Origin: an uncultured Dehalococcoidales bacterium
Lineage (GTDB): Bacteria > Chloroflexota > Dehalococcoidia > GIF9 > UBA5629
Assembly (NCBI GenBank): GCA_964437795.1
Contig: CAYTIC010000004.1
Location: 3,475 to 67,474 of the forward strand
Reading direction: 5' to 3'
DNA: 64,000 nt
Shown: one piece after another, positions 1 to 64,000 of the stretch
Position numbering within the stretch: the first letter of the stretch is position 1
How the letters are laid out: the number at the start of each line of letters is the position of its first letter
Translations under genes and position numbers: made by a program
The notes under the pieces: model-generated
Seen by the model: the letters and a program-made list of their open reading frames with translations, nothing else
The model's database searches: none
What the model was told of the DNA's origin: nothing

Positions 1-1
1 C

Positions 2-424
2 TGCCTGAGGGACAATAACATCCCTCTGCCCGCAGCCTGCGTCTGCCTCTCGCCCTGGACCGACTTGGCCTTCACAGGAGAAACCTGGAAGACAAAACTC
101 GCGGCCGACCTGATCATTTATCCTTATAAGGAATACGCATTCGCCAAAATGTATCAGGGAGGTCTCGATCCGGCAACGCCCCTGGTGTCCCCGCTCTACG
201 CCGATTTGAAAGGATTGCCGCCCCTGCTGGTACAGGTGGGGACGGATGAAGTATTGCTCTCGGACTCAACGCGCCTGGCAGAGCGCGCTAAACAGGCCGG
301 GGTCAACGTGACCATCGAGGAGTGGGAAAAGATGCAACACGTATGGCAGTTCGCCTCCGGCTTTATCCCCGAAGGACGCCGCGCTGTCCAACGGATCGGC
401 GAGTTTATCGACAAATGGGCGTGA
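2..424 (+). CDS. alpha/beta-hydrolase (esterase/lipase, HSL-like fold-3) C-terminal fragment; 5' end lies outside the window
   Basis: Frame is open from nt 2 (…AACVCLSPWTDLAFTGETWK…) and continues into the listed ORF 65..424; C-terminal esterase-like sequence with no stop upstream. Confidence 0.6.
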   Translation, partial: CLRDNNIPLPAACVCLSPWTDLAFTGETWKTKLAADLIIYPYKEYAFAKMYQGGLDPATPLVSPLYADLKGLPPLLVQVGTDEVLLSDSTRLAERAKQAGVNVTIEEWEKMQHVWQFASGFIPEGRRAVQRIGEFIDKWA

Positions 425-477
425 ACCGGCGTATAATTTCTTAAAGGCTAATAAGATTATCATAGAAGTCAAATATT

Positions 478-687
478 ATGCAGGAGATTGAGTCAACTCA
501 ACCCCCGCAGAGCGAACCGGAACTGGCAGCGCTGAGGGCGAAGTCGGCCTCATTAGAGACGAGAATGAGGGAGCTTGTTCAGAAAATCGACGGCAATTCG
601 AATTACAGAAACGACATCATCTGGCTCGCACAGGAGATCAACAAGGTCCAGAAGCAGATCAAGGACCTGGGATCAAAGGACGTTTAA
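478..687 (+). CDS. hypothetical small coiled-coil protein (69 aa)
   Basis: ORF with charged, heptad-like sequence; weak RBS; no recognisable family. Confidence 0.3.
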   Translation: MQEIESTQPPQSEPELAALRAKSASLETRMRELVQKIDGNSNYRNDIIWLAQEINKVQKQIKDLGSKDV

Positions 688-702
688 AGGCGAACCCGAA
701 GG

Positions 703-720
703 TACACCCCTACAGGTGTA
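703..720 (+). terminator. weak hairpin (tacacc-cctaca-ggtgta) after the small ORF
   Basis: 6-bp stem, 6-nt loop, no U-tract. Confidence 0.25.
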
Positions 721-812
721 AATTCCAAGCTCCAAAAACCAAATTCCAATTAATATAATTCAAATTATGATTTTGGAATTGTTTGGAGTTTGGAATTTGG
801 TTATTGGAATTT
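721..812. repeat. AT-rich imperfect palindromic element with reiterated TTGGAATT/AATTCCAA motifs
   Basis: aattccaa(721-728) pairs with ttggaatt(773-780); ccaaattccaa(739-749) pairs with ttggaatttgg(~790-800); three direct ttggaattt copies; sits between convergent genes. Confidence 0.5.
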
Positions 813-1488
813 AGTGATCAACCGGCAGGTCCAATCCTCTTGAAACAGCCCGTTTTATAGCCCGCACTGCCTTTTGGTCGAAGCCGGCTATTTTCTCTGC
901 CAGCGCATCAGCTTCACTCAATAGATCGGGGCGCGGCACCACGCGGTTAACCAGCTTCATATCAAGCGCCTCTTGTGCGCCGACGCGGCGGCCGGTCAGC
1001 AGCAGGTCGAGGGCCGGGCCGGGTCCTATGGTGCGGGGCACGGTCTGCGTGGCCCCAGCTGCTGGGATGAAGCCCAGCGCCACTTCCGGCAGGCCGAATA
1101 CAGCGTCTCCGGAGGCTATTCTTATATCGCAGCACATGGCCATCTCGATGCCGGAGCCGAAGACATAGCCGTGCAGCGCAGCTATCACAGGCTGGGGCAG
1201 GCTCAGGAATAGGCCCCACACATCCCTGTGCCAGCGGACATGGCGGGCGGCCGTAGGCGCCGGGGCGGAGAGGAATTCGCTCAGATCTGCGCCGGCACAG
1301 AAGGCCTTCTCACCGGCGCCCTTTATTATGACAACGTGGACATCGCCATCGGTTTTGATTGCCGAGAGGGCCTCATGCAGCTCATCCCGCATGCGGACGT
1401 TATAGATATTCAATACGTGGGGGCGGTTGAGCGTAATATAAGCTATGTGCCCCCTCTTCTCGTAGAGGATGGTCTCGAATCCGCCCAT
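811..1488 (-). CDS. enoyl-CoA hydratase/isomerase (crotonase) family protein
   Basis: Crotonase motifs (…KGAGEKAFCAGADLSEF…); ATG at 1488 overlaps the upstream gene's stop (ATGA); tracker start 1491 is GTG. Confidence 0.85.
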   Translation of the reverse strand: MGGFETILYEKRGHIAYITLNRPHVLNIYNVRMRDELHEALSAIKTDGDVHVVIIKGAGEKAFCAGADLSEFLSAPAPTAARHVRWHRDVWGLFLSLPQPVIAALHGYVFGSGIEMAMCCDIRIASGDAVFGLPEVALGFIPAAGATQTVPRTIGPGPALDLLLTGRRVGAQEALDMKLVNRVVPRPDLLSEADALAEKIAGFDQKAVRAIKRAVSRGLDLPVDH

Positions 1489-2219
1489 CACTTCCCCTTG
1501 AACTCGGGCCTGCGCTTCTCTTTAAAGGCCGTGATACCCTCGGTCCGGTCTTCGGTGGTATGCAACAGGAAGTACAGGTCGCCCTCGAGCTGCAGCCCCT
1601 GTGACAGTGTCATGTCCAGCCCCTTATACACGGCCTCCTTGCAGTACCTCAGGGCCATCGATGCCTTGCCGGCCATCTCATTGCCCATAGCCAGTGCAAC
1701 ATCCAGCGTATCTTTAGCCGGCACTACCCGGCTGACCAGTCCGATCTGCAGGGCTTCGGCGGCCGTTACGGCCCGGCCTGTCAGCATCAGTTCCACAGCA
1801 TTTGCCCGGCCCACCAGGCGCGGCAACCGCTGCGTGGCGCCGTCAGAAGGAATTACACCACGATTGATGCCGGGTAACGAGAAGAGCGCTGTTCTGGCTG
1901 CGATCCTGATATCGCAGGCAAGCGCCAGCTCCAGGCCGATGCCTATGGCGTCCCCGTTAATGGCCGCGATTGTCGGGCAGTTGAGAGACGCCATAGGCGT
2001 TGCCAGCGAAAAACCGGCCTGCGCCCTTCGGTTGGCAGCAATGTCACTGCAAAAGACAGGGCCGCTGCCTGTGATGACAGCGGCCCTGATCTCCGTATCG
2101 TAATTCAGCTCATCGCATATTGCGGCAAGGTCCTCAGCCAGGGCGGGTCCGGGACTTCCCTTCGCCAGCCTGATCACGGCCAATCCGCAATCGCATTCGA
2201 GCCGTATACTTGAGCTCAT
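1488..2219 (-). CDS. enoyl-CoA hydratase/isomerase family protein
   Basis: Crotonase fold sequence (…AINGDAIGIGLELALACDIRIA…); operon with the adjacent genes. Confidence 0.85.
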   Translation of the reverse strand: MSSSIRLECDCGLAVIRLAKGSPGPALAEDLAAICDELNYDTEIRAAVITGSGPVFCSDIAANRRAQAGFSLATPMASLNCPTIAAINGDAIGIGLELALACDIRIAARTALFSLPGINRGVIPSDGATQRLPRLVGRANAVELMLTGRAVTAAEALQIGLVSRVVPAKDTLDVALAMGNEMAGKASMALRYCKEAVYKGLDMTLSQGLQLEGDLYFLLHTTEDRTEGITAFKEKRRPEFKGK

Positions 2220-2224
2220 AACGG

Positions 2225-3415
2225 CTACTTCTTGGCGGGCACTTCGGCCTGCAGGATCAGCTTTTTGGCCTTGAAGTCCTCGATTTGCTCCTTTGTAAAG
2301 CCGATCTCCAGCAGTACTTCGATGGTATGTTCGCCCAGCATAGGCCCGGGCCTTGCCACTTTACCCGGGGTCTCAGAGAACTCTGCGTTAATGCCCTGGA
2401 GCTGTACTTTGCCCCACTGGGGATGGTCCTGAAACTCGTACACGCCTGTGGCCTTGCAGTGAGGATCATTTGCCAGCAGGTCGACGATGCCCTGACCCTG
2501 TGCGGCGGGTACGCCCTGCATCGCCAGGAGCAGCGCCCAGGCGTTGGCGGGGGTGCTGAAGAATGTCTCCTCCAGTATGGCCGTGAGCTCTTTGTCGTGC
2601 TTTTTGCGTGCGCCGGCCGTGGCGAAGCGCCGGTCGGTTGTGAGGGCGGTCAGGCCCAATACCTTGCAGAGGGTTTTCCAATGCGCATCCTTGGGACAGT
2701 AAATGTAAAGCCAGCCGCCGTCGATGCCCTGGTAAAGACGGTCGAGCGCGCCCAGTCCCTTGATGTCCGGCTTGCCCAGGTATTTGCGCTTCATGCCCTT
2801 GTACTGGATGAAATTGCCCGACTGCAGCGTGACGGCCGAGCGCAGTAGCGAACTCTCCACGAACTGGCCCTGTCCCGTGCGCAGCTTATTGAAGAGCGCC
2901 AGCGATGCGCCGAAGGCGCCCAGCATGGGCCCCATCTCATCGTTCAGCTGTATCTTATGGAAGATCGGTGTCTTGCCGGGTCCGCCCTGTCCCAGCATCT
3001 GGCCGCTCATAGCCTGGAAAAGGGGATCGTATCCGGGCCTCTCGGCATCAGGACCTGTAGATCCGAATGCTGGCATGGAGACATATAGTATGTCCGGCTT
3101 GATCTTCTTGACCGTCTCATAGTCCATGCCGAGCTTTTTCATGATGCCCGGGCGGGAGTTTTCCACCACCATGTCGCAGGTGGCGATAAGCTTATAGGCG
3201 ATCGCCCTGGCCTCCTCCTTCCTGAGGTCGATAACTATGCCGCGCTTGCCGCGGTTTACGCCCATGAATCCGCCGGCCAGCATGCGCCAGGAATCTCCGT
3301 CGATGGGCTCGATCTTGATTACGTCGGCGCCAAGGTCGGCAAGTTCACGGCATACGCCGGCGCCGGCCAGCATGGTGGTAAAGTCTGCTACTCTGATCTT
3401 CTCTAATGCCATCAT
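2225..3415 (-). CDS. family III CoA-transferase (CaiB/BaiF/Frc family)
   Basis: N-terminal IRVADFTTMLAGAG…GADVIKIE motif; GGAGG RBS. Confidence 0.85.
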   Translation of the reverse strand: MMALEKIRVADFTTMLAGAGVCRELADLGADVIKIEPIDGDSWRMLAGGFMGVNRGKRGIVIDLRKEEARAIAYKLIATCDMVVENSRPGIMKKLGMDYETVKKIKPDILYVSMPAFGSTGPDAERPGYDPLFQAMSGQMLGQGGPGKTPIFHKIQLNDEMGPMLGAFGASLALFNKLRTGQGQFVESSLLRSAVTLQSGNFIQYKGMKRKYLGKPDIKGLGALDRLYQGIDGGWLYIYCPKDAHWKTLCKVLGLTALTTDRRFATAGARKKHDKELTAILEETFFSTPANAWALLLAMQGVPAAQGQGIVDLLANDPHCKATGVYEFQDHPQWGKVQLQGINAEFSETPGKVARPGPMLGEHTIEVLLEIGFTKEQIEDFKAKKLILQAEVPAKK

Positions 3416-3419
3416 TTTC

Positions 3420-4598
3420 TTATTTCCTCCTCGGAGCCAGTTTTATCACGTTTTCCTGCTTCAGTCTCTTGATCTCCTGCGCCGAATAACCCAGCTCTCT
3501 GAGCACTTCACGCGTGTGCTGGCCGGGCAGCGGCGAGGGTCCCTGTATCTTCCCCGGCGTGTCCGTCAGGGACACCGGAATTCCCATCTCCTTTACGTTG
3601 CCCTTTTTGGGATCTTTGACGGTCTGCACCATATCGCTGGCTATGACCTGCTTGTAAGCCATGAAGTCGTCGATATTTTGCACCGGCGCCACGGGGATGC
3701 TTGCGTCCACGAACTGCTTCATCCACTGCTCGCGCGTCTTGGTCTTGTAGAGGGGCTTGAGCATGGACATGACCTGCGCGTTGCGGGGCGGGAAGATAAG
3801 GAATGGAGCTCCCTCAAAAAGCGGGTCGGTCAGCCATTCATCGTGGCCCAGCTCAACGGCAAACTGCATGAAGAATTTAGGATTGCCAAGTCCTGTGAAC
3901 AGCCACTCGCCATCCTTGCACTGGTACGGCCGGTATAGCGGCATGGGCCCTGTGGGACCCCAGGGGGCGCGGAACATGCCCTCGAAATCGACGTTGAACT
4001 GACGGAAGGTGCTCAGGATGGTGCGGAAAAGCGAGACATCGATCCTCTGCCCCCTGCCGGTCTTCTCGCGCACGCATAGGCCGGATACGATGTAGAAGGC
4101 TGCGTCTACAGCGGTATAAAGGCTTGCCAGCGGCAGCACCACGAAGAGCGGGTGCGTCGCCAGTCCCTGCTCGTTGTAAACAGAGGCCACCGTGCTGACG
4201 ATCTGGTCGTAGCCGGCCCAGCCTGCGTAAGGCCCGGTGCGGCCGAATCCCGAGATCGAGCAGTAGACAGCCCGCGGATTCAATTCCTTTACCTTGTCGT
4301 AGCCGATGCCCAGCTTGTCTGCTGTGCCCGGTTTGAAGTTCTCGATGATAACATCGGCTTTTTTAGCCAGGTCGAGGGCGATCTTGAGGCCCTCGGGCTT
4401 CTTCAGGTCCAGCGTGATACCTTTCTTGCTGCGGTTCCAGACCATGAACCCGTCCTGGTCGCGCATGGGGTCCCCACCCGGCCTTTCAACCTTGATGACT
4501 TCGGCGCCCTGATCCGCCAGCAGCGCGGCCGCGAACGGTCCCGCAATGTACTGGCCGAAATCGAGCACCCTGATACCGGATAATGCTCCTTGTGACAT
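3420..4598 (-). CDS. family III CoA-transferase (CaiB/BaiF/Frc family)
   Basis: IRVLDFGQYIAGPFAAALLADQGAEVIKVE; AGGAGG RBS. Confidence 0.85.
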   Translation of the reverse strand: MSQGALSGIRVLDFGQYIAGPFAAALLADQGAEVIKVERPGGDPMRDQDGFMVWNRSKKGITLDLKKPEGLKIALDLAKKADVIIENFKPGTADKLGIGYDKVKELNPRAVYCSISGFGRTGPYAGWAGYDQIVSTVASVYNEQGLATHPLFVVLPLASLYTAVDAAFYIVSGLCVREKTGRGQRIDVSLFRTILSTFRQFNVDFEGMFRAPWGPTGPMPLYRPYQCKDGEWLFTGLGNPKFFMQFAVELGHDEWLTDPLFEGAPFLIFPPRNAQVMSMLKPLYKTKTREQWMKQFVDASIPVAPVQNIDDFMAYKQVIASDMVQTVKDPKKGNVKEMGIPVSLTDTPGKIQGPSPLPGQHTREVLRELGYSAQEIKRLKQENVIKLAPRRK

Positions 4599-4625
4599 GG
4601 GTAACCTCCTTATTACTTGCTAAGC

Positions 4626-6089
4626 TCACTTGCATGAGCTGGTAATCAAACGTATATAGAAGCTGATCATCTCTGCATAGCTGTCGATTTTGATGTGCTC
4701 GTTAATTCCGTGTATCGACGGCAGTTCATCCGACCTGATGCGCTCGGGAGCAAACCGGTAGCAACAGGGCGACATGTCTACGAAATAGCTGCAGTCGGTC
4801 CTGCTCTGCACGAGCGTGGGCGCCACTATGGCATCGGGCATGGTCTCTCTGATGGCGTTGTTGAGCATGCCGAAGCTCCATCCGGTGGTGGGTGAGGTGG
4901 GTGCGGGCTCAAAGATGTTGCCGGGAAGGGGACTTATTTTAATACGCGGATCGGCTATCACGTCCGTCACACGCTTGATCACGCTTTCAACGCTGTCACC
5001 CTGTAATATACGGAAGTTGATCATAGCCGTCGCCAGCATGGGCAGTATGTTATCCCGTTCGCTGCCCTGGAACTGGGTGGGGGCCGTGGTGGTCCTGAGG
5101 AAAGCGTCGGTCGCGGGTTTTGCTGACATTTGCCGTTTAACCAGGCCCCTGAACAGCCACATGTTGGCGAAGATCATCTTTGCGGGGAAGGGCATCTCCG
5201 GCCCCAGGTAGTCGAAAAGGGAAGCCGCAGGACCCGTAAGGCGCGCCGGGAAAGGCCTTGCCTGAAGCCTGGCGATGGCCGCCGCCAGTATGCCGACGGT
5301 GGTCTGGCGTGGAGGCTGAGACGAATGGCCGCCCGACGCCTCGGCTCTCAACTCCAGCGATAAATAGCCCTTTTCGGCTGTGCCTACCAGGGCTACCCAG
5401 CCAGGTATGCCTGCCGCGATCCCCTGAGTGACCGCCATGCCTTCGTCTATGATGTATTCGAACTTCAGCCCCTGTGCCCTGAGATGTTGGGCGATCTTGC
5501 GTGCCCCCTCGTTGCCGCCAACCTCTTCGTCGAAGCCGGAGGCCAGGTAGATCGAACGGGACGGTTGGAAACCATCCTTCACAAGGTACTCGATAGCCTC
5601 CATCATGCTCAGCAGGCTGCCTTTATCGTCCAGCGTTCCCCTGCCCCAGATGAAGCCGTCGGCTATCTTCCCGGAGAAGGGAGGATGCTCCCATCCATCA
5701 TCTGAAGCCGGTATAACGTCCTGGTGTGCTATCAACAATATGGGTTTCAGGCCCGCATCGCTTCCTTTCCATGTATAAAGCAGACCGTAGCTGTTTATAA
5801 CCTGCTTTTGCAGGACGGCGTGCGCACGTGGGAAGGATTTTTCAAGGAAATTATGGAAAGCCGAAAACTGGCTGAAGTCGAACTCGGAACGGTCGAGGCT
5901 GGAGACCGTTTTGAATGTAATGGCCTCGGAGAGGCGCGTGACGGCGGCGTCAACGTCTAAAGCATAGGTTATTTTGGCAGCGGGGGTTGTCTGTCTGGAC
6001 TTATAGGTGGCAGTCCTGACCGCAACGACGGCTATGATTATTAAGATGGCCAGTGCCGCGAGCGACACTGCTATGACCCAAGGTAACAT
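4626..6089 (-). CDS. membrane-anchored M20 family peptidase/amidohydrolase (Cps1/PM20D1-like)
   Basis: M20 motifs (LIAHQDVIP…GRGTLDDKG…SGFDEEVGG); the N-terminal TM helix follows a GAGGAG RBS if the start is 6089; the tracker start 6149 (ATG) has no RBS. Confidence 0.75.
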   Translation of the reverse strand: MLPWVIAVSLAALAILIIIAVVAVRTATYKSRQTTPAAKITYALDVDAAVTRLSEAITFKTVSSLDRSEFDFSQFSAFHNFLEKSFPRAHAVLQKQVINSYGLLYTWKGSDAGLKPILLIAHQDVIPASDDGWEHPPFSGKIADGFIWGRGTLDDKGSLLSMMEAIEYLVKDGFQPSRSIYLASGFDEEVGGNEGARKIAQHLRAQGLKFEYIIDEGMAVTQGIAAGIPGWVALVGTAEKGYLSLELRAEASGGHSSQPPRQTTVGILAAAIARLQARPFPARLTGPAASLFDYLGPEMPFPAKMIFANMWLFRGLVKRQMSAKPATDAFLRTTTAPTQFQGSERDNILPMLATAMINFRILQGDSVESVIKRVTDVIADPRIKISPLPGNIFEPAPTSPTTGWSFGMLNNAIRETMPDAIVAPTLVQSRTDCSYFVDMSPCCYRFAPERIRSDELPSIHGINEHIKIDSYAEMISFYIRLITSSCK

Positions 6090-6228
6090 GATGGCCGCTC
6101 CTCTGCCGGTTTCTGACACGGAAATTGTAGCATAACGGCTCGATTGCATCCATTACGCCGATGTAGTATAGTGCGTTGAATTTGTATTGCGGGGCAGGGC
6201 GGCGGACGGGAAACAGGAGGTGACAGCT

Positions 6229-7527
6229 ATGGCAAACGTGACCGGCCAGAATGAGGTAAAAGAGTACAAGACAGGCGGCTGGAGCGCGCATTACGTCCTT
6301 ATCATCTGTACTCTGCTGTATGCCATCAACTACATGGACAGGCAGGTGTTCTCGGTTATCCTGCAGCCCATGAAAATGGAGCTGGGCCTGTCCGACGCCG
6401 AGTGCGGGCTGGCTTCAACCGTGCTCATACTGGGCATGGCGCTATTCTCCTTCCCCATCGCACATATGATCGACCGCTGGAGCCGCCGGAAATCGATCGG
6501 CCTTATGGCTATTTTATGGAGCGGTTTCACCTTTCTGACCGGCCTGGCGACCAACTTCGTCGGAGTGCTCTTCCCGCGCGCCTTCGTGGGCCTGGGTGAG
6601 GCCGGCTTCGTGCCGGGCGGCACCGCCATGATCAGCGCCTCGTATTCTAAGGAGAAGCGTGGCCGTGCCCTGGGCATCTTCCACATTGCCATCCCGCTGG
6701 GTGCGGCAGTGGGCGTTATGCTGGGCGGCATCATCTCCGCCAAGTTCGGCTGGCGCACACCCTTCTACTATTTCGCCATACCCGGCGTAATCCTGGGTAT
6801 ACTGGCCTTCTTCATGAAGGACTATAAAACGGCTGTGGACGCTGGGGCATCGACGGGAGTCAAGGGCTTTTTTGTTGCGCTGGGCAACGTGCTGAAGCTA
6901 CCCACAATTAAATGGTTCTACCCCGCCCTGGGGCTGGCCGTCTTCATGTCCACATCGGTGCTGATCTGGCTGCCCAGCTTGATCATGCGAGTTATGAACG
7001 TCTCCGAGGCTACCGCCGGCATGCTGGTGGGTGGAATCGGACTGACCGCCATCATCGGCGCCCCCCTGGGCGGAGTGCTCTCGGATTTCTGGCGCAAGAG
7101 AAACCCGCGCGGCAGAATGTACGTGCCGGCCGTGGCCTACCTGATCTCCGCTGTGCTGATCGTGATCGTCATATTGACAAAGTTCAGCCCCGTGGGCATC
7201 GCGCTGGCCGTGCTTTACGGCATCGCCGCCTCTATGGCTGTACCGGCCTTCGCCACGGTTTCGCAGGACATCGTGCCGGTGGCGCATAAGGGCCTATCCA
7301 TGGGGCTGGTGGTATTTGCCCAGTATCTGTTCGGCGGAGCCTGGGGCCCATGGCTGATAGGCTGGCTTTCCGACCTGCTGGGCGGCGGCGCCGAAGGGCT
7401 GAGCGTCGCTGTCATGCTCTCGGCAATAGCAGGGGTACTGGGAGGCATATTCTTCCTCATCGCCGCACGCACGTACCCGGCCGACGCCGAGAAGGTCAGG
7501 CAGGAGACGCTGCTGGCCGAGGCCTGA
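6229..7527 (+). CDS. MFS transporter (first of three paralogs in the window)
   Basis: 12-TM MFS sequence; AGGAGG RBS 7 nt before ATG 6229. Confidence 0.8.
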   Translation: MANVTGQNEVKEYKTGGWSAHYVLIICTLLYAINYMDRQVFSVILQPMKMELGLSDAECGLASTVLILGMALFSFPIAHMIDRWSRRKSIGLMAILWSGFTFLTGLATNFVGVLFPRAFVGLGEAGFVPGGTAMISASYSKEKRGRALGIFHIAIPLGAAVGVMLGGIISAKFGWRTPFYYFAIPGVILGILAFFMKDYKTAVDAGASTGVKGFFVALGNVLKLPTIKWFYPALGLAVFMSTSVLIWLPSLIMRVMNVSEATAGMLVGGIGLTAIIGAPLGGVLSDFWRKRNPRGRMYVPAVAYLISAVLIVIVILTKFSPVGIALAVLYGIAASMAVPAFATVSQDIVPVAHKGLSMGLVVFAQYLFGGAWGPWLIGWLSDLLGGGAEGLSVAVMLSAIAGVLGGIFFLIAARTYPADAEKVRQETLLAEA

Positions 7528-7601
7528 ACGAACTATTGACCTGCTTGTGTTAGCTGTGTGTTAAAATAGTCTATTACGCATTAAAAAAAGGAGGTAATTG
7601 C

Positions 7602-8522
7602 ATGGGTTTACTGGACGGTAAGGTTGTCGTTATCACCGGCTCGGGGCGAGGCCTGGGAAAGGCCGAGGCGCTGCTCTTCGCATCGGAAGGCGCCAAGGTC
7701 GTTATCAATGACCTGGGCGGTGGTGCTGACGGCGCCGGAGCCGCATCTGTACCGGCCGACGAGGTCGTGGCCGAGATCAAGAAAATGGGCGGCCAGGCCG
7801 TGGCCAACTACGATTCGGTGGCCACCTGGAAGGGCGGCGAGGCCATAATCAAGGCCGCCGTCGACGCCTTCGGCAAAATAGACATACTGGTCAACAACGC
7901 GGGCATCCTGCGCGACCGCATGGTCTTCAATATGACCGAAGACGAGTGGGACATCATACAGAAGGTGCACCTCTACGGGCACTTTTTCTGCACGCGGCAC
8001 GCCACTGCCTTCTTCCGACAGCAGCGTAGCGGCCGCATCATCAACACATCTTCGCAGGCCGGCCTGGGCAACCTGGGACAGGCCAACTACAGCGCAGCCA
8101 AGGAAGGCATCGTGGGCTTCACGCGCACCGTGGCCCTGGATATGGGCAAATACGGCGTGACCTGCAACTGCATACGTCCTATCGCCGCTACACGTCTAAC
8201 CCTGACACCGGAGCTGCAGGCGGCCATGGAGAAAAAGGCCAAGGAAGGCGGCAGCGGGCTGGGGCTGGATATCGGCGCAGAGCTGAAAAAAATGGCGCCC
8301 GAACATATTGCCCCGCTGGTTGTTTTTCTGGCAACCGATGCCGCGGGCGGAATCAACGGCAAGACGTTCTTTGTGGGTGGAGGCGAGGTTGGGTTATACT
8401 CCGAGCCAACCATCGTTTCCAGCATCTTCAAAGACGGTGTATGGACGGTCAAAGAGCTGGCCGACCTTATGCCCAAGAGCCTGACCAAGGGCATGGTGCC
8501 CCCGCCGCCGCAGCCGAAATAG
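7602..8522 (+). CDS. SDR family oxidoreductase (3-hydroxyacyl-CoA dehydrogenase/MFE-2-like)
   Basis: TGSGRGLG Rossmann motif, NNAG, YSAAK catalytic motif; AAGGAGG RBS. Confidence 0.85.
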   Translation: MGLLDGKVVVITGSGRGLGKAEALLFASEGAKVVINDLGGGADGAGAASVPADEVVAEIKKMGGQAVANYDSVATWKGGEAIIKAAVDAFGKIDILVNNAGILRDRMVFNMTEDEWDIIQKVHLYGHFFCTRHATAFFRQQRSGRIINTSSQAGLGNLGQANYSAAKEGIVGFTRTVALDMGKYGVTCNCIRPIAATRLTLTPELQAAMEKKAKEGGSGLGLDIGAELKKMAPEHIAPLVVFLATDAAGGINGKTFFVGGGEVGLYSEPTIVSSIFKDGVWTVKELADLMPKSLTKGMVPPPPQPK

Positions 8523-8530
8523 AATATTTT

Positions 8531-8570
8531 TGCTATAGTATCAGCGGCGGTATTGATACCGCCGCTGATA
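8531..8570. other. perfect inverted repeat (19-bp arms) immediately after the SDR stop and before the tlyA start
   Basis: atagtatcagcggcggtat-tg-ataccgccgctgatactat; the reverse complement is identical except the central 2 nt. Confidence 0.6.
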
Positions 8571-8575
8571 CTATT

Positions 8576-9307
8576 ATGTCCAAACAACGTCTCGATAGTC
8601 TGCTGGTGGCCAGGGGCCTGGCTGAGAACAGGAGCAGGGCCCAGGCCATTATAATGGCAGGTGAGGTGACCGTTGACGGAAGTGTGCAGACCAAAGCGGG
8701 CTGCCCTGTGCCGGAAGACTGCGAAATACTCCTCAAAGAGAAGATGCCCTATGTAAGCAGGGGCGGCCTCAAGCTTGAACATGCCCTGAAGGAGTTCGGC
8801 ATAAATGTATCCGGCCTGGCCTGCCTGGATGTAGGCGCATCGACAGGGGGATTCACCGATTGCCTGCTGCAGCACGGGGCCGAAAAGGTTTACGCTCTTG
8901 ATGTCGGCTATGGACAAATAGATTACCGTCTGAGGCAGGACGAGCGCGTTACAGTATTTGAGAAGGTCAACGCACACTACCCCTTCGAACTACCCGGTAA
9001 GGTAGGCTTGGCCACCATGGATGTCTCATTCATATCGGTGACCATGGTTATACCCAACGTCCTTACGCACCTGAGTCCCGGTGGCGAGATGGTCGTCCTT
9101 TTCAAGCCGCAATTCGAGGCGGACAGGAAGGATGTGGGGAAGGGAGGTGTGATCAGGGACCCAGCGGTCCATGCCGGGTGCATAGGCAAATTCGTAACAT
9201 GGATGAATTCAAATAGCTGGACGCTTCTGAACTTAACGGCGTCACCCATTTCCGGCGCCGATGGAAACAGGGAGTTTTTAATACATATGAGGCCGTTCAA
9301 GCCGTGA
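8576..9307 (+). CDS. tlyA: TlyA-family rRNA 2'-O-methyltransferase (hemolysin A-like), S4 domain + FtsJ-like MTase
   Basis: RLDSLLVARGLAENRSRAQAII (S4) and LDVGASTGGFTDCLL (SAM motif); in-frame ATG at 8576 just after the palindrome. Confidence 0.8.
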   Translation: MSKQRLDSLLVARGLAENRSRAQAIIMAGEVTVDGSVQTKAGCPVPEDCEILLKEKMPYVSRGGLKLEHALKEFGINVSGLACLDVGASTGGFTDCLLQHGAEKVYALDVGYGQIDYRLRQDERVTVFEKVNAHYPFELPGKVGLATMDVSFISVTMVIPNVLTHLSPGGEMVVLFKPQFEADRKDVGKGGVIRDPAVHAGCIGKFVTWMNSNSWTLLNLTASPISGADGNREFLIHMRPFKP

Positions 9308-9930
9308 GCTTCAGTAGAATTGAACTGCGCGACCTTGCCATCTGCTGGCTGGCGCTGGGATTCTGTTTTTCCCTGCAGTACCTTATCCCTCAGCAGGGGA
9401 CACCCTATTTGCAGTCGCTGGCGCAATTTGTAGGTTTCCTGGGTATTGCGCTTATCGGAATCGGGACGGGATTCCTCTTCCATGAGCTGGCCCACAAGGG
9501 AGTGGCCCAGCGCTATGGCTACCATGCAGAGTTCCGTATGTGGAAGCTGGGCCTGATAATAGCGGTTGCCTCCGCCGTCATCAGCTTCGGCCAGTTTCTT
9601 TTCTTCGCACCGGGGGCGGTCTACACGTCGACATACAAGCAGCCGGACCCCGGGGAGGAGGGCAGGATATCCGCTGCCGGCCCCGTCGCCAATATCATAC
9701 TGGCAGGTCTTTTTTTTCTGCTGGCTATGGGAACGGGAAGCTCGGAGACCTGGAGACTGATCGGCACATTCGGCTTCCAGGTCAACCTCTGGCTGGCGGC
9801 CTTCAACCTTATCCCTTTCCCTCCTCTGGACGGTGTAAAGATACTGCGCTGGAACAAGCTTGCCTGGCTTGCCCTGGCAGCGCTGTCATGGGGGCTGCTG
9901 CTGATGTTTATGCTGGGGATAATTAGATAA
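9304..9930 (+). CDS. site-2 protease (peptidase M50) family membrane metalloprotease
   Basis: HELAHK (HExxH) in a TM helix and a C-terminal LIPFPPLDG motif; GTG start overlapping the tlyA stop. Confidence 0.7.
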   Translation: MSFSRIELRDLAICWLALGFCFSLQYLIPQQGTPYLQSLAQFVGFLGIALIGIGTGFLFHELAHKGVAQRYGYHAEFRMWKLGLIIAVASAVISFGQFLFFAPGAVYTSTYKQPDPGEEGRISAAGPVANIILAGLFFLLAMGTGSSETWRLIGTFGFQVNLWLAAFNLIPFPPLDGVKILRWNKLAWLALAALSWGLLLMFMLGIIR

Positions 9931-10697
9931 TGAGAGATTCGATGGTAATCCTTTGCGCCGACGAAATCATGCTGGCCGGAGAGGTTTTCCTCCCGGACGA
10001 CTGTACCGGGGTTTACCCTGCGGTATGCCTCTGCCACGGCATCCCGGCAGTGCCGTATAACCCGGATGAGAAGGGTGGATATCCGGAGCTGGCAGCCAGG
10101 TTCTGCCGCGCTGGCTTTGCCGCGCTGGTATTCAACTTCCGGGGGTGCGGCCCGAGCCAGGGCAACATCGACATGCCCGGATGGACCTGCGACCTTGAAG
10201 CTGCCGTCGAATTCCTCTACATGCTGCCCGAGGTGGACAGGAGCAAGATATACCTGCTGGGCTCATCCGGAGGGGCGGCGGCCAGCATTTACGCTGCCGC
10301 CCATGACAAACGCGTAAGCGCGGTGGCCACGCTGGCCTGCCCGGCTGAGTTCGACTTTATGGCCGATGGATACACTGCGGAGTCGCTGATCGCCAGGTTC
10401 AGGGAGATCGGCATAATCAAAGATGCGGATTTTCCTCCTTCGGTGAAGAAATGGCTTGACGGATTCAAGACCGTTGCGCCCATAGAACATGTGGGCAAGC
10501 TATCGCCCAAGCCGCTCCTGCTGGTGCACGGCGATAGTGACGACGTGGTGCCGGTTGAACATGCCGAGCGCCTGTACGCCAAGGCCGGACAGCCCAAAGA
10601 AAAAATCATACTGCCCGGCGCAGGCCACAGGCTGCGCCAGGATGAGAGGGCCATAGGGGCGGTCATGTCGTGGCTGCAGAAACTGGCCGGCCTTTAG
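9930..10697 (+). CDS. alpha/beta hydrolase (dienelactone hydrolase/peptidase S9-like)
   Basis: GSSGG nucleophile elbow; HGDSDDVVP and a late His. Confidence 0.75.
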   Translation: MRDSMVILCADEIMLAGEVFLPDDCTGVYPAVCLCHGIPAVPYNPDEKGGYPELAARFCRAGFAALVFNFRGCGPSQGNIDMPGWTCDLEAAVEFLYMLPEVDRSKIYLLGSSGGAAASIYAAAHDKRVSAVATLACPAEFDFMADGYTAESLIARFREIGIIKDADFPPSVKKWLDGFKTVAPIEHVGKLSPKPLLLVHGDSDDVVPVEHAERLYAKAGQPKEKIILPGAGHRLRQDERAIGAVMSWLQKLAGL

Positions 10698-10814
10698 AGA
10701 GGCTGGATTCAAATACGGCGACTATTAACTTGCAGCATGTTATGGTAGATTATTAATATATTGTTAATGCAGCATCCTACCTGGCATTAATCTGAATTTA
10801 CAGGAGGCAGGCAG

Positions 10815-12164
10815 ATGTCGAAGTTACTATACCTGGCATTGGCATTGATCATTACTCTCAGTTCAGCTTGTATCACAGTTGTCCAACCCGGGACCAATAC
10901 GCCAGGCGGCACAACAGCCGATGGAAATAGGCCCGCAGCTTTCATAGATCTGATATCGCCCAGCAGCCTTACCTGGGGACAGGAAGTCAGCTTCACCGGG
11001 CACGGCACCACACCCACCGGCAGCATTACAGCCTATCGCTGGCGTTCCAGTATCGACGGTGACCTGAGTTCAAGGCCCACCTTTGCTACCAGCAATCTTT
11101 CGCGCGGCAATCATATAATACTGTTCTCAGTACAGAACACCGCGGGGAACTGGTCACTCGAGACCCAGGGCACGGTGAATGTCATGACCGAGGCCGGCGG
11201 CGATACCGGCGGTACTCCTCCGCCCGATGATACGATTCCGGCAACGACGCCGCCGGTGATCAATTCGTTCAACGCTTCACCGGCAGGCATCACAGCCGGC
11301 TCCAGTTCGACTCTCAGTTGGGATGTCGGCAACGCCATAGCAGTCACCATCGATAACGGCGTCGGCAGCGTGGGGCTTACAGGTACACGTGTCGTGTCCC
11401 CGGCCGTCGATACGACCTATACCCTGACCGCTGCCAATACGGCTTATTTCAGCCAGGCAACGGTAACTGTAACGGTTGCCGCCGCGGCCGCTACGAAGCC
11501 CGACCTGATAATCGAGGACATATGGAAATCGGGCGACAGGATATATTACCGCATCAAGAACCAGGGACCGGCGGCAGCGCCGGGAACGGTCACAAGGTTG
11601 ACCATCGACGGGGCTGTGAAATCTACGGATTCCGCACCGGCGCTTGCTGCCGGCGCAGCCAGCACCCAGAGTTTCAGCGGCTATGCTTATGCCTGCACCG
11701 GGGTGTCGGATACCGTGATGGTTACGGCCGATTCAACCAATGTTGCCAACGAGTCCAACGGGGGCAACAACAGCATGACCTCGACTTTCAGCTGTCTGGT
11801 ACTCGGGCCCGTGATGCCGCCGCTGGTCGCATTGAAGCCCGACCTGACCATAACAAATATATCTTTCCAGCCGGCGCCCCTTAATAAGGTGTCATTCACC
11901 GTAAAAAACGCGGGCACACTGAATTCGGGCGGCTTCGATGTCAAGCTGTATGTCGGCGGCGCATATAAAGATACGGTCCATATACCAGGCGGAATTGTAT
12001 CCGGGGGCCAGGCCACATTCACTTTCCCGATGTATCACCACGTATGTGTAATCGGCACTCATACCACCATGATGGTAACAGCCGATACGGGTGGGGCAAT
12101 CTCTGAGTCGGACGAGACCAACAACTCGCGCTCCGAGTGGTGGGGCTGTCCTCCCGCTCCGTAG
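10815..12164 (+). CDS. secreted lipoprotein with an Ig-like domain and two CARDB domains
   Basis: Signal peptide with LSSAC lipobox; two KPDL…KN(Q/A)G CARDB repeats; the Ig-like unit (SFNASP…TLSW…TTYTLTA) is shared with the FHA-protein ectodomains. Confidence 0.7.
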   Translation: MSKLLYLALALIITLSSACITVVQPGTNTPGGTTADGNRPAAFIDLISPSSLTWGQEVSFTGHGTTPTGSITAYRWRSSIDGDLSSRPTFATSNLSRGNHIILFSVQNTAGNWSLETQGTVNVMTEAGGDTGGTPPPDDTIPATTPPVINSFNASPAGITAGSSSTLSWDVGNAIAVTIDNGVGSVGLTGTRVVSPAVDTTYTLTAANTAYFSQATVTVTVAAAAATKPDLIIEDIWKSGDRIYYRIKNQGPAAAPGTVTRLTIDGAVKSTDSAPALAAGAASTQSFSGYAYACTGVSDTVMVTADSTNVANESNGGNNSMTSTFSCLVLGPVMPPLVALKPDLTITNISFQPAPLNKVSFTVKNAGTLNSGGFDVKLYVGGAYKDTVHIPGGIVSGGQATFTFPMYHHVCVIGTHTTMMVTADTGGAISESDETNNSRSEWWGCPPAP

Positions 12165-12216
12165 CAGCGTCTGCCCGGGGCTCTCTGACAGAGCGCTTTG
12201 CGACACGTTCAGCGCA

Positions 12217-12245
12217 TTGACCGTGCTGCTATAAAAACGTATAAT
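12217..12245 (+). promoter_or_regulatory. sigma70-type promoter of the pur operon (TTGACC-N17-TATAAT)
   Basis: -35 12217-12222, -10 12240-12245, ~14 nt upstream of the purF ATG. Confidence 0.5.
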
Positions 12246-12259
12246 TCACGTGCAAGCCA

Positions 12260-13690
12260 ATGCAAGATTTGCACGAAAGCTGCGGCATATTCGGTATTTA
12301 CGCCCCCGGAGTAGATGTAGCCCGTGTTACTTTCTTTGCGCTGTATGCCCTTCAGCATCGCGGGCAGGAAAGCGCGGGCATAGCTACGGCCGAGGGTGGA
12401 AAGATCTATATCCATACGGATATGGGACTGGTTTCACATGCATTCAATGAGGAGGAATTGCTGCGCCTTAAGGGCAATATCGCCATCGGCCATAACCGCT
12501 ATTCCACCACCGGCTCCAGCGTTGCCTGTAACGCCCAGCCTGTCCTGGCGGGCACCACAGAACTGAAGTTAGCGCTGGGTCACAATGGCAATATAACCAA
12601 CTCCGCCGCCCTGCGGGCCGGCCTCGAGGAGCAGGGCTTCACTTTCAACTCGTCCACGGACTCGGAAGTAATAGCCTACCTGATGCTCACCTCTCCCGAG
12701 AAAGATGTCGAGGCTAAAATCAAGTATGCCATGCGGCGCCTGCAGGGCGCCTACTCGCTGGTTATACTGGCCGGCGAAAGGCTTTACGGCGTACGCGATC
12801 CCATGGGCGTCAGGCCCCTGTCGCTGGGAACCCTCGATGGCGGATGGGTGCTGGCATCGGAGACGTGTGCTTTCGACCACACAGGGGCTCAGTTCGTCAG
12901 GGAGATAGAGCCCGGCGAGATAGTTACCATCGACAGCAACGGCGCTCGCAGCACCCGTGTCGAAAGCGAACGCAAAGCCCTCTGCATCTTCGAATATATC
13001 TACTTTGCGCGCCCCGACAGCGTGCTCAACGGCAAACTGATTTACTCCACACGGGAGCAGATGGGAGCAATACTATCCCAGCAGTACCCGGTGGATGCCG
13101 ATATGGTGATGGGTGTACCGGACTCAGCCACGGCTGCCGGTATAGGATATGCCAGGGCTTCCGGCATCCCATACCATGAAGGACTTCTCAAGAACCGCTA
13201 TGTCGGACGCACTTTCATTGAGCCGGACCAGCGCCTACGCGAGCTGGGAGTCAGGCTCAAGTTCAACCCGTTGACGCAGGAGATCTCCGGCAAACGTCTG
13301 GTCGTGGTGGACGACAGCATAGTGCGCGGCACGACTACACCGCGTGTTATCAACATGCTGAAGAAAGCCGGGGCCAGGGAGGTGCATATGAGGATCTGCG
13401 CACCGCCCATACGTTACCCCTGCTTTTTCGGCGTAGATATGGCTACTCGCTGGGAGCTGATAGCCGCCCACAAGACCGTGCCGGAGATTAAAGATGCCAT
13501 CGGCGCGGATACACTCGGCTACATCAGCATGGACGGACTGATCGAGGCAATAGATCTGCCCAAGGATATATTCTGCGCAGCCTGCTTTACCGGCGATTAC
13601 CCGATGCCGGTACAGCTTGAGATGGATAAGTTACAACTGGAGACTCTTCCTTTAAACACGGCAAGGAGCCTCAGTGAAATCGAAACCTAA
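12260..13690 (+). CDS. purF: amidophosphoribosyltransferase with a short N-terminal propeptide
   Basis: MQDLHES-CGIFGIY Ntn-hydrolase start; PRTase motif VVVDDSIVRGTT; C-terminal Cys-rich Fe-S region. Confidence 0.9.
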   Translation: MQDLHESCGIFGIYAPGVDVARVTFFALYALQHRGQESAGIATAEGGKIYIHTDMGLVSHAFNEEELLRLKGNIAIGHNRYSTTGSSVACNAQPVLAGTTELKLALGHNGNITNSAALRAGLEEQGFTFNSSTDSEVIAYLMLTSPEKDVEAKIKYAMRRLQGAYSLVILAGERLYGVRDPMGVRPLSLGTLDGGWVLASETCAFDHTGAQFVREIEPGEIVTIDSNGARSTRVESERKALCIFEYIYFARPDSVLNGKLIYSTREQMGAILSQQYPVDADMVMGVPDSATAAGIGYARASGIPYHEGLLKNRYVGRTFIEPDQRLRELGVRLKFNPLTQEISGKRLVVVDDSIVRGTTTPRVINMLKKAGAREVHMRICAPPIRYPCFFGVDMATRWELIAAHKTVPEIKDAIGADTLGYISMDGLIEAIDLPKDIFCAACFTGDYPMPVQLEMDKLQLETLPLNTARSLSEIET

Positions 13691-14702
13691 GGGCGCCTAC
13701 GCCCAGGCCGGCGTCGACATATCGGCCGCCGACAAGACCAAGGACCTGATCAGGGAACTGGTGCGGCCCACGTTCGGCCCCGAGGTGTTGACCGATATAG
13801 GTCATTTCGGCGCCTTTTTCCGGTTGAAACAGTACAATGACCCCGTGCTCGTATCGAGCTCGGACGGTGTGGGCACCAAGCTCAAGATAGCAGTCGTGAT
13901 GGATAAACACGATACTGTCGGCATGGACCTGGTCAACCATTGCACCAACGATATACTTTGCTGCGGCGCCAGCCCCCTCTTTATGCTGGACTACGTGGCC
14001 CTTGGCAAGCTTCACCCGCACAAGGTGGCGGCTATAGTGTCCGGCCTGGCCCAGGCCTGCAAAGAGGTTGGCTGCGCACTGATAGGCGGAGAGACAGCCG
14101 AGATGCCCGGCATGTACAAATCGGCGGACTACGACCTGGCGGGATTTATTGTAGGTGTGGTGGAAAGAGACAGGTTGATCAGCGGAGATAAGATAAGTGA
14201 AGGTGATACCGTGATCGGGCTGGATTCCAGCGGCCTGCATACCAATGGCTACTCGCTGGTGCGCAAGGTATTTGGTATAGATCGCGATGCGCTCGCCCTC
14301 AAGATGATCTACCCCGAGCTCGGCGGCAAGACGCTGGGAGAAGAGCTGCTGCAGCCGCACCGGTGTTACCACAATGACCTCAAGCCTCTGCTGGGGGATG
14401 TCCATGGTATGGCGCACATAACCGGCGGGGGATTTGTGGGGAACATACCGCGTATACTCCCGCAGGACTGCTCAGTCCTGATAGACCGGCCGTCCTGGCA
14501 GGTGCCGGCCATATTCGACCTGATACAGAAGAAAGGCAACATCAAGGATGAAGAGATGTTCAGGGTTTTTAATATGGGAATAGGCATGATTGTGATCTGC
14601 GGGAAGGATGACGCCGCTAAAATGGTGGAAAGCCTGCCCGGCGCCCATAATATCGGCAGGATTATCAAGGCAAACGGCAGCGAGAGAGTGATAATACGGT
14701 AA
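13674..14702 (+). CDS. purM: phosphoribosylformylglycinamidine cyclo-ligase (AIR synthetase)
   Basis: AYAQAGVDI…GHFGAFF…DGVGTK motifs; GTG start with AAGGAG RBS overlapping the purF end. Confidence 0.9.
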   Translation: MKSKPKGAYAQAGVDISAADKTKDLIRELVRPTFGPEVLTDIGHFGAFFRLKQYNDPVLVSSSDGVGTKLKIAVVMDKHDTVGMDLVNHCTNDILCCGASPLFMLDYVALGKLHPHKVAAIVSGLAQACKEVGCALIGGETAEMPGMYKSADYDLAGFIVGVVERDRLISGDKISEGDTVIGLDSSGLHTNGYSLVRKVFGIDRDALALKMIYPELGGKTLGEELLQPHRCYHNDLKPLLGDVHGMAHITGGGFVGNIPRILPQDCSVLIDRPSWQVPAIFDLIQKKGNIKDEEMFRVFNMGIGMIVICGKDDAAKMVESLPGAHNIGRIIKANGSERVIIR

Positions 14703-14712
14703 GGGGGGAGAT

Positions 14713-16245
14713 ATGCGAGCAATCCTGAGCGTTTCCAACAAGGCCGGGCTGGTCGGCTTTGCCAAACAGCTGGAGAGCCTCAAATTCGAGGTGTTCAGCA
14801 CGGGCGGTACCAAGAAATCGTTGACCGAGTCGGGCCTCAAGGTCCGCGGCATATCAGACATTACGGGATTTCCCGAGATACTGGACGGGAGGGTCAAGAC
14901 GCTGCATCCCATGGTGCACGGCGGCATACTTGCAAGACGAGACCTGGACCGGCATATGCAGGAACTGGACAGCCACAAGATCGGCCTGATAGACCTGGTA
15001 GTGGTCAACCTTTACCCCTTTGTCGAGACTGTTTCCAAGGCGAACGTGACGCTGGAAGACGCGCTGGAGAATATCGATATCGGCGGGCCGACCATGATCA
15101 GGGCAGCGGCCAAGAATTTCCCGGCGGTGCTGGTAGTGGTGGACCCTGCGGATTACGATACGCTGATTGAAAAATTGAAGGCGGGCCAGGTTGACCAGTC
15201 CTTTCGCCGCAAGCTGGCACAGAAAGCCTTTCAACACGTCGCGCTCTATGACACTGCGATATCTCAGTACTTGCTCGAGGGCGAGACCTTTCCTCAGGAC
15301 CTTACACTGGCAGTACGGAAAATGTACAACCTTCGCTACGGCGAGAATCCGCACCAGTCGGCGGCCCTGTATGTGGAGAAGGTGGCGGGACGCAAGCCAT
15401 GGGGGATCACGCAGGTCAAACAGGAGTCGGGACCCGAGCTGTCCTTTAATAATTTCCTGGATATCGATTCGGCCTGGAACGTGGTAAGCGATTTTGTCGA
15501 GCCTGCAGTGGCCGTCATCAAGCACACCAATCCCTGCGGCCTTTGCAGCAACAACGACCTCCCGGAAGCTTACCGCAGGGCACTGGCCGGGGACCCCATA
15601 GCGGCCTTCGGAGGGATCGTGGCTGTAAACCGGGTAATGGATATCGCCCTGGCCACCGAGGTGGACAAGACCCATTTTGATGCCGTCATAACCGGGGGAT
15701 ATACGGAGGAGGCGCTGGCATTGCTGGGCCGCAAGAAGAGCCTGAGGCTGCTATCCATGCAGGCTGAGGCGCGCGCACCCGAGGGCAATGTTGTGGAATT
15801 CCGTCCCATCACGGGAGGATTCCTCGCACAACTTAAGGATTTCTATACCGGTGATGAATTCAAGCCTAGGGTCGTAACCAAACGGGAGCCGACCCAGCGG
15901 GAGTGGGACGACCTCTTCTTCGCCTGGAAGGCGGTCAAGCACATAAAGTCCAACGGCATAACGCTGGTCAAGGACCGCACGCTGTTGGGCATGGGCGCGG
16001 GACAACCCAACCGATCGGTGAGCGCACAGATCGCTTTAGAGAGGGCAGGCGACAAATCAAAGGGGGCCGTACTGGGATCCGACGCCTTCATACCTTTCCC
16101 GGATACCGTGGAGCTGGCGGCCGCAGGTGGTGTGACGGCCGTGATTCAGGTCGGAGGATCGATAAGAGACCAACAATCCATCGAGGCGGCCGATAAACAC
16201 GGCATGGCCATGGTATTCACCGGTGTGAGGCATTTCAAGCATTGA
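14713..16245 (+). CDS. purH: bifunctional AICAR transformylase/IMP cyclohydrolase
   Basis: MGS-like N-terminus (RAILSVSNKAGLVGFAK…STGGT) and AICARFT domain; GGGGGAG RBS. Confidence 0.9.
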   Translation: MRAILSVSNKAGLVGFAKQLESLKFEVFSTGGTKKSLTESGLKVRGISDITGFPEILDGRVKTLHPMVHGGILARRDLDRHMQELDSHKIGLIDLVVVNLYPFVETVSKANVTLEDALENIDIGGPTMIRAAAKNFPAVLVVVDPADYDTLIEKLKAGQVDQSFRRKLAQKAFQHVALYDTAISQYLLEGETFPQDLTLAVRKMYNLRYGENPHQSAALYVEKVAGRKPWGITQVKQESGPELSFNNFLDIDSAWNVVSDFVEPAVAVIKHTNPCGLCSNNDLPEAYRRALAGDPIAAFGGIVAVNRVMDIALATEVDKTHFDAVITGGYTEEALALLGRKKSLRLLSMQAEARAPEGNVVEFRPITGGFLAQLKDFYTGDEFKPRVVTKREPTQREWDDLFFAWKAVKHIKSNGITLVKDRTLLGMGAGQPNRSVSAQIALERAGDKSKGAVLGSDAFIPFPDTVELAAAGGVTAVIQVGGSIRDQQSIEAADKHGMAMVFTGVRHFKH

Positions 16246-16280
16246 GGAAAGGCAGTAAAATAGTAGCAGGCGGTGCAACT

Positions 16281-16640
16281 ATGATGATGATAAACATTGA
16301 CACATACAACGAGGCCAGGAGCAAGCTGGCCAACCCTGCAACGAGGCAGGAGGGCATCGAGGATTTGCGCAGAATGCTGGATATAAAACAGGCGCACCTG
16401 TGGAGGTCCGAGGTCATAGCGCCCTGTTGCGGCAACCTGGGCGGGTTTGCCTGCCAGCTCAACGAGGAGACACAGCTGCTGGAGAAAGCGCTGCCTCTTT
16501 TAGAGAAAGGCGACCTGGACGGGGCGAAGCCGATGCTTGACAGGCTGGCGCAGCTTATCGGTTACGGCATGGGACAGAAGGAGACACCGGACCTCATCCA
16601 GCGCCTGACCGATTCACCCAGGCCGGCCCATTCAAAATAG
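16281..16640 (+). CDS. hypothetical protein
   Basis: ORF after purH; first in-frame ATG at 16281 (tracker start 16242 is TTG); no recognisable domain. Confidence 0.4.
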   Translation: MMMINIDTYNEARSKLANPATRQEGIEDLRRMLDIKQAHLWRSEVIAPCCGNLGGFACQLNEETQLLEKALPLLEKGDLDGAKPMLDRLAQLIGYGMGQKETPDLIQRLTDSPRPAHSK

Positions 16641-16668
16641 TCTTAATTTCAGCTAGGCGGAGGGAGAC

Positions 16669-17073
16669 ATGAGCAAGAGGCGGGCTATTATTCCCAAGGG
16701 CTGGGAGATCTTCGAGCACCTGACCTTCGCGCCGGCTGTGCGCAGGGGCAACATGCTCTTCATCTCGGGCACCGACGCCAGCGAAATCGACCTGCAGACG
16801 GGCAAGCTCGTTATTAAGGGCGATATCGTGCAGCAGTACAGGACGATCTACCAGAAGATGAAGATGATACTGGACGCCGCGGGCGCCACCTTCGACGATG
16901 TGGTCTGGACCTGCGATTATATAAAAACCAAGGAAGGGTATAAAGGCACCACCGCTGTCAGGCGCGAGTTCTTCGGCGCCAGCTTTCCTGCCTCCACAGG
17001 CATCGTGGTCCAGGACCTTCTGAGCAAAGGCGCCCTGGTGGAGATGGACGCCGTGGCCATGCTCGGCGATTAA
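16669..17073 (+). CDS. RidA/YjgF family reactive-intermediate deaminase
   Basis: Typical RidA length and sequence (…TWTCDYIKT…REFFG…PASTGIVV…LVEMDAVA); GGAGGGAG RBS. Confidence 0.8.
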   Translation: MSKRRAIIPKGWEIFEHLTFAPAVRRGNMLFISGTDASEIDLQTGKLVIKGDIVQQYRTIYQKMKMILDAAGATFDDVVWTCDYIKTKEGYKGTTAVRREFFGASFPASTGIVVQDLLSKGALVEMDAVAMLGD

Positions 17074-17074
17074 G

Positions 17075-17746
17075 ATGCACAAAACTGTGGTCATCGCCCA
17101 TCGCGGCTTCCACAGGGACTTCCCTGAGAACACCATCGAGGCTTTAAAGGCCGCCCGGGATCTCGGGGCAGATGGGGTTGAGTTCGATGTGCAGGAGACC
17201 GCAGATGCCGGGTTCATCATTCACCACGATGCCTATATCGACGGACACAGCATTGATGGTCTTTCGCTGACAGAGATAGCCGCACTCAGGACGAGTGGTG
17301 ATTATCATATACCCACACTGGAAGATGCTCTGAAAGCGGTTGGCAGGGGTATGGTGCTGCTGGTGGAGCTAAAGAAGGTGCGGTCCCTGGAGAGATTTCT
17401 GGCGATACTACGCAGGTATATTGATCCGGCATGGACGGTGCTGGTTTCCTTCGATGCCGGGCTGATCGAAAAACTGGCCGCGCTTGCCCCTGGGTTTTCC
17501 CGCGCCGTTATCAGGGAACCCGGAGGGGCAGGGAATTCCGCCGCTGTCCGTTCCTCCGGATTTACACAGTTAGCTGCCGGCGCAGTGACAGCCGACCTGG
17601 TGAAGGAGGCACACGCCAGTGGTGACCTGGTATTCGTCTGGGATGGTGGAGAGGAGGATGACCTGCGGCGGGCATTGCGTTGCGGTATAGATGTCATCAT
17701 GACCGACCGTCCCGATGTGGTAATCAGGGAAGTCCGCAATCTATAA
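17075..17746 (+). CDS. glycerophosphodiester phosphodiesterase (GDPD family)
   Basis: VIAHRGF…ENT…GADGVEFDVQ…DG…IHHD motif set. Confidence 0.8.
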   Translation: MHKTVVIAHRGFHRDFPENTIEALKAARDLGADGVEFDVQETADAGFIIHHDAYIDGHSIDGLSLTEIAALRTSGDYHIPTLEDALKAVGRGMVLLVELKKVRSLERFLAILRRYIDPAWTVLVSFDAGLIEKLAALAPGFSRAVIREPGGAGNSAAVRSSGFTQLAAGAVTADLVKEAHASGDLVFVWDGGEEDDLRRALRCGIDVIMTDRPDVVIREVRNL

Positions 17747-18538
17747 GATCAGGCTATTGATGCGTTCTCTGGCCAGTTTACAGGCGGCGGCTGAGATGTC
17801 CATGCCGATCCACCTGCGTCCCAGGTTATGGGCGGCGGCCAGTGTAGTGCCGCTGCCGCAAAAGGCATCCAGCACGACGTCCCCCGCGTTACTGCTGGCC
17901 GAGACTATTCTCTCCAGCAGGGCCAGGGGCTTCTGTGTGGGATAGTCCAATCGCTCGCCGCTGGTCCTCCCCACCATGTTTATCTCCCAGTAGTCTTTCA
18001 TGCCGACCTGCGTATACCAGCCGGCCTCATCATGATATTCCTCCACGCCCTGGAACCTGTAGGGCTTCAGCCCGCGGTTATAGGATTTCTCCCGCAATCC
18101 GTTAAAGACATAGTCGCCGGTTTTGGAATAGAAGAGGATGATGTCATGCTTGCGCGAGAAGCGCCTGCGCGGGCTGGCGCCTCCCGACCTGTAGCACCAG
18201 ACTATTTCATTCTGGAAATTGGCGTAACCGAACAGGTCGGGGCTGTCCAGCAGCACCTTGACGTAATGCGATGCGTGCCAGTCGCAGTGGTAGTAGAAGC
18301 TCCCCGTCGGCTTTAACACGCGGTGCAGCTCTTTGAGACGCGGCTTCATATAGCCCAGATAGGCGTCGATGCCGTTGAATTTGTCGTTAAAGCGCCTGCC
18401 GTCAGCGGCCATTGCCGTGGCGCCGTAGTTACGGTTTGAATTGAAAGGCGGATCGATATAAATCAGGTCTATGCTTCCCGTAGGCATATCCTTAAGCTTC
18501 ACCAGGCAATCGCCACAATGGATGACGCCGGTCTTCAT
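17741..18538 (-). CDS. beta-class DNA methyltransferase (N6-adenine or N4-cytosine), apparently orphan
   Basis: Motif IV IDPPFNS precedes motif I FCGSGTT (beta permutation); no restriction endonuclease gene adjacent; 6-bp convergent overlap with the GDPD gene. Confidence 0.8.
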   Translation of the reverse strand: MKTGVIHCGDCLVKLKDMPTGSIDLIYIDPPFNSNRNYGATAMAADGRRFNDKFNGIDAYLGYMKPRLKELHRVLKPTGSFYYHCDWHASHYVKVLLDSPDLFGYANFQNEIVWCYRSGGASPRRRFSRKHDIILFYSKTGDYVFNGLREKSYNRGLKPYRFQGVEEYHDEAGWYTQVGMKDYWEINMVGRTSGERLDYPTQKPLALLERIVSASSNAGDVVLDAFCGSGTTLAAAHNLGRRWIGMDISAAACKLARERINSLIL

Positions 18539-18585
18539 GGATTTATTGTATCATGCGTGATGTCCCGATTTAATGCTATCATTTA

Positions 18586-19125
18586 GTGAAATCAGGCACG
18601 CGGGCCATTTTGTGTGCGAAGGAGCCGGCAATCAACCAGGTTAAATCGTTTGTTCTGCCTTTAACAGCGCTGCTTATCATACCGGCTGCTATCCTGTGGG
18701 TGACCGGTTTCAGGATTGGCTGGGAGCTGGGAATGCCCTGGGATGCTGTGGTAGTGCTGGCAGGCGCGCTGCTGATGGGGAACGGGCTGTACTACCTGTT
18801 CATTACCATCTGGCTCTTCAACAATATCGGTAAAGGCACACTGGCGCCCTGGTCGCCGACTAAAAAACTGGTGATCCTTGGCCCTTACCGCTATGTCCGC
18901 AATCCCATGATCAGCGGTGTATTGATGACACTGCTGGGTGAATCAATAGCCTTCGGTTCGTTGGGCATATTCACGTGGTTCCTGCTGTTTTTCGTCATAA
19001 ACCATATCTATTTCATATATTCGGAGGAACCGGGACTGACCAGGAGGTTCGGCGAGGAATACCTGATCTATAAGAAGAACGTGCCCCGCTGGATACCCAG
19101 GTTGCGGCCGTGGGCCGGCCACTAA
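18586..19125 (+). CDS. isoprenylcysteine carboxyl methyltransferase (ICMT/PEMT) family membrane protein
   Basis: C-terminal YRYVRNPMISG…LGESIAFGS signature; start uncertain (GTG). Confidence 0.6.
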   Translation: MKSGTRAILCAKEPAINQVKSFVLPLTALLIIPAAILWVTGFRIGWELGMPWDAVVVLAGALLMGNGLYYLFITIWLFNNIGKGTLAPWSPTKKLVILGPYRYVRNPMISGVLMTLLGESIAFGSLGIFTWFLLFFVINHIYFIYSEEPGLTRRFGEEYLIYKKNVPRWIPRLRPWAGH

Positions 19126-19135
19126 GGGAGTTAAG

Positions 19136-19783
19136 ATGGCATTTCAGAGGTCAGACCTGGTAAATTTCTATTCCCACCTGCTGGCTGCTGTGGCAGCGCT
19201 GGCAGGCTACATAGTGCTGCTGTGCAACTCGTCCGGATCCGTCACCAAGATCGTCCTTTCCAGTATCTACAGCCTGAGTGCGATATTCATATTTACCTGC
19301 AGCGCCATTTACCACGGGCAAAAAGCCGGCGAAGACGAGCGCAATCCCTGGCGCCGGCTGGACCATATAGCGATATTCTTCATGATCGCCGGCACGTATA
19401 CACCGATAAGCTTTATCTACCTGGATGGCTGGTGGCGCTGGGGCACGATCGGCGCTCAATGGCTGCTTGTCATCCTTGGATTGATCTTCAAGCTCGTTTA
19501 TATCCACGGCCCGCGCTGGCTGACCACTGTGATCTATGTCCTGATGGGCTGGATGTTGCTGGTACCCCTTATCTGGGGCCCTTTGCTGACAACGATGCCG
19601 GCTAAATCGCTCTGGCTGCTATTGGCCGGCGGAGTTGCTTACACCCTGGGGGCGGTCTTCTATGCACTCAAGAAGCCCAATCCGCTTCCGGGTGTCTTCG
19701 GTTTTCACGAGATATTCCACCTGCTGGTCATCGCAGGGGCAGTGCTGCACTACATGGTGGTCTACTACGCGATAACTAATTAA
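19136..19783 (+). CDS. hemolysin III/PAQR family channel protein
   Basis: 7-TM protein with the HlyIII signature (…YHGQK…RRLDHIAIFFMIAGTYTP…); GGGAG RBS. Confidence 0.8.
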   Translation: MAFQRSDLVNFYSHLLAAVAALAGYIVLLCNSSGSVTKIVLSSIYSLSAIFIFTCSAIYHGQKAGEDERNPWRRLDHIAIFFMIAGTYTPISFIYLDGWWRWGTIGAQWLLVILGLIFKLVYIHGPRWLTTVIYVLMGWMLLVPLIWGPLLTTMPAKSLWLLLAGGVAYTLGAVFYALKKPNPLPGVFGFHEIFHLLVIAGAVLHYMVVYYAITN

Positions 19784-19786
19784 CAT

Positions 19787-19877
19787 GTCATTGTGAGCCG
19801 GGAGGACGCGGCAATCTGTGGATTCGAAGGCGTCATGCGATGAGATTGCTTCGTCGCCGAAGGCTCCTCGCAATGAC
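19787..19877. repeat. MITE/REP-like palindromic element, copy 1 (terminal inverted repeats GTCATTG(T/C)GAG…GCAATC)
   Basis: gtcattgtgagccgggaggacgcggcaatc … gattgcttcgtcgccgaaggctcctcgcaatgac; ~30-bp TIRs around a ~27-bp core; upstream of the MBL gene. Confidence 0.6.
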
Positions 19878-19901
19878 GCAATGATGTGACGGAGGACGAG
19901 C

Positions 19902-20675
19902 ATGAAAATCGAGATGCTGGGTGCGCACAATACAGAGACCGATAAGGCCCGACTGCCCGCATTGCTGGTGGACGATGTGATTGCGCTGGATGCAGGCGGG
20001 CTGACCTCGTCACTGCCATTGGAAAGGCAGCAACGTATTAAAACCGTATTGCTTACGCACCATCACTTCGATCACTGCAAGGACCTGATCATGCTGGGGG
20101 CAAATAATAGCCAGCCTCCCTCAACGGTCGATGTTTACGGGCTGCGGGATACGCTCGAAATAGTTTATCTTTACCTGCTGGATGGGAAGATGTACCGCGA
20201 TTATACCTGCTGGCCTTCTGCGGAGAATCCACGGCTGAAGCTCAAACCCGTTGCATTATTTCAGACGATGATCCTGCAAAATCTGGAAGTGATGCCGTTG
20301 CCGGTCAGCCACTCTGTACCCGCGGTCGGCTATTTCGTCAGGGTGGAAAACGGCAAAAGCATCTTTTATGCGGGCGATACGGGGCCGGGCCTGTCCGGCT
20401 GCTGGGAGCGCATAGCCCCGGACCTGCTGGTTATAGAGGTCACGCATTTGAATCGCGAACAGGAAAATATGGACAGGCTGCGTCACATGACGCCCGGGAT
20501 GCTGGCGGGGGAGCTTACCGAGTTCCGCACGGCCAGGGGTTACCTGCCACGAGTAATCGTCAACCATCTACCCGTGGCATACGAGGACGAGATGAGAGCG
20601 GAGCTAACCGCAGCCGGTAAACAGATCGAGATGGAGATAGAGATCGGCTACGAAGGCCTGACGATAGAACTATAA
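19902..20675 (+). CDS. MBL-fold metallo-hydrolase
   Basis: LLTHHHFDHCKDL metal-binding motif. Confidence 0.8.
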   Translation: MKIEMLGAHNTETDKARLPALLVDDVIALDAGGLTSSLPLERQQRIKTVLLTHHHFDHCKDLIMLGANNSQPPSTVDVYGLRDTLEIVYLYLLDGKMYRDYTCWPSAENPRLKLKPVALFQTMILQNLEVMPLPVSHSVPAVGYFVRVENGKSIFYAGDTGPGLSGCWERIAPDLLVIEVTHLNREQENMDRLRHMTPGMLAGELTEFRTARGYLPRVIVNHLPVAYEDEMRAELTAAGKQIEMEIEIGYEGLTIEL

Positions 20676-20726
20676 CCGTAATGCAGGAGCGTACCTTCAG
20701 CTGCGCCCGATTCGACCACCGGGCAT

Positions 20727-20808
20727 GTCATTGCGAGGAACGTAGTGACGAAGCAATCCTGTACGTGATGATGAGTTCACAAGATTGCCACGCTTCGCTC
20801 GCAATGAC
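20727..20808. repeat. MITE/REP-like palindromic element, copy 2
   Basis: gtcattgcgaggaacgtagtgacgaagcaatcc … gattgccacgcttcgctcgcaatgac; same TIR family as 19787-19877; between convergent MBL and hbd genes. Confidence 0.6.
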
Positions 20809-20838
20809 GAGGGTGTAAATGCCTGCCGCACCTTCGTT

Positions 20839-21723
20839 TCACAGCTTGGTAACGTCGAAGGGGACCATCTTGCCGTCGGGCGAGTAATCGTAGAAGCCCT
20901 TTCCGACCTTGCGTCCCAGCCTTCCTGCCTTGAGCATTTTCTCTAAAAGGGGCGATGAAGTCGCGATATCAGAGGCTCCCAGCGCCGCGAAGGATTTGCC
21001 CACCCGCACATAGGTATCGATGCCCGCGTTGTCGGCGATCTCGAAGGGCCCCACATTCCAGTTGAACCCGTACCGCATGCCTTTGTCGACGTCTTCCACA
21101 GACGCGATGCCGTTCTCGACCAGCGACAGCGCCTCACGGAAAGCGACACCGCTGACGCGGTTCATGATGAAGCCAGGTATATCCTTCATGACCTTTACCG
21201 GGTACTGTCCGAGGGAAGCTATGAAATCCACGCTCTTTTTGAACACTGCGTCAGACGTCTTCTCCCCCTTGATGACCTCGACCAGCCGCATCATGGGCAC
21301 CGGGCCGAAAAAATGCAGGCCGACCACCCTCTCAGGATGCTTCGTAAGGGAAGCCAGACGCGTGATGGGGATGCTGGAGGTGTTGGAGGCTAAAATAGTC
21401 TCAGCCGGGCAGGATGCGTCCAGGCCCCGGAACAGCTCTTTTTTCATTTTTTCGTCTTCGAAGACAGCTTCGATAACCCATTGACACTTCGGGGCGATAG
21501 AGAGGTCGCTGACGGCGCTGATCCTATCCTGGACCGCCTTGGCGCTGTCTTTGATCCTGCCTTTGCCGGCAAGCTTCTCGGTCGACCATTTGATCTGCGC
21601 CATGCTCTTTGCGACAGATTCGGGATTCATATCCTGCAGGTAGACGGTATAGCCTGCCTGCGCTGCCACCTGGGCGATGCCCCCACCCATGAACCCGGCG
21701 CCGATGACCATGACTTTATCCAT
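20839..21723 (-). CDS. hbd: 3-hydroxybutyryl-CoA/3-hydroxyacyl-CoA dehydrogenase
   Basis: VMVIGAGFMGGGIAQV NAD-binding motif; GGAG RBS before ATG 21723 (tracker start is further upstream). Confidence 0.85.
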   Translation of the reverse strand: MDKVMVIGAGFMGGGIAQVAAQAGYTVYLQDMNPESVAKSMAQIKWSTEKLAGKGRIKDSAKAVQDRISAVSDLSIAPKCQWVIEAVFEDEKMKKELFRGLDASCPAETILASNTSSIPITRLASLTKHPERVVGLHFFGPVPMMRLVEVIKGEKTSDAVFKKSVDFIASLGQYPVKVMKDIPGFIMNRVSGVAFREALSLVENGIASVEDVDKGMRYGFNWNVGPFEIADNAGIDTYVRVGKSFAALGASDIATSSPLLEKMLKAGRLGRKVGKGFYDYSPDGKMVPFDVTKL

Positions 21724-21941
21724 GATAAAGCTCCTCAAATAGATTTTGTGTTGTGAAATATAACCTGCTTATTGTGCATAAATACGGTGTATTTTACAAC
21801 AGTATCCTGAAATATGTTCCATTTTCCCGATGTGAGTGCGGATAAGGCGCGGTAGCCTGCTTTGTTATATAATTAACAGCGCCGCCTTAAAAGGTGCCCG
21901 CATGTAGGCGGCCGCCAAATAACTTTAATGGAGGTATCCCC

Positions 21942-22658
21942 ATGCCGTTAGTCGAATGGGCCGTTGACGAAAATATCGCCTTGCTCACCATGAAAAGTGG
22001 TGAGAACAGGTTCAACATGGGCTTTTGTAACGAGCTCCTCAAGGCCCTGGATGATATCGAAAAGAAGACCGCTGCCAATGCGCTGGTGGTCAGGTCCGCC
22101 GACGAAAAGATCTGGTGCAACGGTATGGACCTCGACTGGCTGGTGCCCGCTATCGGCCGTAAAGACCCCGAGGTGGAGAAATTCTTCGAAATACAGGACC
22201 AGGTATACAGGCGTATAACTTTCTATCCCATGGTAACGGTGGCCGCGCTGACAGGGCACGCGTTCGCCGGCGGCGCCATATTGGCCTGCTCCTTCGATTT
22301 TCTCTTCATGCGCTCCGACCGCGGTTTCCTGTGTTTCCCGGAAGTCGATCTTAACATCCCGTTCCTGCCGTACATGGATGCCCTGATCAAGAGGACCTTG
22401 CCCTCAACCAGAGTACGCGAAGCCCAGTTCACCGGCAAGCGCTACACGGCTGCAGAGCTTGAGAAAATCAGCGTTGTACGCAAGGCCTGCCCCTCGGCAG
22501 ACGAGACTGTTAAAGAAGCTGTGGCCTTCGCTAAAAGCCTGAATAAGGGCAGAGGTATCATTGGCGAGATGAAAAAAGTCATGAACGCCCGGATCGGATA
22601 TTTGATGGATAACGTGGTGAGGCCTAAACTGGATACGGGCGGCGTCCCCATCAAATAG
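21942..22658 (+). CDS. enoyl-CoA hydratase/isomerase family protein
   Basis: Crotonase fold; GGAGG RBS 8 nt before ATG 21942. Confidence 0.8.
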   Translation: MPLVEWAVDENIALLTMKSGENRFNMGFCNELLKALDDIEKKTAANALVVRSADEKIWCNGMDLDWLVPAIGRKDPEVEKFFEIQDQVYRRITFYPMVTVAALTGHAFAGGAILACSFDFLFMRSDRGFLCFPEVDLNIPFLPYMDALIKRTLPSTRVREAQFTGKRYTAAELEKISVVRKACPSADETVKEAVAFAKSLNKGRGIIGEMKKVMNARIGYLMDNVVRPKLDTGGVPIK

Positions 22659-22676
22659 GTGCGTCAGATCAACTTT

Positions 22677-24326
22677 ATGAGAATTAGTCATATTCGAATC
22701 AGGGCGGTCCCCGTCCTGATACTGCCTTTGGTTATCGTAGCAGCGGTGCTAAGCGCCTGCAGCGGTCCCGGCATTGCGGATTCACTTGTAAAAGTACAAT
22801 CCGGTGACACGGTTGTCAACGGTATAATCATCGATAGCACCGGCTACATAGTCACCGGCGCTGGCGCGCTGGGCGACGCCGGCGCCCTGTCCGTTGAGCT
22901 TAAACCCGGGCAGAGCTATACAGGCCGTTTGATATGCAGGGATAGCGCCAGGAACCTGGCAATCCTCAAGATCGAAGGCGGTTACCCTGCGCTCAAGCCT
23001 GCCCTGCTGGGAGATTCTGATCTGGTTCATCAGTGGGATGAAGTGACTGTCTGGGGTAACATGCCGGGCACTTCAAGCCCGGTAGAATCAAAGGGCGCCG
23101 TAACTTCACTGCCCAAGGACGAGGGAACTGCCTACCTGCAGACGAATGCCGCTCTGGACCCGTCGGCGGCCGGAAGCGCCGTCCTGAACAAGGCCGGTGA
23201 GCTGGTCGGGATGGTTTCCTGGAATGCCGGACAGGTGGGCCGGGAAGGGTTCGTGCTATCTTCCAACGAGGTGAAGACGGTACTGACCCAGGCGCAGGAA
23301 GCAGAGGCTGATCCGCTTACTATCGTGTTGCCCGACCCACCGGACGTTTTCAGCGACCGCGCAGTAATATCCTGGAAGACTAACCGCCCGGCAACCGGAC
23401 AGGTGGAGTTCGGTCCAAAAGACTCGTACGGCAACAAGACGGCTTTGGATACGACCATGCTGACTACTCATGCGGCAGTACTGCAGGGACTTGTGCCGAA
23501 AATGACCTATTATTTCCGTGTGCTTTCTGAGGACTGCTGCGGCAACACGGCGGCATCCAGGGGATATACGCTCACCACCACGGCAGCAGGCGCCCAGGGG
23601 GGCAAATTCACGATCTCAAATATAGACGTCTACGATATCACCAGTTCAGCCGCGTCGGTGAGATGGATTACCAACAAACCGGCCACGGGCGCTGTAACCT
23701 ACCGGGCGGATAAAGCGACGGAATCCGATAGTGAAAGCGATAATAGTTTTGTGTACGAACACAAATTCAGGCTGAGCGGCCTGAGCCCGGAGACGCGCTA
23801 TAACGTGAGCATCAAATCTGAGACGGATTTCGATGAATCTGCCGGGCAGGCCCTGGACCCCTTCATGACGCCGCCGACTTCACCGGTCTGTTGTAAGATC
23901 AACTGCAGGATCCCCGATTTCTCTTTTAAAACACTCCAGGGGACCGATTTTACCAACAAGGATATTGCGGGCAAAAAGGTGTTCATCGTGTTTACCAAGA
24001 CCACATGCCCGACCTGCATGAAGCAGGCCCTTTTCCTTAACGATGTCATTCGAGATTGGCCAAAGGGGACCGATATGATGATGTTCATGGTGGCCAGCAG
24101 CGAGAAGAAAGCCGATGTCGAGGAGTGGATCAAGAAATACGGGCTGAACATGCCCGTTTATATAGACTCGACGGCCAACCTGGTCAGCGGGTGCCAGTTC
24201 AGGACCATACCCACGGCGCTTTTCCTGGATACCGGGTCGGTTATCAGGGACTACAAGAGCGGCGGATTCGGCAGCAAAAAAGACATGGAAGAGTCGTTGA
24301 AGCAGTTCTATCAGAAAGAGCGATAG
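22677..24326 (+). CDS. lipoprotein: degenerate S1 (HtrA-like) protease domain + two FN3/PAP-N-like domains + TlpA/ResA-like thioredoxin domain
   Basis: Lipobox LSAC; the trypsin-like region has PSAAGSAV where the GNSGG catalytic-Ser motif is expected (Ser to Ala); C-terminal TTCPTC thioredoxin motif. Confidence 0.7.
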   Translation: MRISHIRIRAVPVLILPLVIVAAVLSACSGPGIADSLVKVQSGDTVVNGIIIDSTGYIVTGAGALGDAGALSVELKPGQSYTGRLICRDSARNLAILKIEGGYPALKPALLGDSDLVHQWDEVTVWGNMPGTSSPVESKGAVTSLPKDEGTAYLQTNAALDPSAAGSAVLNKAGELVGMVSWNAGQVGREGFVLSSNEVKTVLTQAQEAEADPLTIVLPDPPDVFSDRAVISWKTNRPATGQVEFGPKDSYGNKTALDTTMLTTHAAVLQGLVPKMTYYFRVLSEDCCGNTAASRGYTLTTTAAGAQGGKFTISNIDVYDITSSAASVRWITNKPATGAVTYRADKATESDSESDNSFVYEHKFRLSGLSPETRYNVSIKSETDFDESAGQALDPFMTPPTSPVCCKINCRIPDFSFKTLQGTDFTNKDIAGKKVFIVFTKTTCPTCMKQALFLNDVIRDWPKGTDMMMFMVASSEKKADVEEWIKKYGLNMPVYIDSTANLVSGCQFRTIPTALFLDTGSVIRDYKSGGFGSKKDMEESLKQFYQKER

Positions 24327-24356
24327 GTAGAGGTTTAACCGGAAAGAGGTTATACC

Positions 24357-24388
24357 AAGGCCGGCGCCCCGACAGGGGCGCCGGCCTT
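24357..24388. terminator. GC-rich perfect hairpin between convergent genes (candidate bidirectional terminator)
   Basis: aaggccggcgcccc-gaca-ggggcgccggcctt (14-bp stem); flanked by aaaatt/aatttt rather than a classic U-tract. Confidence 0.45.
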
Positions 24389-24399
24389 AAAATTAGTGG

Positions 24400-26037
24400 T
24401 TAAGACCTGAATACGAAGCTGAGCGCGCCTGCAAGATCGATGGTATCACCGTCGTTCAGGGCGTGCTTGCCCGTACCCTTTATGGAGGAGCCGTTCAGCC
24501 TGGTGCCGTTAGTGCTGCCCCGGTCCTCGACATAGTACTGGCCGTTTTCATAGCTGACCGTGATATGTTGCCTGGATATCAGGTCGGCTTTGTCGGGGGC
24601 TACCATGGACTGGAAGTCCCTGCGCCCCAGAGGATTGCCGTCACCCGCCAGCGAAAGCTCGCTGCCGTTGGAGGCAACGAATTTGGCCGGTGGGCCAACG
24701 GATACCGGCGTGGTTTTGGGAGAACCTGTGGCCGGCAGTGTGGCAACGGGTGAAGTGACAGCAGGCATGGTGCCACCACGTGCGGTGCCATAATGAGCGA
24801 CCTGCGCAGCAGGCTTTCGCAGCAGCAGTATAACTATTATGATGGCGGCGGCGCCTAACAGGGCGATGAGCAGGAGATAAGGCAGCCACCAGGCCAGCGT
24901 CGAATTGCCGTTGCCTGCGCTGGGGATGGTGCTGATCTGGCTTGCAGCGGGAATTGATTCCGTTGTACCGGTATAGGCACTATCGGTGTAATAAGTGCTG
25001 CCGATATAGGGAGCTACTGTAACCGTAGTGCTGGCTACCGCCGTACCCCCGCTGTTGGATGCTGACAGGGTATACGTGGTCGTATAAGCGGGCGTTACAA
25101 CATACATACCGTTATTGGGCACCGAGCCCACCGACGGCGATATGCTGACGTTGGCCGTGTTGTCCACCATCCAGGACAATGTGGCAGTTTGTCCCGACTG
25201 TATATAGCTGGGATTAGCTGTGAATGAGCTGATCACAGGCGCGTAGACCGGGGTAGGTGTGGAAGGCACCACTACGATTGGGTAGGAAGGTGTGATCCAG
25301 GACCTGTACCACGGATAGGGATAGGGATTATATGGGGGGTAGGGAGGATATGGCGGCCGCGGATGTGGAGGAGGTGGTGGCGGCCATGGTGATGGCGGCC
25401 CCGGAGGTGGCGGACCTGGAGGTGGCGGCCATGGAGGTGGCGGACCCGGAGGCGGTGGCCCCGGAGGAGGCGGTCCTGGAGGAGGTGGTCCCGGGGGAGG
25501 TGGAGGAGGCGGATATGGGTATGCCGGCCCGCCGACGGGCGGCGCAGGTGTTATAACCTGGTCTATGATTGTTGGTGACGAGGACGGTGGTGTCGCCGGC
25601 GGCAAAGGGGGTGGTGGGAGAGTGACCTCCGGCGGAGGTGGCGTAGCCTCGGCTACAAGTGTAGGGGGCAATGGCGGCGCTGGATCTGAAGCAGGCATAA
25701 CGGTAGTCTCAGCTACCGGGGCGGAGATAACAGGAAGAATCACAGCCGACGCGTCGATTACCGGAGGCGAGAGTGGCGGAGGTGTATATATGGCTCCCGG
25801 CCCGCCGACGGGCGGCGCAGGTGTTATAACCTGGGCCATGATTGTCGGTGACGAAAGCGGCGGTGTCGTCGTATCAACAGGAGTTTCGGATGGCGCCGGT
25901 TCATCGGCGTAGAACACGCTTGCAGACCGGCTTGTTGAAACATCCTGCGCTGCAGAGGCAGGCGTAAGCGGCAGCATGAGTGCAGAGCAGATTAATAGCG
26001 CTGCCGCAAGGAACTGTATAGTTTTATTTATGTTCAT
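24400..26037 (-). CDS. single-pass membrane protein: signal peptide, Pro-rich stalk with internal repeat, Ig-like domain, TM, C-terminal cytoplasmic FHA domain (FHA paralog 1)
   Basis: AGGAGG RBS; signal peptide; extreme (PPPPG)n tract; TM LLLIALLGAAAIIIVILLL; FHA signature GRRD…SRQH…STNGT. Confidence 0.8.
   Translation of the reverse strand: MNINKTIQFLAAALLICSALMLPLTPASAAQDVSTSRSASVFYADEPAPSETPVDTTTPPLSSPTIMAQVITPAPPVGGPGAIYTPPPLSPPVIDASAVILPVISAPVAETTVMPASDPAPPLPPTLVAEATPPPPEVTLPPPPLPPATPPSSSPTIIDQVITPAPPVGGPAYPYPPPPPPPGPPPPGPPPPGPPPPGPPPPWPPPPGPPPPGPPSPWPPPPPPHPRPPYPPYPPYNPYPYPWYRSWITPSYPIVVVPSTPTPVYAPVISSFTANPSYIQSGQTATLSWMVDNTANVSISPSVGSVPNNGMYVVTPAYTTTYTLSASNSGGTAVASTTVTVAPYIGSTYYTDSAYTGTTESIPAASQISTIPSAGNGNSTLAWWLPYLLLIALLGAAAIIIVILLLRKPAAQVAHYGTARGGTMPAVTSPVATLPATGSPKTTPVSVGPPAKFVASNGSELSLAGDGNPLGRRDFQSMVAPDKADLISRQHITVSYENGQYYVEDRGSTNGTRLNGSSIKGTGKHALNDGDTIDLAGALSFVFRS
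25385..25510 (-). repeat. coding tandem repeat, ~15-bp unit (GGAGGTGGCGGNCCN on the + strand) encoding (PPPPG)n
   Basis: about 8 consecutive units visible in the DNA; lies within FHA paralog 1. Confidence 0.7.
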
Positions 26038-26057
26038 TTTATCCTCCTCTTGAATTG

Positions 26058-27641
26058 CTATATTTTAAAGGTGATACTAAGTTTATCGGCCAGCTCAACT
26101 ACATCACCGTCGACAAGGGCCTGCCTTCCATTGCCGCGGATCTCGGAGCCGTTGACCCTGGTGCCGTTTGTGCTGCTGCGGTCCTCGATATAGTATTTTC
26201 CATCTTCATACCATACGTTTATGTGCTGCCTGGATATGAATGAGGACCTTTCTCCGGGAAGAAGCTTTTCAAAGTCCTGGCGGCCTAACGTCCTGGTATT
26301 GCCGGCCAGCAGCATCTCGCTTCCGTCGGGCATAACCAACTTGGCCGGCGGAGCTTCCGTGACTGAAGTAGACGGTCCGGAATCGCCCGCTGTTGAAGTG
26401 GCGGCAGTCGATGTGGCGGCGGCAGAGGTAGAGGCAGCAGATGTAGCTGAGGCTGCCCGGGCGCCCGCTGCGCCGGTCGGATGGGATGCCCGGGGTCTCC
26501 TGACCAGCATTATGACTATCACGGTGGCCGCTATGGCCAGAAGTCCCAGAAGGCCGTAAAGCAGGTAGGGCGGTTGCTCAACTAATAAGGTTACAGCCAC
26601 CGCCTGTGTGGTACCGTCGATGTATGTGGCGGTTAGGTTGTAGGTGGTTGTTTGATCGGGCGTCACCGTCATAGTCCCCATAGCGTCGAAGTTACCCAGC
26701 CCTTCTATAAAAACCTTTACAGCGGCCGGGGCATTCCACGAAAGTACAGTGGATTGACCGGACTGTATGGTGGGCTGCTGTACGGTCAAAGTCGGTGATA
26801 CCCTCGGTATAACACTGATACTGGTGTTGGCGGTAACCGTGCTGCCTGAACTGCCCGTTGCCGACAGGGTGTAAGTGGTGGTTGCACCTGGGGTAACGGT
26901 CGTTGAACCCGATGTGCCCACTGTCCCAATCCCCGGAGTAATGGCGACGTTATTAGCGTTTGTGGTGGTCCAGGTAAGGGTGACCGTCTGTCCGACATCT
27001 ACCGACGATGCATTTGCACTGAAGGAGTTGATCACAGGCGGGTAGATCGGCCTGGGCGATGGCCCGCTGTAAGGGGAAATACTTCCGCGCGTATAGTTGA
27101 AGCTCAGGGTGCGTGTCGACCATGAGAAGCCGGAGTTGTACCACATCTTCCAGACATAGAGACCGTCGGGGTCCCATGATTCGGCGCTGAACGGCCCGAT
27201 CCGCCACATGCCCGCGTAGGGCCTGTACCACCTGTAGCACAGCCAGTGGCCATAGGGGGTGCTTCCCTGTGGGTAGTATTCCCACAGGTAAAAGTAACCC
27301 GGGCCGTTAAATGATACAACCAGGTAGCACAGGTCATTGCGGTACAGGTTGTACAACGTTTGCCCGTAGCTGGTCACAAGGTAGGCATTTACGATCGAAC
27401 CGGCAGCTCCCGGCGGGGGTGGTGTCGGGACCGTCATCTGGAGGCTGGGCCAGGTCTGATTGTAAGTATCAACTGCGACCGGGGGCTCAACCATTTCGCC
27501 GCCATCGTCCGGCGGTTGCCAGCTTTCATCGGGATTGACCGGTGGGGATGGCTGAGCCTGAACAGGCGAAAATACTGCAGCCGCTGCAGATACGACCATG
27601 AATGTGATCAGCAACGGTATAATTATCTTTTTCATATACAT
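26058..27641 (-). CDS. single-pass membrane protein: signal peptide, aromatic-rich ectodomain, two Ig-like domains, TM, C-terminal FHA (FHA paralog 2)
   Basis: AGGAGGTGA RBS; YLWEYYPQG…WR(I/L)GPF domain shared with paralog 3; Ig-like repeats shared with paralog 1; FHA GRQD…SRQH…STNGT. Confidence 0.8.
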   Translation of the reverse strand: MYMKKIIIPLLITFMVVSAAAAVFSPVQAQPSPPVNPDESWQPPDDGGEMVEPPVAVDTYNQTWPSLQMTVPTPPPPGAAGSIVNAYLVTSYGQTLYNLYRNDLCYLVVSFNGPGYFYLWEYYPQGSTPYGHWLCYRWYRPYAGMWRIGPFSAESWDPDGLYVWKMWYNSGFSWSTRTLSFNYTRGSISPYSGPSPRPIYPPVINSFSANASSVDVGQTVTLTWTTTNANNVAITPGIGTVGTSGSTTVTPGATTTYTLSATGSSGSTVTANTSISVIPRVSPTLTVQQPTIQSGQSTVLSWNAPAAVKVFIEGLGNFDAMGTMTVTPDQTTTYNLTATYIDGTTQAVAVTLLVEQPPYLLYGLLGLLAIAATVIVIMLVRRPRASHPTGAAGARAASATSAASTSAAATSTAATSTAGDSGPSTSVTEAPPAKLVMPDGSEMLLAGNTRTLGRQDFEKLLPGERSSFISRQHINVWYEDGKYYIEDRSSTNGTRVNGSEIRGNGRQALVDGDVVELADKLSITFKI

Positions 27642-27798
27642 AAATCACCTCCGGGTGAGCTGTATGCTTTTATCCAGTATAAAGGTGTCGTCCCCACTCT
27701 GCTTGACCACTGCCTTACAAGTGCCTGACAATTTTATGATAAGACGGAGGTTAACCGATTTTGAGACAGGATAATATCACACTGAAGGGGAAAACAGA

Positions 27799-28905
27799 CT
27801 ACTGGTCGGACCTGAGCTTAATGCTGGCCTTGCCGGCCATCTCTATTACATCTCCGTCATGCAAATCCACCAACCCCGCACCCCTTATATCCCGGCCGTT
27901 GACGGTAGTGCCGTTTGCGCTGTCCATATCCTCGATAAAAGGCTTTCCTTCCTCGAAACTGATCCTGAAGTGCCGCTTGGATATCGCTCCCAGTTCATCC
28001 AGTCCCAGCGACCTGGCGATATGGGCCCGTCCGATTATTTCGCTTTCGCCGCCCAGCCGTATCTTCTGCCCGTTGGGCAATTCCAACGTAGCCAGGGCTG
28101 TTCCGCGCACCTGTGTGCGTGCCGGCGCCGACGGTTTCTCGAGCAGTTCTACCAAGGGTTGATTCACCTCGTTTTGCGGATAACGCCGTTCTCGCAGGGA
28201 CCGGCGCACGAGCCACCCCATCAGTACGATGAGGACTATGATTGAAGGGGCAATCAGCAGGGTCACGGGATTGGTGATGAATTTAATAAACTGGTCGCCA
28301 GGTGATACCGGCGGCACTGCTGCGGGGGTTGAAACGGCCTGCGTATTTTCTCCCGTGCCTTTTTCGTAGTCCCAGTAGACAAGGTCGCTTTTCTGTGTAC
28401 CGCCAGTCGCCCACTGTCCGTTTCCATAGAAGAAAAACCTGTAGATATGCTGCCCTACAAGCTCGTCCTCACCCGGCCAGAACGGACCAAGCCGCCATCT
28501 CCCGGGCTCCAGCAATTGCCATTTATAGGCTATCCATTTTCCCTGGCTTTCACCCCCTGAGGGGTAATACTCATATATATACAGCCAGCCCGGGGTATTG
28601 ATGTCGACATCGAGGTACCATTGCTCATCCCCCGACACTTTGTGGCCGCCAGCGGTGAACTTCCCCCACAGGCCGGCAATCAGCCCCGGCGGCGCGTCTG
28701 AAGGCTGTGCCGTAGCGCCCTGTAACACGAGGGTAACGGGCGGCTTTATCTCGCTATGCTGGGTATCGCCCTCGGGTTCGGGAATTGTGTAGTTCTCGGT
28801 CGGGGCGCCCATGGCATAAGCAGGTACGTGTGTAATAACGGCGGCGCCCAGTGATGACAGTAGAATGGCCAGCGTAAATACAAGTGCAGGTATCCGCCGG
28901 CTCAT
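27799..28905 (-). CDS. single-pass membrane protein: signal peptide, aromatic-rich ectodomain, TM, C-terminal FHA (FHA paralog 3)
   Basis: Start ATG overlaps the STK stop (ATGA); FHA GRAH…SKRH…SANGT. Confidence 0.8.
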   Translation of the reverse strand: MSRRIPALVFTLAILLSSLGAAVITHVPAYAMGAPTENYTIPEPEGDTQHSEIKPPVTLVLQGATAQPSDAPPGLIAGLWGKFTAGGHKVSGDEQWYLDVDINTPGWLYIYEYYPSGGESQGKWIAYKWQLLEPGRWRLGPFWPGEDELVGQHIYRFFFYGNGQWATGGTQKSDLVYWDYEKGTGENTQAVSTPAAVPPVSPGDQFIKFITNPVTLLIAPSIIVLIVLMGWLVRRSLRERRYPQNEVNQPLVELLEKPSAPARTQVRGTALATLELPNGQKIRLGGESEIIGRAHIARSLGLDELGAISKRHFRISFEEGKPFIEDMDSANGTTVNGRDIRGAGLVDLHDGDVIEMAGKASIKLRSDQ

Positions 28906-29921
28906 TTGGATACCTCCAGTGCTTTCACCTCGCCGGTGCTTGAAACCAGGAGGGCTGTCCTCATGGCCACGGCGCTGGCAAACCTGCTGCCGGGGGAGTA
29001 CATAATGGACTGCGCGAGACAGCGGGCAGTCTTTTTAGAGAAGCCTGCTGAAATCATGTGGTCCGCCACCGTGCCGGCCTCCGCATAACTGCGCGGCCAG
29101 GAGGTGTGGATCAACTCGGTGCACAGGTCGTTGGGTTGCCTGAGTGTGAGCAGGTATATGCAGGTCTGGGCCAGGCCGCACAGGTCGCAGCGCTGGTCGC
29201 TCTCACCGCCGATGAAAAGTTCAGGTATGTCAAAACCCTTGTTAGCTATCTGGGTGAAGGGGTCAGTCCTGATGGTGTCCTTCTTCATGCTTTCCAGGCT
29301 TTTGGCCGTGCCGAAGTCGATCAGCTTAATGCCGCCATTGCCGCTCAGCATGATGTTCTTGGGATTGATGTCCCTGTGCACGATGCCGGCAGCATGGATA
29401 TAGGCCAGGGCATCCAGCGCCTGGCCGGCCCAGAACAGGACCTTTTGCTCACCGGCCGATGTCCTTGGCGAGGAGGACATGATGGTTTCACCTGTTATCA
29501 ACTCAAGCACCAGGTGGAATTCTCCCCTGTAATAAAAATCATCCAGATATGTGACTATGTTGGGGTGCTGCAGCCTTTTCAGGAAACCTGCCTCCTGGCG
29601 CAGCTTGTCCAGGTATACGTTGTCCATGGTAGTGCCCCTGCGGGGCGTCTTGATGATGCATTTCCTGCCGTTGGTGCGGTCCCTGGCCAGCCAGATATTC
29701 GCCATGCCCCCCTGTTTGAATGCCGGCGCTTTGAGCTCATAGCGGCCGTTAACGCGATGTTTGCTTTCAGGCTGGGCCGGCTGCGGCCGCAGGGGCTCTC
29801 CGCGGCGCAGTGCGGAAGCCCTCATTTTGCGCCTCTGGATTGCCTGAATAATGGCCACAATCACAGGTACACTGGTGAAAACCAGCGCAATGACTATTAC
29901 GAAAAGGGTAGGATCGTCCAT
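28902..29921 (-). CDS. Hanks-type Ser/Thr protein kinase, N-terminal TM anchor, no extracellular sensor
   Basis: VAIK-like lysine (CIIKTP), HRDINPKN catalytic loop (atypical spacing), DFG, IPE; ATGA overlap with the PP2C stop. Confidence 0.85.
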   Translation of the reverse strand: MDDPTLFVIVIALVFTSVPVIVAIIQAIQRRKMRASALRRGEPLRPQPAQPESKHRVNGRYELKAPAFKQGGMANIWLARDRTNGRKCIIKTPRRGTTMDNVYLDKLRQEAGFLKRLQHPNIVTYLDDFYYRGEFHLVLELITGETIMSSSPRTSAGEQKVLFWAGQALDALAYIHAAGIVHRDINPKNIMLSGNGGIKLIDFGTAKSLESMKKDTIRTDPFTQIANKGFDIPELFIGGESDQRCDLCGLAQTCIYLLTLRQPNDLCTELIHTSWPRSYAEAGTVADHMISAGFSKKTARCLAQSIMYSPGSRFASAVAMRTALLVSSTGEVKALEVSK

Positions 29922-30724
29922 CAGGCTGTTCTTACCCCCGTCTTTGCCGATATCAAAGCCTGCCAGGAAGGAAGGCCGCCCGGCCTGGCGATAATGACCG
30001 ATATATTGTCCGGGCCGCCGACCAGGTTGGCCTGCGAGACCAGGTCGGAGCAGGCCTGCGAGGGACTGGCCGAAGCGAGCACCGTTTCCTCGATTTTATC
30101 CGTAGGGAGCACTCCGCAAAGGCCGTCCGAGCACAGGAGCACGTTGTCGCCGGCGTATAGCTTGATCTGTATGAGGTCCGGCACGCTGTTTGCACTGTAT
30201 CCCAGCACGCGTGTTATCTCGTTGCGGCGAGGGTGGGCTAAGGCTTCACCGGACGATATCTGCCCGGTATCTACAAGCTCCTGCACCACTGAATGGTCCG
30301 TTGTGACCTGTATGGTCTCCCTGGAGTTGATAATATAACAGCGGGAGTCTCCAATATGCGCCACGTACATGTCCTGGCCTATCAAAAGGGCGGCAGTGAG
30401 AGTGGTACCCATGCCCTGCAGCGATTTTTCCGCTGCGGCTTCGAGGACAGCGCTGTTAGCCTTGCTGAAGGCAGCGCCCATCAGTGGCAGCCCCGGCTTC
30501 GACGACCTGGTCAGCAAACCGGAGATACATTCAGCCTGGAAAATCCTGATAGCCAGGTCGCTGGCTATCTCCCCGGCATCGTGGCCGCCCATCCCGTCCG
30601 CGACGGCTAACAGGCCTGCCGATACCATTCCGGAGTGCGTCCGCAGGTCAAAGGTGCTGCAGAAGATGCTGTCTTCGTTAAGCTTTCTCACCAGGCCGGT
30701 GTCCCAGCCGTAACCAGTGTCCAA
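29921..30724 (-). CDS. PP2C-family Ser/Thr phosphatase
   Basis: LAVADGMGGHDAGEIAS metal-binding motif; TTG start 6 nt after an AAGGAG RBS. Confidence 0.85.
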   Translation of the reverse strand: MDTGYGWDTGLVRKLNEDSIFCSTFDLRTHSGMVSAGLLAVADGMGGHDAGEIASDLAIRIFQAECISGLLTRSSKPGLPLMGAAFSKANSAVLEAAAEKSLQGMGTTLTAALLIGQDMYVAHIGDSRCYIINSRETIQVTTDHSVVQELVDTGQISSGEALAHPRRNEITRVLGYSANSVPDLIQIKLYAGDNVLLCSDGLCGVLPTDKIEETVLASASPSQACSDLVSQANLVGGPDNISVIIARPGGLPSWQALISAKTGVRTA

Positions 30725-30746
30725 TCATTTCTCCTTAGTTACTTTA

Positions 30747-31229
30747 TTAACCTGACCTGAAGATCAGTGTGGCGCCCGGCTGCCTGGCCAGTTCTATCCT
30801 GTCGCCATCTTTAAGAGGCTGCTTACCTTTATGATGGATATCAATGTTGTTGACCCTGGTGTGATTGGTGCTGCCGGTCCCGTCGCGTCCGTGATCCTGC
30901 ACATAATAGGTTCCCTTTTCATATGTCAGCAGCAGATGCTGCCTGGAGATGCTCATTAAAGCGTCCTGCTGGAGTTTGCCCTCAAAGTCACTGCGCTGAA
31001 TGAACTGAGGAATGCTATTGAGGACGATTTCATTACCCCCCGGCAAGATCAGCCTGGCCGTAGACCCCAGCGGCTCAGCTTCAATGATCTCCTCAACAGC
31101 CATGCCGCCGAGCGCAGGTTCCGACTCTGTGAACAGGTAATTGCCGCAACTATAACAGAAAAAACTGCCGGCGCCGTTCAAACCGTGACAGGCCGGGCAG
31201 ATTACACTGACGCTTATTACCTCTTCCAT
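30747..31229 (-). CDS. zinc-ribbon + FHA domain protein
   Basis: CPACHG…CYSCG zinc ribbon followed by FHA SRQH…STNHT. Confidence 0.75.
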   Translation of the reverse strand: MEEVISVSVICPACHGLNGAGSFFCYSCGNYLFTESEPALGGMAVEEIIEAEPLGSTARLILPGGNEIVLNSIPQFIQRSDFEGKLQQDALMSISRQHLLLTYEKGTYYVQDHGRDGTGSTNHTRVNNIDIHHKGKQPLKDGDRIELARQPGATLIFRSG

Positions 31230-31268
31230 AACGATCGTACAATTGTAAGCTGCCGAAGATGATATTGC

Positions 31269-31297
31269 TTGACAGCTTACTGACGAATACCTAATAT
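31269..31297 (+). promoter_or_regulatory. sigma70-type promoter (TTGACA-N17-TAATAT) for the FHA-wHTH regulator
   Basis: -35 31269-31274, -10 31292-31297; in the divergent intergenic region. Confidence 0.45.
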
Positions 31298-31387
31298 AAA
31301 TCTGACATATTTAAACTCTATGACGATTGTCCTTGATATATTATACTGCAAGAGGATATACAGACTTTACAAGGCTGGAGTCCGGTG

Positions 31388-32071
31388 ATGGCTTTCATCA
31401 TAGTTAAGAAAGGTGATGCTGAGGATATCGGTAAAATATTTACCCTGAGCAGGGCTAATATGGTGATAGGCCGCCGCACACCAAAGTATAAGCCAGACAT
31501 CGAGTTAAGCGATGAAGCCGTCTCAAGGCGGCATGTCGAGATCATTGAGAAAGACGGCCGTTATCAATTGCGTGACCTGGGCAGCACAAATGGGACTATG
31601 CTGGATGATGACAGGATACTGCCCGGCAAGCTATATGAGTTGAAACACAACTGTAAAATTGGATTGGGGGTAGCAGCAGGCCCGGCGCAGGTCTTGTTGA
31701 TTTTCAAGCAGTCGGAGAGTACTAACCTGATGGGGAGGCAGGGGGCAAGTCCGGTTGAAAAGGTCATTGCAACGGACGTCAGCTGGCTGAAGATCGACGA
31801 GGCCAGGAAGGAGGTCTGTGTGGACGGCGAACCCGTAAAACTGTCGCGCAAGGAGTACGAGTTGCTGATGTTCCTTTACCAAAACGCCGGCGCAGTCTGC
31901 CTGCGCGACGAGATTATTAAGGTTGTGTGGTCCGAGAGCCAGGACCCGGCTGCCATATCCGACGCAACCCTCGACCAGCTTGTGCACCGTCTGCGCGAGA
32001 AGGTTGAACCCGAGCCTGTTAATCCAACACGCATCATAAGCCGAAAAGCCTTCGGCTATATGCTGGTTTAA
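31388..32071 (+). CDS. FHA domain + OmpR/PhoB-type winged-helix DNA-binding domain transcriptional regulator
   Basis: N-terminal FHA (GRR…SRRH…STNGT); C-terminal trans_reg_C (KLSRKEYELLMFLYQNAGAVCLRDEII…LDQLVHRLREKVE). Confidence 0.8.
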   Translation: MAFIIVKKGDAEDIGKIFTLSRANMVIGRRTPKYKPDIELSDEAVSRRHVEIIEKDGRYQLRDLGSTNGTMLDDDRILPGKLYELKHNCKIGLGVAAGPAQVLLIFKQSESTNLMGRQGASPVEKVIATDVSWLKIDEARKEVCVDGEPVKLSRKEYELLMFLYQNAGAVCLRDEIIKVVWSESQDPAAISDATLDQLVHRLREKVEPEPVNPTRIISRKAFGYMLV

Positions 32072-32081
32072 AACAGGCTGT

Positions 32082-32951
32082 CTAATATTTGAACGGCCGC
32101 TCTTTCCACCAGGGATAAAACGCGGGCATGTCCTTGCCCGTTTTCATAGGGAAGGCAGGCTGCCGTTTCTCAAGGAATGACATGATGCCCTCCTTTGCCT
32201 CCGGTGTGCCGAAGATCCAGTTGAGCCCCTTTGATTCCAACTGGTGGGCCTCCATAGGATGGTCGGCGCCCAGCATCTTCCACATGAGCTGACGGCAGAG
32301 GGCTATGGAAATAGAAGAGGAGTTCTGCGCGATTTGGGCGGCTATCTCTCGAGCACGCGGCAGCAGCGCGTCGGGCTCAAGAAGTTCGCTCACAAGGCCC
32401 CGTTCGAATGCCTCCTGTGCTTTAAACACCCTGCCGCTGTAAACCCATTCGGTCGCCACGCCCATGTTCACCAGCCGTGTTAAAAACCAGCTGGCGCAGC
32501 CGTCAAAGATGATACCGCGTCTGCAAAAGACCAGCCCCATCTTAGCGTTGGTCGAGGCTATGCGGATATCCATGGGGAATGTCATGGTTATGCCGAATCC
32601 AACTGCCGGCCCGTTGATGGCAGCGATAATAGGCTTCTTCAGGTCGAATATGCGCAGTACAACGATGCCACCCTCATCCCTGTGCGGCTGGTCATCCTCT
32701 CTGCCCATAAACCTTTCCATGAAGTACGAGGAGTCCTCTGTGTCGCCTCCCAGGGCCGCCCCTGCGCTGAACGCCCTGCCGGCGCCGGTGACTATGATGA
32801 CACGCACTTCATCGTCGTTATCCGCGCGATCGAATGCGTGAAGCAGCTCTGTGCAGGTAGACGCTGTGATCGAGTTCATCTTGTCGGGATTGTTAAGCGT
32901 CAACGTGAGGATGCCCTCCGACACCTCGTATTTCAGCTCCTTGTACTCCAT
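32082..32951 (-). CDS. enoyl-CoA hydratase/isomerase family protein
   Basis: Crotonase motifs (VTGAGRAFSAGAALGG…). Confidence 0.85.
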   Translation of the reverse strand: MEYKELKYEVSEGILTLTLNNPDKMNSITASTCTELLHAFDRADNDDEVRVIIVTGAGRAFSAGAALGGDTEDSSYFMERFMGREDDQPHRDEGGIVVLRIFDLKKPIIAAINGPAVGFGITMTFPMDIRIASTNAKMGLVFCRRGIIFDGCASWFLTRLVNMGVATEWVYSGRVFKAQEAFERGLVSELLEPDALLPRAREIAAQIAQNSSSISIALCRQLMWKMLGADHPMEAHQLESKGLNWIFGTPEAKEGIMSFLEKRQPAFPMKTGKDMPAFYPWWKERPFKY

Positions 32952-33023
32952 GGGATCCTCCTTTATGCAGAATTTGATTGGCCCTTTAAATCAGGCTTGA
33001 TGGAGACGAACAGTGGAGAACAT

Positions 33024-34049
33024 TTACACCTGTATCGCTATGCCGTGGTCCCTCAGGTCGGTGAGGATCTCAAATGCCGCTCGGTGTCTGGTGTAGAGAA
33101 GCTCCGATACGCCTTTATTGCCGCCCTCTTTATAGGTGATCCTGAGTTCGCACGAGGCCAGTTTGCTGTTCAGGCAGTGCTTGTCGCCACCCGGCGGATT
33201 ATAGTAATTGAGGCCGGCGAACAGCTCGTGCCCGGCAAATATGCGGCCCACCAGGTCAATTTCATCGTTGGCTGACGCGAAATGCCAGTCGAAATAAGTG
33301 AATTTTCCCTGCGCCCTGATCGTTTGCGCCATGTTGTTGAGCGCGTATTCCCGCCCTTTATGCCTGAGCACGACGGGAGTCATACGGGGGGTCCACAACG
33401 GCCCTATTTTGACCCTGGCCGTAGCTACCTCGAGGAAGCTCTCAGGGCTGTTATCGAAGCCCGCAACCTGTCCCCAGGCGTAAAGGTCGGTATGTTTTGA
33501 TCCCCAGTTGTGGTTCTGGCTGCCCACCCAGTTTTCGATCTTGACCTGGCTGCCGTCGATGGTCAAAGCGCCGTTGAATACGGCCATGGGAAGCGGGACG
33601 CAGGCCTTGGCCTTGGGGAATTTGCCTGAATACATTTTAAGGGGCAGCAGGAACAGCGGCCGGCCCTCACCGTGGTAACCCAGGTCCCAGGAAATCGTGT
33701 GATTGTGCGAGCTTGCACTTCCGTTCAGCCGGTCCTTGTTCAGGACGGCATCGCCGATCCTGACATCCAGCCCTGACCGGTTGAATGAGCCCTGGCTGAT
33801 GGGGAGTTCCTTCTTAACAGCTATGCTGGAGGAAGTTTCGCCGTTAAAATAGACCGCCCATAGCTCGCAGATTGCTTTTTCGGGGTGATTGTGGGGATTG
33901 AAAATGGTGTACCTTATCCAGAAAGCCAGGGGCCGGTCGGGATGGTTGGCCCGCAGGAAGTAGCTCTCATAGTGTCCCGTTTGTTGGCCGGGCCGGTAGA
34001 TCGCGTTATTGGCAGAGCTTAACCAGTTTGTCTCCGTTTTCTTCATCAT
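33024..34049 (-). CDS. hypothetical protein (possibly AttH/CrtC-like beta-fold; uncertain)
   Basis: GGGAGG RBS; no firm motif recognised. Confidence 0.5.
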   Translation of the reverse strand: MMKKTETNWLSSANNAIYRPGQQTGHYESYFLRANHPDRPLAFWIRYTIFNPHNHPEKAICELWAVYFNGETSSSIAVKKELPISQGSFNRSGLDVRIGDAVLNKDRLNGSASSHNHTISWDLGYHGEGRPLFLLPLKMYSGKFPKAKACVPLPMAVFNGALTIDGSQVKIENWVGSQNHNWGSKHTDLYAWGQVAGFDNSPESFLEVATARVKIGPLWTPRMTPVVLRHKGREYALNNMAQTIRAQGKFTYFDWHFASANDEIDLVGRIFAGHELFAGLNYYNPPGGDKHCLNSKLASCELRITYKEGGNKGVSELLYTRHRAAFEILTDLRDHGIAIQV

Positions 34050-34093
34050 TTACCTCCCGGGACCCCATAATCATAGCTTATAATCGAATAAAA

Positions 34094-35344
34094 CTAAATA
34101 CCACCCTCGATGCAGTATTCCCGTAGCGTATTGAGCGCGGCGAAAAACTCTTTCATCATGGTGCCTACTGTATACATACCGCGCCTGGTGACTGAGATCC
34201 GTCCGCCGTTTTCCCTGACTATTCCGGCGGCTTTGAAAAAGAGCAGTTCGGCCCACAACTTCGCATGGATATCAGAACCGAAGCGCTCCCGGAACCGCTG
34301 AGATTCCAGGCTCATGCCGAAAAACCTGGTCAGCATGAAATACCGGTAATGCTCCATAGTCGAGAGGCGGCGCATGCGCACTATGGGCAGACGCTGTTGT
34401 GAAATCAGCTTATGGTAGCCGTCCAGCGAGAAGGAGTTCACCAGGAAGTCTCCTCCCAGGAAGCTGACGGATCCCGCGCCGATTCCGATATAGTCGTCGT
34501 AATCGATGATGTACTCGTCGATCATGAGGTCGCCGCGCGAGAAGCACCAGGCGGTGGAAGCCTTGTATCCGCTATCCAGCAGCTCTCTCAGTATTATCTC
34601 GTAATACTGCCTCTCAAGGGAGGTATCCACCCTGCGGAACTTCTTTGTCAACGCATCCAGTTTATGAGGTGACGGCATGAGCGGGTAAAATGTGGCCTGG
34701 TCCGTGCCGAGGTCTTTGAAAATCCGGAGGTCCGACCGGAATTGCTCCAGTGTCTGAGTAGGGAAGTTAAACATGAGGTCCACGTTGACCGTGTCGAACT
34801 TACCCTGAGCCAGCTTCAGCTTTTCGATGGAATCCTCGCCTTTGAAAAGCGTCCTTCCCATTGCCTTGAGCAGCGAATTATCGAAGCTCTGCACGCCTAC
34901 CGAGAGCCGGTTAACGCCGAGGTGTTTCAGCTGGTTAATGGTGTCCGGCGTGAGCTCTCGCGGCGTCGTCTCAAGGGAGATGCGCTTGATGTCGAATTTC
35001 GATCCCAGGTAATCTATAAAGCCGGACAGCTCGTCCATGAGAACTGTGGGCGTGCCGCCCCCGAAATAGAAGTCGTTGAACTTGAATCCCAGTTTGGCGT
35101 ACATATCGACTTCCTTACGCAGGTCCGCGAAATAGCTGCGGGCCTGGTCCTCCTTGAACAAGAAGCGGTTGAAACAGCAGAAAGGGCAGAGCGTGCGGCA
35201 GAACGGTATGTGGATGTAGAGAGAGACGCGGTCACCCCGCATCTTGCCTTCGGAGGAGATGCGCGTAAGGTCCACGTCGCCCGTGAATCCGAGGAACTTT
35301 TTGCCTTCGTAGCGAACAACGGAGCCGGCAAACCTCGATATCAT
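34094..35344 (-). CDS. radical SAM protein, HemN/HemW (oxygen-independent coproporphyrinogen oxidase-like) family
   Basis: LYIHIPFCRTLCPFCCF (CxxxCxxC) near the N-terminus; HemN-like C-terminal domain; the true start may be the internal ATG at ~35242. Confidence 0.8.
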   Translation of the reverse strand: MISRFAGSVVRYEGKKFLGFTGDVDLTRISSEGKMRGDRVSLYIHIPFCRTLCPFCCFNRFLFKEDQARSYFADLRKEVDMYAKLGFKFNDFYFGGGTPTVLMDELSGFIDYLGSKFDIKRISLETTPRELTPDTINQLKHLGVNRLSVGVQSFDNSLLKAMGRTLFKGEDSIEKLKLAQGKFDTVNVDLMFNFPTQTLEQFRSDLRIFKDLGTDQATFYPLMPSPHKLDALTKKFRRVDTSLERQYYEIILRELLDSGYKASTAWCFSRGDLMIDEYIIDYDDYIGIGAGSVSFLGGDFLVNSFSLDGYHKLISQQRLPIVRMRRLSTMEHYRYFMLTRFFGMSLESQRFRERFGSDIHAKLWAELLFFKAAGIVRENGGRISVTRRGMYTVGTMMKEFFAALNTLREYCIEGGI

Positions 35345-35367
35345 GACAGGGAATTATACATTGATGG

Positions 35368-36663
35368 CTACTTAGCTTCCAATAATCCCATAGCGCGGTC
35401 CACCTCGCGGGCGCGCTGGTAATCGGCGTTGAAGTATTTGGAAGACCACAGGTAGCCAAAGCTACTGAGGAAACCGATGCCGGAGATGACGAGGAATGAT
35501 GTTTGTATGTTAACAGCGTCGGAAATCGCCCCCATCAGTATGGGACCCCACATGCCGCCCAGGATGTAGCCGGTGAGCATATAGAGGCCCATGGCCGTGG
35601 AGCGCTGATAGGCGGGCACTATCTCCTGCACCGCGTTAAGCTGGGCTGCAACAAATGCGGAGGTGAAGAATACGCCGATGGCGAATACCGGCAGCGAAAC
35701 GAAGTAGGTGCCTGCCGCCATGAAAAGGCTTGCCAGCAGCATAGTCACGACGATGACCAGCACTTTGTTACGGGGATTATGCTGTGAGACCTTGTCCGTC
35801 ACCCATCCGCCGAGTGGCATGGCGATGATAGCCGTCAATGCCAGGCCGGCCGAGACTGAGCTGGCCAGCACCGTATCCATGCCCATGCTGCGGTTTAAGA
35901 GCACCGGTACCCAGGGCACATAGCCCAGTATGTAGCACATTTCCAGCGCGATGGTGAGATAGAGGATGGGCAGCGTCTTGATTTTGACGAATTCCTTGAG
36001 GGTGGACCCCAGCGCAGTGCTGCGGGGGACGTCCCCCGCTTTTTGCAGCGCCGATTTATCTATTTTATAGTCCGGCATGAACCAGGCCAGGATGCCAAAG
36101 ATAATGCCGGGGGCAGCCACTGCCATGAACGCCGCCTGCCAGCCAAAGCTCTTGGTGACAAATCCTCCGATGAGGAAGCCGAAAGCCGAGCCAAATGGTA
36201 TGGCAGCCACCCAGATGCCCGTAACCAGTGCGCGCCTGGTCTTGTTGATCATACTGGCTATAAGGGCCATTCCACCCGAGACGAAACTGGCCTCACCCAC
36301 TCCTACCACCGTGCGGGTGGCCAGAAGCTGTCCGAAATTAGTACAGAAGCCGGAAAACAGGCTGGCCACGCTCCAGACAATAGACATCAGCGAGATCATC
36401 CTGGAACGTCTCCAGCGATCGATAAGATAGGACAGCGGCAAGGCGAAGACTGCTACGCCTATAAGTACCACTGACATCAGCCAGCCTACCTCGGTATCGC
36501 TTAAGCCCAGCTCAGCCTTCAAGGCCGGTGTCATGGGGCCGATCACCGACCGCAGCGCGTAGTCCATCATATAGAGGACGAAAAGGACTGATATCGTGTA
36601 CCACACCTGCCACGGTTTGACTTTGATCAGGACATCGCTCTTTTCCGTTTGCCCTATTTTCAT
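35368..36663 (-). CDS. MFS transporter (paralog)
   Basis: AGGAGG RBS; 12-TM MFS. Confidence 0.8.
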   Translation of the reverse strand: MKIGQTEKSDVLIKVKPWQVWYTISVLFVLYMMDYALRSVIGPMTPALKAELGLSDTEVGWLMSVVLIGVAVFALPLSYLIDRWRRSRMISLMSIVWSVASLFSGFCTNFGQLLATRTVVGVGEASFVSGGMALIASMINKTRRALVTGIWVAAIPFGSAFGFLIGGFVTKSFGWQAAFMAVAAPGIIFGILAWFMPDYKIDKSALQKAGDVPRSTALGSTLKEFVKIKTLPILYLTIALEMCYILGYVPWVPVLLNRSMGMDTVLASSVSAGLALTAIIAMPLGGWVTDKVSQHNPRNKVLVIVVTMLLASLFMAAGTYFVSLPVFAIGVFFTSAFVAAQLNAVQEIVPAYQRSTAMGLYMLTGYILGGMWGPILMGAISDAVNIQTSFLVISGIGFLSSFGYLWSSKYFNADYQRAREVDRAMGLLEAK

Positions 36664-36731
36664 CTCAACCTCCTACAATTTTTATAACAACGTTGAATTT
36701 CTGCAGCTCTATATTACAGGAATCTATCGTC

Positions 36732-37925
36732 CTATTTTTTTACGACCGTGGCTGAGCAATTACCCTGTTTGCCGGCATTGACTGTGAAACCTACTTTGGC
36801 TCCATCGACCTGCCTCGGTCCTGAAGCGCCCCTCATCTGCCATGTGAGCTCGCATACCTGTGCCATGGCCTGGGCCGGGATAGCTTCGCCGAAGGAAGCA
36901 CAGCCGCCGCTGGTATTGACCGGCATCCTGCCCCCTATGCCCGTAACGCCTTCCCGCAACAGCTTTTCCGCATCCCCGCGCTTGCATAGTCCGATCTCCT
37001 CATACCAGCCCAGCTCGAAGGCGGAACTGAGGTCATATACTTCCGCCAGGTCCAGGTCTTCGGGCCCGATACCCGCTTCCTCGTAGGCATTTTTAGCCGC
37101 CCGTACACCCATACAGTTATCGAACTCGAGTTCACCTGAATCACTGGCTATATCCAATCCATAGCCTCCGCTTTTGGGATCGGGGTATTTGGGAGTAGCT
37201 ATTCCGACGCTCGCCAACCTCACAGGCTTGCGGGTGTGCTTTTTGGCCGCCTTCATGCTGCTGAGGACGATTGCGGCTGCGCCGTCACTGGTTGCGCACA
37301 GTTCATACAATCGCAGGGGATAAGTTACCATGGGGGATTTGAGCACATCTTCTACGGTAAAAGCTTTTTTAAAGCGCGCCAGGGGATTGAGTGATCCGAA
37401 TTTGCTGTTCTTGACCTTTACCAGGGCAAGGTCGTTTTCGGTCATCCCATAGAGATACATTCTATTTGTAGCCATGAAAGCAAAACCAGTGGGATTTGTC
37501 AGCCCCAGTATCCTGAAACGCTGGGAATCCAGGTCGTTAGGATCATCTTCCCTGGGAGCGGTAACACCAAAAAAACCATCGGGCGAAATGCTGGCTGCGA
37601 CAACAAGGACATAATCGCAAAAGCCCGAGTTGATGTAGGCCTGCGCTGTCTTCAACGCATATCCGCCTGTTGCGCAGGCGTTATATACATTGACTACCGG
37701 TATGCCGTTGTTGCCTATTTTCTGCGATAACCTGCAGCCGGCTAACAGGCCATCGACACCGCTCCAGGGATCCGAACCTGCCACGACAAACTGGATATCT
37801 TTCCACTCCAAGCCGGCATCTTTCAGGGCTTTTTGAGCCACTTCGAGATTCAGCTCCGGAACGCTCTTATCCTTTATTTTTCCCCAGGGATGCATAGCAA
37901 CTCCCAGAATGGCGACTTCATTCAT
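36732..37925 (-). CDS. SCP-x type thiolase (thiolase-like, DUF35-partnered)
   Basis: Thiolase fold without the classical degradative signature; adjacent DUF35 OB-fold partner. Confidence 0.8.
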   Translation of the reverse strand: MNEVAILGVAMHPWGKIKDKSVPELNLEVAQKALKDAGLEWKDIQFVVAGSDPWSGVDGLLAGCRLSQKIGNNGIPVVNVYNACATGGYALKTAQAYINSGFCDYVLVVAASISPDGFFGVTAPREDDPNDLDSQRFRILGLTNPTGFAFMATNRMYLYGMTENDLALVKVKNSKFGSLNPLARFKKAFTVEDVLKSPMVTYPLRLYELCATSDGAAAIVLSSMKAAKKHTRKPVRLASVGIATPKYPDPKSGGYGLDIASDSGELEFDNCMGVRAAKNAYEEAGIGPEDLDLAEVYDLSSAFELGWYEEIGLCKRGDAEKLLREGVTGIGGRMPVNTSGGCASFGEAIPAQAMAQVCELTWQMRGASGPRQVDGAKVGFTVNAGKQGNCSATVVKK

Positions 37926-37966
37926 TATTTCACCTCATTATTTAATGCGGATATTTGGATTGCCCC

Positions 37967-38416
37967 CTATTTGTGAGCAGGCCTGAACTTCCATGCCATG
38001 ACGTCGTTGCCCTGGCTGTCCTCATACAGCTTCTCAATCACGACGTCCATATCCATACCGACCTCCAGATTTTTCTCGTCATAGCCGGAGGAAATCTGGC
38101 CGGTGATGCTGATGCCTTCAGGCAGACTGACCATTCCGACCCCAAAGGGGACGAAAGGATCGGGGGCGTGATACGGCGGTGGCGGCGAAAAATAATTGAC
38201 GGAGTAGGCTTCTAAATTGCCCTTGTTGCTGAGCATTACGGATTCCATGGCCCCATCTTTTTTGCAGTTCGGATTTCGGCATACCTGCGCCGGCGGGAAG
38301 AAATAGCCGCTGCACAAAGAACATTTGCTGGCTATGATGTGAGGCTCCCGGGGTGGCATGGTAAACCAACCCTGGATGGCGGGAACCTGCTGATTCGGTG
38401 CGTCTTTACTGCTCAT
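37967..38416 (-). CDS. DUF35 OB-fold/zinc-ribbon protein (thiolase partner)
   Basis: CSLCSGYFFPPAQVCRNPNC zinc ribbon + OB fold; GGGAGG RBS before ATG 38416. Confidence 0.75.
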   Translation of the reverse strand: MSSKDAPNQQVPAIQGWFTMPPREPHIIASKCSLCSGYFFPPAQVCRNPNCKKDGAMESVMLSNKGNLEAYSVNYFSPPPPYHAPDPFVPFGVGMVSLPEGISITGQISSGYDEKNLEVGMDMDVVIEKLYEDSQGNDVMAWKFRPAHK

Positions 38417-38479
38417 ATACGTCCTCCCTGATCTATATTCCAATGTAGCTAAACACGCATAACAAAAATGTGATCTTTC

Positions 38480-39775
38480 TTATTTCTCGGCCAATAGATA
38501 CTCGTGTTTGACCTTATCCATGTCAGCAATATAAGGCCTGGAAGCCATGAAATAGCACAGGCCGCCCAGGACGCCGCCCAGGGTGGCGATTATCAGTGCA
38601 GTGCCCAGCGCTTGCGCGTCCTGCCCCAGCGCGTTGGAGATGGCGCCGACCAGGTAAGGGCTCCAGCCGCCGCCGAACACGTACATGAAGAAGATCATGG
38701 CGCCCCATACCAGACCTTTCTGGGCTACCGGGGCGACATCCTGCGCCATAGCCATGATGCAGGGGATCGCCATCACGTTTAAAATGCCATAAGTAACGAT
38801 CAAGATCATGCCCATCGGCCCCTTTAACTGTAAAAACAGGGCTGCAGCAAGGAAAAAGGCGCTGAGTATAATGGTGATCGCCGGCACATAGAGCCTGCCC
38901 CTGGGATTTTTCCTGAACCACAGGTCCGCCAGGAATCCGCCCAGCGGCGAACCGATAATGGCAGCCAGGACTATGGGAACAAGTATGCTGTTGGCGGCCT
39001 GCACGTCCACCCCCCAGGCACGTCCGATATAAGCCGGCGACCAGAAGAGGAAGGACATCGACATAATGTTGGCCAGGCCGTAGCCGACGAAGGTCCAGAC
39101 CAGGGTGGGGATTTTAAACAGCCCGACTATTGATCGGCCGAAATCCACCTTAGCACCGGGCGTCTGGTCTGCTTCCACGGTCTTGTAATCTTTCATAAAG
39201 AAGGCCATTACTGCTAGGGCGATGCCCGGTATGGCGAAGATAAAGAACGGCGCCTGCCATCCGTACTGCTTGGCTACAATGCCTCCTGCAAGTGAACCCA
39301 GCGCTATTCCCAGCGGCACCGCCGCGTTGAAGACGCCCATGGCTATGCCGCGCGCCTTTTTGGAGTAAGCTGCGCCGATCATGGCCGCTCCGCCCGGCAC
39401 AAATCCGGCTTCACCCACTCCGACAAGACTGCGAGGGATCAGGAAGCTCCAGAAGTTCCAGGCAAATCCATTGGCGGCCGTGAACATGCTCCAGAGCAGC
39501 GCCATTATGCCGACAGCCTTGCGCCTGCTCCAGCGGTCTATCAGATAGGAAATGGGAAAAGAGAAGACCGCGATGCTCAAAAGGAATACCGTCCCGAGGA
39601 TACCCATCTCACTGTCATTAAGCCCCAGGGCGGCTTTCATGGGCTCTACAACGGCGGCCACGACCTGCCGGTCCATGAAGTTGACCATCAGGAGGAGAGT
39701 ACAGATTATTAGAATATATAGTTTTCCTCCCGCTCCGGCCTTATACTCTTTGGGCGCGCCTCTATCTGTCGACAC
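38480..39775 (-). CDS. MFS transporter (paralog; GTG start)
   Basis: AAGGAGGTG RBS; N-terminus aligns with MFS 6229. Confidence 0.8.
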   Translation of the reverse strand: MSTDRGAPKEYKAGAGGKLYILIICTLLLMVNFMDRQVVAAVVEPMKAALGLNDSEMGILGTVFLLSIAVFSFPISYLIDRWSRRKAVGIMALLWSMFTAANGFAWNFWSFLIPRSLVGVGEAGFVPGGAAMIGAAYSKKARGIAMGVFNAAVPLGIALGSLAGGIVAKQYGWQAPFFIFAIPGIALAVMAFFMKDYKTVEADQTPGAKVDFGRSIVGLFKIPTLVWTFVGYGLANIMSMSFLFWSPAYIGRAWGVDVQAANSILVPIVLAAIIGSPLGGFLADLWFRKNPRGRLYVPAITIILSAFFLAAALFLQLKGPMGMILIVTYGILNVMAIPCIMAMAQDVAPVAQKGLVWGAMIFFMYVFGGGWSPYLVGAISNALGQDAQALGTALIIATLGGVLGGLCYFMASRPYIADMDKVKHEYLLAEK

Positions 39776-39832
39776 TGACCACCTCCTTTTTAACGGGCTG
39801 TTATCATATCTTCCTGCCGATTACTATTCTTT

Positions 39833-41191
39833 TTACCAGTCCAGGCCTTTGGATTTGCGGACTTTCCTGTAATGGTCCATGGTCTGTTCGAAGGCCTCTG
39901 CCCTTGCCAGTACCTCCTGGGGATTGAAGACGCGCTTGTCGATGATATCGCCCTCGACCCACAGGCTTGGAACGTCCAATTTCTTGTGGAGGAAATCTTG
40001 TATTGGTCTCAGATTGGAACTGGCTGCACGGCAGGAGATGAGCGGGTGCAGGAAAAAGCCATCGGCACGGTATCCCCTGGCATAATTCAGATAGCACGCT
40101 ACGATGGGATTATTGATGCCGTTCTTCCTGGCATGCTGATGTATATTGAATACGAAATTACGAGAGAGGCGTGCCAGCTTCTCCACTGGATCGCTGATCC
40201 TGCTCAAGTCCGGCGGTTTGGGAGCGTGATAGCCGTAACCCTCGAAGACGAAATTCCAGCCTTTTTCGGCCAGGGCGTCGAAGAACCTGAGGCTGTGCCA
40301 GGGAGGAAGCTCGGCGAAGATCAACCGATATCTTTCGGGATAGTTGATAGCCGCTTCTTTGTTTTTTATCCTCTCCTGTATCTCGGTCAGCATGTCCTGG
40401 TACAGATTGAGCGCTACCTTCATATCGCCGGCGAAGAAAAGCGACGGCGGCATGCTGCTCCAGAAGTCCGTGCTGTGCATGGGCCCGGGTACGGCCTTGC
40501 GGGCCTCGCTGATCAGGGAAACGGTTTCGTGGATCTGAATTGCCAGGCCGATAAGCTCTTCGAACCTGTTCCAGTCCATCTTTTTCTTGAAAAGTTTCTC
40601 CAGGAAAGAGATGTAATCGTTGAGCTCTTTAACCAGAAATTTCACCTGGTACCCTTCGAGATCCTCCTCCGAGCCCTCGGCAGTTCCCATCACCGGCATC
40701 TCAAGGCACCATTGCGGGGCGTCGAAGTACCTGGCCAGCGCCTGAAACCACTTAAAGCGCGCATCGCAAAAGATGCCCGAGCCGAGCAATAGCGATGGCC
40801 TGGCCATGCCGCCCAGCGGGGCATCGGGGGGTATCTTGCCGCCGTTTTCCTTCATCATGCGGTAGGAATAGCCGATCGTGGCCCTGCCGTATCCGCACAT
40901 ATGTGTGGGGAAGCCGTCCGAATCCGAGGCATCGAGGAACGGCTCGGCCGTGCCGGAAGCCGCCAGCAGCGTTGCGTAATTCTCAGGATAGATTATGTTG
41001 AGGTCCATGGCCTTGAGGGGTATATCGCCTTCGAATATAGTGAGCATGGACCATACGGTCGGTTTGCCCTCTTTGCTGGCCTGGAGCGTATTAACATAGT
41101 CCTGCTGTACCAGGTTGCGCAGCGGGTACATGCTCTTCAGCCGGTTTATGGCCCTCTTACCGGTTTTAACCGTAGTTTCTGGTTCACTCAT
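39833..41191 (-). CDS. HGD-D family subunit (benzoyl-CoA reductase B/C / 2-hydroxyacyl-CoA dehydratase component), extra paralog
   Basis: About 80-90% identical to ORF 46697-48058, including identical DNA stretches. Confidence 0.8.
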   Translation of the reverse strand: MSEPETTVKTGKRAINRLKSMYPLRNLVQQDYVNTLQASKEGKPTVWSMLTIFEGDIPLKAMDLNIIYPENYATLLAASGTAEPFLDASDSDGFPTHMCGYGRATIGYSYRMMKENGGKIPPDAPLGGMARPSLLLGSGIFCDARFKWFQALARYFDAPQWCLEMPVMGTAEGSEEDLEGYQVKFLVKELNDYISFLEKLFKKKMDWNRFEELIGLAIQIHETVSLISEARKAVPGPMHSTDFWSSMPPSLFFAGDMKVALNLYQDMLTEIQERIKNKEAAINYPERYRLIFAELPPWHSLRFFDALAEKGWNFVFEGYGYHAPKPPDLSRISDPVEKLARLSRNFVFNIHQHARKNGINNPIVACYLNYARGYRADGFFLHPLISCRAASSNLRPIQDFLHKKLDVPSLWVEGDIIDKRVFNPQEVLARAEAFEQTMDHYRKVRKSKGLDW

Positions 41192-41298
41192 AAAATACAC
41201 TCCCTGCGGAGAAAAGAATTCTCCAGGCGAGAAAGCTGCTGCTCACAGCGCGCAGTGAATATAAAAGCGGATAAAAGACGTAGCTTCTATATCGGCTG

Positions 41299-42858
41299 CT
41301 ATATTATTCTGTTATCTTTGCCCTCCCAGTATTTTTCCTTGACCAGGCGGCGTAATATCTTGCCTGTGGGAGTCATGGGCAGCTCTGTGACGAAGTCCAC
41401 CGTGCGCGGACGTTTATAGCCGGCCAGCTTTCCCTTGGTGAACTCGACGATCTCTTCCTGTGTAGCGCGCATCCCGTCCTTCAGCAGGACCACCGCCTTG
41501 ACCGACTCACCCCAGAATTCATCCGGTACGCCGACGATGGCGACCTCTCTGACGGAAGGATGTGTATAAATGACGTTCTCAACTTCAGTTGGGTAGATGT
41601 TCTCACCGCCGGAGATTATCATGTCGTTTTTACGGTCTACCAGGTACAGGTAATTTTCCTCATCGACATATCCCATATCGCCTACAGCACACCATTCGCC
41701 GCGGAAGGCGGCCTTGGTGGCCTGGGGGTTCTTTAAATACTCTTTAAAAATGTTAATGCCGCGGGTATATATCTCACCTATCTCCCTGGCTGCCATCTCC
41801 TTTCCTTCGGGGTCCAGGATCTTGATCTGCTTTCCGAAAACGGCCTGCCCCACCGATTTCATCTTCCTGATCTGGTCCTCGGGACGCAAAGCAGTTACCA
41901 CCCCCGTCTCTGTGGCGCCGTAGCCTTCGTAAAGCTTGGCGTTCTTAAAAAAGGACAGTATCTCGGTCTTGGTTTTGGCCGATATCGGCGCAGAGGAGGA
42001 GAGCAGAGTTGTCATACTCGAGACATCGTATTTGTTGCGTACCTCTTCGGGTAAAGCCAGGATAATGTTGTACATAGTCGGCACCATGCTGGAGATATTC
42101 ACCTTATACTTATCGATTATCTGCAGGATCTCCTCGCCGTTGAATCCGCGCAGGTGATATATGTGGATGGTCATACCGCTGAGGAACGAGGCCATGACAT
42201 TATTGATGGAATTTGAATGGAAGGTGGGCATGACGATAAGGTTGACCATATATGAGGTTACGAATTCAATATTCATTACCACTGCAGTCTCAACGCCCGT
42301 TTTGTGCAGGGTGACCGCCCCTTTTGGGAAGCCGGTTGTGCCTGATGTATAGCCGATGCACAGGATGTCCTCCGGAACGATTTTAACATCGGGCTCTTCC
42401 GCGGAGCCTTCTTTTACCAGGTCCTGATAAAGGCCGCCCGCATCGCGGAATTTTTTACTCCCCACTACCCAGTATTTATCAACCGGTATTTGTTTGATAT
42501 CCTTAGCCGCTATTTCCATGGTCGGGATGAATTCTTCTCCCAGTATCATGGCGCAGGCATCGGAGTTCTCGACGACAAACTTGATCTCCGGCGCCTGGAA
42601 GCGCCAGTTCACGGGAACCATGATAATACCGGTTTTGGAGCAGGCCATAATTAACTCGACGAACTGATAGCAGTTCATGAGCAATATCCCCAGCCTGTCT
42701 CCCTTCTTTAATCCGCTGGCAAGCAGATTGTTGGCAATGCGGTTAACCCGGCGGTTGAATTCCTCGTATGTAAAAGAGGCATCGTCACCGACGATAGCAT
42801 TGCGCTTGGGATACCTGTTGACACTGTTGAGCAGAAGTTCGCCTACTACCAGATTCAT
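41299..42858 (-). CDS. AMP-dependent acyl-/aryl-CoA ligase
   Basis: YTSGTTGFPKG AMP-binding motif; AGGAGGAGG RBS. Confidence 0.85.
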   Translation of the reverse strand: MNLVVGELLLNSVNRYPKRNAIVGDDASFTYEEFNRRVNRIANNLLASGLKKGDRLGILLMNCYQFVELIMACSKTGIIMVPVNWRFQAPEIKFVVENSDACAMILGEEFIPTMEIAAKDIKQIPVDKYWVVGSKKFRDAGGLYQDLVKEGSAEEPDVKIVPEDILCIGYTSGTTGFPKGAVTLHKTGVETAVVMNIEFVTSYMVNLIVMPTFHSNSINNVMASFLSGMTIHIYHLRGFNGEEILQIIDKYKVNISSMVPTMYNIILALPEEVRNKYDVSSMTTLLSSSAPISAKTKTEILSFFKNAKLYEGYGATETGVVTALRPEDQIRKMKSVGQAVFGKQIKILDPEGKEMAAREIGEIYTRGINIFKEYLKNPQATKAAFRGEWCAVGDMGYVDEENYLYLVDRKNDMIISGGENIYPTEVENVIYTHPSVREVAIVGVPDEFWGESVKAVVLLKDGMRATQEEIVEFTKGKLAGYKRPRTVDFVTELPMTPTGKILRRLVKEKYWEGKDNRII

Positions 42859-42926
42859 ATTTGTCCTCCTCCTAAATTGTGTGAATAAAATGATCGGAAT
42901 TTGAGCCGGATTTCGCGTCGCCGATG

Positions 42927-43490
42927 TTATTTCTGTTTTTTACTATCAGTCGATTCATCAAAATCGGTGATTACTTGTATAGTGCTCTCTGTCCACTCCA
43001 ATAAAGCTTCGTACTGTGCAAGGACCCTGTCCACAACCAGCGTCCAGTAAAGCTTATCCAACGGTGCTGCCAATCCCCACAGATCTGATTCAATGGCGGG
43101 CTTGGCCATTGACTTATATTTCTCAATCTCGCCTTTCAATTTCTTAGAATATTTCTTAATGTTGTTAATCATGTCTTTTTTTGGTGCGCGGCTTCCATAC
43201 CATAGCTTTAATAGAAGTGTTTCACGCGGGACAACAAATTCAGGAGGCTCTTTGAGCCATCTCGTCAATTCCGTTTTACCCTTATCGGTGATGGTAAATA
43301 CGTTTTTGTATGGAAGCTTCTCCTGGTCGACCCTTTCACATTCGATTAATCCTTCCTCAGTCAGCATGTTCAATTTGCGATAAATCTGACTCTGGGAGGG
43401 CCGCAGGGGTTCGAAAAACATTTTTGATAAATCGTAACCTGTTTTCGGCCCGTAACTTAAAAATCCCAGTAGACCGTATTTCAATGACAT
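42927..43490 (-). CDS. PadR family transcriptional regulator (with C-terminal extension)
   Basis: N-terminal wHTH typical of PadR (GLLGFLSYGPKTGYDLSK…). Confidence 0.8.
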   Translation of the reverse strand: MSLKYGLLGFLSYGPKTGYDLSKMFFEPLRPSQSQIYRKLNMLTEEGLIECERVDQEKLPYKNVFTITDKGKTELTRWLKEPPEFVVPRETLLLKLWYGSRAPKKDMINNIKKYSKKLKGEIEKYKSMAKPAIESDLWGLAAPLDKLYWTLVVDRVLAQYEALLEWTESTIQVITDFDESTDSKKQK

Positions 43491-43756
43491 AACAATAAGC
43501 CCCTATAACTAACTCATTTATTAGCGAATGGCATCCGCCCAGGGGGATATATGCCCAGGTCAATATACGCCGGGGCATAAGATAACATATGGTTGAAATG
43601 CTTGTCAACCCCAATTATTTCGAAATAAAAGGGTGATTAAGAGAGGTGTTAATCAGGTGCTTGTCATGAATATGGAATGGAGCATCCCGTTCATAGTTGG
43701 GACAAACTACATATTGAGAGGAAAGAAAAGTTCATGGAAAATGGGCGTGTCCGGTA

Positions 43757-44536
43757 TCAGCTGGAATGGTTTTTTGCGATAACTGCCGCTCCCAGTGCGG
43801 CCATGAGGCGTGGGTTGTCGGGCACCAGGGCTTTGACGGCGAGCTTTTCTTCGATGGCCTGCACCAGGCCGATATCGAGCGCCCCGCCGCCGATGACGGC
43901 AAAATCCTTCTCCAGGGCAACACCGCGTGACATGCCGCTGATCTTATCGGCGATAGAACGATGTATGCCGGACAGAATGTCCTCGGGTTTATCGCCCTGA
44001 GAGATGCGGGTGATGACCTCGGTTTCCAGGAACACCGTGCATGAGGTGGAGAAGCTGGAAGGCCTGGTAGACTTTAGCGAGAGCGGCCCGATCTCATCGA
44101 TGCCGATCTGCAGTATGCGGGCCACGACCTGCAGCAGGCGGGCGCTGCCGGTGGCGCATATCTCGGAGACATTGAAGTTAATTACGTGCCCTTCGCCGTC
44201 CATGGTAATCACCTGGCTGCCCTGTCCGCCGATATCGATGATTGTGCGAACAGTGGGGAAAGTCAGGTTGACGCCCCGGGCATCGCAGATGATCACGCCG
44301 TGATAGCTGTCGGCGTTGGCGTTTCTCCCTCCAATGCCGGTAGCTGCGCTGGCTGTAATGGCGGAAGGTTGAAGGCCGGCCCGTTTGAGGGCTTCAGCTT
44401 TGACGGCCGCAGATGTCGTGGCATAGTTGGTGCCGGAGGGTATCACAATAGAACCCACGATGTTCTTCCGGCCGTCTATTATGACGGCTTTGCTGGCGGC
44501 CGCACCGATGTCTATGCCGAGGTAGAATTCAGTCAT
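43757..44536 (-). CDS. BcrAD/BadFG/HgdC-family ATPase (activator/electron-transfer subunit)
   Basis: Acetate/sugar-kinase ASKHA fold (LGIDIGAAASKAV…). Confidence 0.8.
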   Translation of the reverse strand: MTEFYLGIDIGAAASKAVIIDGRKNIVGSIVIPSGTNYATTSAAVKAEALKRAGLQPSAITASAATGIGGRNANADSYHGVIICDARGVNLTFPTVRTIIDIGGQGSQVITMDGEGHVINFNVSEICATGSARLLQVVARILQIGIDEIGPLSLKSTRPSSFSTSCTVFLETEVITRISQGDKPEDILSGIHRSIADKISGMSRGVALEKDFAVIGGGALDIGLVQAIEEKLAVKALVPDNPRLMAALGAAVIAKNHSS

Positions 44537-44592
44537 TTTCAATATCCGTCGAGTCTGTCATTTTGCTTATGTGCAGCATAAAAGGTTGCGCC

Positions 44593-45474
44593 TTACGCGG
44601 CCGGCTTTTTCTCCGTGAATTCAATATATGCTTCGCTGAGCTGTTTTTTCTCCATTTTGTAGCGGCCGTCCTGCACCAGTTTAAAGGCCTCGTCTCTTGC
44701 CAGTATGGCGGCGCCCAGGGCGCCGGTGATGAGCGGTTCCTCCGGCACAAGCACCGGCATGCCCAGCACGGTCTCCATGGCTTTGACCATGCCAGCATTC
44801 TTGGCCACCCCACCTGTAAAGACTACGGGCGGCTCGACTTTGAGCTGCCGGGCCAGCTTGACCACACGGGTGGTAACGGCTATGTAGACGCCGGCCAGTA
44901 TATCCGGCAGCGGCTGACCCTCGGAGAGACGCGAGATGATCTCCTGCTGGGCGAAGATAGTGCAAAGGCTGTTTATCTTAACGGGCGTATCGCTCTGCAA
45001 CGATACCTGCCCCATCTCGTTAAGCCCCAGCCCCAGCGTCTCAGCAGCCACCTCCAGGAACCTGCCGGTGCCGGCTGCGCACTTATCGTTGGTAAGGAAG
45101 TCGGTCAGCCGGCCTCCCTTGATCTTGAGTACCTTGGCGTCCTGGCCGCCGATGTCGATGGCGGTGCGAACGTCGGGGAAAAGCGAGGAAACTCCTTTAG
45201 CGTGGCAGGTGAGCTCGGTGACCTGTTTGTCGGCGAATGGAACATTGACACGGCCGTAGCCCGTGGAGATGATATAGGCTATTTGATCGAGCGTGACACC
45301 GGATTTAATGAGCACGTCCTCCATAACCCGGTTGGCGCGCCGGCGGTGCTCGGCGCCGGTCTGGCCGACCACGTAGCCGAGCATCTGTCCTGCGGCGTCT
45401 ACCACAGCTGCCTTGGACATGGTAGAGCCGATATCGATGCCGGCGAAAAAGAGTTTAGAAGCTTCGTATTCCAT
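44593..45474 (-). CDS. BcrAD/BadFG/HgdC-family ATPase, second copy
   Basis: FAGIDIGSTMSKAAV… ASKHA fold; paired with the previous ATPase. Confidence 0.8.
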   Translation of the reverse strand: MEYEASKLFFAGIDIGSTMSKAAVVDAAGQMLGYVVGQTGAEHRRRANRVMEDVLIKSGVTLDQIAYIISTGYGRVNVPFADKQVTELTCHAKGVSSLFPDVRTAIDIGGQDAKVLKIKGGRLTDFLTNDKCAAGTGRFLEVAAETLGLGLNEMGQVSLQSDTPVKINSLCTIFAQQEIISRLSEGQPLPDILAGVYIAVTTRVVKLARQLKVEPPVVFTGGVAKNAGMVKAMETVLGMPVLVPEEPLITGALGAAILARDEAFKLVQDGRYKMEKKQLSEAYIEFTEKKPAA

Positions 45475-45493
45475 GCGGGACTGCTGCTTTACC

Positions 45494-46666
45494 TCAGCCC
45501 AGGGTCTCCACGAAGGCCTCTACCCTCGTCTTGATAGGGGCCAGCGACCGCTCGCTGTAGTCATGCTCGATGTATATGCTGGGTATGCCCAGAGTATCAA
45601 GGTAGTGCCGCAGGTTGGGCACCTCGTATCCGTGCGTATCGCAGTATTTGACGCTCTGCAGTATGGCCCCGTTCACGTGCCAGTCGGTAATGGCCTTCTT
45701 GATATAGTTAAACCTGCTGTCGAGGTCCTTATCATAGTTCCTGGCAGTCTCATGGTGTTCAGTGTCACGATAGGTGCGCGGGCATTTGAGATCGACCAGG
45801 TATCTCTGTGCCAGGGCGTGCAGGTTGTAAGGGGCCTTAACGTCTGCCCAGAAGGCCCTGGTGCCGACGCAGGTGTCATCGACCACAACGCTGGCATTAG
45901 CGCTCTCTATGAGCTCGTAAAGCGACGTGTTGTCGAAAACAGGTCCCCACACCAGCAGGCGCGCCTTTTTCTTGGACGGCTTTATGCTTCGTCCCTTGAT
46001 CTCCTTGATGACGTCTTCCAGGAGCTCGTTGCCCTCATCCACGGGCAGGCTGAAAAGCGCTACCAGCACCTCGATATTTTCCATCGATGTCATGAGGGGC
46101 GGGTCTGATTTTCGCAGGTCGTAGAGCTCCCTTACAAGCTTACGTTGTTTATTGTGCAGCTCGCAGGCTTTTTTCAGCTTATCATCGGTCAGCTTTTCAC
46201 CGGCGAACTCCTCGAGGTGGCGTTTGAAGGAATTAATCTGGCCCTCGAAATAGTCGACAGCCGGCGCATGGTCGGTGTGCGGCACATCTATCAGGTGAGT
46301 GAAGGGCGCATCCTTGACATAATCACGCCACGATATGACCAGGGTCATGCCGATATCGCAGGTATGCGCTCCGACGATGCCGTCCAGGAAGTTAAATTTA
46401 CCTTTCATACCGAGGTCGATGATGCTGCGCAGGAACGGGCAGACCACCGTGGTTGATACCTGGTCGGCCGCTGTGATGGGCTCGCTCATATCACCGAAGA
46501 CGCGGAAAGGCACCATGCCCAGCGCGCTGATAATCTCGACAGGCGGGTAGAGGCAAATATAGCCGATGACCTTCTTGCCGGCCTTGCGCAGCTCGCGCAC
46601 GCGCATCCCCCTGTCCGCGTAGAGTTCGTGTGCCCTGGAAAGCCCCTTAGTTGTAGCTATTACCAT
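45494..46666 (-). CDS. HGD-D family subunit (BcrC/BadD/HgdB-like)
   Basis: HGD-D family sequence, Cys-containing. Confidence 0.8.
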   Translation of the reverse strand: MVIATTKGLSRAHELYADRGMRVRELRKAGKKVIGYICLYPPVEIISALGMVPFRVFGDMSEPITAADQVSTTVVCPFLRSIIDLGMKGKFNFLDGIVGAHTCDIGMTLVISWRDYVKDAPFTHLIDVPHTDHAPAVDYFEGQINSFKRHLEEFAGEKLTDDKLKKACELHNKQRKLVRELYDLRKSDPPLMTSMENIEVLVALFSLPVDEGNELLEDVIKEIKGRSIKPSKKKARLLVWGPVFDNTSLYELIESANASVVVDDTCVGTRAFWADVKAPYNLHALAQRYLVDLKCPRTYRDTEHHETARNYDKDLDSRFNYIKKAITDWHVNGAILQSVKYCDTHGYEVPNLRHYLDTLGIPSIYIEHDYSERSLAPIKTRVEAFVETLG

Positions 46667-46696
46667 CTCAATCTCCCGGTTTTTATTATTCTTCGT

Positions 46697-48058
46697 TTAC
46701 CAGTCCAAACCCTTCGATTTTCGAACCTTCCTGTAGTGGTCCATGGTCTGCTCGAAGGCCTCTGCCCTTGCCAGCACCTCCTGGGGATTGAAGACACGCT
46801 TGTCGATGATATCGCCCTCGACCCACAGGCTGGGTATATCCAGTGTATCCTGCTCGAAGTGCTGCACCGTCCTGAGGCTGCAGCTGGCAGCGCGGCAGGA
46901 GATGAGCGGGTGCATGAAAAAGCCATCGGCCTTAAAGCCCCGGGCTATCTTGAGGTAAGTTTCAACGACTGGATTGGAGACATTGTCCTTCTTGGCCTCG
47001 GGGAAGACATTGAACCAGAAATTGCGTGAGAAGCGCGCCAGCTTCTCGCAGGGATCGCTAATCTTGCTCAGGTCGAGCGGCCTGGTGTTGTGATAACCGA
47101 AGCTCTCGAAGACGAAATTCCATCCTTTCTCCGCCAGGTTGTCAAAAAACTTCAGGCTGTGCCAGGGAGGGAGCTCCGCGAAGATCAGGCGGTATCTTTC
47201 GGGGTAGTTGATGCCCGATTCCTTGACCTTGACGCGCTCCTGCACCTCGGCCAGCATGTCCTGGTACAGCTTGAGAGAGACGTTCATATCGCCGGCGAAA
47301 AAGAGGGCGGGCGGCATGCTGCTCCAGAAGTCCGTGCTGTGCATGGGCCCGGGGATGGCCTTGCGGGCCTCGCTGATCTGGTAGGTGGTCTCGTGTATCT
47401 TGGTGGCCAGGACGATCAACTCCTCCAGCCTGGCCCAGTCCATCTTCTTTTTCAGCAGCTTTTCCAGGAATGCGATAAAGTCCTTTATCTCTTTGGTCAG
47501 GAATTTGACCTGGTACTCTTCAAGGTCGGGCTCATTGCCTTCGAAAGTGGCCATCATGGGCATTTCGAGGCACCATTCAGGAGCATCGAAGTATCTTGCC
47601 AGCGCTTGAAACCACTTGAAACGGGCGTCGCAGATAATGCCCGATCCGAGCAGCAGCGCCGGTTTGGCCATGCCGCCCAGCGGGGCATCGGGGGGTATCT
47701 TGCCGCCGTTTTCCTTCATCATGCGGTAGGAATAGCCGATCGTGGCCCTGCCGTAGCCGCACATATGAGTGGGGAAGCCATCGGAATCCGAGGCATCCAG
47801 GAACGGCTCGGCTGCGCCGGAGGCCGCCAGCAAAGTGGCGTAGTTCTCAGGGTAAACGATATTCAGCCCCATGGCCTTGAGCGGGAGATCGCCCTCCCAG
47901 TAATTGAGCATGGACCATACGGTCGGCTTGCCCTCATTGCTGGCCTGGAGTGTATCAACGTAGTCCTGCTGCACGAGGTTGCGCAGCGGATAAACGCTCT
48001 TAAGGCGGTTAATGGCTCTTTTCTTCTCGGTCTTGGCGGGAGTTGCGGTTTCGCTCAT
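46697..48058 (-). CDS. HGD-D family subunit (BcrB/BadE/HgdA-like)
   Basis: Paralog of 39833-41191. Confidence 0.8.
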   Translation of the reverse strand: MSETATPAKTEKKRAINRLKSVYPLRNLVQQDYVDTLQASNEGKPTVWSMLNYWEGDLPLKAMGLNIVYPENYATLLAASGAAEPFLDASDSDGFPTHMCGYGRATIGYSYRMMKENGGKIPPDAPLGGMAKPALLLGSGIICDARFKWFQALARYFDAPEWCLEMPMMATFEGNEPDLEEYQVKFLTKEIKDFIAFLEKLLKKKMDWARLEELIVLATKIHETTYQISEARKAIPGPMHSTDFWSSMPPALFFAGDMNVSLKLYQDMLAEVQERVKVKESGINYPERYRLIFAELPPWHSLKFFDNLAEKGWNFVFESFGYHNTRPLDLSKISDPCEKLARFSRNFWFNVFPEAKKDNVSNPVVETYLKIARGFKADGFFMHPLISCRAASCSLRTVQHFEQDTLDIPSLWVEGDIIDKRVFNPQEVLARAEAFEQTMDHYRKVRKSKGLDW

Positions 48059-48185
48059 CTTTCACTCCTTATATGTTTTCAATGCGGAATATAAAAAGAT
48101 CGGCAGACTTAAATATTAGAATATTGCCGGTCTTAATGCAAAGACATCTGTGCACCGTTTCACTCATAGGTTAGCCGTTCCTTTC

Positions 48186-49703
48186 TCAGCTTATCTGACC
48201 GGTGTCCAGCATTTTGACCAATTCCTTTTTTAGTATCTTGCCCACAGGGCTGCGCGGCACCTGCTGCAGTATATAGACACGCCGGGGAATCTTGAAGCGC
48301 GCCAGCTTCTCGCTTAAATAATCGGTCATTTCCTTTTCGGTTAATGTGGCGCCGGGCCGCGGCACTACGATGGCTACGGGTACTTCCCCCAGCCGCACAT
48401 CCCTCTGTGGGACCAGTACTGCGTCGGCCACTGCAGGGTGCTTGTACATGATCTCCTCCACCTCGCGGGGGAAGACCTTCTCGCCTCCCACGTTGATAAG
48501 CTCCTTCTTGCGGTCGACCATGAAGAAGTAGCCGTCCTTATCGTAATATCCCATATCTCCCGTGTGCAGCCACCCTCCGCGCAGGGCCTCGGCCGTCTCC
48601 TTGGGCTTTTTATAGTAGCCTTTCATCACCAGCGGCCCCTGGATGACCAGCTCACCTACCTCCCCCGTTCCCAGCAGCTTACCCGACTCGTCCATTGCGC
48701 CCACCTTCACGCCGGGGTAGGCCAGCCCGACGCTGCCCTCCTTGTAGGTAAGGTCCGAGCGCTGCATTGTCGCCGAGGCGGAGCATTCGGTCAGGCCCCA
48801 GGCCTCGAGGATCTTGATGTTAAGCGCGCTGGAGGCGTCCTTCATGAGCTGGGCCGGCATGGCCGAAGCGCCCGAGATGCCGATGCGCAGCGACGAAAGG
48901 TTATACTTGCTGCGGTCCGGATGGTTTATCAACATGAAATACATGGCTACTACCATGGGTATGAAGGTGATCTTATGTTTCTCGATCTGCTCGAATATCT
49001 CGACGGGATTAAAGGGGTCAAGCAGTACGAAGGAGGAACCGGTCACCAGCGAGCAGAGAATCACGGTGATACCGAAGCCGTGGAAGGCCGGCACGACCAT
49101 CAGGGCGCGGTCATTGTCTCCCAGCTTGAGCAGTTTGACGATAATGTCGGCGTGGAAGAACAGGTTGGCGTGGGTCAGCATGGTGCCCTTGGGCTCGCCG
49201 GTAGTGCCCGAAGTATAGAGGATCTCGACCACATCGTCTTCCTTGCAGAGGGCTTTAAAAGGAGTGGACGGGGCCTCCGCTTCGAGCTTTGAGAACTCCA
49301 ACCCCTCGCGGTAGGCGCCGTTTACGATCAGGTGTTTGAAGAGGGGAGGCTTGTTTGCGATTTTGCTGTAGTGCTCGGCGAAGGCCGGATTTGCTACCAG
49401 CGCCACCGCATCGCTGTCACGCAGCAGATACTCCAGTTCGCGCTCCTTATAAAATATGTTGACCGGCACGGCCACTGCTCCCAGGTAGGCGCAGGCGAAA
49501 TAGGTCACGATGAACTCGGGGCAGTTGTTGAGCATGATGGCTACCTTGTCGTCGGGCTTGATGCCGAGACCGTGCAGGGAGTGTGCCAACCTCTGTGCCC
49601 TGGCCAGAAGCTGGCTGTATGTTACAGGCTGGTCCTTGAATATGAGCGCTGGTTTGTTTCCAATCTTGGAGGCTCTGGCCTCCAACATGCCGGGCAGATG
49701 CAT
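48186..49703 (-). CDS. AMP-dependent acyl-/aryl-CoA ligase
   Basis: YTSGTTGEPKG motif; AGGAGG RBS. Confidence 0.85.
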   Translation of the reverse strand: MHLPGMLEARASKIGNKPALIFKDQPVTYSQLLARAQRLAHSLHGLGIKPDDKVAIMLNNCPEFIVTYFACAYLGAVAVPVNIFYKERELEYLLRDSDAVALVANPAFAEHYSKIANKPPLFKHLIVNGAYREGLEFSKLEAEAPSTPFKALCKEDDVVEILYTSGTTGEPKGTMLTHANLFFHADIIVKLLKLGDNDRALMVVPAFHGFGITVILCSLVTGSSFVLLDPFNPVEIFEQIEKHKITFIPMVVAMYFMLINHPDRSKYNLSSLRIGISGASAMPAQLMKDASSALNIKILEAWGLTECSASATMQRSDLTYKEGSVGLAYPGVKVGAMDESGKLLGTGEVGELVIQGPLVMKGYYKKPKETAEALRGGWLHTGDMGYYDKDGYFFMVDRKKELINVGGEKVFPREVEEIMYKHPAVADAVLVPQRDVRLGEVPVAIVVPRPGATLTEKEMTDYLSEKLARFKIPRRVYILQQVPRSPVGKILKKELVKMLDTGQIS

Positions 49704-49888
49704 ATCAACCTCCTGTCTCGTTTATACGGACCAATTCACGCGGTCTTTTGCTTAATAAAAATACGATCCCCAAGGGATTTCAACCGGGGCAGTTGAGCCC
49801 GCCGTAAATGGTAAATCATCGCCAGATTAAATGTAAAGGCAGCCATTGAAACACGCATAATCATCGCCGGCCCCCCGTTAACAGATAC

Positions 49889-49916
49889 TTGACTATTGAT
49901 ACCCTTCTGTTAGAAT
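49889..49916 (+). promoter_or_regulatory. candidate promoter TTGACT-N16-TAGAAT for the downstream ligase/RdhA/phosphoesterase cluster
   Basis: -35 49889-49894, -10 49911-49916; a GACTGTCAGTC palindrome just downstream. Confidence 0.4.
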
Positions 49917-50033
49917 AAGCGACTGTCAGTCAGTTATCATCAAGATTTGTTTGGAGGGAGCCGCGGGCCAAGCAGCATTCTCACCCGATATCAAACGGGT
50001 AAATAACAGTGAATATCATAAGGAGGTGCAGGA

Positions 50034-51632
50034 ATGAACCTGGCCAACCTTGTAGTTGAAGGGATCAGGAAATTCGGGGAATACGAGTGCTGTTATTTCG
50101 AGGGGAAATGGTACACCAATGTGGAACTGGACGATATGTCCAGCCGCCTGGGCAATGCGTTGAAATCGATCGGTGTCGGCAGGGGAGACCGAGTGGTCAC
50201 GCAATTGCCGAACTGCCCGGAGATCGGGTGTACGTTCAATGCCGTATATAAGATAGGCGCCGTTGCCGTGCCTATGAATCCCATACTTCGCCCGGACCAA
50301 ATATCCCATATCTACAGGAACTGCGGCGCCGGGGTAACCATCACGACATCCGATTATCTACCCTGGATCAGGGAGGCGCAGAAAAATGCCCCGGGGCTCA
50401 AGCAGATCATTTTAGTTGACAGGGATGATGAGCCGGGCACACTCTCTTTTAAAAAGTTGCTGGAAAGCTCCAGCAGCGAGCTGAAGGTGGAGGACATGGA
50501 TGGCGAGGACCTGGCTGCGCTTATCTATACGTCCGGCACCACCGGCAATCCCAAGGGAGTTATGCACACCCACTACTCACTGTGGATCAACGCGGTGTGC
50601 TTCGCCGATTTTACCGCAATGTGCTCGCCCACAACCCTGCGTGATGTCCGCCGGGACCTCAACAAGCACACGTACAAGATCGAGGAGACCATGCAGGAAG
50701 TTACCGGACACGACCGCAACGTGCTGTTCCTGGCGGTCCTGCCGCTGTCCCACTCGTACGGGTTGTCCTTCATGAATTTCGGCAGCCTGGTCGGGGCCAG
50801 GTACGTAGTGATGAAGTGGTGGAACCCCGCGGGCGCACTCAAAATCATCGAAGATATGCGCGTAGGATATATTGCGCTGGTGCCGACCATGTACGTTCAC
50901 CTGCTTGACCAGCCCGACTTCGACAGGTATGATCTCTCATCGCTCCAGTACTGCAACTCGGGGGCCGCAGCGCTGGACACAGGCATCGCAATGAAGTGGA
51001 AGGAGAAGACGGGAGTTCATATCCATGAGGGTTGGGGCATGACGGAATCCGGCGCGACCACTTCGGGAAATCCCACCACGTGCCCACCCAAGATCGGTTC
51101 CATCGGCGTTAACATGCTCAAGTGCAACACGATGAAAGTATTCGACAACGAGGACCACGAGTTGCCGCCGGAAAGCATCGGCGAGCTGGTTATCAAGGGC
51201 CCTACGGTAATGAAGGGCTACTGGAATATGCCCGATGAAACCGCGGAGGCGCTCAAGAACGGCTGGCTGCATACCGGGGATATCGGGTACATGGATAAGG
51301 ACGGCTATTTCTATATTACCGACCGAAAAAAGGACATAATCATCCGCGGCGGGGAAAATGTATCGCCCAGAGAAGTTGAAGATGTTGTCTGTCAGCATCC
51401 CAGGGTGCTTGAAGCGGGTTGCGTGGGAATCAAGGACCGGGTATACGGGGAGGAGATAAAGGTGTTCGTCGTGCTCAGGGAGGGGGAACAGTGCAGCGAG
51501 GCAGAGATTATTGAGCATTGCAGGAAGCATTTACCCTCTTTTAAAACACCCGGCAAGGTCCAGTTCATAAGTTCGCTGCCCAAGAATATTCTGGGGAAGA
51601 TATTGAGGGCCGACCTGCGCAAGGCGGGATAG
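50034..51632 (+). CDS. AMP-dependent acyl-/aryl-CoA ligase
   Basis: YTSGTTGNPKG motif; AAGGAGGTG RBS. Confidence 0.85.
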   Translation: MNLANLVVEGIRKFGEYECCYFEGKWYTNVELDDMSSRLGNALKSIGVGRGDRVVTQLPNCPEIGCTFNAVYKIGAVAVPMNPILRPDQISHIYRNCGAGVTITTSDYLPWIREAQKNAPGLKQIILVDRDDEPGTLSFKKLLESSSSELKVEDMDGEDLAALIYTSGTTGNPKGVMHTHYSLWINAVCFADFTAMCSPTTLRDVRRDLNKHTYKIEETMQEVTGHDRNVLFLAVLPLSHSYGLSFMNFGSLVGARYVVMKWWNPAGALKIIEDMRVGYIALVPTMYVHLLDQPDFDRYDLSSLQYCNSGAAALDTGIAMKWKEKTGVHIHEGWGMTESGATTSGNPTTCPPKIGSIGVNMLKCNTMKVFDNEDHELPPESIGELVIKGPTVMKGYWNMPDETAEALKNGWLHTGDIGYMDKDGYFYITDRKKDIIIRGGENVSPREVEDVVCQHPRVLEAGCVGIKDRVYGEEIKVFVVLREGEQCSEAEIIEHCRKHLPSFKTPGKVQFISSLPKNILGKILRADLRKAG

Positions 51633-51676
51633 GCGCTCTTCCCGGATGGGGAGAAATATGTAGCGGGAGGCAGGAT

Positions 51677-52681
51677 ATGCGAATATGCAAAGGCTACAGG
51701 CGGCTATCTTTCATCACAGATACGAGGGGGATTAAAAGCGCCATAGGCGAGATGCGGGGGCTTGGACATCCTCAACAGCCGGTGTTGAACAAGAGCTACC
51801 TGCCCGCGGCGGACGACCCGGTAATCGATGAGCAATGGTTCATAGACACCATAACTCAGAAGGTAGAAAGCCATCCTATGAACAGTATGGAGTACCCTTT
51901 GGACGGAGAGAGGATATTCGATTCACCCCTGGTGGGTTTTGTGAGAGGTGACGACCCGCTTCTGGCTGATTACAGGCGGATCATAGGCCCGCACCATTTC
52001 ACACCGGCTGCCATTATGGCCTGGCAGGCCAAGAGAAACGGCGTGCCTGCCCCCGACGCTGCCGACCTCAGCGTTGTTTCGTTTATCCTGCCCATAACGG
52101 GCATAACCAGGGAGGAGAATGCAGCTATGAGTGAATGGCCCTCCGAGCGCTGGGCCCAAACCAGGCTGTTGGGCGAAATATTCAGCCAGGTCATGGTGAG
52201 GGAGATTGTATCCAACCTTATGCAAAGGGGGATACTGGCCATCGCCCCCGATGTGACGCCTCTTTTCAGAAAACAGCGCTACCCCGAAGTTGGGTGGGCT
52301 TCGCCCTGGTCACACCGCCATATGGCCTATGCGGCGGGATTGGGGACATTCGGCATGCATGATTTCCTCATAACGGAGAAGGGGGCGGCACACCGCTGCG
52401 GAAGTTTTATCGTGAACCTGAAGCTGCAGCCCAACAGGTCGAGGCCGGACAACATACACGCGGGCTGCCTCCAGCACAACGGCGCCAAGTGCCTTAAATG
52501 CGCCACCAAGTGCCCGGTCGGGGCTATCGGCGAGAGAGGGCATGACAAGGAAGCCTGTTATAACCGTGTGTCCAAAACCCTGGCATACTGCAATAAAAAT
52601 TACCACATTTTCATCTATGGCTGCGGGCTGTGCTCGGTAGGTGTGCCCTGCGCATCGGCCATACCGGCCAGGAAGCAGTAA
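51677..52681 (+). CDS. RdhA/QueG-superfamily cobalamin/[4Fe-4S] protein (reductive dehalogenase/epoxyqueuosine reductase-like), cytoplasmic
   Basis: SHRHMAYAAGLGTFGMH…RCGS core resembling QueG/RdhA; two Cys clusters (Cx7CxxCxxxCP; CGLCx5C); no TAT signal. Confidence 0.55.
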   Translation: MRICKGYRRLSFITDTRGIKSAIGEMRGLGHPQQPVLNKSYLPAADDPVIDEQWFIDTITQKVESHPMNSMEYPLDGERIFDSPLVGFVRGDDPLLADYRRIIGPHHFTPAAIMAWQAKRNGVPAPDAADLSVVSFILPITGITREENAAMSEWPSERWAQTRLLGEIFSQVMVREIVSNLMQRGILAIAPDVTPLFRKQRYPEVGWASPWSHRHMAYAAGLGTFGMHDFLITEKGAAHRCGSFIVNLKLQPNRSRPDNIHAGCLQHNGAKCLKCATKCPVGAIGERGHDKEACYNRVSKTLAYCNKNYHIFIYGCGLCSVGVPCASAIPARKQ

Positions 52682-52712
52682 ATATAATGGCAATCACCAC
52701 GTATATGCGGTA

Positions 52713-52769
52713 TTGACAGGCCGCTGATATATGTTAGAATGTGGTCTGTAACTGACCGTCGGTCATTTA
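52713..52769 (+). promoter_or_regulatory. promoter TTGACA-N16-TAGAAT plus palindromic operator TAACTGACCG-T-CGGTCATTTA upstream of tetR
   Basis: -35 52713-52718, -10 52735-52740; 21-bp imperfect palindrome 52749-52769 at the expected TSS. Confidence 0.45.
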
Positions 52770-52777
52770 TAAAAACC

Positions 52778-53371
52778 ATGTCGAAACAGGCTGATCCACG
52801 GCACAGGGAGGACATACTTGAGGCGGCGCGCCGGGTTTTCCGGGAGCAGGGCTACGAGAAGGCGCGCGTGGAGGATGTGGCCAGGCTGGCGGGCGTTGCC
52901 AAGGGCACCGTTTACCTTTATTTCAATTCCAAACTTTCCATATTGGAGGCGCTGGTCGATTCGTATTATGTGATGATGCTGCAGGCGATCGTACCCCACC
53001 TGTCTGATCCTGATAGCAGGCTTGCGCTTAAAAAGGCGGTGCATGCGGGCTTTGTACTGGCGGCCCGTGAGCAAGACCTGGTCGTACTGCTGGACCTGCG
53101 CCTGGGCTATGCAAAAAACAGGAAAGTGGCGACAATCGGGAATCCTCTGGCGCTGAGGGAGATCCGGCGCTTCCTGAAGAGGTGCCACGATAGGGGCGAG
53201 CTGCGCAACTATGAAACGGACATCGCCGCTGTCTTGATGGGAGGCCTGTTGCAGTGGATAACCAAGCTGTGCCTGGTCTGGCAGGGTGATGACCTCGCCA
53301 AATACGAAGATACCGCTGTAAAAATGCTGCAGTTTGCGCTTTTTAATAGCAGCCGAAAAGGTGGTAAGTAA
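52778..53371 (+). CDS. TetR/AcrR family transcriptional regulator
   Basis: N-terminal HTH ILEAARRVFREQGYEKARVEDVARLAGVAKGTVYLYF. Confidence 0.8.
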   Translation: MSKQADPRHREDILEAARRVFREQGYEKARVEDVARLAGVAKGTVYLYFNSKLSILEALVDSYYVMMLQAIVPHLSDPDSRLALKKAVHAGFVLAAREQDLVVLLDLRLGYAKNRKVATIGNPLALREIRRFLKRCHDRGELRNYETDIAAVLMGGLLQWITKLCLVWQGDDLAKYEDTAVKMLQFALFNSSRKGGK

Positions 53372-53395
53372 AAACCGGGATACGAGGAGGACTTC

Positions 53396-54988
53396 GTGAA
53401 AAACAAAGCGGGATTGATCGCGATACTGGCGTTGTTGCTGTGTGCGCTGTTGCCTGCCTGCACGCCGGGCCAGACGTTGTCGCAACGGAGTGATCAGCAA
53501 TACGTGGTAGTCATCGTCATAGACGCCTGCCGCCCGGATTATTTCGACATCGCTGATATACCCAATATTAAGAAGCTGGCAGATGGTGGGGTCACTTATA
53601 CTGATGCCTGGGTAGGGCAGAACCCCAACGTCACGCCTCCCAGCCATGCAACCATCACAACGGGCGCCTTCCCCAGGCGGCATGGAATTCTCAACTTCCT
53701 GTGGAGGAATCCCAGGACCGGACTGGCTTACTGGTACACATACTGGGACGATGTATATACGGGGGACTATAACAAAATGATTAAGGGCAACGATGTTGTC
53801 AGCATCGGGTCGCTGTACAAGCAGAAGTTCCAGGGAGCCAGGGTCGCCGCAGTGGGATCGGGCAAGTTTTATGCGGTGGCTTCCATGGCGGCCGATGACA
53901 GCGACTATATACTCTTCCTGAATGCCGCCGGGGTGGTCAATCCTGAGGCGGAGTCACCCGACAGCTTCGAGGTGAGCGGGGTAAAGGGCCACCTGGCCCC
54001 TCAGGAGATCATGAAGGACCCTGCATTGAACCGGCCCAAGGGGAGTGGTTGGGATGCTGACAACTGGGCGACGGATGTGGCGCTCAAGCTATTTGAAAAA
54101 GAGAGGCCGCAAGTGCTGTATCTAAGTCTCTCTGAAACCGATGAGGCCGGCCACTGGAGCCTCTCTATCAATGACGCCAACGTTATGGGCAGTTGCGTCA
54201 GCAATGCTGACAGGCAGATCGGCCGCTTGATGGAGGCGTACAGCAAGGCCGGGATCTTCGACAGGACGCTCTGGGTGATCGTTGCCGACCACGGCATGAC
54301 ACCGACACTACATACAATACCGCAGAAAGCCGTCGATGCGGAGATTACCAAAACCGGTACCCGGGTGCAGGTGCAGAATCCGGAGACATTGCTCTTCGAT
54401 CCTTCAAAGACTGCCCAGGCGGTTGAGAACGTGATCAAAGCCGGCATACCCGGCATTAAAGGCGCTTATATCCATGTGCAGAAGCCCGACGGGAGTTGGA
54501 CCACCGAGCCGGCGCCGTCCTCTGCCACATTGATTACGGGGGACCTGGACAGGTGTTTCCTCTACCTCAAATCTACCGATACCGGACCGAACAGCGCCGA
54601 CTTTACACTCATAGAAAAAGAGAACTGGAGGCAGGACTGGTCGATACTGGGGGCCAAACCGATGCTCAGCAGCCACGAGACCATTACATGGAACGACCAG
54701 CATATCCCACTCATCATATCGGGGCCGGGAGTGAAGAAGGGGGTGAAACTGAACACTCCTGCACGGCTGGCCGACATCGCTCCCACCGTGGTTTCCCTGC
54801 TGGGCATAACACCGGAGAAGATGGACGGGGTGGTATTGGCTGACTGCATGGAGCGGGCAACTGTACAACAGGTTGAGGCACAGAAAGAAGTGACCCGTTT
54901 CCTGGAACCGTTGAGGGCTGCCCTCAAGGCTTCCTCCCAGGCCGACCTGGCCGACAACGAGAAACAGTTCGGTCAAAAAGAACGGTAG
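53396..54988 (+). CDS. secreted alkaline-phosphatase-superfamily type I phosphodiesterase/nucleotide pyrophosphatase family lipoprotein
   Basis: Lipobox LLPAC; VVIVIDACRPDY…TPPSHATITTG metal/nucleophile motifs; GTG start with GAGGAGG RBS. Confidence 0.8.
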   Translation: MKNKAGLIAILALLLCALLPACTPGQTLSQRSDQQYVVVIVIDACRPDYFDIADIPNIKKLADGGVTYTDAWVGQNPNVTPPSHATITTGAFPRRHGILNFLWRNPRTGLAYWYTYWDDVYTGDYNKMIKGNDVVSIGSLYKQKFQGARVAAVGSGKFYAVASMAADDSDYILFLNAAGVVNPEAESPDSFEVSGVKGHLAPQEIMKDPALNRPKGSGWDADNWATDVALKLFEKERPQVLYLSLSETDEAGHWSLSINDANVMGSCVSNADRQIGRLMEAYSKAGIFDRTLWVIVADHGMTPTLHTIPQKAVDAEITKTGTRVQVQNPETLLFDPSKTAQAVENVIKAGIPGIKGAYIHVQKPDGSWTTEPAPSSATLITGDLDRCFLYLKSTDTGPNSADFTLIEKENWRQDWSILGAKPMLSSHETITWNDQHIPLIISGPGVKKGVKLNTPARLADIAPTVVSLLGITPEKMDGVVLADCMERATVQQVEAQKEVTRFLEPLRAALKASSQADLADNEKQFGQKER

Positions 54989-55027
54989 ATTTCTATATAG
55001 AGGAAGATTAGTTCAGGAGGATGATGA

Positions 55028-55579
55028 ATGTCGAATAAACTCATGCTGCATTTAGTATTAATCACCGTTGCTCTGTTTACAGCCTCTGTGGCCGCATGCA
55101 CGCAGACACCTGCCGGCGCGGGCAAAGAGCTTTCTTTCAGTCCGCTAACGTATACAAACGACCAGTATGGTTTCTCGCTGCAATATCCCGACAACTTTAA
55201 GGAGGATAAATCCAAGGAGAAGGACACGATGCTTTTCAATGCCGTCGGGCCGCTGGTAGGTGGAAGGATACCGGTGTTGACCGTCAATATTTTCGACCGT
55301 AACAGGGCGCAGGAGCAGGCCATCGAGCTGATCAAGGCCGGCAGCGGCTCGGATATTAAGATCACACCGCTCAGGGAGATAACGCTGCAGGATGGCAAGA
55401 CCAGTGGCAAGATAAGCACGACAGCCTGGTACCATAACGATGCTAAATTCGATATGCGCGGATTGTCGCTGGGTGTGGTCAAAGGTGAATACCAGATCAC
55501 GGTCACGCTGACATCCATCTTTGCCATGTATAACGAGGATAAGTATATGGAGATTCTCAATACGTTTACGTTGAAATGA
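55028..55579 (+). CDS. hypothetical lipoprotein
   Basis: Signal peptide with VAAC lipobox; AGGAGG RBS. Confidence 0.55.
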   Translation: MSNKLMLHLVLITVALFTASVAACTQTPAGAGKELSFSPLTYTNDQYGFSLQYPDNFKEDKSKEKDTMLFNAVGPLVGGRIPVLTVNIFDRNRAQEQAIELIKAGSGSDIKITPLREITLQDGKTSGKISTTAWYHNDAKFDMRGLSLGVVKGEYQITVTLTSIFAMYNEDKYMEILNTFTLK

Positions 55580-55631
55580 AGCGGCATTGTCCATGTGAAC
55601 AGGTAACAAATTGTTGAAGGGGAATGAGATC

Positions 55632-56465
55632 ATGAGTAAGTTGGAAAGTTACCGCAGGGCCGGCAGGCGAATATACGACAGGCTACACCTGGCTTCTTAC
55701 CCTGTGGGCATCAGGTATATTAAAAGTGAAAGTGAGATACCACAGGGAAGTATGAGGCCTTCGGCGCTGGGACAAAAAAGTAGTCTGTGCCAGGCATTCA
55801 CCTATGCCAGGCGTTTCGGCTTCACCATGGCTATGACAGCCGACGATAATTTCTGCACACCCGCCACGGCCATGCACCGTTGGGTAGATATACCCTTCGA
55901 AGTGTTGGTGGAGAGCCAGGTTATCCAGGGATGGCACAAAGATGCAGAGGCTGAGAAAAAGAGGATAGAGCACGGGCAAAAAATGATTGGCAAAGCCAAT
56001 CTTCCGAAGCTGTTGAAATATAAAGGATTCATCTGTTTCCCGTTGCATAATGCTCCAGCCAGGCCGGACAGCGTGCTTATTTATGGTAATGGTGAAAATG
56101 TAATGCACATAATACATGCGCTTACATATGGAGGCGAGAATTTTCCCACCTCGTCCTTTGAAGGATTTGCCGAGCCGTGCCTGAAAGGTGGCCTGATCCC
56201 TTTTATTACCGGGGTCCCGCAGGTAATAATTCCCGGCATGGGTGACCGCTCTTTCTCGGGGACTTACGATTACGAGATAGCCATCGGCATACCGGCAGAA
56301 CTCATCTTCGATGCCGAGCGCGACCTGTTTAAGACGGGTGGGCCGATGAACATGGGCCAGCCGGCCAAAACACTGCTTCCACAAAGCCTGACTGAAAACA
56401 TCACACCCGGTTTCAAATTCATGAGAGAAAAGTTCGATGCAAAGAAGGGTAAAAAAGCGGTCTGA
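55632..56465 (+). CDS. hypothetical protein, DUF169-like (tentative)
   Basis: In-frame ATG with AAGGGGA RBS; family assignment from memory only. Confidence 0.45.
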   Translation: MSKLESYRRAGRRIYDRLHLASYPVGIRYIKSESEIPQGSMRPSALGQKSSLCQAFTYARRFGFTMAMTADDNFCTPATAMHRWVDIPFEVLVESQVIQGWHKDAEAEKKRIEHGQKMIGKANLPKLLKYKGFICFPLHNAPARPDSVLIYGNGENVMHIIHALTYGGENFPTSSFEGFAEPCLKGGLIPFITGVPQVIIPGMGDRSFSGTYDYEIAIGIPAELIFDAERDLFKTGGPMNMGQPAKTLLPQSLTENITPGFKFMREKFDAKKGKKAV

Positions 56466-56502
56466 ACCTCGATACTGCCTGTTTTGATTTAAGGGGTAAA
56501 AC

Positions 56503-57639
56503 ATGCGTGGATTTATAAATGCAAATACGGCCGGCTTCCTGGCCCTTTTGCTTATCGCCGCAATAGCGGTTTCAGGATGCGTTACCCCGGTCCCAGTTGC
56601 GTCTACCGAGCCGGTTCCCGTACAGGCAAAGGAACAGGAAGCAGCTGTCATTGAGCCCACACCCCCGGGTATGGTCAACACAGTGCTGGGACCCATATCT
56701 CCCGACCAACTCGGCCAGGTGCTGGTGCATGAGCACTTCGTTTTCAGCCGTGCGGGATGGTACGCGGATGCAACGATTGCCCCGTATGACCGCGGCGCTG
56801 CCATGCAGGCCGGGCTTAATGCCTGCCTGCTGGCCAGGGCAGCGGGGATCAATGCTATTATCGATGCAACGCCCAACGATTGCGGCAGGGACCCCGAGCT
56901 TTACAGGGGGCTGAGCAGGAAAACCCTGATGAACATAATCTGCTCAACCGGGCTTTATTACGAGAAGGGAGGCGCTCCGGGCTACTGGGAGGCCAAGGCA
57001 CAGCTCGGCCAGGATATATCCAGAATGATAGCCGAGCTTTTTATCAAAGAGATCAGGGATGGTATCGGCGCCACCGGTATCAGGGCGGGTGTCATCAAGG
57101 TCTCTTCGAGCGAGATTATCACACCTTATGAAGAGGCTGTCTTCAAGGCGGCTGTGATAGCCCAAAAGGCTACCGGTGTGCCGATTATCACACATACGCA
57201 GGGGCCAGGACCGGGCATAGCGCAGGCGGACCTTTTCATCAGGGAAGGCGCCGACCTTAAAAAAATCATGATCGGGCACGTTTCCAATAACGCTGATATC
57301 GGATATCATCAGGCCATAATCGAGAAGGGATTGAATGTGGGATTTGACCAGCTCGGGTTGAACTATATACCGGACGAGCAAAATGTGCGTAATATCGCTG
57401 ATCTGTGTAAACGCGGATATGCCGATCGGATCATGCTCTCCCAGGATACGGTCAATTACTGGCTGGGACGTTCACTTGTAGAAGATGCGCCGCTGAAGGT
57501 CACCGAAGCGATCTCTAAATGGAAAATCGACCACGTTGCACGGGACATTTTACCTGCGCTGAAAAAGGCCGGGGTCACCGATGAACAGATCACGCAGATG
57601 ATGGTTGACAATCCACGTAACATGTTCGCGGGGCGGTAG
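56503..57639 (+). CDS. phosphotriesterase (PTE/aryldialkylphosphatase, amidohydrolase superfamily) family lipoprotein
   Basis: Signal peptide with AVSGC lipobox; HEH metal motif (LVHEHFVF), IKV, ITHT, GH, SQD typical of PF02126. Confidence 0.8.
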   Translation: MRGFINANTAGFLALLLIAAIAVSGCVTPVPVASTEPVPVQAKEQEAAVIEPTPPGMVNTVLGPISPDQLGQVLVHEHFVFSRAGWYADATIAPYDRGAAMQAGLNACLLARAAGINAIIDATPNDCGRDPELYRGLSRKTLMNIICSTGLYYEKGGAPGYWEAKAQLGQDISRMIAELFIKEIRDGIGATGIRAGVIKVSSSEIITPYEEAVFKAAVIAQKATGVPIITHTQGPGPGIAQADLFIREGADLKKIMIGHVSNNADIGYHQAIIEKGLNVGFDQLGLNYIPDEQNVRNIADLCKRGYADRIMLSQDTVNYWLGRSLVEDAPLKVTEAISKWKIDHVARDILPALKKAGVTDEQITQMMVDNPRNMFAGR

Positions 57640-57684
57640 TACGTGCGATACTGAATTAGATATACTTCTATAGGAGTAGTAGTC

Positions 57685-59076
57685 ATGAATAAGATTGAAG
57701 AAAGCATCAGGGAATTTGCTCTAAAGGCCGGCGCCGGGCTGGTCGGCATGGCCGGGCCAGAGAGGCTGGATGGTCCGCCTTCGCTAGATCCCGGTTATAC
57801 CTTGAGAGGGGCCAAATCGGTTGTATCTTTGGTTATACCCATGAATGTGCCCGCTATCTACGATTTTCTAAGTAAAAAATCATCCGGGCCGCACAATGTC
57901 GACCAGATGCGCATGAACCAGCGGGTACACCGCATAGCCGGAGAGGTCGCAGATTACATAGAGAGTCTGGGTCATAAGGCAAAGGCGGTGCCTGCAAATA
58001 ATACTTACCGCCGCGCACTGGACCCTTTCTGCACGCGTCCCAGCTTCTCCCACCGCTTCGGCGCCGTGGTGGCCGGATTGGGCACATTCGGGCTTTCGGG
58101 CAATGTGGTCACAAAAGACTTCGGCGCAGCGGTCTACCTGGGCTCGGTTGTGACTACTGCCGTGCTTGAATCAGACTCCTCATTGCCCGCGCGACATGCG
58201 ATGGACACCCGCTGCCGCACGTGCAAGCTGTGCGACAAATCCTGCACCCTGCGCATGTTCGAGGACAACGAAGAAGAGTACCTTCTGTTGAACGGCGAAT
58301 TGCACGCGCGCGGCAAGCGCAATAACGTCGATTTCTGCAACCTTTCATGCTTTGGGCTGCATGCCATATCACAGGATAAAAAATGGTCCAACTGGGGGCG
58401 GCATGTGGTCAAGGAATGGCTGGACAACCAGCCGGACCCGCAGAAAAGCGAGTATGTCAGGGGTATGCTCATGAGGCAGGGCGCAATGAGCGGCGACAGC
58501 ACACCGCGCTTCGAGGTCATCCGCCGCGTTGGCGCGAAGCTCTGGCCCAGGGAGGCCATCGAAGATTCCTTGCCTGATTACAAAGACCTGCCGGAGGCGG
58601 AGAAGGACATTTGCGATTTGCTGGTAAAAGCAGAGGAGAGGTTGGGGATATATGGACTTAAGGATCCCTATGTGCTGACCTGCGGACAGTGTGCGCTGGT
58701 CTGCGGGCCGGACTTTGAGGAGACTAAGAAACGTTTTGATCTGCTGACGCAGAGCGGCTACGTTGTCCCCGGACCCGAAGGAAAGATGGTGCGCGTAAAA
58801 ACGCTGGAGGAGTATTTTAAGGTTAAGGAACAGTATCCGGTCAAAATCGATCGCTCGCAGATAATGAAGGATGCCAATGCTTCTGGCTCGGTTTGGCTGC
58901 GCGACTACTTCGGATTTGAGCCGGCGGGTGAATTGAAGAACAGCATCTATCAGGCCAGGAATAAAAAGGCCTGTTCAAAGGCCGGCCTGGCTGGCAAGGA
59001 AGCCAGGCCCTTGTATATCGGCAACCCGGGCTACCTGTTGTCGGTAATCGCACCCAAGAAGAAAAAGAAGAGGTGA
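57685..59076 (+). CDS. RdhA/QueG-superfamily cobalamin/[4Fe-4S] protein, cytoplasmic
   Basis: IREFALKAGAGLVGMAG N-terminus; SHRFGAVVAGLGTFG core; CRTCKLCDKSC and CGQCALVCGP ferredoxin motifs; no TAT signal. Confidence 0.65.
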   Translation: MNKIEESIREFALKAGAGLVGMAGPERLDGPPSLDPGYTLRGAKSVVSLVIPMNVPAIYDFLSKKSSGPHNVDQMRMNQRVHRIAGEVADYIESLGHKAKAVPANNTYRRALDPFCTRPSFSHRFGAVVAGLGTFGLSGNVVTKDFGAAVYLGSVVTTAVLESDSSLPARHAMDTRCRTCKLCDKSCTLRMFEDNEEEYLLLNGELHARGKRNNVDFCNLSCFGLHAISQDKKWSNWGRHVVKEWLDNQPDPQKSEYVRGMLMRQGAMSGDSTPRFEVIRRVGAKLWPREAIEDSLPDYKDLPEAEKDICDLLVKAEERLGIYGLKDPYVLTCGQCALVCGPDFEETKKRFDLLTQSGYVVPGPEGKMVRVKTLEEYFKVKEQYPVKIDRSQIMKDANASGSVWLRDYFGFEPAGELKNSIYQARNKKACSKAGLAGKEARPLYIGNPGYLLSVIAPKKKKKR

Positions 59077-59170
59077 GCGGTGTCCCTCGCCTGAAGAGTG
59101 ATAAGATATATGTCAGAAATATCCTGAAATAGCTTTTTAATTATTTTAAGCAGGAGGATAGGGAGAGAAA

Positions 59171-60880
59171 ATGAGGTTATTGATGCTGTTAAAAAAGTTT
59201 ACACATTCCCTTATTGCGCTATTACTCGTGATCTCGTTTACAATTTGTATCCCGGCTAATAGTGCCATAGCTGATGAAGCGGCGCCACCGTCAGCGAAAT
59301 ACCTGGTGTTGATAAGCATCGACTCATGCCGGCCGGACTACCTCGCCCTGACGCCGACGCCTAACATCGATAGTTTAAAAGCGTCCGGAACTTACTACTC
59401 CAACTCCTGGGTCGGGCAGGTGAGCAACGACACACCGCCCGGGCAGACCAGCATGTCGACGGGATCATTTGGTAAAAACACTCGCATTATAAGCTTCAAC
59501 TGGAGGGACAGAGTCGCACTGCCTGCGGATTGGGAGTTCAAGCTCGCCATCACTAACAAGGTGCTGGAGCTGATTAAGGCAACAGGATGGGATGCGCTCG
59601 GCCTATGGTATCAGCAGAACATGGTGCGCAAGACCATCGAGGGTAACTTTATAACCAATTTCGATAATGTCGTATCCGGATTTTTCAACAGTTATATCAG
59701 GAAATCCGGCGTCCCCAGCATCGGTTCTCTCTATAAAAAGGCCAATCCCGGCGCCAAGGTGGCTGCAATAAGCTGTGATAAGTGGTATGCCTGTGCCGGC
59801 CTGGCCGCGGATAGCGCTGATTACACGGTGTTCGCTGAGGCCAAGGGAGTAGCACCGATCGGTTACAACAATGTTTCACATCTGAAGCCGGTGGGAGTGA
59901 CAGGGATGCTGCCGCCGGATTACATCATGAACGATCCGTCTCTGATCAGGGAAGTGAAGGACGAACGCGATACCGACACCTGGGCAACCGACGTGGCCCT
60001 GCAGGTGATTGAGAAGACCGGCCCTCAGGTACTGCTTATCAACCTGCCGGCAACCGACGATGCCGGGCATGCCACCGGTGGGATCACCGATCCGCAAAAG
60101 ATGTCCGCTGTAATTGCCAACGTCGATGTGCAGATCGGGCGCATCATAGATGCCTATAAAAAAGCGGGCAAATATGATGACACAGTGTGGGTAATCACCT
60201 CGGACCATGCCATGACTCCTCTCAGCATTAAAATAGAGCAACCGGTAATAGATAAACTGCTGGTAGAGGCACGCAACTTTTCCAACGTGGGGACCCACGT
60301 ATACCTGATGGACCAATCGCAGACACAGCAGGTGGCAGAGAAGCTTACAGAGGCTGGCATACCCGGCATTTTCGGCGCCTATTACAAGGTCAAGTCATCA
60401 AGCGGCAGCTACAGCTATGTGCCTGCCAGGGCTACCGCGCCAAAAGTGGAGGGGAACCTGGATACATGTTACAGGTATTTGCTTGATACCTATGCGGGCG
60501 AGAGCAGCCCGGATATTGAGTTGCTCCCAGTGGAGAACTGCCACATTAACTGGACCATGTTCGATTGCAAACCCTTTGTTGGCAACCACGATTCCATCTC
60601 CTGGCTGCAGCAGCATAATATCCTGATCATATCGGGTCCCGGGACCAAAAAGGGCTTCGTCTCTGAAAGCCCTGCACGGCTGGTCGATATTGCTCCGACG
60701 GCACTGACGCTACTGGGGATCAGGCCGGAGCGCATGGACGGCATTGTGCTGTCCGATGCACTGGAGTCGCCTACCACCACACAGCTCCATACTCAGATGA
60801 CGGTGAACGGCCAGCTCATTCCCCTGGAGCAGGCACTGAAAGAGCGGTCTGAGGCCGATATCAAGGCGCAAGTTAAGTAA
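59171..60880 (+). CDS. secreted alkaline-phosphatase-superfamily type I phosphodiesterase family protein (paralog of 53396)
   Basis: Signal peptide; LVLISIDSCRPDY…TPPGQTSMSTG. Confidence 0.8.
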   Translation: MRLLMLLKKFTHSLIALLLVISFTICIPANSAIADEAAPPSAKYLVLISIDSCRPDYLALTPTPNIDSLKASGTYYSNSWVGQVSNDTPPGQTSMSTGSFGKNTRIISFNWRDRVALPADWEFKLAITNKVLELIKATGWDALGLWYQQNMVRKTIEGNFITNFDNVVSGFFNSYIRKSGVPSIGSLYKKANPGAKVAAISCDKWYACAGLAADSADYTVFAEAKGVAPIGYNNVSHLKPVGVTGMLPPDYIMNDPSLIREVKDERDTDTWATDVALQVIEKTGPQVLLINLPATDDAGHATGGITDPQKMSAVIANVDVQIGRIIDAYKKAGKYDDTVWVITSDHAMTPLSIKIEQPVIDKLLVEARNFSNVGTHVYLMDQSQTQQVAEKLTEAGIPGIFGAYYKVKSSSGSYSYVPARATAPKVEGNLDTCYRYLLDTYAGESSPDIELLPVENCHINWTMFDCKPFVGNHDSISWLQQHNILIISGPGTKKGFVSESPARLVDIAPTALTLLGIRPERMDGIVLSDALESPTTTQLHTQMTVNGQLIPLEQALKERSEADIKAQVK

Positions 60881-60907
60881 CAGCGATCGATGATGAGGGG
60901 ATAATAA

Positions 60908-61498
60908 GTGAAAAAGCCGCTGAAAATCATACTTGCGGTGCTGGTGGTGCTGGTAGCAGGTGGGGCTATCGGCTACTGGTCCGCCATGTGGTCCTATGAT
61001 CCTCTGTACCGGGCAGGCACAATTAAAAATGGCCCGTGGATGACAAACCTCACTATCGGCAGCCGGGAAGCCGGCCTGCACATCAAGGCTGTCATAGCGA
61101 TGACTTCCCTTCTGGCACTGACAAAATCGGAGGCTGTCTACTATCAGGCGGAGGTAGATGGGAGCGGCAAACCTCTCAGCACGAAATGTGTTTATCGGAT
61201 TGATGGCAAAGGGCTTGATGCAGGATGGTGGAGTATCACAGTTTATGGACAGGACAATTTCCTCATACCAAATGAGAAGAATATCTACTCATATAACATG
61301 GACACCGTAAAAACTAGTCCAGACGGCAGCTATAGCATCTACCTGTCGTCAAGCCCACAGGAACAGAACTGGCTGCCCGTGGGCACCGGAGACCAGAAAA
61401 TAACCCTTCTTCTGCGCCTGTATAATCCGGGTCCCACCGTTTATGCCGACCCGGGAGGTATAGAGCTTCCCCGTATCGTTAGGGATGGCTGCAAATGA
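60908..61498 (+). CDS. DUF1214 family protein (secreted/membrane-anchored)
   Basis: GTG start with GAGGGGA RBS; N-terminal TM; family call from memory. Confidence 0.55.
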   Translation: MKKPLKIILAVLVVLVAGGAIGYWSAMWSYDPLYRAGTIKNGPWMTNLTIGSREAGLHIKAVIAMTSLLALTKSEAVYYQAEVDGSGKPLSTKCVYRIDGKGLDAGWWSITVYGQDNFLIPNEKNIYSYNMDTVKTSPDGSYSIYLSSSPQEQNWLPVGTGDQKITLLLRLYNPGPTVYADPGGIELPRIVRDGCK

Positions 61499-62022
61499 AG
61501 AAGTGGATTTTGTGGACAGCACTGGCGACAATTCTTTTCGCGCTGGCCGTGCATCTTGCCGTGGTGGCCTACATTCCTTACAAAGTCATGGACACGGTCA
61601 TGAATGTCCGCTTCAAGGATTTGCCGCGCAACACCATGAATTTCGGCCCGCCGACGACTGTTGAATCCAGGGATGTGGTCAGACCTTCACCGGATATCCT
61701 CTACTCAATTTGCATATACGATGTTTCAAAGAAACCCCTCCTCATAACATGTCCGTTGCCTGAAGGGTATTGGTCAGCCTCGTTTTATGCCGATAATACG
61801 GACAATTTCTTTGTTATTAACGACAGACAGGCAAGGTCAAACCCTGTGCAGCTTTTACTGGTGGGTAAAAATAACACAGCTACTGAACTGGCCAATGCAA
61901 TAACCGTCAAGGCACAGAGCGATAGGGGTCTGGTACTGATACGCATGTTAGTGCCGGACGAGAATGCGCTGCCCTCGCTGATAGATGTCCAGCAGAAGGC
62001 CGGTTGTAAACAATTGGAATAG
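61495..62022 (+). CDS. DUF1254 family protein
   Basis: ATGA overlap with the previous gene; N-terminal TM; DUF1254/DUF1214 are a known co-occurring pair. Confidence 0.55.
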   Translation: MKKWILWTALATILFALAVHLAVVAYIPYKVMDTVMNVRFKDLPRNTMNFGPPTTVESRDVVRPSPDILYSICIYDVSKKPLLITCPLPEGYWSASFYADNTDNFFVINDRQARSNPVQLLLVGKNNTATELANAITVKAQSDRGLVLIRMLVPDENALPSLIDVQQKAGCKQLE

Positions 62023-62071
62023 GCTATTTCCAATTGTGATGGATGAGTTTAGTATTAACAAGGAGATAGAT

Positions 62072-62599
62072 ATGGCTAAGAAAGATAAAACCGAAGCGGA
62101 CTATGACAAAGAGCTGGCGGCAGTCTGCGGCCTGTTCTGTCCTTCTTGTACCCTCTATATCGGTACTCAGGAAGATCCGCAGAGGCTTAAATTCCTGGCT
62201 GAAAGATTCAAGCTCCCGCCGGAAGAGGTCCGATGCGGCGGATGCCGTTCGGAGTTGCGCTCCTTTTACTGTCGGGATATCTGCAAGATGGCCAGGTGCG
62301 CTGCTGAAAAGGGGATCGAGTTTTGTGGAAGCTGCGAGTCATATCCCTGCCAGGAGTTAAAAGATTTCCAGTGCGCCATGCCGCACAGGATCGAGCTTTG
62401 GAGTTCGCTGGACCGCATCCGTGAGGTCGGTCCCGAGATATGGTATTCCGAGATGTTGGAGCACTACGCGTGCCCCTCCTGCGGGACGATCAACTCCGCT
62501 TACGATTTCCAGTGCCGCAAGTGTGGTGGCGAGCCGGGCAGCAGGTATGTGGCGGAGCATAAGGATGAGATAGTCAGGCAGCTTGGCAAAATGAAATAA
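62072..62599 (+). CDS. Cys-rich DUF3795-like protein
   Basis: AAGGAG RBS before ATG 62072; multiple CxxC pairs (CPSC, CGGC, CGSC, CPSC, CRKC). Confidence 0.55.
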   Translation: MAKKDKTEADYDKELAAVCGLFCPSCTLYIGTQEDPQRLKFLAERFKLPPEEVRCGGCRSELRSFYCRDICKMARCAAEKGIEFCGSCESYPCQELKDFQCAMPHRIELWSSLDRIREVGPEIWYSEMLEHYACPSCGTINSAYDFQCRKCGGEPGSRYVAEHKDEIVRQLGKMK

Positions 62600-62630
62600 T
62601 TCATTTTTACGAAGGTATTGGCTACGAAAT

Positions 62631-62670
62631 GAGGGGCGGACTTTTAAGTCCGCCCCTCATTATTTTATTT
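62631..62670. terminator. bidirectional intrinsic terminator between convergent genes
   Basis: gaggggcggactt-tt-aagtccgcccctc hairpin followed by attattttattt on the + strand. Confidence 0.7.
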
Positions 62671-64000
62671 ACAGTAGTTCTTGATCAGTTGAATATAGAA
62701 GCTGATCATCTCGCCATAGTTGTTGACTGAGATGCGCTCGTTGGTGCCGTGGAGAAGCACCAGATCCTCGCTGGTGAACCTCTGGGGCAGGAAACGCAGA
62801 ATGTTGGGCGACAGGCCTACGTAGCGTGAAGCGTCCGAGGCGGAGTTTACCAGCGCAGGCGTGACCAGCGCCTCAGGGAACACGTCCTTAATAGACTGGT
62901 TGAAGGTCTTGAAGGCCCAGGTATCCGTGCCAGAAACCGGTGATGCCTCGGTACCCCCCTTTCCGTATTGTTTAACAGTGACGCGCGGGTCGTCGATCAC
63001 TTTTATTACGCGCTGCGTCACACTTTTAATGGAATCTCCCGGCATGAGGCGGAAATTGACCACGGCTGAAGCGCGTGTGGGGAGAACATTTTCGCGCTGG
63101 CTCCCCTGCAACATGGTGGGCGCAGTGGTAGTCCTCAGCGTGGCATCGGTAGGAGGTGAGGCGGCCAGCTGGCTCTCGATGACAGGGCCCAGCAGCCACA
63201 TATTGGCGAAGATGGTCTTATACAGCGGTGTCATCTCCGGACCCAGGTATTCAAACATCCATGACGCCGGGCCTGCCAGGTTGCCGGGGAAGGGATTTTT
63301 CTCCAGCTTATCCACGGCAGCGGCAACAATGCCGGCGGCGGTCTGCCGCGGAGGCATGGATGAATGCCCGCCCGCTGATTCGGCTGAAAGCTCCAGGTTC
63401 AGATAACCCTTCTCGGCGGTGCCGATGAGAGCAACCGGAGCTTTTACGCCTGGTATTGCCCCGGTAATGATCAGCTCACCTTCATCGGTGATCATCTCGA
63501 AATCCTGGCCCTGATCCTTGAAGTACTGCGCGATCTTGCCCGCGCCCTCCAAACCGGTTATCTCCTCGTCAAAACCTGAGGCCAGGTATACTGAGCGAAC
63601 CGGCTGAAAGCCGTCCTTTATCAGGTATTCCATGGCTTCCAACATACTGAGCAACGTGCATTTATCGTCGAGTGTGCCGCGGCCCCATATGTAGCCGTCG
63701 GCGATCGTTCCCGAGAACGGCGGATATTTCCAGCCTTCAGCTACCGCCGGGACCACGTCCTGGTGGGCCAGCAGCAAAATGGGCTTCTTCTGCGGGTCGC
63801 TTCCCTTCCACATATAGAGCAGGCCGTAGTTGTTGATGACCTTTACATCCAGGGTGGAATACACCAGGGGGTAGGTCTTCTTAAGGTATTCCTGCTGTTT
63901 GGCGAAGGGCTCGTAATCCACCGTCGATGCATCCTCGTTAAAAACGGTCTGGAACTTTATGGACTCCGACAGCCTTTGCGCTGCCTGGTTGCTGTCTATT
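62665..64000 (-). CDS. M20 family peptidase/amidohydrolase (paralog of 4626-6089), 5' end beyond the window
   Basis: LLAHQDVVP…GRGTLDDK…SGFDEEITG; the reading frame remains open and homologous to the paralog up to nt 64000. Confidence 0.8.
   Translation of the reverse strand, partial: IDSNQAAQRLSESIKFQTVFNEDASTVDYEPFAKQQEYLKKTYPLVYSTLDVKVINNYGLLYMWKGSDPQKKPILLLAHQDVVPAVAEGWKYPPFSGTIADGYIWGRGTLDDKCTLLSMLEAMEYLIKDGFQPVRSVYLASGFDEEITGLEGAGKIAQYFKDQGQDFEMITDEGELIITGAIPGVKAPVALIGTAEKGYLNLELSAESAGGHSSMPPRQTAAGIVAAAVDKLEKNPFPGNLAGPASWMFEYLGPEMTPLYKTIFANMWLLGPVIESQLAASPPTDATLRTTTAPTMLQGSQRENVLPTRASAVVNFRLMPGDSIKSVTQRVIKVIDDPRVTVKQYGKGGTEASPVSGTDTWAFKTFNQSIKDVFPEALVTPALVNSASDASRYVGLSPNILRFLPQRFTSEDLVLLHGTNERISVNNYGEMISFYIQLIKNYCK

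Follow-up and report, generated by a model that had tools for sequence, protein, structure and literature searches.

What kind of system is encoded by the seven consecutive genes at positions 24400-32071 of the window, the whole 64-kb stretch of DNA analyzed here? In an initial annotation they were read as a signalling island working as a split sensor, with domain (HMM) and gene-neighbourhood searches proposed as checks. All seven ORFs were present in this interval, and the HMM searches returned FHA (five proteins), Pkinase, PP2C and Trans_reg_C, all matches exceeding the Pfam gathering score, in agreement with the domain inventory initially given. The genes are as follows:

g1, 24400-26037, minus strand: membrane FHA protein, 545 aa (Pfam FHA 52 bits, residues 470-535)
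g2, 26058-27641, minus strand: membrane FHA protein, 527 aa (Pfam FHA 45 bits)
g3, 27799-28905, minus strand: membrane FHA protein, 368 aa (Pfam FHA 52 bits)
g4, 28902-29921, minus strand: Hanks-type Ser/Thr kinase, 339 aa (Pfam Pkinase 106 bits)
g5, 29921-30724, minus strand: soluble PP2C phosphatase, 267 aa (Pfam PP2C 57 bits, also PP2C_2)
g6, 30747-31229, minus strand: Cys4 zinc ribbon followed by FHA, 160 aa (Pfam FHA 42 bits)
g7, 31388-32071 (alternative start 31385), plus strand: FHA winged-helix (FHA-wHTH) regulator, 227 aa (Pfam FHA 62 bits, Trans_reg_C 64 bits)

Gene content, conservation and surroundings

Genes g6 (the first) to g1 form one operon on the minus strand, as indicated by the g3/g4 and g4/g5 overlaps (4 bp between the g3 stop and the g4 region, 1 bp between g5 and the g4 start), while the regulator gene g7 is divergent. 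The cluster is an uncharacterised phospho-threonine signalling cassette assembled from known parts: a kinase, a phosphatase and five phospho-threonine readers, one of them a DNA-binding regulator. The phospho-threonine contact residues (Arg, Ser-x-x-His, Asn), whose lack had initially been named as an argument against such a system, were present in all five FHA domains. In g6 the FHA domain is a variant (FI[EQ]RS, SRQH and GSTNHT loops, with QR and NH where the others have GR and NG), conserved in 17 orthologues, as are the four cysteines of its CxxC-x10-CxxC ribbon (CPAC...CYSC); in some orthologues the zinc ribbon is double.

All Dehalococcoidia (Chloroflexota) loci of sufficient length contained these seven genes in identical order (loci L001-L010 and approximately 45 metagenome loci). 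Since this synteny is kept among proteins only 35-85% identical, the co-occurrence is not due to chance. Flanking genes vary (Ku/LigD at one locus, ECH at another), and the synteny indicates that the seven genes are passed on together even as their surroundings change. Both a chance cluster and a mobile island are ruled out by this constant order amid changing flanks; the word "island" was dropped for a gene set conserved across related loci and of normal G+C content.

The neighbouring genes in the window encode enoyl-CoA hydratases, 3-hydroxyacyl-CoA dehydrogenase, thiolase, HGD-D/BcrAD, CoA ligases, MFS transporters and purine synthesis. No T6SS, FtsW/RodA or PBP genes were found in the 64 kb, as initially reported for T6SS and division genes, nor were PASTA genes, the FhaA DUF3662 domain, or secretion or defence genes. 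This bears on a possible role in anti-phage defence or as another accessory kinase system (PD-T4-6, MADS, TerY-P-like), or a possible association with a secretion system (T3SS YscD-like, T6SS TagH/Fha, T7SS), suggested by matches of g4 to the PADLOC PD-T4-6 and mad6 models (1e-43 to 1e-34) and by weak matches of the FHA domains to Yop-YscD_cpl and TagH. However, the PADLOC matches cover the generic kinase domain only, none of the five FHA proteins matches PADLOC, and the g5 matches, to PDC-M21C, are weak. TagH scored 22-45 bits (cut-off 120), and Yop-YscD_cpl reached its gathering score in g7 only, where it overlaps a stronger plain FHA match; the other four FHA proteins fell short of it, g6 with no match at all. 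For a cluster conserved as a unit, of ordinary G+C and neither patchy nor mobile, such a role or association is highly improbable.

The kinase, the phosphatase and the membrane FHA proteins

The g4 product has a hydrophobic TM anchor (residues 6-28), with about five residues outside the cell, followed by RRKMR and the kinase domain alone, with no ectodomain and no PASTA domain. This N-terminal segment and layout are conserved in 17 orthologues, which share the invariant motifs IIKTP, HRD.NPKN, DFGTAK and DPFT.I.NKGFDIPE; because the glycine-rich loop is degenerate (KQGGMA), kinase activity is assumed.

From sequence, g1-g3 each have an N-terminal signal peptide, an ectodomain, one TM helix and a C-terminal FHA domain. 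In g1 the ectodomain comprises a long proline-rich low-complexity region with seven PPPPG units and one Ig-like domain, and a Thr-rich linker joins TM and FHA; a 15-bp tandem array lies within the gene at 25376-25504. Conservation among g1 orthologues is limited to the C-terminal half, the ectodomain being highly variable between lineages. In g2, for which more than 70 orthologues were found (approximately 515-520 aa, 56-90% identity), the signal peptide is followed by an unnamed beta-sandwich (residues ~83-184), Ig-like domains (203-278 and 284-355), TM (359-380), a disordered Thr/Ser/Ala linker (381-427) and FHA (433-526), with limits taken from an AlphaFold model of mean pLDDT 76 whose Foldseek matches were tandem Ig-like arrays only. 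The g3 product consists of signal peptide, the beta-sandwich common to g2 (motif PGW/Y-x-Y-x-x-EYYP...G-x-W...W-R-x-GPF), TM, linker and FHA. The paralogy proposed for the three proteins is real: g1 and g2 have the Ig-like domain, TM segment and FHA in common (BLASTP 2e-38), and g2 and g3 the FHA (5e-21) and the unnamed N-terminal ectodomain (1e-15). The linkers of g1 and g2 are disordered and contain conserved Thr; none was found in the g3 linker.

Translations, the g2 model and orthologue alignments thus bear out that it is the FHA proteins, and not the kinase, that carry the ectodomains. These consist of generic Ig-like/FnIII/MG-type beta-sandwiches and a proline-rich spacer, a fold type that occurs on adhesins, S-layers and matrix proteins. 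No Cache, PAS, PASTA, SBP or similar ligand-binding fold was recognised in them, and their earlier description as ligand-binding adaptors was not upheld. A split sensor is a plausible idea. In its strict form, g1, g2 and g3 would each recognise an extracellular ligand of their own and pass occupancy via FHA docking to the sensor-less kinase (three inputs, one kinase, one transcriptional output, and a regulon beyond the operon). Such a receptor would fit the three diverged ectodomain architectures on a similar TM-FHA chassis, the kinase without ectodomain in all orthologues, and the variability of the g1 ectodomain, expected of a surface-exposed recognition region. It would also fit Thermoflexus, where the kinase of a divergent kinase/FHA-wHTH pair carries its own TM and ectodomain, the pattern predicted by a "split" version. 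Yet the Thermoflexus ectodomain is only a Thr/Pro-rich low-complexity tail and the folds of g1-g3 are generic, and the strict form is unlikely.

Other likenesses point to the mycobacterial fhaB-pstP-pknA/B genes. The g5 product passes the NCBIfam NF033484 Stp1/IreP equivalog (237.5 bits, cut-off 230), a phosphatase family paired with PknB-type kinases, and is a PP2C of the Stp1/PstP type; the solved structures closest to g4 are PknA and PknB. The TM-linker-FHA model of FhaB/FipA (FhaB_Rv0019c) is weakly matched by g2 and g3 across all three parts (model positions 18-145 of 158), with 33-40 bits against a cut-off of 125, and membership failed. In the mycobacterial Rv0014c-Rv0020c locus, too, an FHA gene, a PP2C gene and a kinase gene follow in this order. 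The cassette could then be an envelope or division scaffold rather than a sensor, descended in Dehalococcoidia from the Terrabacteria fhaA/fhaB-pstP-(rodA-pbpA)-pknA/pknB module, with FhaB/FipA-like effectors (g1-g3) whose phosphorylation-dependent assembly would organise structures of the surface, the S-layer or division; the ectodomain proteins would receive information from the kinase rather than supply it, and g7 would serve homeostatic operon feedback only. The ectodomains indeed resemble structural surface modules (the RbmA matrix protein, S-layer proteins, MG domains), and the g2/g3 N-domain is also found in non-signalling surface proteins that contain CARDB, Big_3_5 or Filamin domains. 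This scaffold is nevertheless only a tentative possibility, considering the FhaB score far under its cut-off and the absence from the window of RodA/FtsW, PBP, PASTA and DUF3662; it also leaves unexplained that a dedicated FHA-wHTH protein is the most conserved member and that Thermoflexus retains the kinase-regulator pair alone.

The regulator g7 and the g6/g7 intergenic region

The most likely start of g7, judged by length, is the ATG at 31388, because the resulting 227 aa match the 222-236 aa of its homologues. The protein comprises FHA (~14-95), a linker with T112 and a C-terminal OmpR/PhoB-type winged helix (~130-226), with no receiver domain and no BTAD; PDB matches were to the separate domains only. 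Homologues formed 410 clusters, the best 120 of which (60-100% identity) all have identical architecture. Conservation of g7 is very strong, at 60-88% identity across more than 100 clusters, and 80 alignment columns were invariant. T112, in the motif F-K-x-S-E-x-T-N-[IL]-[IM], is invariant even in 30%-identical Anaerolineales and Thermoflexus homologues; this invariance could be structural. On an Anaerolineales contig a kinase adjoins the FHA-wHTH gene, which, together with the Thermoflexus pair, suggests that kinase and FHA-wHTH are the ancestral core. PknH-EmbR likewise combines a kinase with an FHA-containing OmpR-type regulator; in that pair, EmbR needs its FHA domain both to dock on PknH and to be phosphorylated by it, and its phosphorylation increases transcription (PMC9239209).

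The following elements were located between g6 and g7:

31266-31310: near-invariant block TGCTTGACAGCttaCTGACGAATACCTAATATAAATCTGACA (8-locus alignment), candidate FHA-wHTH operator
31269-31274 (R1), 31280-31285 (R2), 31302-31307 (R3): YTGAYR repeats, spacing 11 and 22 bp
31269-31274 (-35) and 31292-31297 (-10), plus strand: g7 promoter (promoter scan, 10/12 match)
31242-31247, minus strand: TACAAT, candidate -10 of the putative g6-g1 operon promoter
31336-31351: second conserved block ATATATTATACTGCAA (8-locus alignment)

In the first block (~45 bp), a TTGACA-17-TAATAT promoter is interleaved with the three direct repeats. A metagenome scan returned the extended block at 68 loci (59 distinct sequences), always between g6 and g7 orthologues and, among the 80 scan matches analyzed, only at this locus; conservation is partly built in by the search pattern, the independent part being positions outside TTGACA, CTGAYR and AATACCTAATAT. 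The block is near-invariant while the proteins diverged to ~60% identity, bases of the promoter spacer that a plain promoter could do without are among its conserved positions, and no Rfam family matches there. Such a near-invariant block with promoter and phased repeats is a new observation. Direct repeats phased at 11/22 bp fit the known DNA-binding mode of OmpR/PhoB winged helices; the three repeats have the geometry expected for an OmpR-type operator and make the block a candidate operator of g7. The output through an FHA-wHTH protein, as first proposed, fits this block in a divergent promoter region. No further copies were found elsewhere by exact 18-mer searches, which leaves the wider regulon of the strict split receptor unsupported so far and fits the pure feedback expected of a scaffold.

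The g6 ATG follows TACAAT after 12 nt; neither a Shine-Dalgarno sequence nor a -35 consensus is present. A TAnAcT pattern at -22 to -27 from TTGACA is conserved in the 59 distinct sequences, and its distance of 12 nt from the g6 ATG is fixed. The operon promoter was called from a 4-of-6 hexamer pattern. The ATATATTATACTGCAA block may represent another -10-like element (TATACT on the plus strand, TATAAT on the minus strand) or a leader element; a 9/12 promoter-like match lies at 31320-31347 on the plus strand, and the block could shift the promoter model.

Proposed circuit and relation to known systems

The closest relatives of the cassette are PknH-EmbR and fhaB-pstP-pknA/B, but it does not pass the tests for membership in those families. 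At NCBIfam cut-offs, no curated family for a cluster of this kind was matched, and no paper on the seven-gene module was found, in line with the distance from known systems initially claimed, which was nonetheless overstated given the likenesses to PstP, PknAB, FhaB and PknH-EmbR.

The reading we favour, with a probability of roughly 0.55, is a self-contained module that writes, erases and reads phospho-threonine marks. Through the FHA-wHTH protein it would act back on its own divergent promoters, and the membrane FHA proteins would be co-receptors or scaffolds. The Ig-like surface ectodomains of g1-g3 would report or organise cell-surface state (contact, crowding, matrix or S-layer association). 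The kinase g4, without a sensing domain, would autophosphorylate and also phosphorylate Thr in the disordered juxtamembrane linkers of the FhaB-like g1-g3, FHA-phospho-threonine contacts would build a membrane complex from these proteins and the kinase, and the PP2C g5 would reset the system. The Cys4-ribbon FHA protein g6 may be a soluble adaptor or a competitor for the same phospho-threonine sites.

On the output side, g7 would dock via its FHA domain on the phosphorylated kinase or complex and become phosphorylated itself; the most likely site is T112, the invariant Thr of the linker. Many FHA domains prefer a pT-x-x-[I/L/M] context, and T112 sits in one. Contact of pT112 with an FHA domain, either intramolecular or from one g7 molecule to another, would alter oligomerisation and DNA binding, a functional analogue of the phosphorylation-driven dimerisation of OmpR/PhoB response regulators. 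The regulator would then occupy R1-R3: autorepression is predicted, since the repeats overlap the -35, spacer and +1 of the g7 promoter, and operon activation is predicted from their positions at about -37, -48 and -70 from the -35-less promoter before g6. The cassette with its candidate control site is an uncharacterised system whose parts are already known.

Gene content and domain architecture of the cluster

Seven ORFs, packed with almost no gaps, occupy positions 24400-32071 of the window; g1 to g6 lie on the minus strand, and g7 diverges from them on the plus strand. Each domain that the initial annotation had named for them was recovered in a Pfam search, in all cases above gathering scores.

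Table. Genes of the cluster: strand, length, Pfam domains, and identity to the window protein in the ten loci L001-L010, which hold the complete syntenic set
g1: minus strand; 545 aa; FHA; C-terminal half only matched
g2: minus strand; 527 aa; FHA; 54-78%
g3: minus strand; 368 aa; FHA; 35-59%
g4: minus strand; 339 aa; Pkinase; 58-83%
g5: minus strand; 267 aa; PP2C and PP2C_2; 64-84%
g6: minus strand; 160 aa; FHA; 51-73%
g7: plus strand; FHA and Trans_reg_C; 60-79%

The FHA domain (PF00498) scored 42-62 bits in the five proteins that carry it (cut-off 20.7), which are thus predicted phosphothreonine (pThr) readers. Loss of the pThr-binding residues had been named in the initial annotation as a result that would count against its interpretation; no such loss was seen, since each of the five domains retains the Arg of the beta3-4 loop, the Ser-x-x-His of beta4-5 and the Asn of beta6-7, and the variant found in g6 (QR and NH replacing GR and NG) is itself conserved across 17 orthologues. 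In g6, four Cys (CxxC...CxxC) ahead of the FHA domain are likewise invariant in the 17 orthologues.

By sequence, g4 qualifies as a Hanks-type Ser/Thr kinase (Pkinase, 106 bits) closest to PknA/PknB, with the catalytic motifs IIK, HRD.NPKN, DFGTAK and DIPE invariant in 17 orthologues, a degenerate glycine-rich loop (KQGGMA) and an invariant DPFT in the activation loop. Its layout, kept in the same 17 orthologues, consists of hydrophobic residues 6-28, basic residues and then the kinase domain alone. Assignment to the PASTA kinases (PknB/Stk1/PrkC), defined as a kinase domain followed by a TM and then extracellular PASTA repeats, was rejected: the match to NF033483 reached 114.6 bits against a cut-off of 450 and covered residues 55-214, the kinase part alone, and the TM of g4 is N-terminal, with neither a TM at the C-terminus nor a PASTA domain. 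The phosphatase g5 passed the NCBIfam equivalog NF033484 for Stp1/IreP-type (PstP-type) PP2C (237.5 vs. 230 bits), with residues 8-246 aligned to model positions 3-231 of 232. For g1 to g3, membership in FhaB/FipA (Rv0019c), a small protein of the pstP-pknB division locus, was rejected (32.8, 36.3 and 39.7 bits vs. the NF049868 cut-off of 125), given their large ectodomains and the absence of rodA/pbpA genes nearby; the likeness in TM-linker-FHA sequence layout is real.

Defence and secretion systems were also compared. The T6SS Fha/TagH model gave 22-45 bits (TIGR03354 cut-off 120), no T6SS genes were present in the 64 kb, and T3SS membership was tested and rejected for the cluster. Among PADLOC models, the kinase domain of g4 matched PD-T4-6 and mad6, and g5 had two weak matches to PDC-M21C (E 3e-06 and 8e-05); there were zero matches for g1, g2, g3, g6 and g7, and no defined system was complete. 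With the T6SS, T3SS and PADLOC tests all negative, a role of the cluster in defence or secretion is very unlikely.

Elsewhere the window contains genes for acyl-CoA metabolism (ECH, 3HCDH, thiolase, CoA transferases, CoA ligases, HGD-D/BcrAD), MFS transporters, purine biosynthesis and various hydrolases. In agreement with the initial annotation, FtsW/RodA, PBP and other division genes, as well as T6SS genes, were all absent from it. The term "island" used there did not hold: the G+C of the cluster is unremarkable and the single GC-skew spike, at 24-26 kb, is due to a proline-codon repeat in g1, so that the region is ordinary chromosome and not mobile. Other features observed in the surroundings were:

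22659-24326 (+), 555-aa protein with Trypsin_2, Pur_ac_phosph_N/fn3 and Redoxin/AhpC-TSA domains, directly adjoining g1; it may be partly conserved as a neighbour, because a similar protein of 550 aa is found close to the cluster in L004, not in L001
33024-34049 (-), 341-aa ORF with no Pfam match, just past the ECH gene flanking g7
42001-44000, local dip in G+C to 0.47 (~0.55 elsewhere) at a PadR-family gene (42927-43490) and the intergenic region preceding it
51677-52681 (+), 334-aa ORF with no Pfam match
57685-59076 (+), 463-aa ORF with no Pfam match

Surface domains of the membrane FHA proteins

The paralogous proteins g1, g2 and g3 share a common chassis, in which a signal peptide and an Ig-like ectodomain of roughly 200-390 residues are followed by a single TM helix, and a disordered linker then leads to the FHA domain at the C-terminus. 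The Ig-like domain, TM and FHA are common to g1 and g2, and the FHA and an unnamed N-terminal domain (N-domain) to g2 and g3. Conserved Thr residues were found in the disordered linkers of g1 and g2, and none in the linker of g3. In an AlphaFold model of g2 (35 orthologues, mean pLDDT 76), three beta-sandwich domains precede the TM helix, disordered linker and FHA, and Foldseek retrieved tandem Ig-like arrays only (GhpA, alpha-2-macroglobulin MG domains, ICAM, S-layer proteins). In the homologue search, the g3 ectodomain alone gave at least 5 matches, and that of g2 was used instead. A profile search found the N-domain of g2/g3 also at the N-terminus of non-FHA surface proteins with CARDB, Big_3_5, Filamin or TSP3 domains; as the profile kept FHA columns, most of its 1315 matches were FHA-only, the informative ones being those that start below profile position ~100.

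One protein of 611 aa (P0323) combines the g2/g3 N-domain with Big_3_5, CarboxypepD_reg and Filamin domains and has a double zinc ribbon at its C-terminus, thus pairing the surface domain with a g6-like ribbon in place of the FHA. Within the window, a 449-aa protein (10815-12164, plus strand) has two C-terminal CARDB domains, a class of surface beta-sandwich that other proteins combine with the g2/g3 N-domain. A sub-threshold match to the Rfam whalefall-1 sRNA inside the g3 CDS (28465-28570, minus strand; 25.5 bits vs. gathering 37, E 0.003) is probably noise.

The ectodomain of g1 is mostly a proline-rich spacer that differs between lineages. It includes a 15-bp tandem array of ~7 copies (window 25376-25504) that encodes (PPPPG)n inside a larger proline-rich region, which may vary in length, because the N-terminal half of g1 is not conserved between orthologues. 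No recognisable small-molecule sensor fold was found among the ectodomains of g1 to g3, which look like cell-surface interaction or structural modules. The placement of large ectodomains on the FHA proteins rather than on the kinase, as first described, was borne out: g1 to g3 carry them and g4 has none in any of 17 orthologues. A strict form of the split receptor proposed from that placement, with three ligand-binding inputs and a wider regulon, is nevertheless clearly improbable, as neither a ligand-binding fold nor a second operator was found.

Conservation of the cassette, its regulator and the control region

The regulator g7 had 410 homologue clusters, of which the best 120 were 60-100% identical, 222-236 aa long and composed of the same two domains, each named source being a Dehalococcoidia or Chloroflexi MAG. 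The complete gene set, with order and orientation unchanged, was also present on two contigs whose homologues are 67% and 60% identical to g7; the genes beside it differed, being Ku/LigD in one case and ECH plus a trypsin-redoxin protein in the other. Using the seven window proteins as tblastn queries, the complete syntenic set was found in L001-L010, and ~45 further metagenome loci showed the same arrangement wherever the contig was long enough, so that the neighbourhood conservation suggested as a check was obtained and the seven genes are co-inherited. In a genome-collection scan, at least six full-length orthologous species loci and, besides these, at least two distant ones were among the matches listed. 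The overlaps between g3 and g4 (4 bp) and between g4 and g5 (1 bp) recur in other loci, as expected for a single operon running from g6 to g1. The cluster is a genuine, strongly conserved and uncharacterised module, and its original description as a gene cluster was correct.

Beyond Dehalococcoidia, Thermoflexus hugenholtzii has a 30%-identical FHA-wHTH gene, divergent from and adjoining a classical receptor-type kinase (kinase, TM, Thr/Pro-rich ectodomain), with no PP2C or membrane FHA genes near the pair, and in an Anaerolineales contig a kinase also adjoins an FHA-wHTH gene. From these pairs, the kinase/FHA-wHTH pair looks like an older core, and the seven-gene form like a Dehalococcoidia elaboration of it. 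The kinase/FHA-wHTH intergenic region of the Thermoflexus locus (L012, 9797-9925) contains the TGAC-core motifs ATGACG, TGTCAT and ATGACT as well as a TATAAT enclosed by an inverted repeat, ACGACGAT...ATCGTCGT, and may constitute an operator related to the g6/g7 block described below.

Translation of g7 most likely starts at the ATG at 31388, giving 227 aa, the form of the recorded protein P0001; an exact look-up of the longer form from a GTG start matched nothing. Its Trans_reg_C domain scored 64 bits (cut-off 26.2). As an OmpR/PhoB-family response regulator g7 was rejected, since the N-terminal receiver domain that bears the phospho-accepting Asp in this family is missing and an FHA domain stands in its place, and all response-regulator equivalogs scored far below their cut-offs, aligning with residues ~102-227 only. 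Assignment to EmbR/SARP failed as well: there was no BTAD match and the order is reversed (FHA N-terminal, wHTH C-terminal). No PDB chain matched both domains together, and the nearest solved FHA domain to that of g7 was GarA/OdhI. In the interdomain linker, residue T112 is invariant within F-K-x-S-E-x-T-N-[IL]-[IM], also in the 30%-identical Thermoflexus and Anaerolineales proteins. Its +3 residue is aliphatic, which FHA domains commonly favour, and T112 is a candidate phospho-site of g7. Further candidates are the conserved linker Thr of g1 and g2 and the DPFT of the g4 activation loop.

An alignment of the g6/g7 intergenic region from eight loci revealed a ~45-bp block with hardly any variation between loci whose flanking proteins share only ~60% identity. 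The elements of the region were:

31242-31247 (-), conserved TAnAcT, reading TACAAT from 31247 to 31242, 12 nt ahead of the g6 ATG
31266-31310, the block, TGCTTGACAGCnnnCTGAYRAATACCTAATATAAATCTGAYA
31269-31297 (+), best sigma-70-like site of the region, TTGACA-17-TAATAT, 10/12 match
31269, 31280 and 31302, starts of three YTGAYR direct repeats (R1, R2 and R3), 11 and 22 bp apart from start to start
31336-31351, second conserved block, ATATATTATACTGCAA, between the candidate operator and the g7 start, reading as a -10-like hexamer on both strands

An exact metagenome scan with the central 18-mer of the block gave more than 120 stretches. In the 80 loci analysed from it, the extended block was always located between g6 and g7 orthologues; the remaining matches were attributed to chance, because they lacked the flanking TTGACA and the cluster genes. 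Among 59 distinct sequences, positions outside the search pattern were also kept (TGC before R1, GCT in the spacer, AAATCTGA after the -10). No Rfam family was found in the intergenic region. On the minus strand, neither a Shine-Dalgarno sequence nor a -35 consensus accompanied the TAnAcT element, and no canonical -35/-10 pair for the operon was conserved; one candidate promoter, TCGTCA-16-TATCAT (31286-31259), was discarded because the other loci in the alignment do not conserve it.

OmpR/PhoB winged helices bind DNA through 6-7-bp direct repeats with 11-bp phasing, and by analogy the block is read as a candidate g7 operator. At the g7 promoter the three boxes overlap the -35, spacer and +1 positions, and relative to the putative -35-less operon promoter they are placed near -37, -48 and -70, a geometry that would predict autorepression of g7 and activation of the operon. 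The sole other YTGACR-N5-YTGAYR match in the window (TTGACAGGCCGCTGATA, 52713-52729, plus strand) is found 10 bp ahead of a TetR-family gene (52739-53371), of which it is probably just the -35 region; two or more matches to this pattern were obtained in 2 of 100 shuffles.

Relation to known systems and candidate circuit

The claim that the cluster looks different from known modules stood in part. Memberships in EmbR, the fhaB-pstP-pknA/B cluster, FhaB, TagH and the response regulators each fail on a defining feature, yet the logic is that of PknH-EmbR and the operon backbone that of fhaB-pstP-pknA/B, so that the module is built from well-known parts and follows a known logic. In the PknH-EmbR pair of M. 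tuberculosis, a Hanks kinase is encoded beside a regulator with wHTH and FHA domains; g7 has both and adjoins the kinase operon. An extracellular sensor domain is part of PknH and is lacking in g4. The FHA domain of EmbR is needed for docking on PknH and for phosphorylation by it, which raises transcription, and EmbR consists of an N-terminal OmpR-like DNA-binding domain, a central BTAD and a C-terminal FHA (PMC9239209). In contrast to this SARP order (wHTH-BTAD-FHA), g7 is FHA-linker-wHTH without BTAD, and the PP2C, membrane FHA proteins and Zn-ribbon FHA protein of the present cluster are all missing from the EmbR locus.

A single operon that combines FHA, PP2C and PknA/B-like kinase genes in this order is likewise found in the actinobacterial fhaA-fhaB(fipA)-pstP-rodA-pbpA-pknA-pknB cluster, whose FhaB/FipA has the TM-linker-C-terminal-FHA layout of the g1-g3 chassis. 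A descent of the module from the FhaB-PstP-PknB division module, with g1 to g3 acting as envelope effectors or scaffolds and g7 only as a feedback device, would fit the Stp1-type PP2C, the resemblance of the kinase to PknA/B and the low-scoring FhaB matches, and is the main competing explanation, possible though on the unlikely side. The differences from the actinobacterial cluster are the lack of RodA, PbpA, PASTA repeats and an FhaA-type DUF3662, the triplicated membrane FHA proteins with Ig-like ectodomains of ~200-390 residues, the soluble phosphatase g5, and the addition of a dedicated FHA-wHTH regulator with a conserved candidate operator.

In the T6SS pathway PpkA-PppA-Fha1/TagH, FHA binding to pThr of a membrane component is reported to switch the system (PMC3953482). 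Kinase, PP2C and FHA reader are encoded together there as well, but PpkA has a periplasmic domain that g4 lacks, and the output in the present cluster, which has no T6SS genes in the window, is a DNA-binding protein. In Rv1747/PknF and GarA/OdhI, Thr-rich disordered segments next to an FHA domain are phosphorylated and then bound in cis or trans, resulting in clustering (Rv1747) or an on/off switch (GarA). The disordered Thr-rich linkers of g1 and g2 and the invariant linker Thr of g7 may be analogous, with different partner domains (an ABC transporter in Rv1747, none in GarA). Finally, EspM of Mycobacterium marinum is described as a transcription factor with N-terminal FHA and C-terminal DNA-binding domains (PMC11005418). 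Mycobacteria therefore do have FHA-HTH transcription factors, with a DNA-binding module other than that of g7 (two HTH domains around a helical bundle vs. an OmpR/PhoB winged helix); EspM belongs to an ESX-1 context, with no adjacent kinase/phosphatase operon described (PMC11005418).

A closed writer/eraser/reader circuit is the reading we favour, with a probability of roughly 0.55; it starts from the observed gene content, operon structure, co-inheritance and conserved candidate operator, and we infer each of its protein-protein and protein-DNA steps. Membrane-tethered g4 and Stp1-type g5 would set pThr marks on g4 itself and on the linkers of the FhaB-like g1 to g3, and FHA-pThr contacts would build a complex at the membrane, its state governed by the surface ectodomains. 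The regulator g7 would dock through its FHA domain and be phosphorylated, probably at T112, changing its oligomeric state and the occupancy of R1-R3 and thereby feeding back on both divergent promoters, with g6 as a soluble adaptor or competitor.

More tentatively, and rather unlikely as it stands, the cassette could be a Hanks-kinase counterpart of a two-component system, in which FHA and linker pT112 replace the receiver and its Asp~P as a phosphorylation-dependent dimerisation switch of an OmpR/PhoB-type winged helix reading three phased repeats. Sensing would be left to three Ig-like surface co-receptors that carry FHA tags and assemble on the sensor-less kinase via pThr-FHA contacts, a modular design that, if true, would be closer to eukaryotic receptor complexes than to known bacterial receptor kinases.

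The initial annotation knew of no characterised system with this architecture, and searches combining Dehalococcoidia or Dehalococcoides with FHA likewise found no literature on the module. Dehalococcoidia abound in the subsurface and in marine settings and are mostly uncultured, and no paper on their Ser/Thr phospho-signalling was found in the library searched. The points of note are the conservation across the Dehalococcoidia loci seen, an unusual concentration of five readers on one writer/eraser pair, a sensor-less kinase and a sharp candidate operator, the conserved g6/g7 control block being new in this analysis. With three YTGAYR boxes as candidate operator and T112 as candidate phospho-site, in vitro tests are straightforward, despite an organism without genetics. 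The cassette is a compact, testable model for how FHA domains may link a Hanks kinase to transcription when no receiver domain is present, for the way a kinase without a sensor domain might gain its input, and for the number of FHA readers that one writer/eraser pair can serve. As it was intact in each related locus examined, with the regulator and candidate operator among the most conserved features, it likely controls something central to these cells.

Follow-up and report, generated by a model that had tools for sequence, protein, structure and literature searches.

Length variation is common in low-complexity regions of bacterial surface proteins. The (EP)n(KP)n segment of TonB is a rod that spans the periplasm, and the proline-rich regions of pneumococcal PspA and PspC vary in length; both are extracytoplasmic and extended and are thought to span a layer of the envelope. 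The polyproline tract described here recalls several other systems as well. Like the Ser-Asp (SD) repeats of the staphylococcal Clf and Sdr proteins (PMC3324548), it is an extracellular product of a short-period, synonymously degenerate coding minisatellite whose length changes in frame between strains. As in the periscope proteins SasG, Rib and Sgo_0707, the number of surface repeats varies between strains and would alter the length of an extended element; the periscope repeats are folded domains, nearly identical in their DNA, which project a binding domain at the N-terminus (PMC8201768). The proline-rich region of PknH, by the FHA regulator EmbR in the M. tuberculosis complex, also lies in a Ser/Thr-kinase and FHA locus and shows an in-frame deletion polymorphism between close lineages; it has no known function (PMC7785237). 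The genetic surroundings of the tract resemble the actinobacterial FhaA/FhaB(FipA)-PstP-PknA/B and other FHA-STK-PP2C modules, in which a Hanks kinase, a PP2C phosphatase and FHA proteins are encoded in one cluster.

The tract was found in the window, a stretch of 64,000 nucleotides from an uncultured Dehalococcoidales bacterium. The gene that carries it, paralog 1, has the following features:

24400-26037, minus strand: type-I membrane FHA protein of 545 aa, paralog 1 (ORF, Pfam FHA, homologs, AlphaFold2 model)
25948-26037, minus strand: signal peptide, residues 1-30, likely cleaved at ASA|AQD as judged from the sequence, kept in orthologs, with an AlphaFold2 helix at residues 3-20
25309-25362, minus strand: aromatic and proline-rich segment PRPPYPPYPPYNPYPYPW, residues 226-243, of a type conserved across the family
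25003-25254, minus strand: membrane-proximal Ig-like beta-sandwich ectodomain, residues 262-345, seven strands, AlphaFold2 pLDDT 93-98
24820-24885, minus strand: transmembrane helix, residues 385-406, followed by RKP
24703-24720, minus strand: conserved cytoplasmic P-x-T-T-P-V motif (column counts in homologs)
24403-24690, minus strand: cytoplasmic FHA domain, residues 450-545, with invariant GR...SRxH...N

The signal peptide, the one transmembrane helix and the C-terminal cytoplasmic FHA domain bear out the extracellular placement of the tract given by the sequence-only reading that preceded this work. The low-complexity part of the ectodomain covers about 230 residues. In the AlphaFold2 model, residues 21-260 have no secondary structure, with pLDDT mostly below 50 over residues 23-118, and the polyproline tract has no regular secondary structure at pLDDT 64-76. 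The sole folded part of the ectodomain is the Ig-like domain at residues 262-345, between the tract and the membrane, which gave just sub-threshold PKD and I-set matches in Pfam. As nothing N-terminal of the tract, on its distal side, is folded in the model, the earlier notion of a stalk was not supported in the sense of one that holds something up.

The Pfam search of paralog 1 returned only FHA (E 8e-14) and YscD-like cytoplasmic domains. The pThr-binding columns G471, R472, S488, R489, H491 and N510 are invariant across homologs, and the best Foldseek PDB matches of the domain were all FHA domains, including GarA, OdhI, FhaA and EmbR. Among the 79 FHA-domain homologs, those bearing a name are Dehalococcoidia MAGs. 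Residue T442 is Thr in 59 of 65 homologs, with V445 at pT+3, which makes PxTTPV a candidate phospho-site and putative FHA ligand. Along the homologs, down to 45% identity, the proline-rich tract followed by an aromatic-rich segment keeps the same position. An exact-sequence lookup of the 545-aa protein found no record, and a literature search for its Dehalococcoidia FHA family found nothing specific.

Paralog 1 is the last gene of a seven-gene module conserved across Dehalococcoidia, the other members of which are:

26058-27641, minus strand: paralog 2, with signal peptide, W/Y-rich beta-sandwich, two Ig-like domains, transmembrane helix and FHA domain
27799-28905, minus strand: paralog 3, with signal peptide, W/Y-rich domain, transmembrane helix and FHA domain
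28902-29921, minus strand: Hanks-type Ser/Thr kinase with an N-terminal transmembrane helix and essentially no ectodomain (Pfam, N-terminal sequence)
29921-30724, minus strand: PP2C phosphatase (Pfam)
30747-31229, minus strand: small FHA protein, whose orthologs carry a double zinc ribbon in addition
31385-32071, plus strand: divergently transcribed regulator with FHA and winged-helix (Trans_reg_C) domains

The conserved pThr-binding residues of paralog 1 and its linkage with a Ser/Thr kinase and PP2C are those of an FHA adaptor, and its Ig-like domain is homologous to the Ig-like domains of paralog 2. A scan of the operon for promoters and terminators gave nothing above the shuffled background.

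The repeats within paralog 1 were delimited as follows:

25378-25497, minus strand: eight 15-bp units in register encoding PP[G/W]PP, residues 181-220 (codon table, Tandem Repeats Finder, pattern matches)
25363-25512, minus strand: full polyproline tract including degenerate flanking units, residues 176-225, PPPPPPPG...PPPPPPH
25500-25598, unstranded: proximal copy of a 99-nt direct repeat, encoding SSPTIIDQVITPAPPVGGPAYPY and adjoining the polyproline tract (repeat search)
25773-25871, unstranded: distal copy of the 99-nt direct repeat, encoding SSPTIMAQVITPAPPVGGPGAIY (repeat search)

About eight tandem 15-bp units had been claimed, and both searches recovered them: the GGAGGTGGCGGNCC consensus gave eight in-register matches with an exact 15-bp spacing at 25373-25491 (pattern search, at most 2 mismatches), and Tandem Repeats Finder called an array of 15-bp period at 25376-25500, with 7.1 copies and 79-81% matches, which it also called at periods 30 and 45. 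Matches to GGAGGTGGCGGNCC in the whole window numbered 11 versus 2.96 expected, and none of 100 shuffles reached 11. The peptide quoted earlier was likewise exact, as the minus-strand translation reads ...PYPPPPPPPGPPPPGPPPPGPPPPGPPPPWPPPPGPPPPGPPSPWPPPPPPHPRPPYPPYPPYNPYPYPW (residues 174-243). The middle position of the eight units is G in six and W in two, and one unit carries a P to S change; thus, 3 of 40 codons depart from PPGPP (two Gly to Trp and one Pro to Ser), whereas none of the third codon positions is constant. Since the differences from unit to unit are almost all synonymous, selection holds the peptide rich in Pro and Gly. A collagen-like triple helix (G-X-Y) was rejected because Gly or Trp occurs every fifth residue and not every third. 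As regards a rigid rod, glycines recurring every five residues may make the chain more flexible, and AlphaFold2 modelled the tract with no more than moderate confidence.

The DNA periodicity of the tract is mostly forced by the peptide. The mean pairwise identity of the units is 0.77 versus 0.72 for the same peptide with random synonymous codons (p ~0.003), the identity of third positions between units is 0.48 versus 0.30 after random synonymous re-encoding, and the longest exact repeat in the array is 14 nt. The array is thus a genuine but degenerate, old coding repeat. The two copies of the 99-nt direct repeat are 84% identical and lie 273 nt apart; the related allele L008 is devoid of the distal copy and has acidic EPVAPVVE repeats there instead.

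Codon choice within the tract is also constrained. CCC accounts for 7% of the proline codons inside proline runs versus 27% outside (14 loci; chi-square p 3e-41), runs of at least 5 C number 2 in the window tract versus 9.1 expected, and the avoidance of CCC is seen in distant orthologs too. As CCC codons and C-runs are avoided and the alleles are all in frame, selection keeps the reading frame safe; the strong avoidance of CCC in proline runs means that tract length changes without on/off switching of the gene. A phase-variable on/off locus was rejected, given the 15-bp unit, the avoidance of C homopolymers, and the intact frame in 18 of 18 sequences (the window and 17 related ones).

Length variation between strains had been predicted, together with a call to compare copy numbers, and the comparison agreed with the prediction: L008, L009, and L016 versus L015/L024 differ in tract length, all alleles being taken from short-read metagenome assemblies, which are able to collapse or mis-join repeats. 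The DNA flanking L008 and L009 is 94-96% identical to that of the window. Between conserved anchors the tract measures 107 residues in the window, 97 in L008 and 112 in L009, and the PPPP[G/W/L] units number 7, 5 and 9, respectively. A clean in-frame indel of 21 bp, with the 17-nt direct repeat CCTCCACCTCCTGGGCC at its borders, separates L016 from L015/L024; indels aside, this group shows just 3-9 mismatches per 1.4-1.7 kb. It is thus by whole in-frame units (15, 21 or 30 bp) that the array grows and shrinks, with the result that tract length differs between close relatives. In every species examined the unit type or count was different (PPPPG, PPPPL, GPLPPPP or P10). Identical alleles came from independent assemblies (L015=L024, L018=L022, L012=L013=L014=L007), and the ortholog allele P0001 is identical on 21 contigs, from which it follows that turnover is not fast. 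The proposal that the repeat is prone to slippage stood only in part: length does vary between strains, but the units are just 77% identical and P0001 persists unchanged, and we thus regard the locus as variable between strains and not as hypermutable.

These data support as the probable explanation that the tract is an in-frame degenerate minisatellite encoding an extended, spacer-like segment in the extracytoplasmic part of a type-I FHA membrane protein. Paralog 1 is one of three FHA-TM paralogs co-transcribed with a sensorless kinase, PP2C and a pair of soluble FHA proteins, including a transcription factor. Units are gained and lost when short direct repeats of 14-17 nt slip or recombine. 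The tract could form an extended, semi-rigid polyproline-II-like segment of about 15-20 nm, at 3.1 A per residue, and would connect the N-terminal tail, which is hypervariable and disordered, with the Ig-like domain near the membrane. Its composition and extension would matter, and its exact length would be loosely constrained.

The same variation might instead be adaptive, the tract being a periscope-like or antigenic-variation device whose changes are selected against phage or predators or for projecting the tail through the envelope. Between the window and L008, the whole N-terminal ectodomain is the hotspot of divergence in the locus, being 49-58% identical with indels next to neighbouring DNA of 91-97% identity; copy number varies in two separate repeat systems, the acidic 45-bp units and the polyproline units; and at least 4 distinct alleles occur together in metagenome Ga0247841. 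Nonetheless, relaxed constraint on a low-complexity region yields the same pattern, AlphaFold2 predicts no functional head domain to project, the repeats are degenerate and not homogenised as they are in periscope proteins (PMC8201768), and no phage or host-interaction context was found. We consider this adaptive role unlikely.

Runs of three or more prolines are concentrated in the 545-aa protein, which holds 11 of the 15 found in 52 window genes. Stalling that depends on EF-P is documented for PPG and PPP (PMC4140641, PMC3638311), and the protein contains the sequences by which EF-P stall substrates are recognised (at least 3 consecutive Pro, or PPG/PPW); translation of its approximately 10 PPP/PPG/PPW motifs would be expected to need EF-P. 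No efp gene was present among the 37 window ORFs scanned with Pfam. This concentration of motifs, together with the strongly non-random codon choice within proline runs, could mean that the tract is mainly a translational throttle, in which stalls at PPP, PPG and PPW set the output of the last gene or pace co-translational export. However, one or a few motifs would be enough for such a purpose and 50 residues superfluous; the conservation in the family of a long proline-rich region with its aromatic segment points to a role for the protein product; and the avoidance of CCC is equally explained by escape from +1 frameshifting at CCC-C (PMC7577736, PMC4519876) or from homopolymer slippage in the DNA. 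A throttle is accordingly quite improbable in our judgement, and stalling at the tract is probably a cost and not its purpose.

The composition of the module bears on whether the tract has a partner. It could be a multivalent proline-rich ligand for an aromatic-rich protein, such as the W/Y-rich ectodomains of paralogs 2 and 3, in a hetero-oligomeric sensor serving the sensorless kinase, with unit number tuning avidity. The genes of the three FHA-TM proteins are never found apart, and their order is the same even where the orthologs share only 45-50% identity; paralogs 2 and 3 have in common a W/Y-rich beta-sandwich for which no Pfam family was found; the kinase lacks an ectodomain; and all orthologs keep a second motif, LPPPPLPP. 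Against a ligand, the W/Y-rich domain when superposed matches ordinary three-domain ectodomains of the Ig-like kind and no known proline-recognition fold, and the unit type switches fast from species to species (G, L, W, 7-residue), which suits a spacer better than a specific ligand; we consider a ligand unlikely. A fuller version appears very unlikely: the three FHA-TM paralogs would be detachable sensor subunits of the ectodomain-less kinase, the polyproline array a multivalent extracellular rail on which the W/Y-rich Ig-like domains of paralogs 2 and 3 dock, and contacts between pThr (PxTTPV) and FHA inside the cell would relay the state to the FHA-wHTH transcription factor. With such a rail, the stoichiometry or avidity of the hetero-oligomeric receptor would depend on repeat number.

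Finally, a collapsed or chimeric repeat created by assembly is extremely improbable, for although the assemblies are short-read and several related contigs end within repeat regions, the tract is in frame, the 17 related sequences that were compared have its architecture, separate datasets independently gave identical alleles, and the array is short (~150 bp) with units that are told apart by synonymous differences.

Two ORFs are open on the strand opposite to the repeats:

25332-25556, plus strand: spurious antisense ORF of 74 aa, whose codon position 2 is the sense wobble position
25565-25912, plus strand: spurious antisense ORF of 115 aa, open because it lies opposite proline-rich coding sequence

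The sequence-only reading had called both spurious, and we agree, since all three antisense frames are open over the proline codons in every allele. Real antisense genes were rejected for this reason, CCN codons being what forces those frames open. Gene callers do report such antisense ORFs on contigs that truncate the real gene.

With the spacer-like minisatellite as the preferred reading, the locus extends to envelope proteins of uncultured environmental Dehalococcoidia a process known from the surface proteins of pathogens, namely, in-frame minisatellite length variation. The codon pattern is a clear case of a coding repeat built for length change without frameshift, as CCC is avoided wherever every proline codon precedes C. 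In practice, such repeat regions break up metagenome assemblies and lead to truncated gene calls and false antisense ORFs. The uncharacterised seven-gene module may be a better target of study than the tract itself.

When set against the systems introduced at the outset, the locus departs from each in a different way. In contrast to the SD-repeat proteins, paralog 1 has PPPPG units and lacks both an LPXTG wall anchor and a distal A domain for ligand binding; its order is tail, tract, Ig-like domain and transmembrane helix, such that the tract is distal to the sole folded ectodomain and not between a ligand-binding domain and an anchor, and the protein, with its cytoplasmic FHA domain, is an adaptor in signalling. 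Compared with the periscope repeats, the units of the tract are only 5 residues long, share 77% DNA identity with a longest exact repeat of 14 nt, and carry no predicted head domain. The PknH region is cytoplasmic, lies between the kinase domain and the transmembrane helix, and belongs to the kinase itself, whereas our tract is extracytoplasmic and belongs to an FHA adaptor. Pfam gave paralog 1 neither the C-terminal domain of TonB nor the choline-binding domain of PspA and PspC; repeat chemistry and domain order differ from both, and the anchor is near the C-terminus and not N-terminal as in TonB. The FHA fold matches those of FhaA, GarA and EmbR, and the TTPV motif adjoins the FHA domain. 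Unlike the actinobacterial module, the one described here comprises three FHA proteins with Ig-like ectodomains, a kinase without a sensor domain and no cell-division or peptidoglycan genes in the cluster, and its named homologs all come from Dehalococcoidia.

The proline-rich stretch of paralog 1, the 545-aa FHA protein encoded on the minus strand (24400-26037), contains a genuine tandem array:

About 25363-25512, seen on the plus strand and coding on the minus strand: array with a 15-bp period

Tandem Repeats Finder called it at 25376-25500 with a period of 15, 7.1 copies and 79-81% matches, and again at periods 30 and 45. The consensus proposed in the sequence-only reading has eight matches between 25373 and 25491, each exactly 15 bp from the next; across the whole window it has 11 matches versus 2.96 expected, a number reached in 0 of 100 shuffles. 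The quoted peptide occurs exactly in the translation of the ORF, and that first observation of a real array with this peptide is thereby confirmed. In the codon register, eight PP[G/W]PP units occupy residues 181-220; half-units (PPPPP and PPPPH) lie on either side, followed by PRPPYPPYPPYNPYPYPW. The mean pairwise identity among the units is 0.77, compared with 0.72 when the same peptide is re-encoded with random synonymous codons, a modest but significant excess (p about 0.003), and the longest exact repeat within the array is only 14 nt. All third codon positions vary among the units, and the only changes at positions 1 and 2 are two replacements of Gly by Trp and one of Pro by Ser. Since unit identity exceeds the recoded level, yet third positions vary and the peptide is kept, the array is the product of genuine duplications, old enough for synonymous divergence under peptide conservation.

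The AlphaFold2 model of paralog 1, built from 65 homologs, predicts the following layout:

Residues 3-20: N-terminal helix, read as a signal peptide with likely cleavage between ASA and AQD (AlphaFold2 and sequence)
Residues 21 to 260: no regular structure (AlphaFold2)
Residues 262-345: confident Ig-like beta-sandwich (AlphaFold2 pLDDT 93-98)
Residues 385-406: TM helix, with RKP directly after it
Between the TM helix and the FHA domain: Thr/Pro-rich linker
Residues 450-545: FHA domain

This predicted order of signal peptide, tract, Ig-like domain, TM helix and C-terminal FHA domain makes the tract extracytoplasmic, as had been proposed. The polyproline tract has a pLDDT of 64-76, and the first 140 residues one of 35-50. 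The stalk geometry put forward in the sequence-only reading has to be corrected: in the model no folded part lies distal to the tract to serve as a head, and the only folded ectodomain, the Ig-like one, is located between the tract and the membrane. The PPII conformation is predicted, and a role in spanning the envelope is putative. The tract would form an extended PPII-like segment of about 15 nm (residues 176-225), or about 21 nm with the aromatic-proline part, linking the Ig-like domain to a disordered, hypervariable N-terminal tail, and its length would be only loosely constrained. For the FHA domain, Pfam gives a C-terminal match with an E of 8e-14, the top Foldseek matches against the PDB are all FHA domains (GarA, OdhI, FhaA and EmbR among them), and the canonical pThr-binding residues are invariant across the family. 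A few residues upstream lies a conserved cytoplasmic PxTTPV motif (24703-24720), in which T442 is Thr in 59 of the 65 sequences and is followed by Val at +3; judged from its sequence, it is a plausible candidate phospho-site, serving as kinase target and FHA ligand. By the features open to testing, the protein qualifies as the FHA adaptor of a module with a Hanks kinase and a PP2C phosphatase.

Paralog 1 is the final gene of a minus-strand cluster of a small FHA protein, a PP2C phosphatase, a Hanks kinase and three FHA-TM paralogs, relative to which an FHA-winged-helix regulator is divergently transcribed. The gene belongs to a conserved FHA, kinase and phosphatase module, whose seven-gene order is kept in close relatives and around orthologs only 45-50% identical; the named homologs and genome records all come from Dehalococcoidia or Dehalococcoidales MAGs. 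The Hanks kinase is anchored by a single N-terminal TM helix and is practically devoid of an ectodomain, and across Dehalococcoidia the seven-gene module (noted at 26058-32071), whose three FHA-TM proteins have Ig-like ectodomains, looks like a split receptor-kinase system. This conserved FHA-TM triad around a sensorless kinase is a better lead than the tract. Paralogs 1 and 2 have their Ig-like, TM and FHA parts in common, and the neighbouring paralogs 2 and 3 share a W/Y-rich beta-sandwich (motif GPGYFYLWEYYP...HWLCYRWYRP) for which Pfam gave no match:

27090-27395, minus strand: W/Y-rich beta-sandwich of paralog 2, residues 83-184
About 28330-28630, minus strand: W/Y-rich beta-sandwich of paralog 3, residues 93-190

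Instead of a linking segment, the tract may be a multivalent ligand of these aromatic-rich ectodomains; the W/Y-rich domain was modelled as an Ig-like sandwich, and the modelled paralog 2 ectodomain resembles a generic three-Ig ectodomain.

The small FHA ORF (30747-31229) encodes 160 aa with an FHA domain alone by Pfam, and its close orthologs in the related loci L001 and L007 are likewise 160 aa and FHA only; distant orthologs have 187-198 aa and an N-terminal double zinc ribbon (DZR). The ribbon may have been lost in the window lineage, or the true start may lie further upstream. Immediately downstream of the cluster, 22659-24326 encodes a secreted or anchored fusion protein that combines a trypsin-like protease with two fn3/purple-acid-phosphatase-N domains and a redoxin/AhpC domain; close relatives have it in synteny, and in the distant locus L032 it is a few kb off. 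The remaining window genes are ordinary chromosomal ones, purine synthesis, CoA metabolism and MFS transporters among them; GC dips to 0.47 at 42001-44000 versus about 0.55 elsewhere, and a PadR-family regulator gene is found there (42927-43490).

Among the 52 window genes, 11 of the 15 runs of at least three prolines are in paralog 1. Because PPP, PPG and PPW are ribosome stall motifs (PMC4140641, PMC3638311), EF-P would be needed for translation of the extended segment, and the tract may alternatively be a translational throttle. Inside runs of at least three prolines, CCC makes up 7% of codons (33/478, 14 loci), versus 27% outside such runs in the same genes (242/887), with CCA and CCT substituting for it; all 14 loci agree in direction, but as they are related, the chi-square p of 3e-41 overstates independence. 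The pattern was noted for window 25363-25512 and for L001, L008-L020, L028 and L030-L033, and the avoidance extends to distant orthologs. Since a C follows every codon there, CCC in a proline run creates both a DNA homopolymer and a CCC-C site, the classic +1 frameshift context for tRNA-Pro (PMC7577736, PMC4519876). Avoiding CCC keeps both out of the tract, C/G homopolymers included; the window tract contains two C-runs of length five or more versus 9.1 expected from the window's codon usage. The sequence looks shaped for whole-unit length change with resistance to frameshifts, an arrangement opposite to that of an on/off contingency locus.

Tract length, taken as the residues between the conserved anchors LPPPPLPP (upstream) and VVVPS (downstream), differs between the window and two related loci from a single metagenome:

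Window: tract of 107 residues, 7 PPPP[G/W/L] units
L008 (flanks 94-96% identical to the window): 97 residues, 5 PPPP[G/W/L] units
L009 (flanks 94-96% identical to the window): 112 residues, 9 PPPP[G/W/L] units and additionally two PPPPPPG units

In a second lineage (L015, L016, L017 and L024) the C-terminal 900 nt are 100% identical (rounded), with 3-9 mismatches across 1.4-1.7 kb aligned. In L016, a segment of exactly 21 bp that lies between two copies of CCTCCACCTCCTGGGCC is missing from the tract, and L024 has one 45-bp unit more in a separate acidic repeat upstream of the tract (ETPAPVVETTPVV). The reading frame is intact in all alleles. The predicted variation in length between strains is thus supported by the related loci, and the tract changes length in frame through unit gain and loss. 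Whole-unit differences between otherwise essentially identical sequences occur in the acidic 45-bp repeat (ETPAPVVETTPVV or APVVETTVASxPE) as well (L015 versus L024, at about nt 2400-2600 in both loci; L012 versus L013). Compared with L008, the window shows indels and low identity (49-58%) only within 25316-25915; the neighbouring DNA is 91-97% identical. This interval holds a further repeat:

25500-25598 and 25773-25871, inside the paralog 1 gene: 99-nt direct repeat, 84% identical, copies 273 nt apart, encoding SSPTI[IM]xQVITPAPPVGGP

In L008 the distal copy is absent and its place is taken by acidic EPVAPVVE repeats, so that the N-terminal ectodomain is a mosaic between ~95%-identical genomes. 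The segment is compositionally constrained. Other species have PPPPL units, 7-residue GPLPPPP units, a P10 run or irregular proline-rich sequence at the same position, and distant homologs have a proline-rich tract and then an aromatic-rich segment directly before the Ig-like domain. The tract may also represent adaptive surface variation; one irregular allele (protein P0001) is identical on 21 contigs, and turnover is therefore not rapid.

An assembly artefact is unlikely, as the same alleles came out of independent datasets (L015=L024; L018=L022; L012=L013=L014=L007), which argues against assembler noise. Eight contigs do end within polyproline or acidic repeats (L011, L014, L016, L017, L020, L028, L029 and L030), giving rise to truncated gene calls and antisense ORFs: the truncated 307-316-aa database 'proteins' P0004 to P0007 start directly past the tract, and an antisense ORF across the proline-rich region was called on all three such contigs examined (L028, L029 and L030; for example L028 121-270 and L030 185-424). 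The window's own antisense ORFs (25332-25556 and 25565-25912) are present and, as had been suspected, spurious. In every allele the region is free of stop codons in all three antisense frames, since none can arise from the complement of CCN, and in 25332-25556 the variable wobble position of the sense strand falls on antisense codon position 2, so that the observed variation is non-synonymous for that ORF.

The tract departs from the defining features of collagen, TonB and phase-variable loci, and from those of a periscope protein in having no folded repeat units, near-identical DNA or head domain. In behaviour, the staphylococcal SD repeats (PMC3324548) are its closest analogue and periscope proteins (PMC8201768) a looser one, and the proline-rich region of PknH in the M. 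tuberculosis complex (PMC7785237) offers a parallel within a kinase and FHA locus.

Follow-up and report, generated by a model that had tools for sequence, protein, structure and literature searches.

Two of three tandem membrane FHA paralogs encoded in a stretch of Dehalococcoidales DNA share an aromatic-rich segment on the outer side of the membrane, and the question raised by this locus is whether that segment is a genuine domain and whether it could serve as the sensory part of a phospho-signaling system. The window (the whole stretch of DNA analyzed, 64,000 nt) came from an uncultured Dehalococcoidales bacterium (assembly GCA_964437795.1, contig CAYTIC010000004.1). A preliminary description had claimed that a block of ~110 aa was common to paralogs 2 and 3, absent from paralog 1, and unrelated to the neighboring Ig-like repeats, and had proposed it as a candidate novel sensor domain. 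The block is referred to here by our own label, ARO.

The genes for paralog 2 (26058..27641, 527 aa) and paralog 3 (27799..28905, 368 aa) were intact ORFs on the minus strand, where they had originally been placed. The order of parts in paralog 2, all on the minus strand, was as follows: a signal peptide; an N-terminal strap with the motif PPxxPxxxWxPP directly behind it (aa 31-78, 27408..27551); ARO (aa 79-188, 27078..27407; HMM match, E=1e-54); two Ig-like repeats that BLASTP showed to be common to paralog 1 (aa 196-355, 26577..27056) and that had no significant Pfam match; a transmembrane (TM) helix followed by RRPR (aa ~357-385, 26487..26573); a Thr/Ser-rich linker; and a cytoplasmic FHA domain with the phospho-threonine-binding motifs GR, SRQH, and NGT (aa 433-526, 26061..26345; PF00498, E=1.4e-11). 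Paralog 3, also on the minus strand, consisted of a signal peptide, a strap beginning GAPTENYT (aa 33-72, 28690..28809) with an N-x-T sequon conserved in 37 of 39 aligned rows, ARO (aa 73-185, 28351..28689; HMM match, E=1e-50), a short stalk, a TM helix followed by RRSLRERR (aa ~208-235, 28201..28284), a linker, and a cytoplasmic FHA domain (aa 271-367, 27802..28095; E=7.6e-14) placed by BLASTP, Pfam, and the hydropathy and HMM positions. Paralog 1 (24400..26037, minus strand, 545 aa) contained a signal peptide, a Pro-rich region, one Ig-like repeat, a TM helix, and an FHA domain and was devoid of ARO. The FHA domains of paralogs 1, 2, and 3 scored 52.3, 45.1, and 52.3 bits, respectively, against a Pfam gathering score of 20.7, and the phospho-threonine-binding motifs (GR, SxxH, NGT) read intact in all three (LGRRD/ISRQH/STNGT, LGRQD/ISRQH/STNGT, and IGRAH/ISKRH/SANGT). 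Because paralogs 2 and 3 both start with a signal-peptide-like segment, cross the membrane once in a helix with RRxR behind it, and end in an FHA domain, as judged from the sequence and a hydropathy scan, the ARO block is placed outside the cytoplasm.

The remaining genes of the locus belonged to a Ser/Thr-phosphorylation cassette. A Hanks-type Ser/Thr kinase gene (28902..29921, minus strand; Pkinase, E=3.4e-30), whose stop overlaps the start of paralog 3 by 4 nt, encodes one N-terminal TM helix with only ~5 residues outside and thus no ectodomain. Beyond it, at higher coordinates, lie a PP2C phosphatase gene (29921..30724, minus strand; E=2.1e-15) overlapping the kinase start by 1 nt, a gene for a probable zinc-ribbon and FHA protein of ArnA-like architecture (30747..31229, minus strand; FHA, E=1.2e-10), and a divergent gene for an FHA protein with an OmpR-type winged-helix domain (Trans_reg_C by Pfam; 31385..32071, plus strand), the position of which was conserved in ~38 loci and which is the likely transcriptional output. 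Rfam had no match in the window.

The similarity between the N-terminal regions of paralogs 2 and 3 proved to be real and separate from the FHA match, with 27% identity and E=1e-15 in BLASTP with composition-based statistics. The Smith-Waterman score of the two was 157, against 37.9 +/- 7.2 (maximum, 75) for 2,000 shuffles of paralog 3; since these shuffles preserve composition and the resulting z value was 16.6, the similarity is not compositional only, a possible objection to the preliminary description that did not hold. All of the motifs named earlier were found (YLWEYYPQG/YIYEYYPSG, YRWY/YKWQ, and GMWRIGPF/GRWRLGPF). A chance alignment of two aromatic-rich segments has in its favor the high content of W, Y, and F (26.4% of the paralog 2 block and 21.2% of the paralog 3 block, compared with ~10% of the whole proteins) and nothing else, and it is scarcely credible given the shuffling and composition-adjusted statistics, the 18 columns invariant across 8 sequences, the invariance of the nonaromatic residues E121, P124, and G160 in 53 sequences, and the confident fold predicted by AF2. 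The signature of the family was YL..n.pG.lYiyEYYPxG..p.GHW...G.w.iGPF.pE..EP.G.H.w..W, and in the strap P34 was conserved in 48 and P43 in 49 of the 53 sequences. Conserved positions within the block included Y106, E121, Y122, Y123, P124, W133, G149-P150-F151, E157-P158, H162, W167, W174, and Y183. The absence of ARO from paralog 1 was borne out by its negative score when the family HMM was run without any filters, and none of the paralog 1 orthologues in ~30 genomes matched ARO.

Neither the isolated blocks nor the whole proteins matched any Pfam family for the block at E<=10, and a search of Pfam and NCBIfam with 53 family ectodomains at E<=5 gave scattered single matches and no consistent family. 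In the same searches (E<=10; 53 members, E<=5; NCBIfam), the ectodomain had no match to PASTA, Cache, CHASE, PBP-like, or other Pfam sensor ectodomains associated with kinases. A sequence-profile search of the PDB gave nothing below E=0.8, and the search with full-length paralog 2 was uninformative. Two candidate families were rejected. DUF4384 (PF14326) was matched by 1 of 53 members at E=0.15 and by none of the window proteins at E<=10, so ARO is not a member; it had been compared for a superficially similar strand motif (a hydrophobic strand, G-Y/W-L-Y-I-Y, and a turn with G). For the alpha-2-macroglobulin MG families there was no A2M/MG match, and BiPBP_C was matched by 1 of 53 members at E=0.16.

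The two AF2 models (pLDDT, 82.7 and 89.5; pTM, 0.74 and 0.84) had eight strands, and the predicted fold, a two-sheet sandwich within the range of 7 to 9 strands that could be superposed on known members, was of the Ig-like/MG-like class. The strap had a pLDDT of 96 over the first 10 residues of the model, and this Pro/Trp strap is predicted to dock onto the ARO domain. The claim that the block is novel and unrelated to the Ig-like repeats of paralogs 1 and 2 therefore stood at the level of sequence (hhalign probability, 0.2%) and failed at the level of fold: because the predicted fold is Ig/FnIII/macroglobulin-like, the novelty of ARO lies in its sequence family, not in its fold. ARO is a previously unclassified extracytoplasmic domain of ~110 residues with a predicted beta-sandwich fold. 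Its likeness to Ig-like, FnIII, and MG sandwiches (alpha-2-macroglobulin, C3/C5, and CD109 MG domains, RbmA, and HAP2/Fsx1 domain III) lies in the predicted fold class; identity to them was only ~10%, with no Pfam, NCBIfam, or PDB sequence match, and ARO differs from Ig-like/MG domains in its own signature, its N-terminal Pro/Trp strap, and its occurrence once per protein at the N-terminal tip.

The structural neighbors included carbohydrate-binding modules and, equally, purely structural MG/Ig domains, and most of the best ones serve as structural elements or spacers (A2M/C3/C5 MG domains, RbmA, and HAP2 domain III). The cell-wall-binding idea of the preliminary description would take concrete form if the aromatic-rich sandwich were a carbohydrate-binding module, in which case ARO would bind glycans of the S-layer or of envelope polysaccharides, so anchoring the proteins to the envelope or sensing it; this appears quite unlikely, since the resemblance to beta-sandwich carbohydrate-binding modules (the Wzt C-terminal domain, GbpA domains, and others) was no stronger than that to nonbinding Ig/MG domains, Foldseek returned nothing at E<=0.001 with TM scores of ~0.5 to 0.6, and ARO matched no carbohydrate-binding module family by CAZy/Pfam membership.

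When 1.84 billion cluster representatives were searched exhaustively with a profile, 76 matched, and ~66 of these were true single N-terminal matches. The other 10 were long repeat proteins (DUF7507, SprB, LRR/Ig, and others) in which short pieces matched several times, and they were discarded as noise; the proteins behind the Pfam counts for HAP2-GCS1 and WWE were among them. Word-indexed homologue searches gave no more than 8, 2, and 26 close relatives, and many of these were fragmentary or carried frameshifts. Throughout the family the architecture was that of a type I membrane protein, running from a signal peptide through ARO and, in some cases, Ig repeats to a TM helix and a tail, and ARO was always single, at the N-terminal tip, and never repeated. 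The survey of fusions to other outputs, which had been suggested as a check on the sensor proposal, showed that the sole cytoplasmic partners were FHA (30 representatives), a double zinc ribbon (4 representatives), and a short basic stub (23 representatives, some probably truncated); no kinase, histidine kinase, or cyclase partner was found across the family. Relatives with a taxon label came only from Dehalococcoidia and some archaea, and the labeled short-tail relatives were Thermoproteota archaea.

The cassette comprising the divergent FHA-winged-helix gene and the genes for the zinc-ribbon-FHA protein, PP2C, the kinase, two ARO-FHA proteins, and the ARO-less FHA protein was kept in ~38 of 43 Dehalococcoidia loci; these loci were found with an 8-sequence alignment, so that the patterns are skewed to Dehalococcoidia sequences resembling paralogs 2 and 3 and are silent on other taxa. 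The PP2C, kinase, and paralog 3 genes are linked by overlapping stop and start codons. No peptidoglycan-synthesis genes (RodA/PbpA) were part of the cassette. The three zinc-ribbon-tailed relatives inspected (P0070, P0072, and P0114) lay within clusters of VWA, DZR-FHA, FHA, PP2C, and kinase genes, and a Thermofilum-group relative had a kinase gene 1.3 kb away. On the whole, the domain was encountered mostly in gene clusters for protein kinase signaling.

The tie between the block and Ser/Thr phospho-signaling was thus upheld by FHA fusion and by gene neighborhood, and what did not survive of the sensor-domain proposal was exclusivity: with short basic tails in 23 of the ~66 representatives and with 2 of the 6 inspected non-FHA contexts free of kinase genes, ARO is not exclusively a signaling input. 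Those two short-tail contexts (P0055 and P0076) had no kinase, FHA, or PP2C genes, so ARO works outside signaling proteins too. Short-tail members paired ARO with Big_3_5, CARDB, Filamin, and SlaA-like (weak) domains, as archaeal surface proteins do, and they look like plain surface-anchored proteins. These observations would suit a generic surface or adhesin domain for which the FHA fusion in Dehalococcoidia was incidental; such a reading is very unlikely, because ARO, unlike generic Ig building blocks, is never reiterated, 34 representatives have FHA or zinc-ribbon tails, the cassette has been kept across ~38 genomes, and 3 of the 6 non-FHA contexts were kinase/PP2C/FHA clusters.

Besides being conserved across paralogs, the point on which the preliminary description had relied, the block was under strong purifying selection. 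ARO was the most constrained part of paralog 2: mean identity in the paralog 2 group was 77% for ARO, 65% for FHA, 60% for the Ig repeats, and 27% for the linker (the last three means also take in paralog 1 orthologues), and dN/dS was 0.02 to 0.05 for ARO versus 0.07 to 0.17 for FHA. The corresponding identities for paralog 3 were 57% for ARO, 54% for FHA, and 23% for the linker, with a dN/dS of 0.17 to 0.21 for ARO. Judged from the sequences, the very high conservation of paralog 2 is easier to reconcile with a partner that does not change, be it a protein or part of the envelope, than with an environmental ligand that varies. It would also be expected of a protein-protein interface, and the genes for paralogs 2 and 3 were adjacent and both retained in ~35 loci, while RbmA, the PECAM Ig dimer, and MG domains, all structural or oligomerizing, were among the top structural neighbors. 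It is accordingly possible, though on balance unlikely, that the ARO heads of paralogs 2 and 3 pair as hetero- or homodimers or act as rigid spacers and that the proteins form a fixed FHA platform at the membrane for the kinase with no sensing. Against this, three loci (L041, L043, and L044) carried a single ARO-FHA gene, the archaeal relatives were single genes, and the asymmetric constraint (dN/dS, ~0.03 for paralog 2 and ~0.2 for paralog 3) is not obvious for a symmetric, coevolving interface.

The explanation that we favor, with a probability of about 0.5, is that ARO is the binding head of type I FHA proteins coupled to a Hanks kinase cassette. What the analysis established is the homology, the topology, the class of the predicted fold, how the family is distributed, how far the cassette is conserved, and the purifying selection; we infer the binding function, the coupling to the kinase, and the direction of signaling. 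ARO would form the membrane-distal head of single-pass type I proteins that carry an FHA domain for reading phospho-threonine at their cytoplasmic end, and the two ARO-FHA paralogs and the ARO-less one would be cotranscribed with PP2C, the zinc-ribbon-FHA protein, and the membrane-tethered kinase. Outside the cytoplasm the heads may bind a conserved partner, which could be a component of the envelope or another ARO head, and binding would set the position or clustering of the FHA tails. Docking sites for these tails would be phospho-threonines in the kinase and in the Thr-rich linkers next to the membrane, and the kinase, which has no outward-facing part of its own, would thus be provided with one by the receptor-like FHA proteins; PP2C would reset the system, and the FHA-winged-helix protein would carry the output to transcription. 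It is plausible that binding or recognition by the heads feeds into a phospho-threonine scaffold. A bolder version, which we regard as doubtful, would make ARO the head that senses a ligand or the envelope in a separate class of type I transmembrane "FHA receptors." Such receptors would act in the cytoplasm solely through a phospho-threonine reader (or through a zinc ribbon) and would serve, in trans, as the missing sensory ectodomain of a sensorless, membrane-tethered kinase. Thermoproteota archaea and Dehalococcoidia, both with S-layer-type envelopes, would have exchanged the module, which would report envelope state, with paralog 2 as a near-invariant coreceptor and paralog 3 as a faster-evolving specificity subunit.

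Membrane-associated FHA proteins occur in Hanks kinase operons, as in mycobacterial FhaA and FhaB (FipA) with PstP, PknA, and PknB, and the YscD/PrgH proteins of type III secretion systems combine FHA, TM, and periplasmic domains. The Yop-YscD_cpl profile of Pfam matched the FHA domains of the window weakly. The present proteins resemble the FhaA/FhaB-type systems in having FHA adaptors beside PP2C and a Ser/Thr kinase, a single membrane pass, and Thr-rich linkers. Unlike the mycobacterial and type III proteins, they are type I, with FHA at the C terminus inside and a sizeable folded ectodomain outside; the locus also differs in its three tandem paralogs, its kinase lacking PASTA or any other ectodomain, and a cassette free of RodA/PbpA.

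In the archaeal ArnA/ArnB module, zinc-finger-FHA and vWA proteins are controlled by kinases and phosphatases (PMC6509490). The likeness of the present cassette to it lies in the probable zinc-ribbon-FHA protein (30747-31229), which aligned end to end with the DZR-FHA proteins of loci L045 and L048; in the clusters that hold the relatives with zinc-ribbon tails, such DZR-FHA proteins are encoded beside PP2C, kinases, and VWA proteins. Its DZR match (E=0.021) was below the cutoff, two CxxC pairs were visible in the sequence, and in the PDB there was no sequence match to ArnA structures at E<=0.001. Unlike the ArnA/ArnB module, the Dehalococcoidia cassette of the window contains no VWA gene, VWA being confined to the clusters of the zinc-ribbon-tailed relatives, and the Arn network as described for Sulfolobus does not include ARO membrane proteins. 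A literature search for the ARO domain or Dehalococcoidia FHA proteins found nothing on either and turned up ArnA/ArnB and a Deinococcus operon with the order vWA-STPK-FHA-PP2C.

The findings define an unannotated domain family fit for database curation, which has ~66 representatives, is clearly marked by its signature, and has a fold predicted with confidence. They also identify a Ser/Thr-phosphorylation cassette of seven genes, kept in ~38 species-level genomes of Dehalococcoidia, in which the FHA adaptors, rather than the kinase, bear the only folded parts that face outward. Dehalococcoidia and Bathyarchaeia/Thermoproteota are subsurface organisms that are abundant and, for the most part, have not been cultured, and to our knowledge their signal transduction is almost uncharted. 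If the ARO heads are mere spacers, the family adds one more Ig-like surface domain; if they bind something, bacteria would offer a testable case of FHA proteins that resemble receptors, and this would link bacterial cassettes to archaeal phospho-signaling modules of the ArnA/ArnB type.

The two membrane FHA proteins paralog 2 (26058-27641, minus strand; complete, 527 aa) and paralog 3 (27799-28905, minus strand; complete, 368 aa) were confirmed to share a ~110-aa aromatic-rich extracytoplasmic block, here called ARO (aa 79-188 and 73-185, respectively). Their N-terminal parts aligned with E=1e-15 by BLASTP with composition-adjusted statistics, in an alignment separate from that of the FHA domains (E=5e-21), and a local Smith-Waterman alignment of the two blocks scored 157, or z=16.6 against 2000 composition-preserving shuffles (mean 37.9 +/- 7.2, maximum 75), by which a purely compositional similarity, the caveat attached to the preliminary description, was rejected. 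Trp, Tyr, and Phe together constituted 26% of the paralog 2 block and 21% of the paralog 3 block versus ~10% of the whole proteins, in keeping with its description as Trp/Tyr rich. ARO was absent, as claimed, from paralog 1 (24400-26037, minus strand), for which the family HMM score was negative with all filters off, and no match was found in any paralog 1 orthologue. The preliminary description also set the block apart from the Ig-like repeats, which paralogs 1 and 2 carry; this held for sequence (hhalign probability, 0.2%) but not for fold class, since ARO is modeled as a beta-sandwich too.

All three paralogs begin with a signal-peptide-like segment, cross the membrane through one internal transmembrane (TM) helix that an Arg-rich stretch follows, and end in an FHA domain that scored above the Pfam cut-off and retained intact GR, SxxH, and NGT motifs; this layout predicts a type I membrane orientation that places the N-terminal part outside, in agreement with the extracytoplasmic placement first proposed. 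The paralog 2 linker is Thr/Ser-rich (...ATSAASTSAAATSTAATSTAGDSGPSTSVTE...). In paralog 1, a very long tract that is rich in Pro and in part repetitive (PPPPGPPPPGPPPP..., plus two copies of SSPTI[MI][AD]QVITPAPPVGGP) coincides with a GC-skew spike at 24-26 kb (0.207).

When 1.84 billion cluster representatives were searched exhaustively with a HMMER profile, 76 proteins matched at E<=1e-3, 52 of them at E<=1e-10; 10 of the 76 were long repeat proteins that matched short pieces several times and were treated as noise. Each of the ~66 remaining proteins carried ARO exactly once, always at residues ~60-190 and directly past the signal peptide. The family signature (paralog 2 numbering) included Y106-L107, E121-Y-Y-P124-x-G, G131-H-W133, G144, G149-P-F151, E157-P-x-G160-x-H162, W167, W174, and Y183, with E121, P124, and G160 invariant in 53 sequences. 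The cytoplasmic tail was an FHA domain in 30 representatives, a double zinc ribbon (DZR) in 4, and a short basic stub in 23 (a few probably truncated), and a further 9 were fragments. In the suggested survey for fusions to other signaling outputs, ARO was joined to no kinase, histidine kinase, cyclase, or other enzymatic output anywhere in the family. Short "stand-alone" ARO proteins from the first search proved to be artefacts of frameshifted assemblies: several database homologues (P0001 and P0005; loci L001, L040, and L042) were truncated by frameshifts, and their C-terminal ends are translated from the alternative frame present as a 110-aa ORF inside the paralog 2 gene (26953-27285, minus strand).

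Neither block matched Pfam even at E<=10, the 53 family ectodomains gave only scattered single matches to Pfam and NCBIfam at E<=5, and no profile match to PDB sequences fell below E=0.8. By sequence, ARO belonged to none of the MG/A2M families, DUF4384, carbohydrate-binding modules (CBMs), or known sensor domains, and fold class was the sole level at which it could be placed. AlphaFold2 returned confident models of an eight-strand beta-sandwich, with pLDDT 82.7 and pTM 0.74 for an 8-sequence alignment and pLDDT 89.5 and pTM 0.84 for a 53-sequence alignment that also covered the residues separating the signal peptide from the block. ARO is therefore a new sequence family, to which the structure prediction advocated in the preliminary description assigns an ordinary fold. 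A glycan-binding module, the concrete form of the ligand- or cell-wall-binding idea put forward earlier, is quite unlikely: the aromatic content and the non-specific fold neighbors are the two points in its favor, but ARO falls in no CBM family. Dehalococcoides-type bacteria and Thermoproteota are generally described as having S-layer envelopes that lack classical peptidoglycan, and the wording "cell wall" needs care.

The first ten residues past the signal peptide form a conserved PPxxPxxxWxPP motif with pLDDT 96, and docking of this segment onto the domain is therefore predicted. The mature N-terminus of paralog 3-type proteins (28690-28809, minus strand; orthologues from L002-L044) is instead almost invariantly GAP[TS][DE]N-x-T, standing in place of the PPxxPxxxWxPP strap of paralog 2-type and archaeal members; its N-x-[ST] sequon, which 37 of 39 aligned rows share at one position, is a candidate for N-glycosylation.

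Among Dehalococcoidia orthologues, ARO was the best-conserved segment of both proteins. Mean identities to the window for paralogs 2 and 3 were 77% and 57% in ARO, 65% and 54% in FHA, and 27% and 23% in the linker, with 60% in the Ig repeats of paralog 2 and no value for paralog 3, the non-ARO values for paralog 2 being from a group that includes paralog 1 orthologues. Nei-Gojobori dN/dS against the three closest genomes was 0.02-0.05 for paralog 2 ARO (27078-27407, minus strand), 0.07-0.17 for its FHA domain, and 0.07-0.12 for its Ig repeats, versus 0.17-0.21 for paralog 3 ARO (28351-28689, minus strand) and 0.16-0.33 for its FHA domain; constraint on ARO was thus asymmetric, differing greatly in degree between the paralogs. 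The domain is clearly functional, and the very low paralog 2 value argues for a fixed partner rather than a variable environmental ligand. That ARO is purely an oligomerisation or spacer module seems somewhat unlikely.

The paralogs belong to a tight minus-strand string. First in it comes a gene (30747-31229) for a protein with a putative zinc ribbon (ZnR) and an FHA domain, next those for a PP2C phosphatase (29921-30724) and a Ser/Thr kinase of the Hanks type (28902-29921), and then paralogs 3, 2, and 1, the last at the string's end; an FHA plus Trans_reg_C winged-helix (wHTH) regulator (31385-32071, plus strand) is divergent. The PP2C and kinase genes overlap by 1 nt (29921) and the kinase stop and paralog 3 start by 4 nt (28902-28905), which suggests co-translation of PP2C, kinase, and the first ARO-FHA protein. 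The kinase is anchored by a single TM helix at its N-terminus that leaves about five residues outside, and it therefore lacks an ectodomain. Beside the cassette, also in related genomes, lies an unusual fusion gene (22659-24326, plus strand) encoding a signal-anchor-like N-terminus, a Trypsin_2 protease, two FN3/purple-acid-phosphatase-N-like domains, and a thioredoxin-fold Redoxin/AhpC-TSA domain. One related Dehalococcoidia MAG carries an insertion of Ku and LigD (NHEJ) genes immediately downstream of the cassette (L001 12503-17019); the matching place in the window lacks them.

One genome for each GTDB species was scanned with patterns derived from paralog 2/3-like sequences; 43 loci were found, all in Dehalococcoidia/Chloroflexota MAGs, and the origin of the patterns leaves the scan uninformative on other taxa. 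The order FHA-wHTH (divergent), ZnR-FHA, PP2C, kinase, paralog 3-type ARO-FHA, paralog 2-type ARO-FHA, and paralog 1-type FHA was kept in ~38 of the 43; three had a single ARO-FHA gene, and the other exceptions were contig fragments or frameshifted long-read assemblies. The window was collinear with the contigs of these loci over >16 kb at 77-86% nucleotide identity, which assigns it to a Dehalococcoidia bacterium. Short-tail relatives with NCBI labels were archaeal, namely, Thermofilum sp. (P0060 cluster) and Thermoproteota/Brockarchaeota/Bathyarchaeia (P0054 cluster), and ARO is, as far as seen, restricted to Dehalococcoidia and Thermoproteota-type archaea.

Outside the Dehalococcoidia loci, gene context varied with tail type. 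All three zinc-ribbon-tailed relatives examined (P0070, P0072, and P0114) lay inside VWA, DZR-FHA, FHA, PP2C, and kinase clusters; the window ZnR-FHA protein aligned end to end with the DZR-FHA proteins of these clusters, and the window PP2C was 43% identical to that of L051. A Thermofilum-group relative had a kinase gene 1.3 kb downstream, and no signaling genes were found near two short-tail relatives, P0055 and P0076. The preliminary observation stands and its interpretation stands in part: ARO is tied predominantly, not exclusively, to Ser/Thr phospho-signaling. That it is a generic surface domain with an incidental signaling link is very improbable. P0055 is followed directly, with an 8-nt overlap, by a gene for a 1298-aa SQHop_cyclase_C-matching protein (L047 10090-13986, plus strand; 30.6% GC contig); such matches can arise from thioester-domain (A2M-like) proteins, a curious point, as ARO itself has an MG-like fold. 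The minimal ARO-TM protein P0076 is encoded 7 kb from Ubiquitin, ThiF (E1-like), and UQ_con (E2-like) genes (L050 1-1106, minus strand; 551-kb contig).

ARO is a folded (per the model), strongly constrained N-terminal ectodomain on proteins that have a phospho-threonine reader as their sole cytoplasmic module. These proteins are encoded together, and probably co-translated, with an ectodomain-less kinase, PP2C, and an FHA-DNA-binding protein. We give a probability of roughly 0.5 to ARO being the binding head of an FHA receptor. In this reading, ARO heads would associate with one another or with an envelope component as their conserved partner outside the cytoplasm, and so set the location and density of the FHA tails; these would engage phospho-threonines on the kinase and on the Thr/Ser-rich linkers, PP2C would reverse this step, and the FHA-wHTH regulator would pass the state on to transcription.

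Hanks-kinase/PP2C/FHA operons occur in Actinobacteria (FhaA, FhaB/FipA, PstP, and PknA/B), and the window cassette would work similarly. In its working it would also resemble the archaeal module described in Sulfolobus, ArnA (zinc-finger-FHA)/ArnB (vWA) (PMC6509490), which has the same composition as the clusters of the zinc-ribbon-tailed relatives. Unlike both, the window cassette has type I, ectodomain-bearing FHA proteins, three tandem paralogs, and a sensor-less kinase, and it contains neither peptidoglycan-synthesis genes nor a VWA partner. Not a first-order surprise, ARO is nonetheless a genuine domain family, hitherto undescribed and generic in fold, that deserves to be entered in Pfam.
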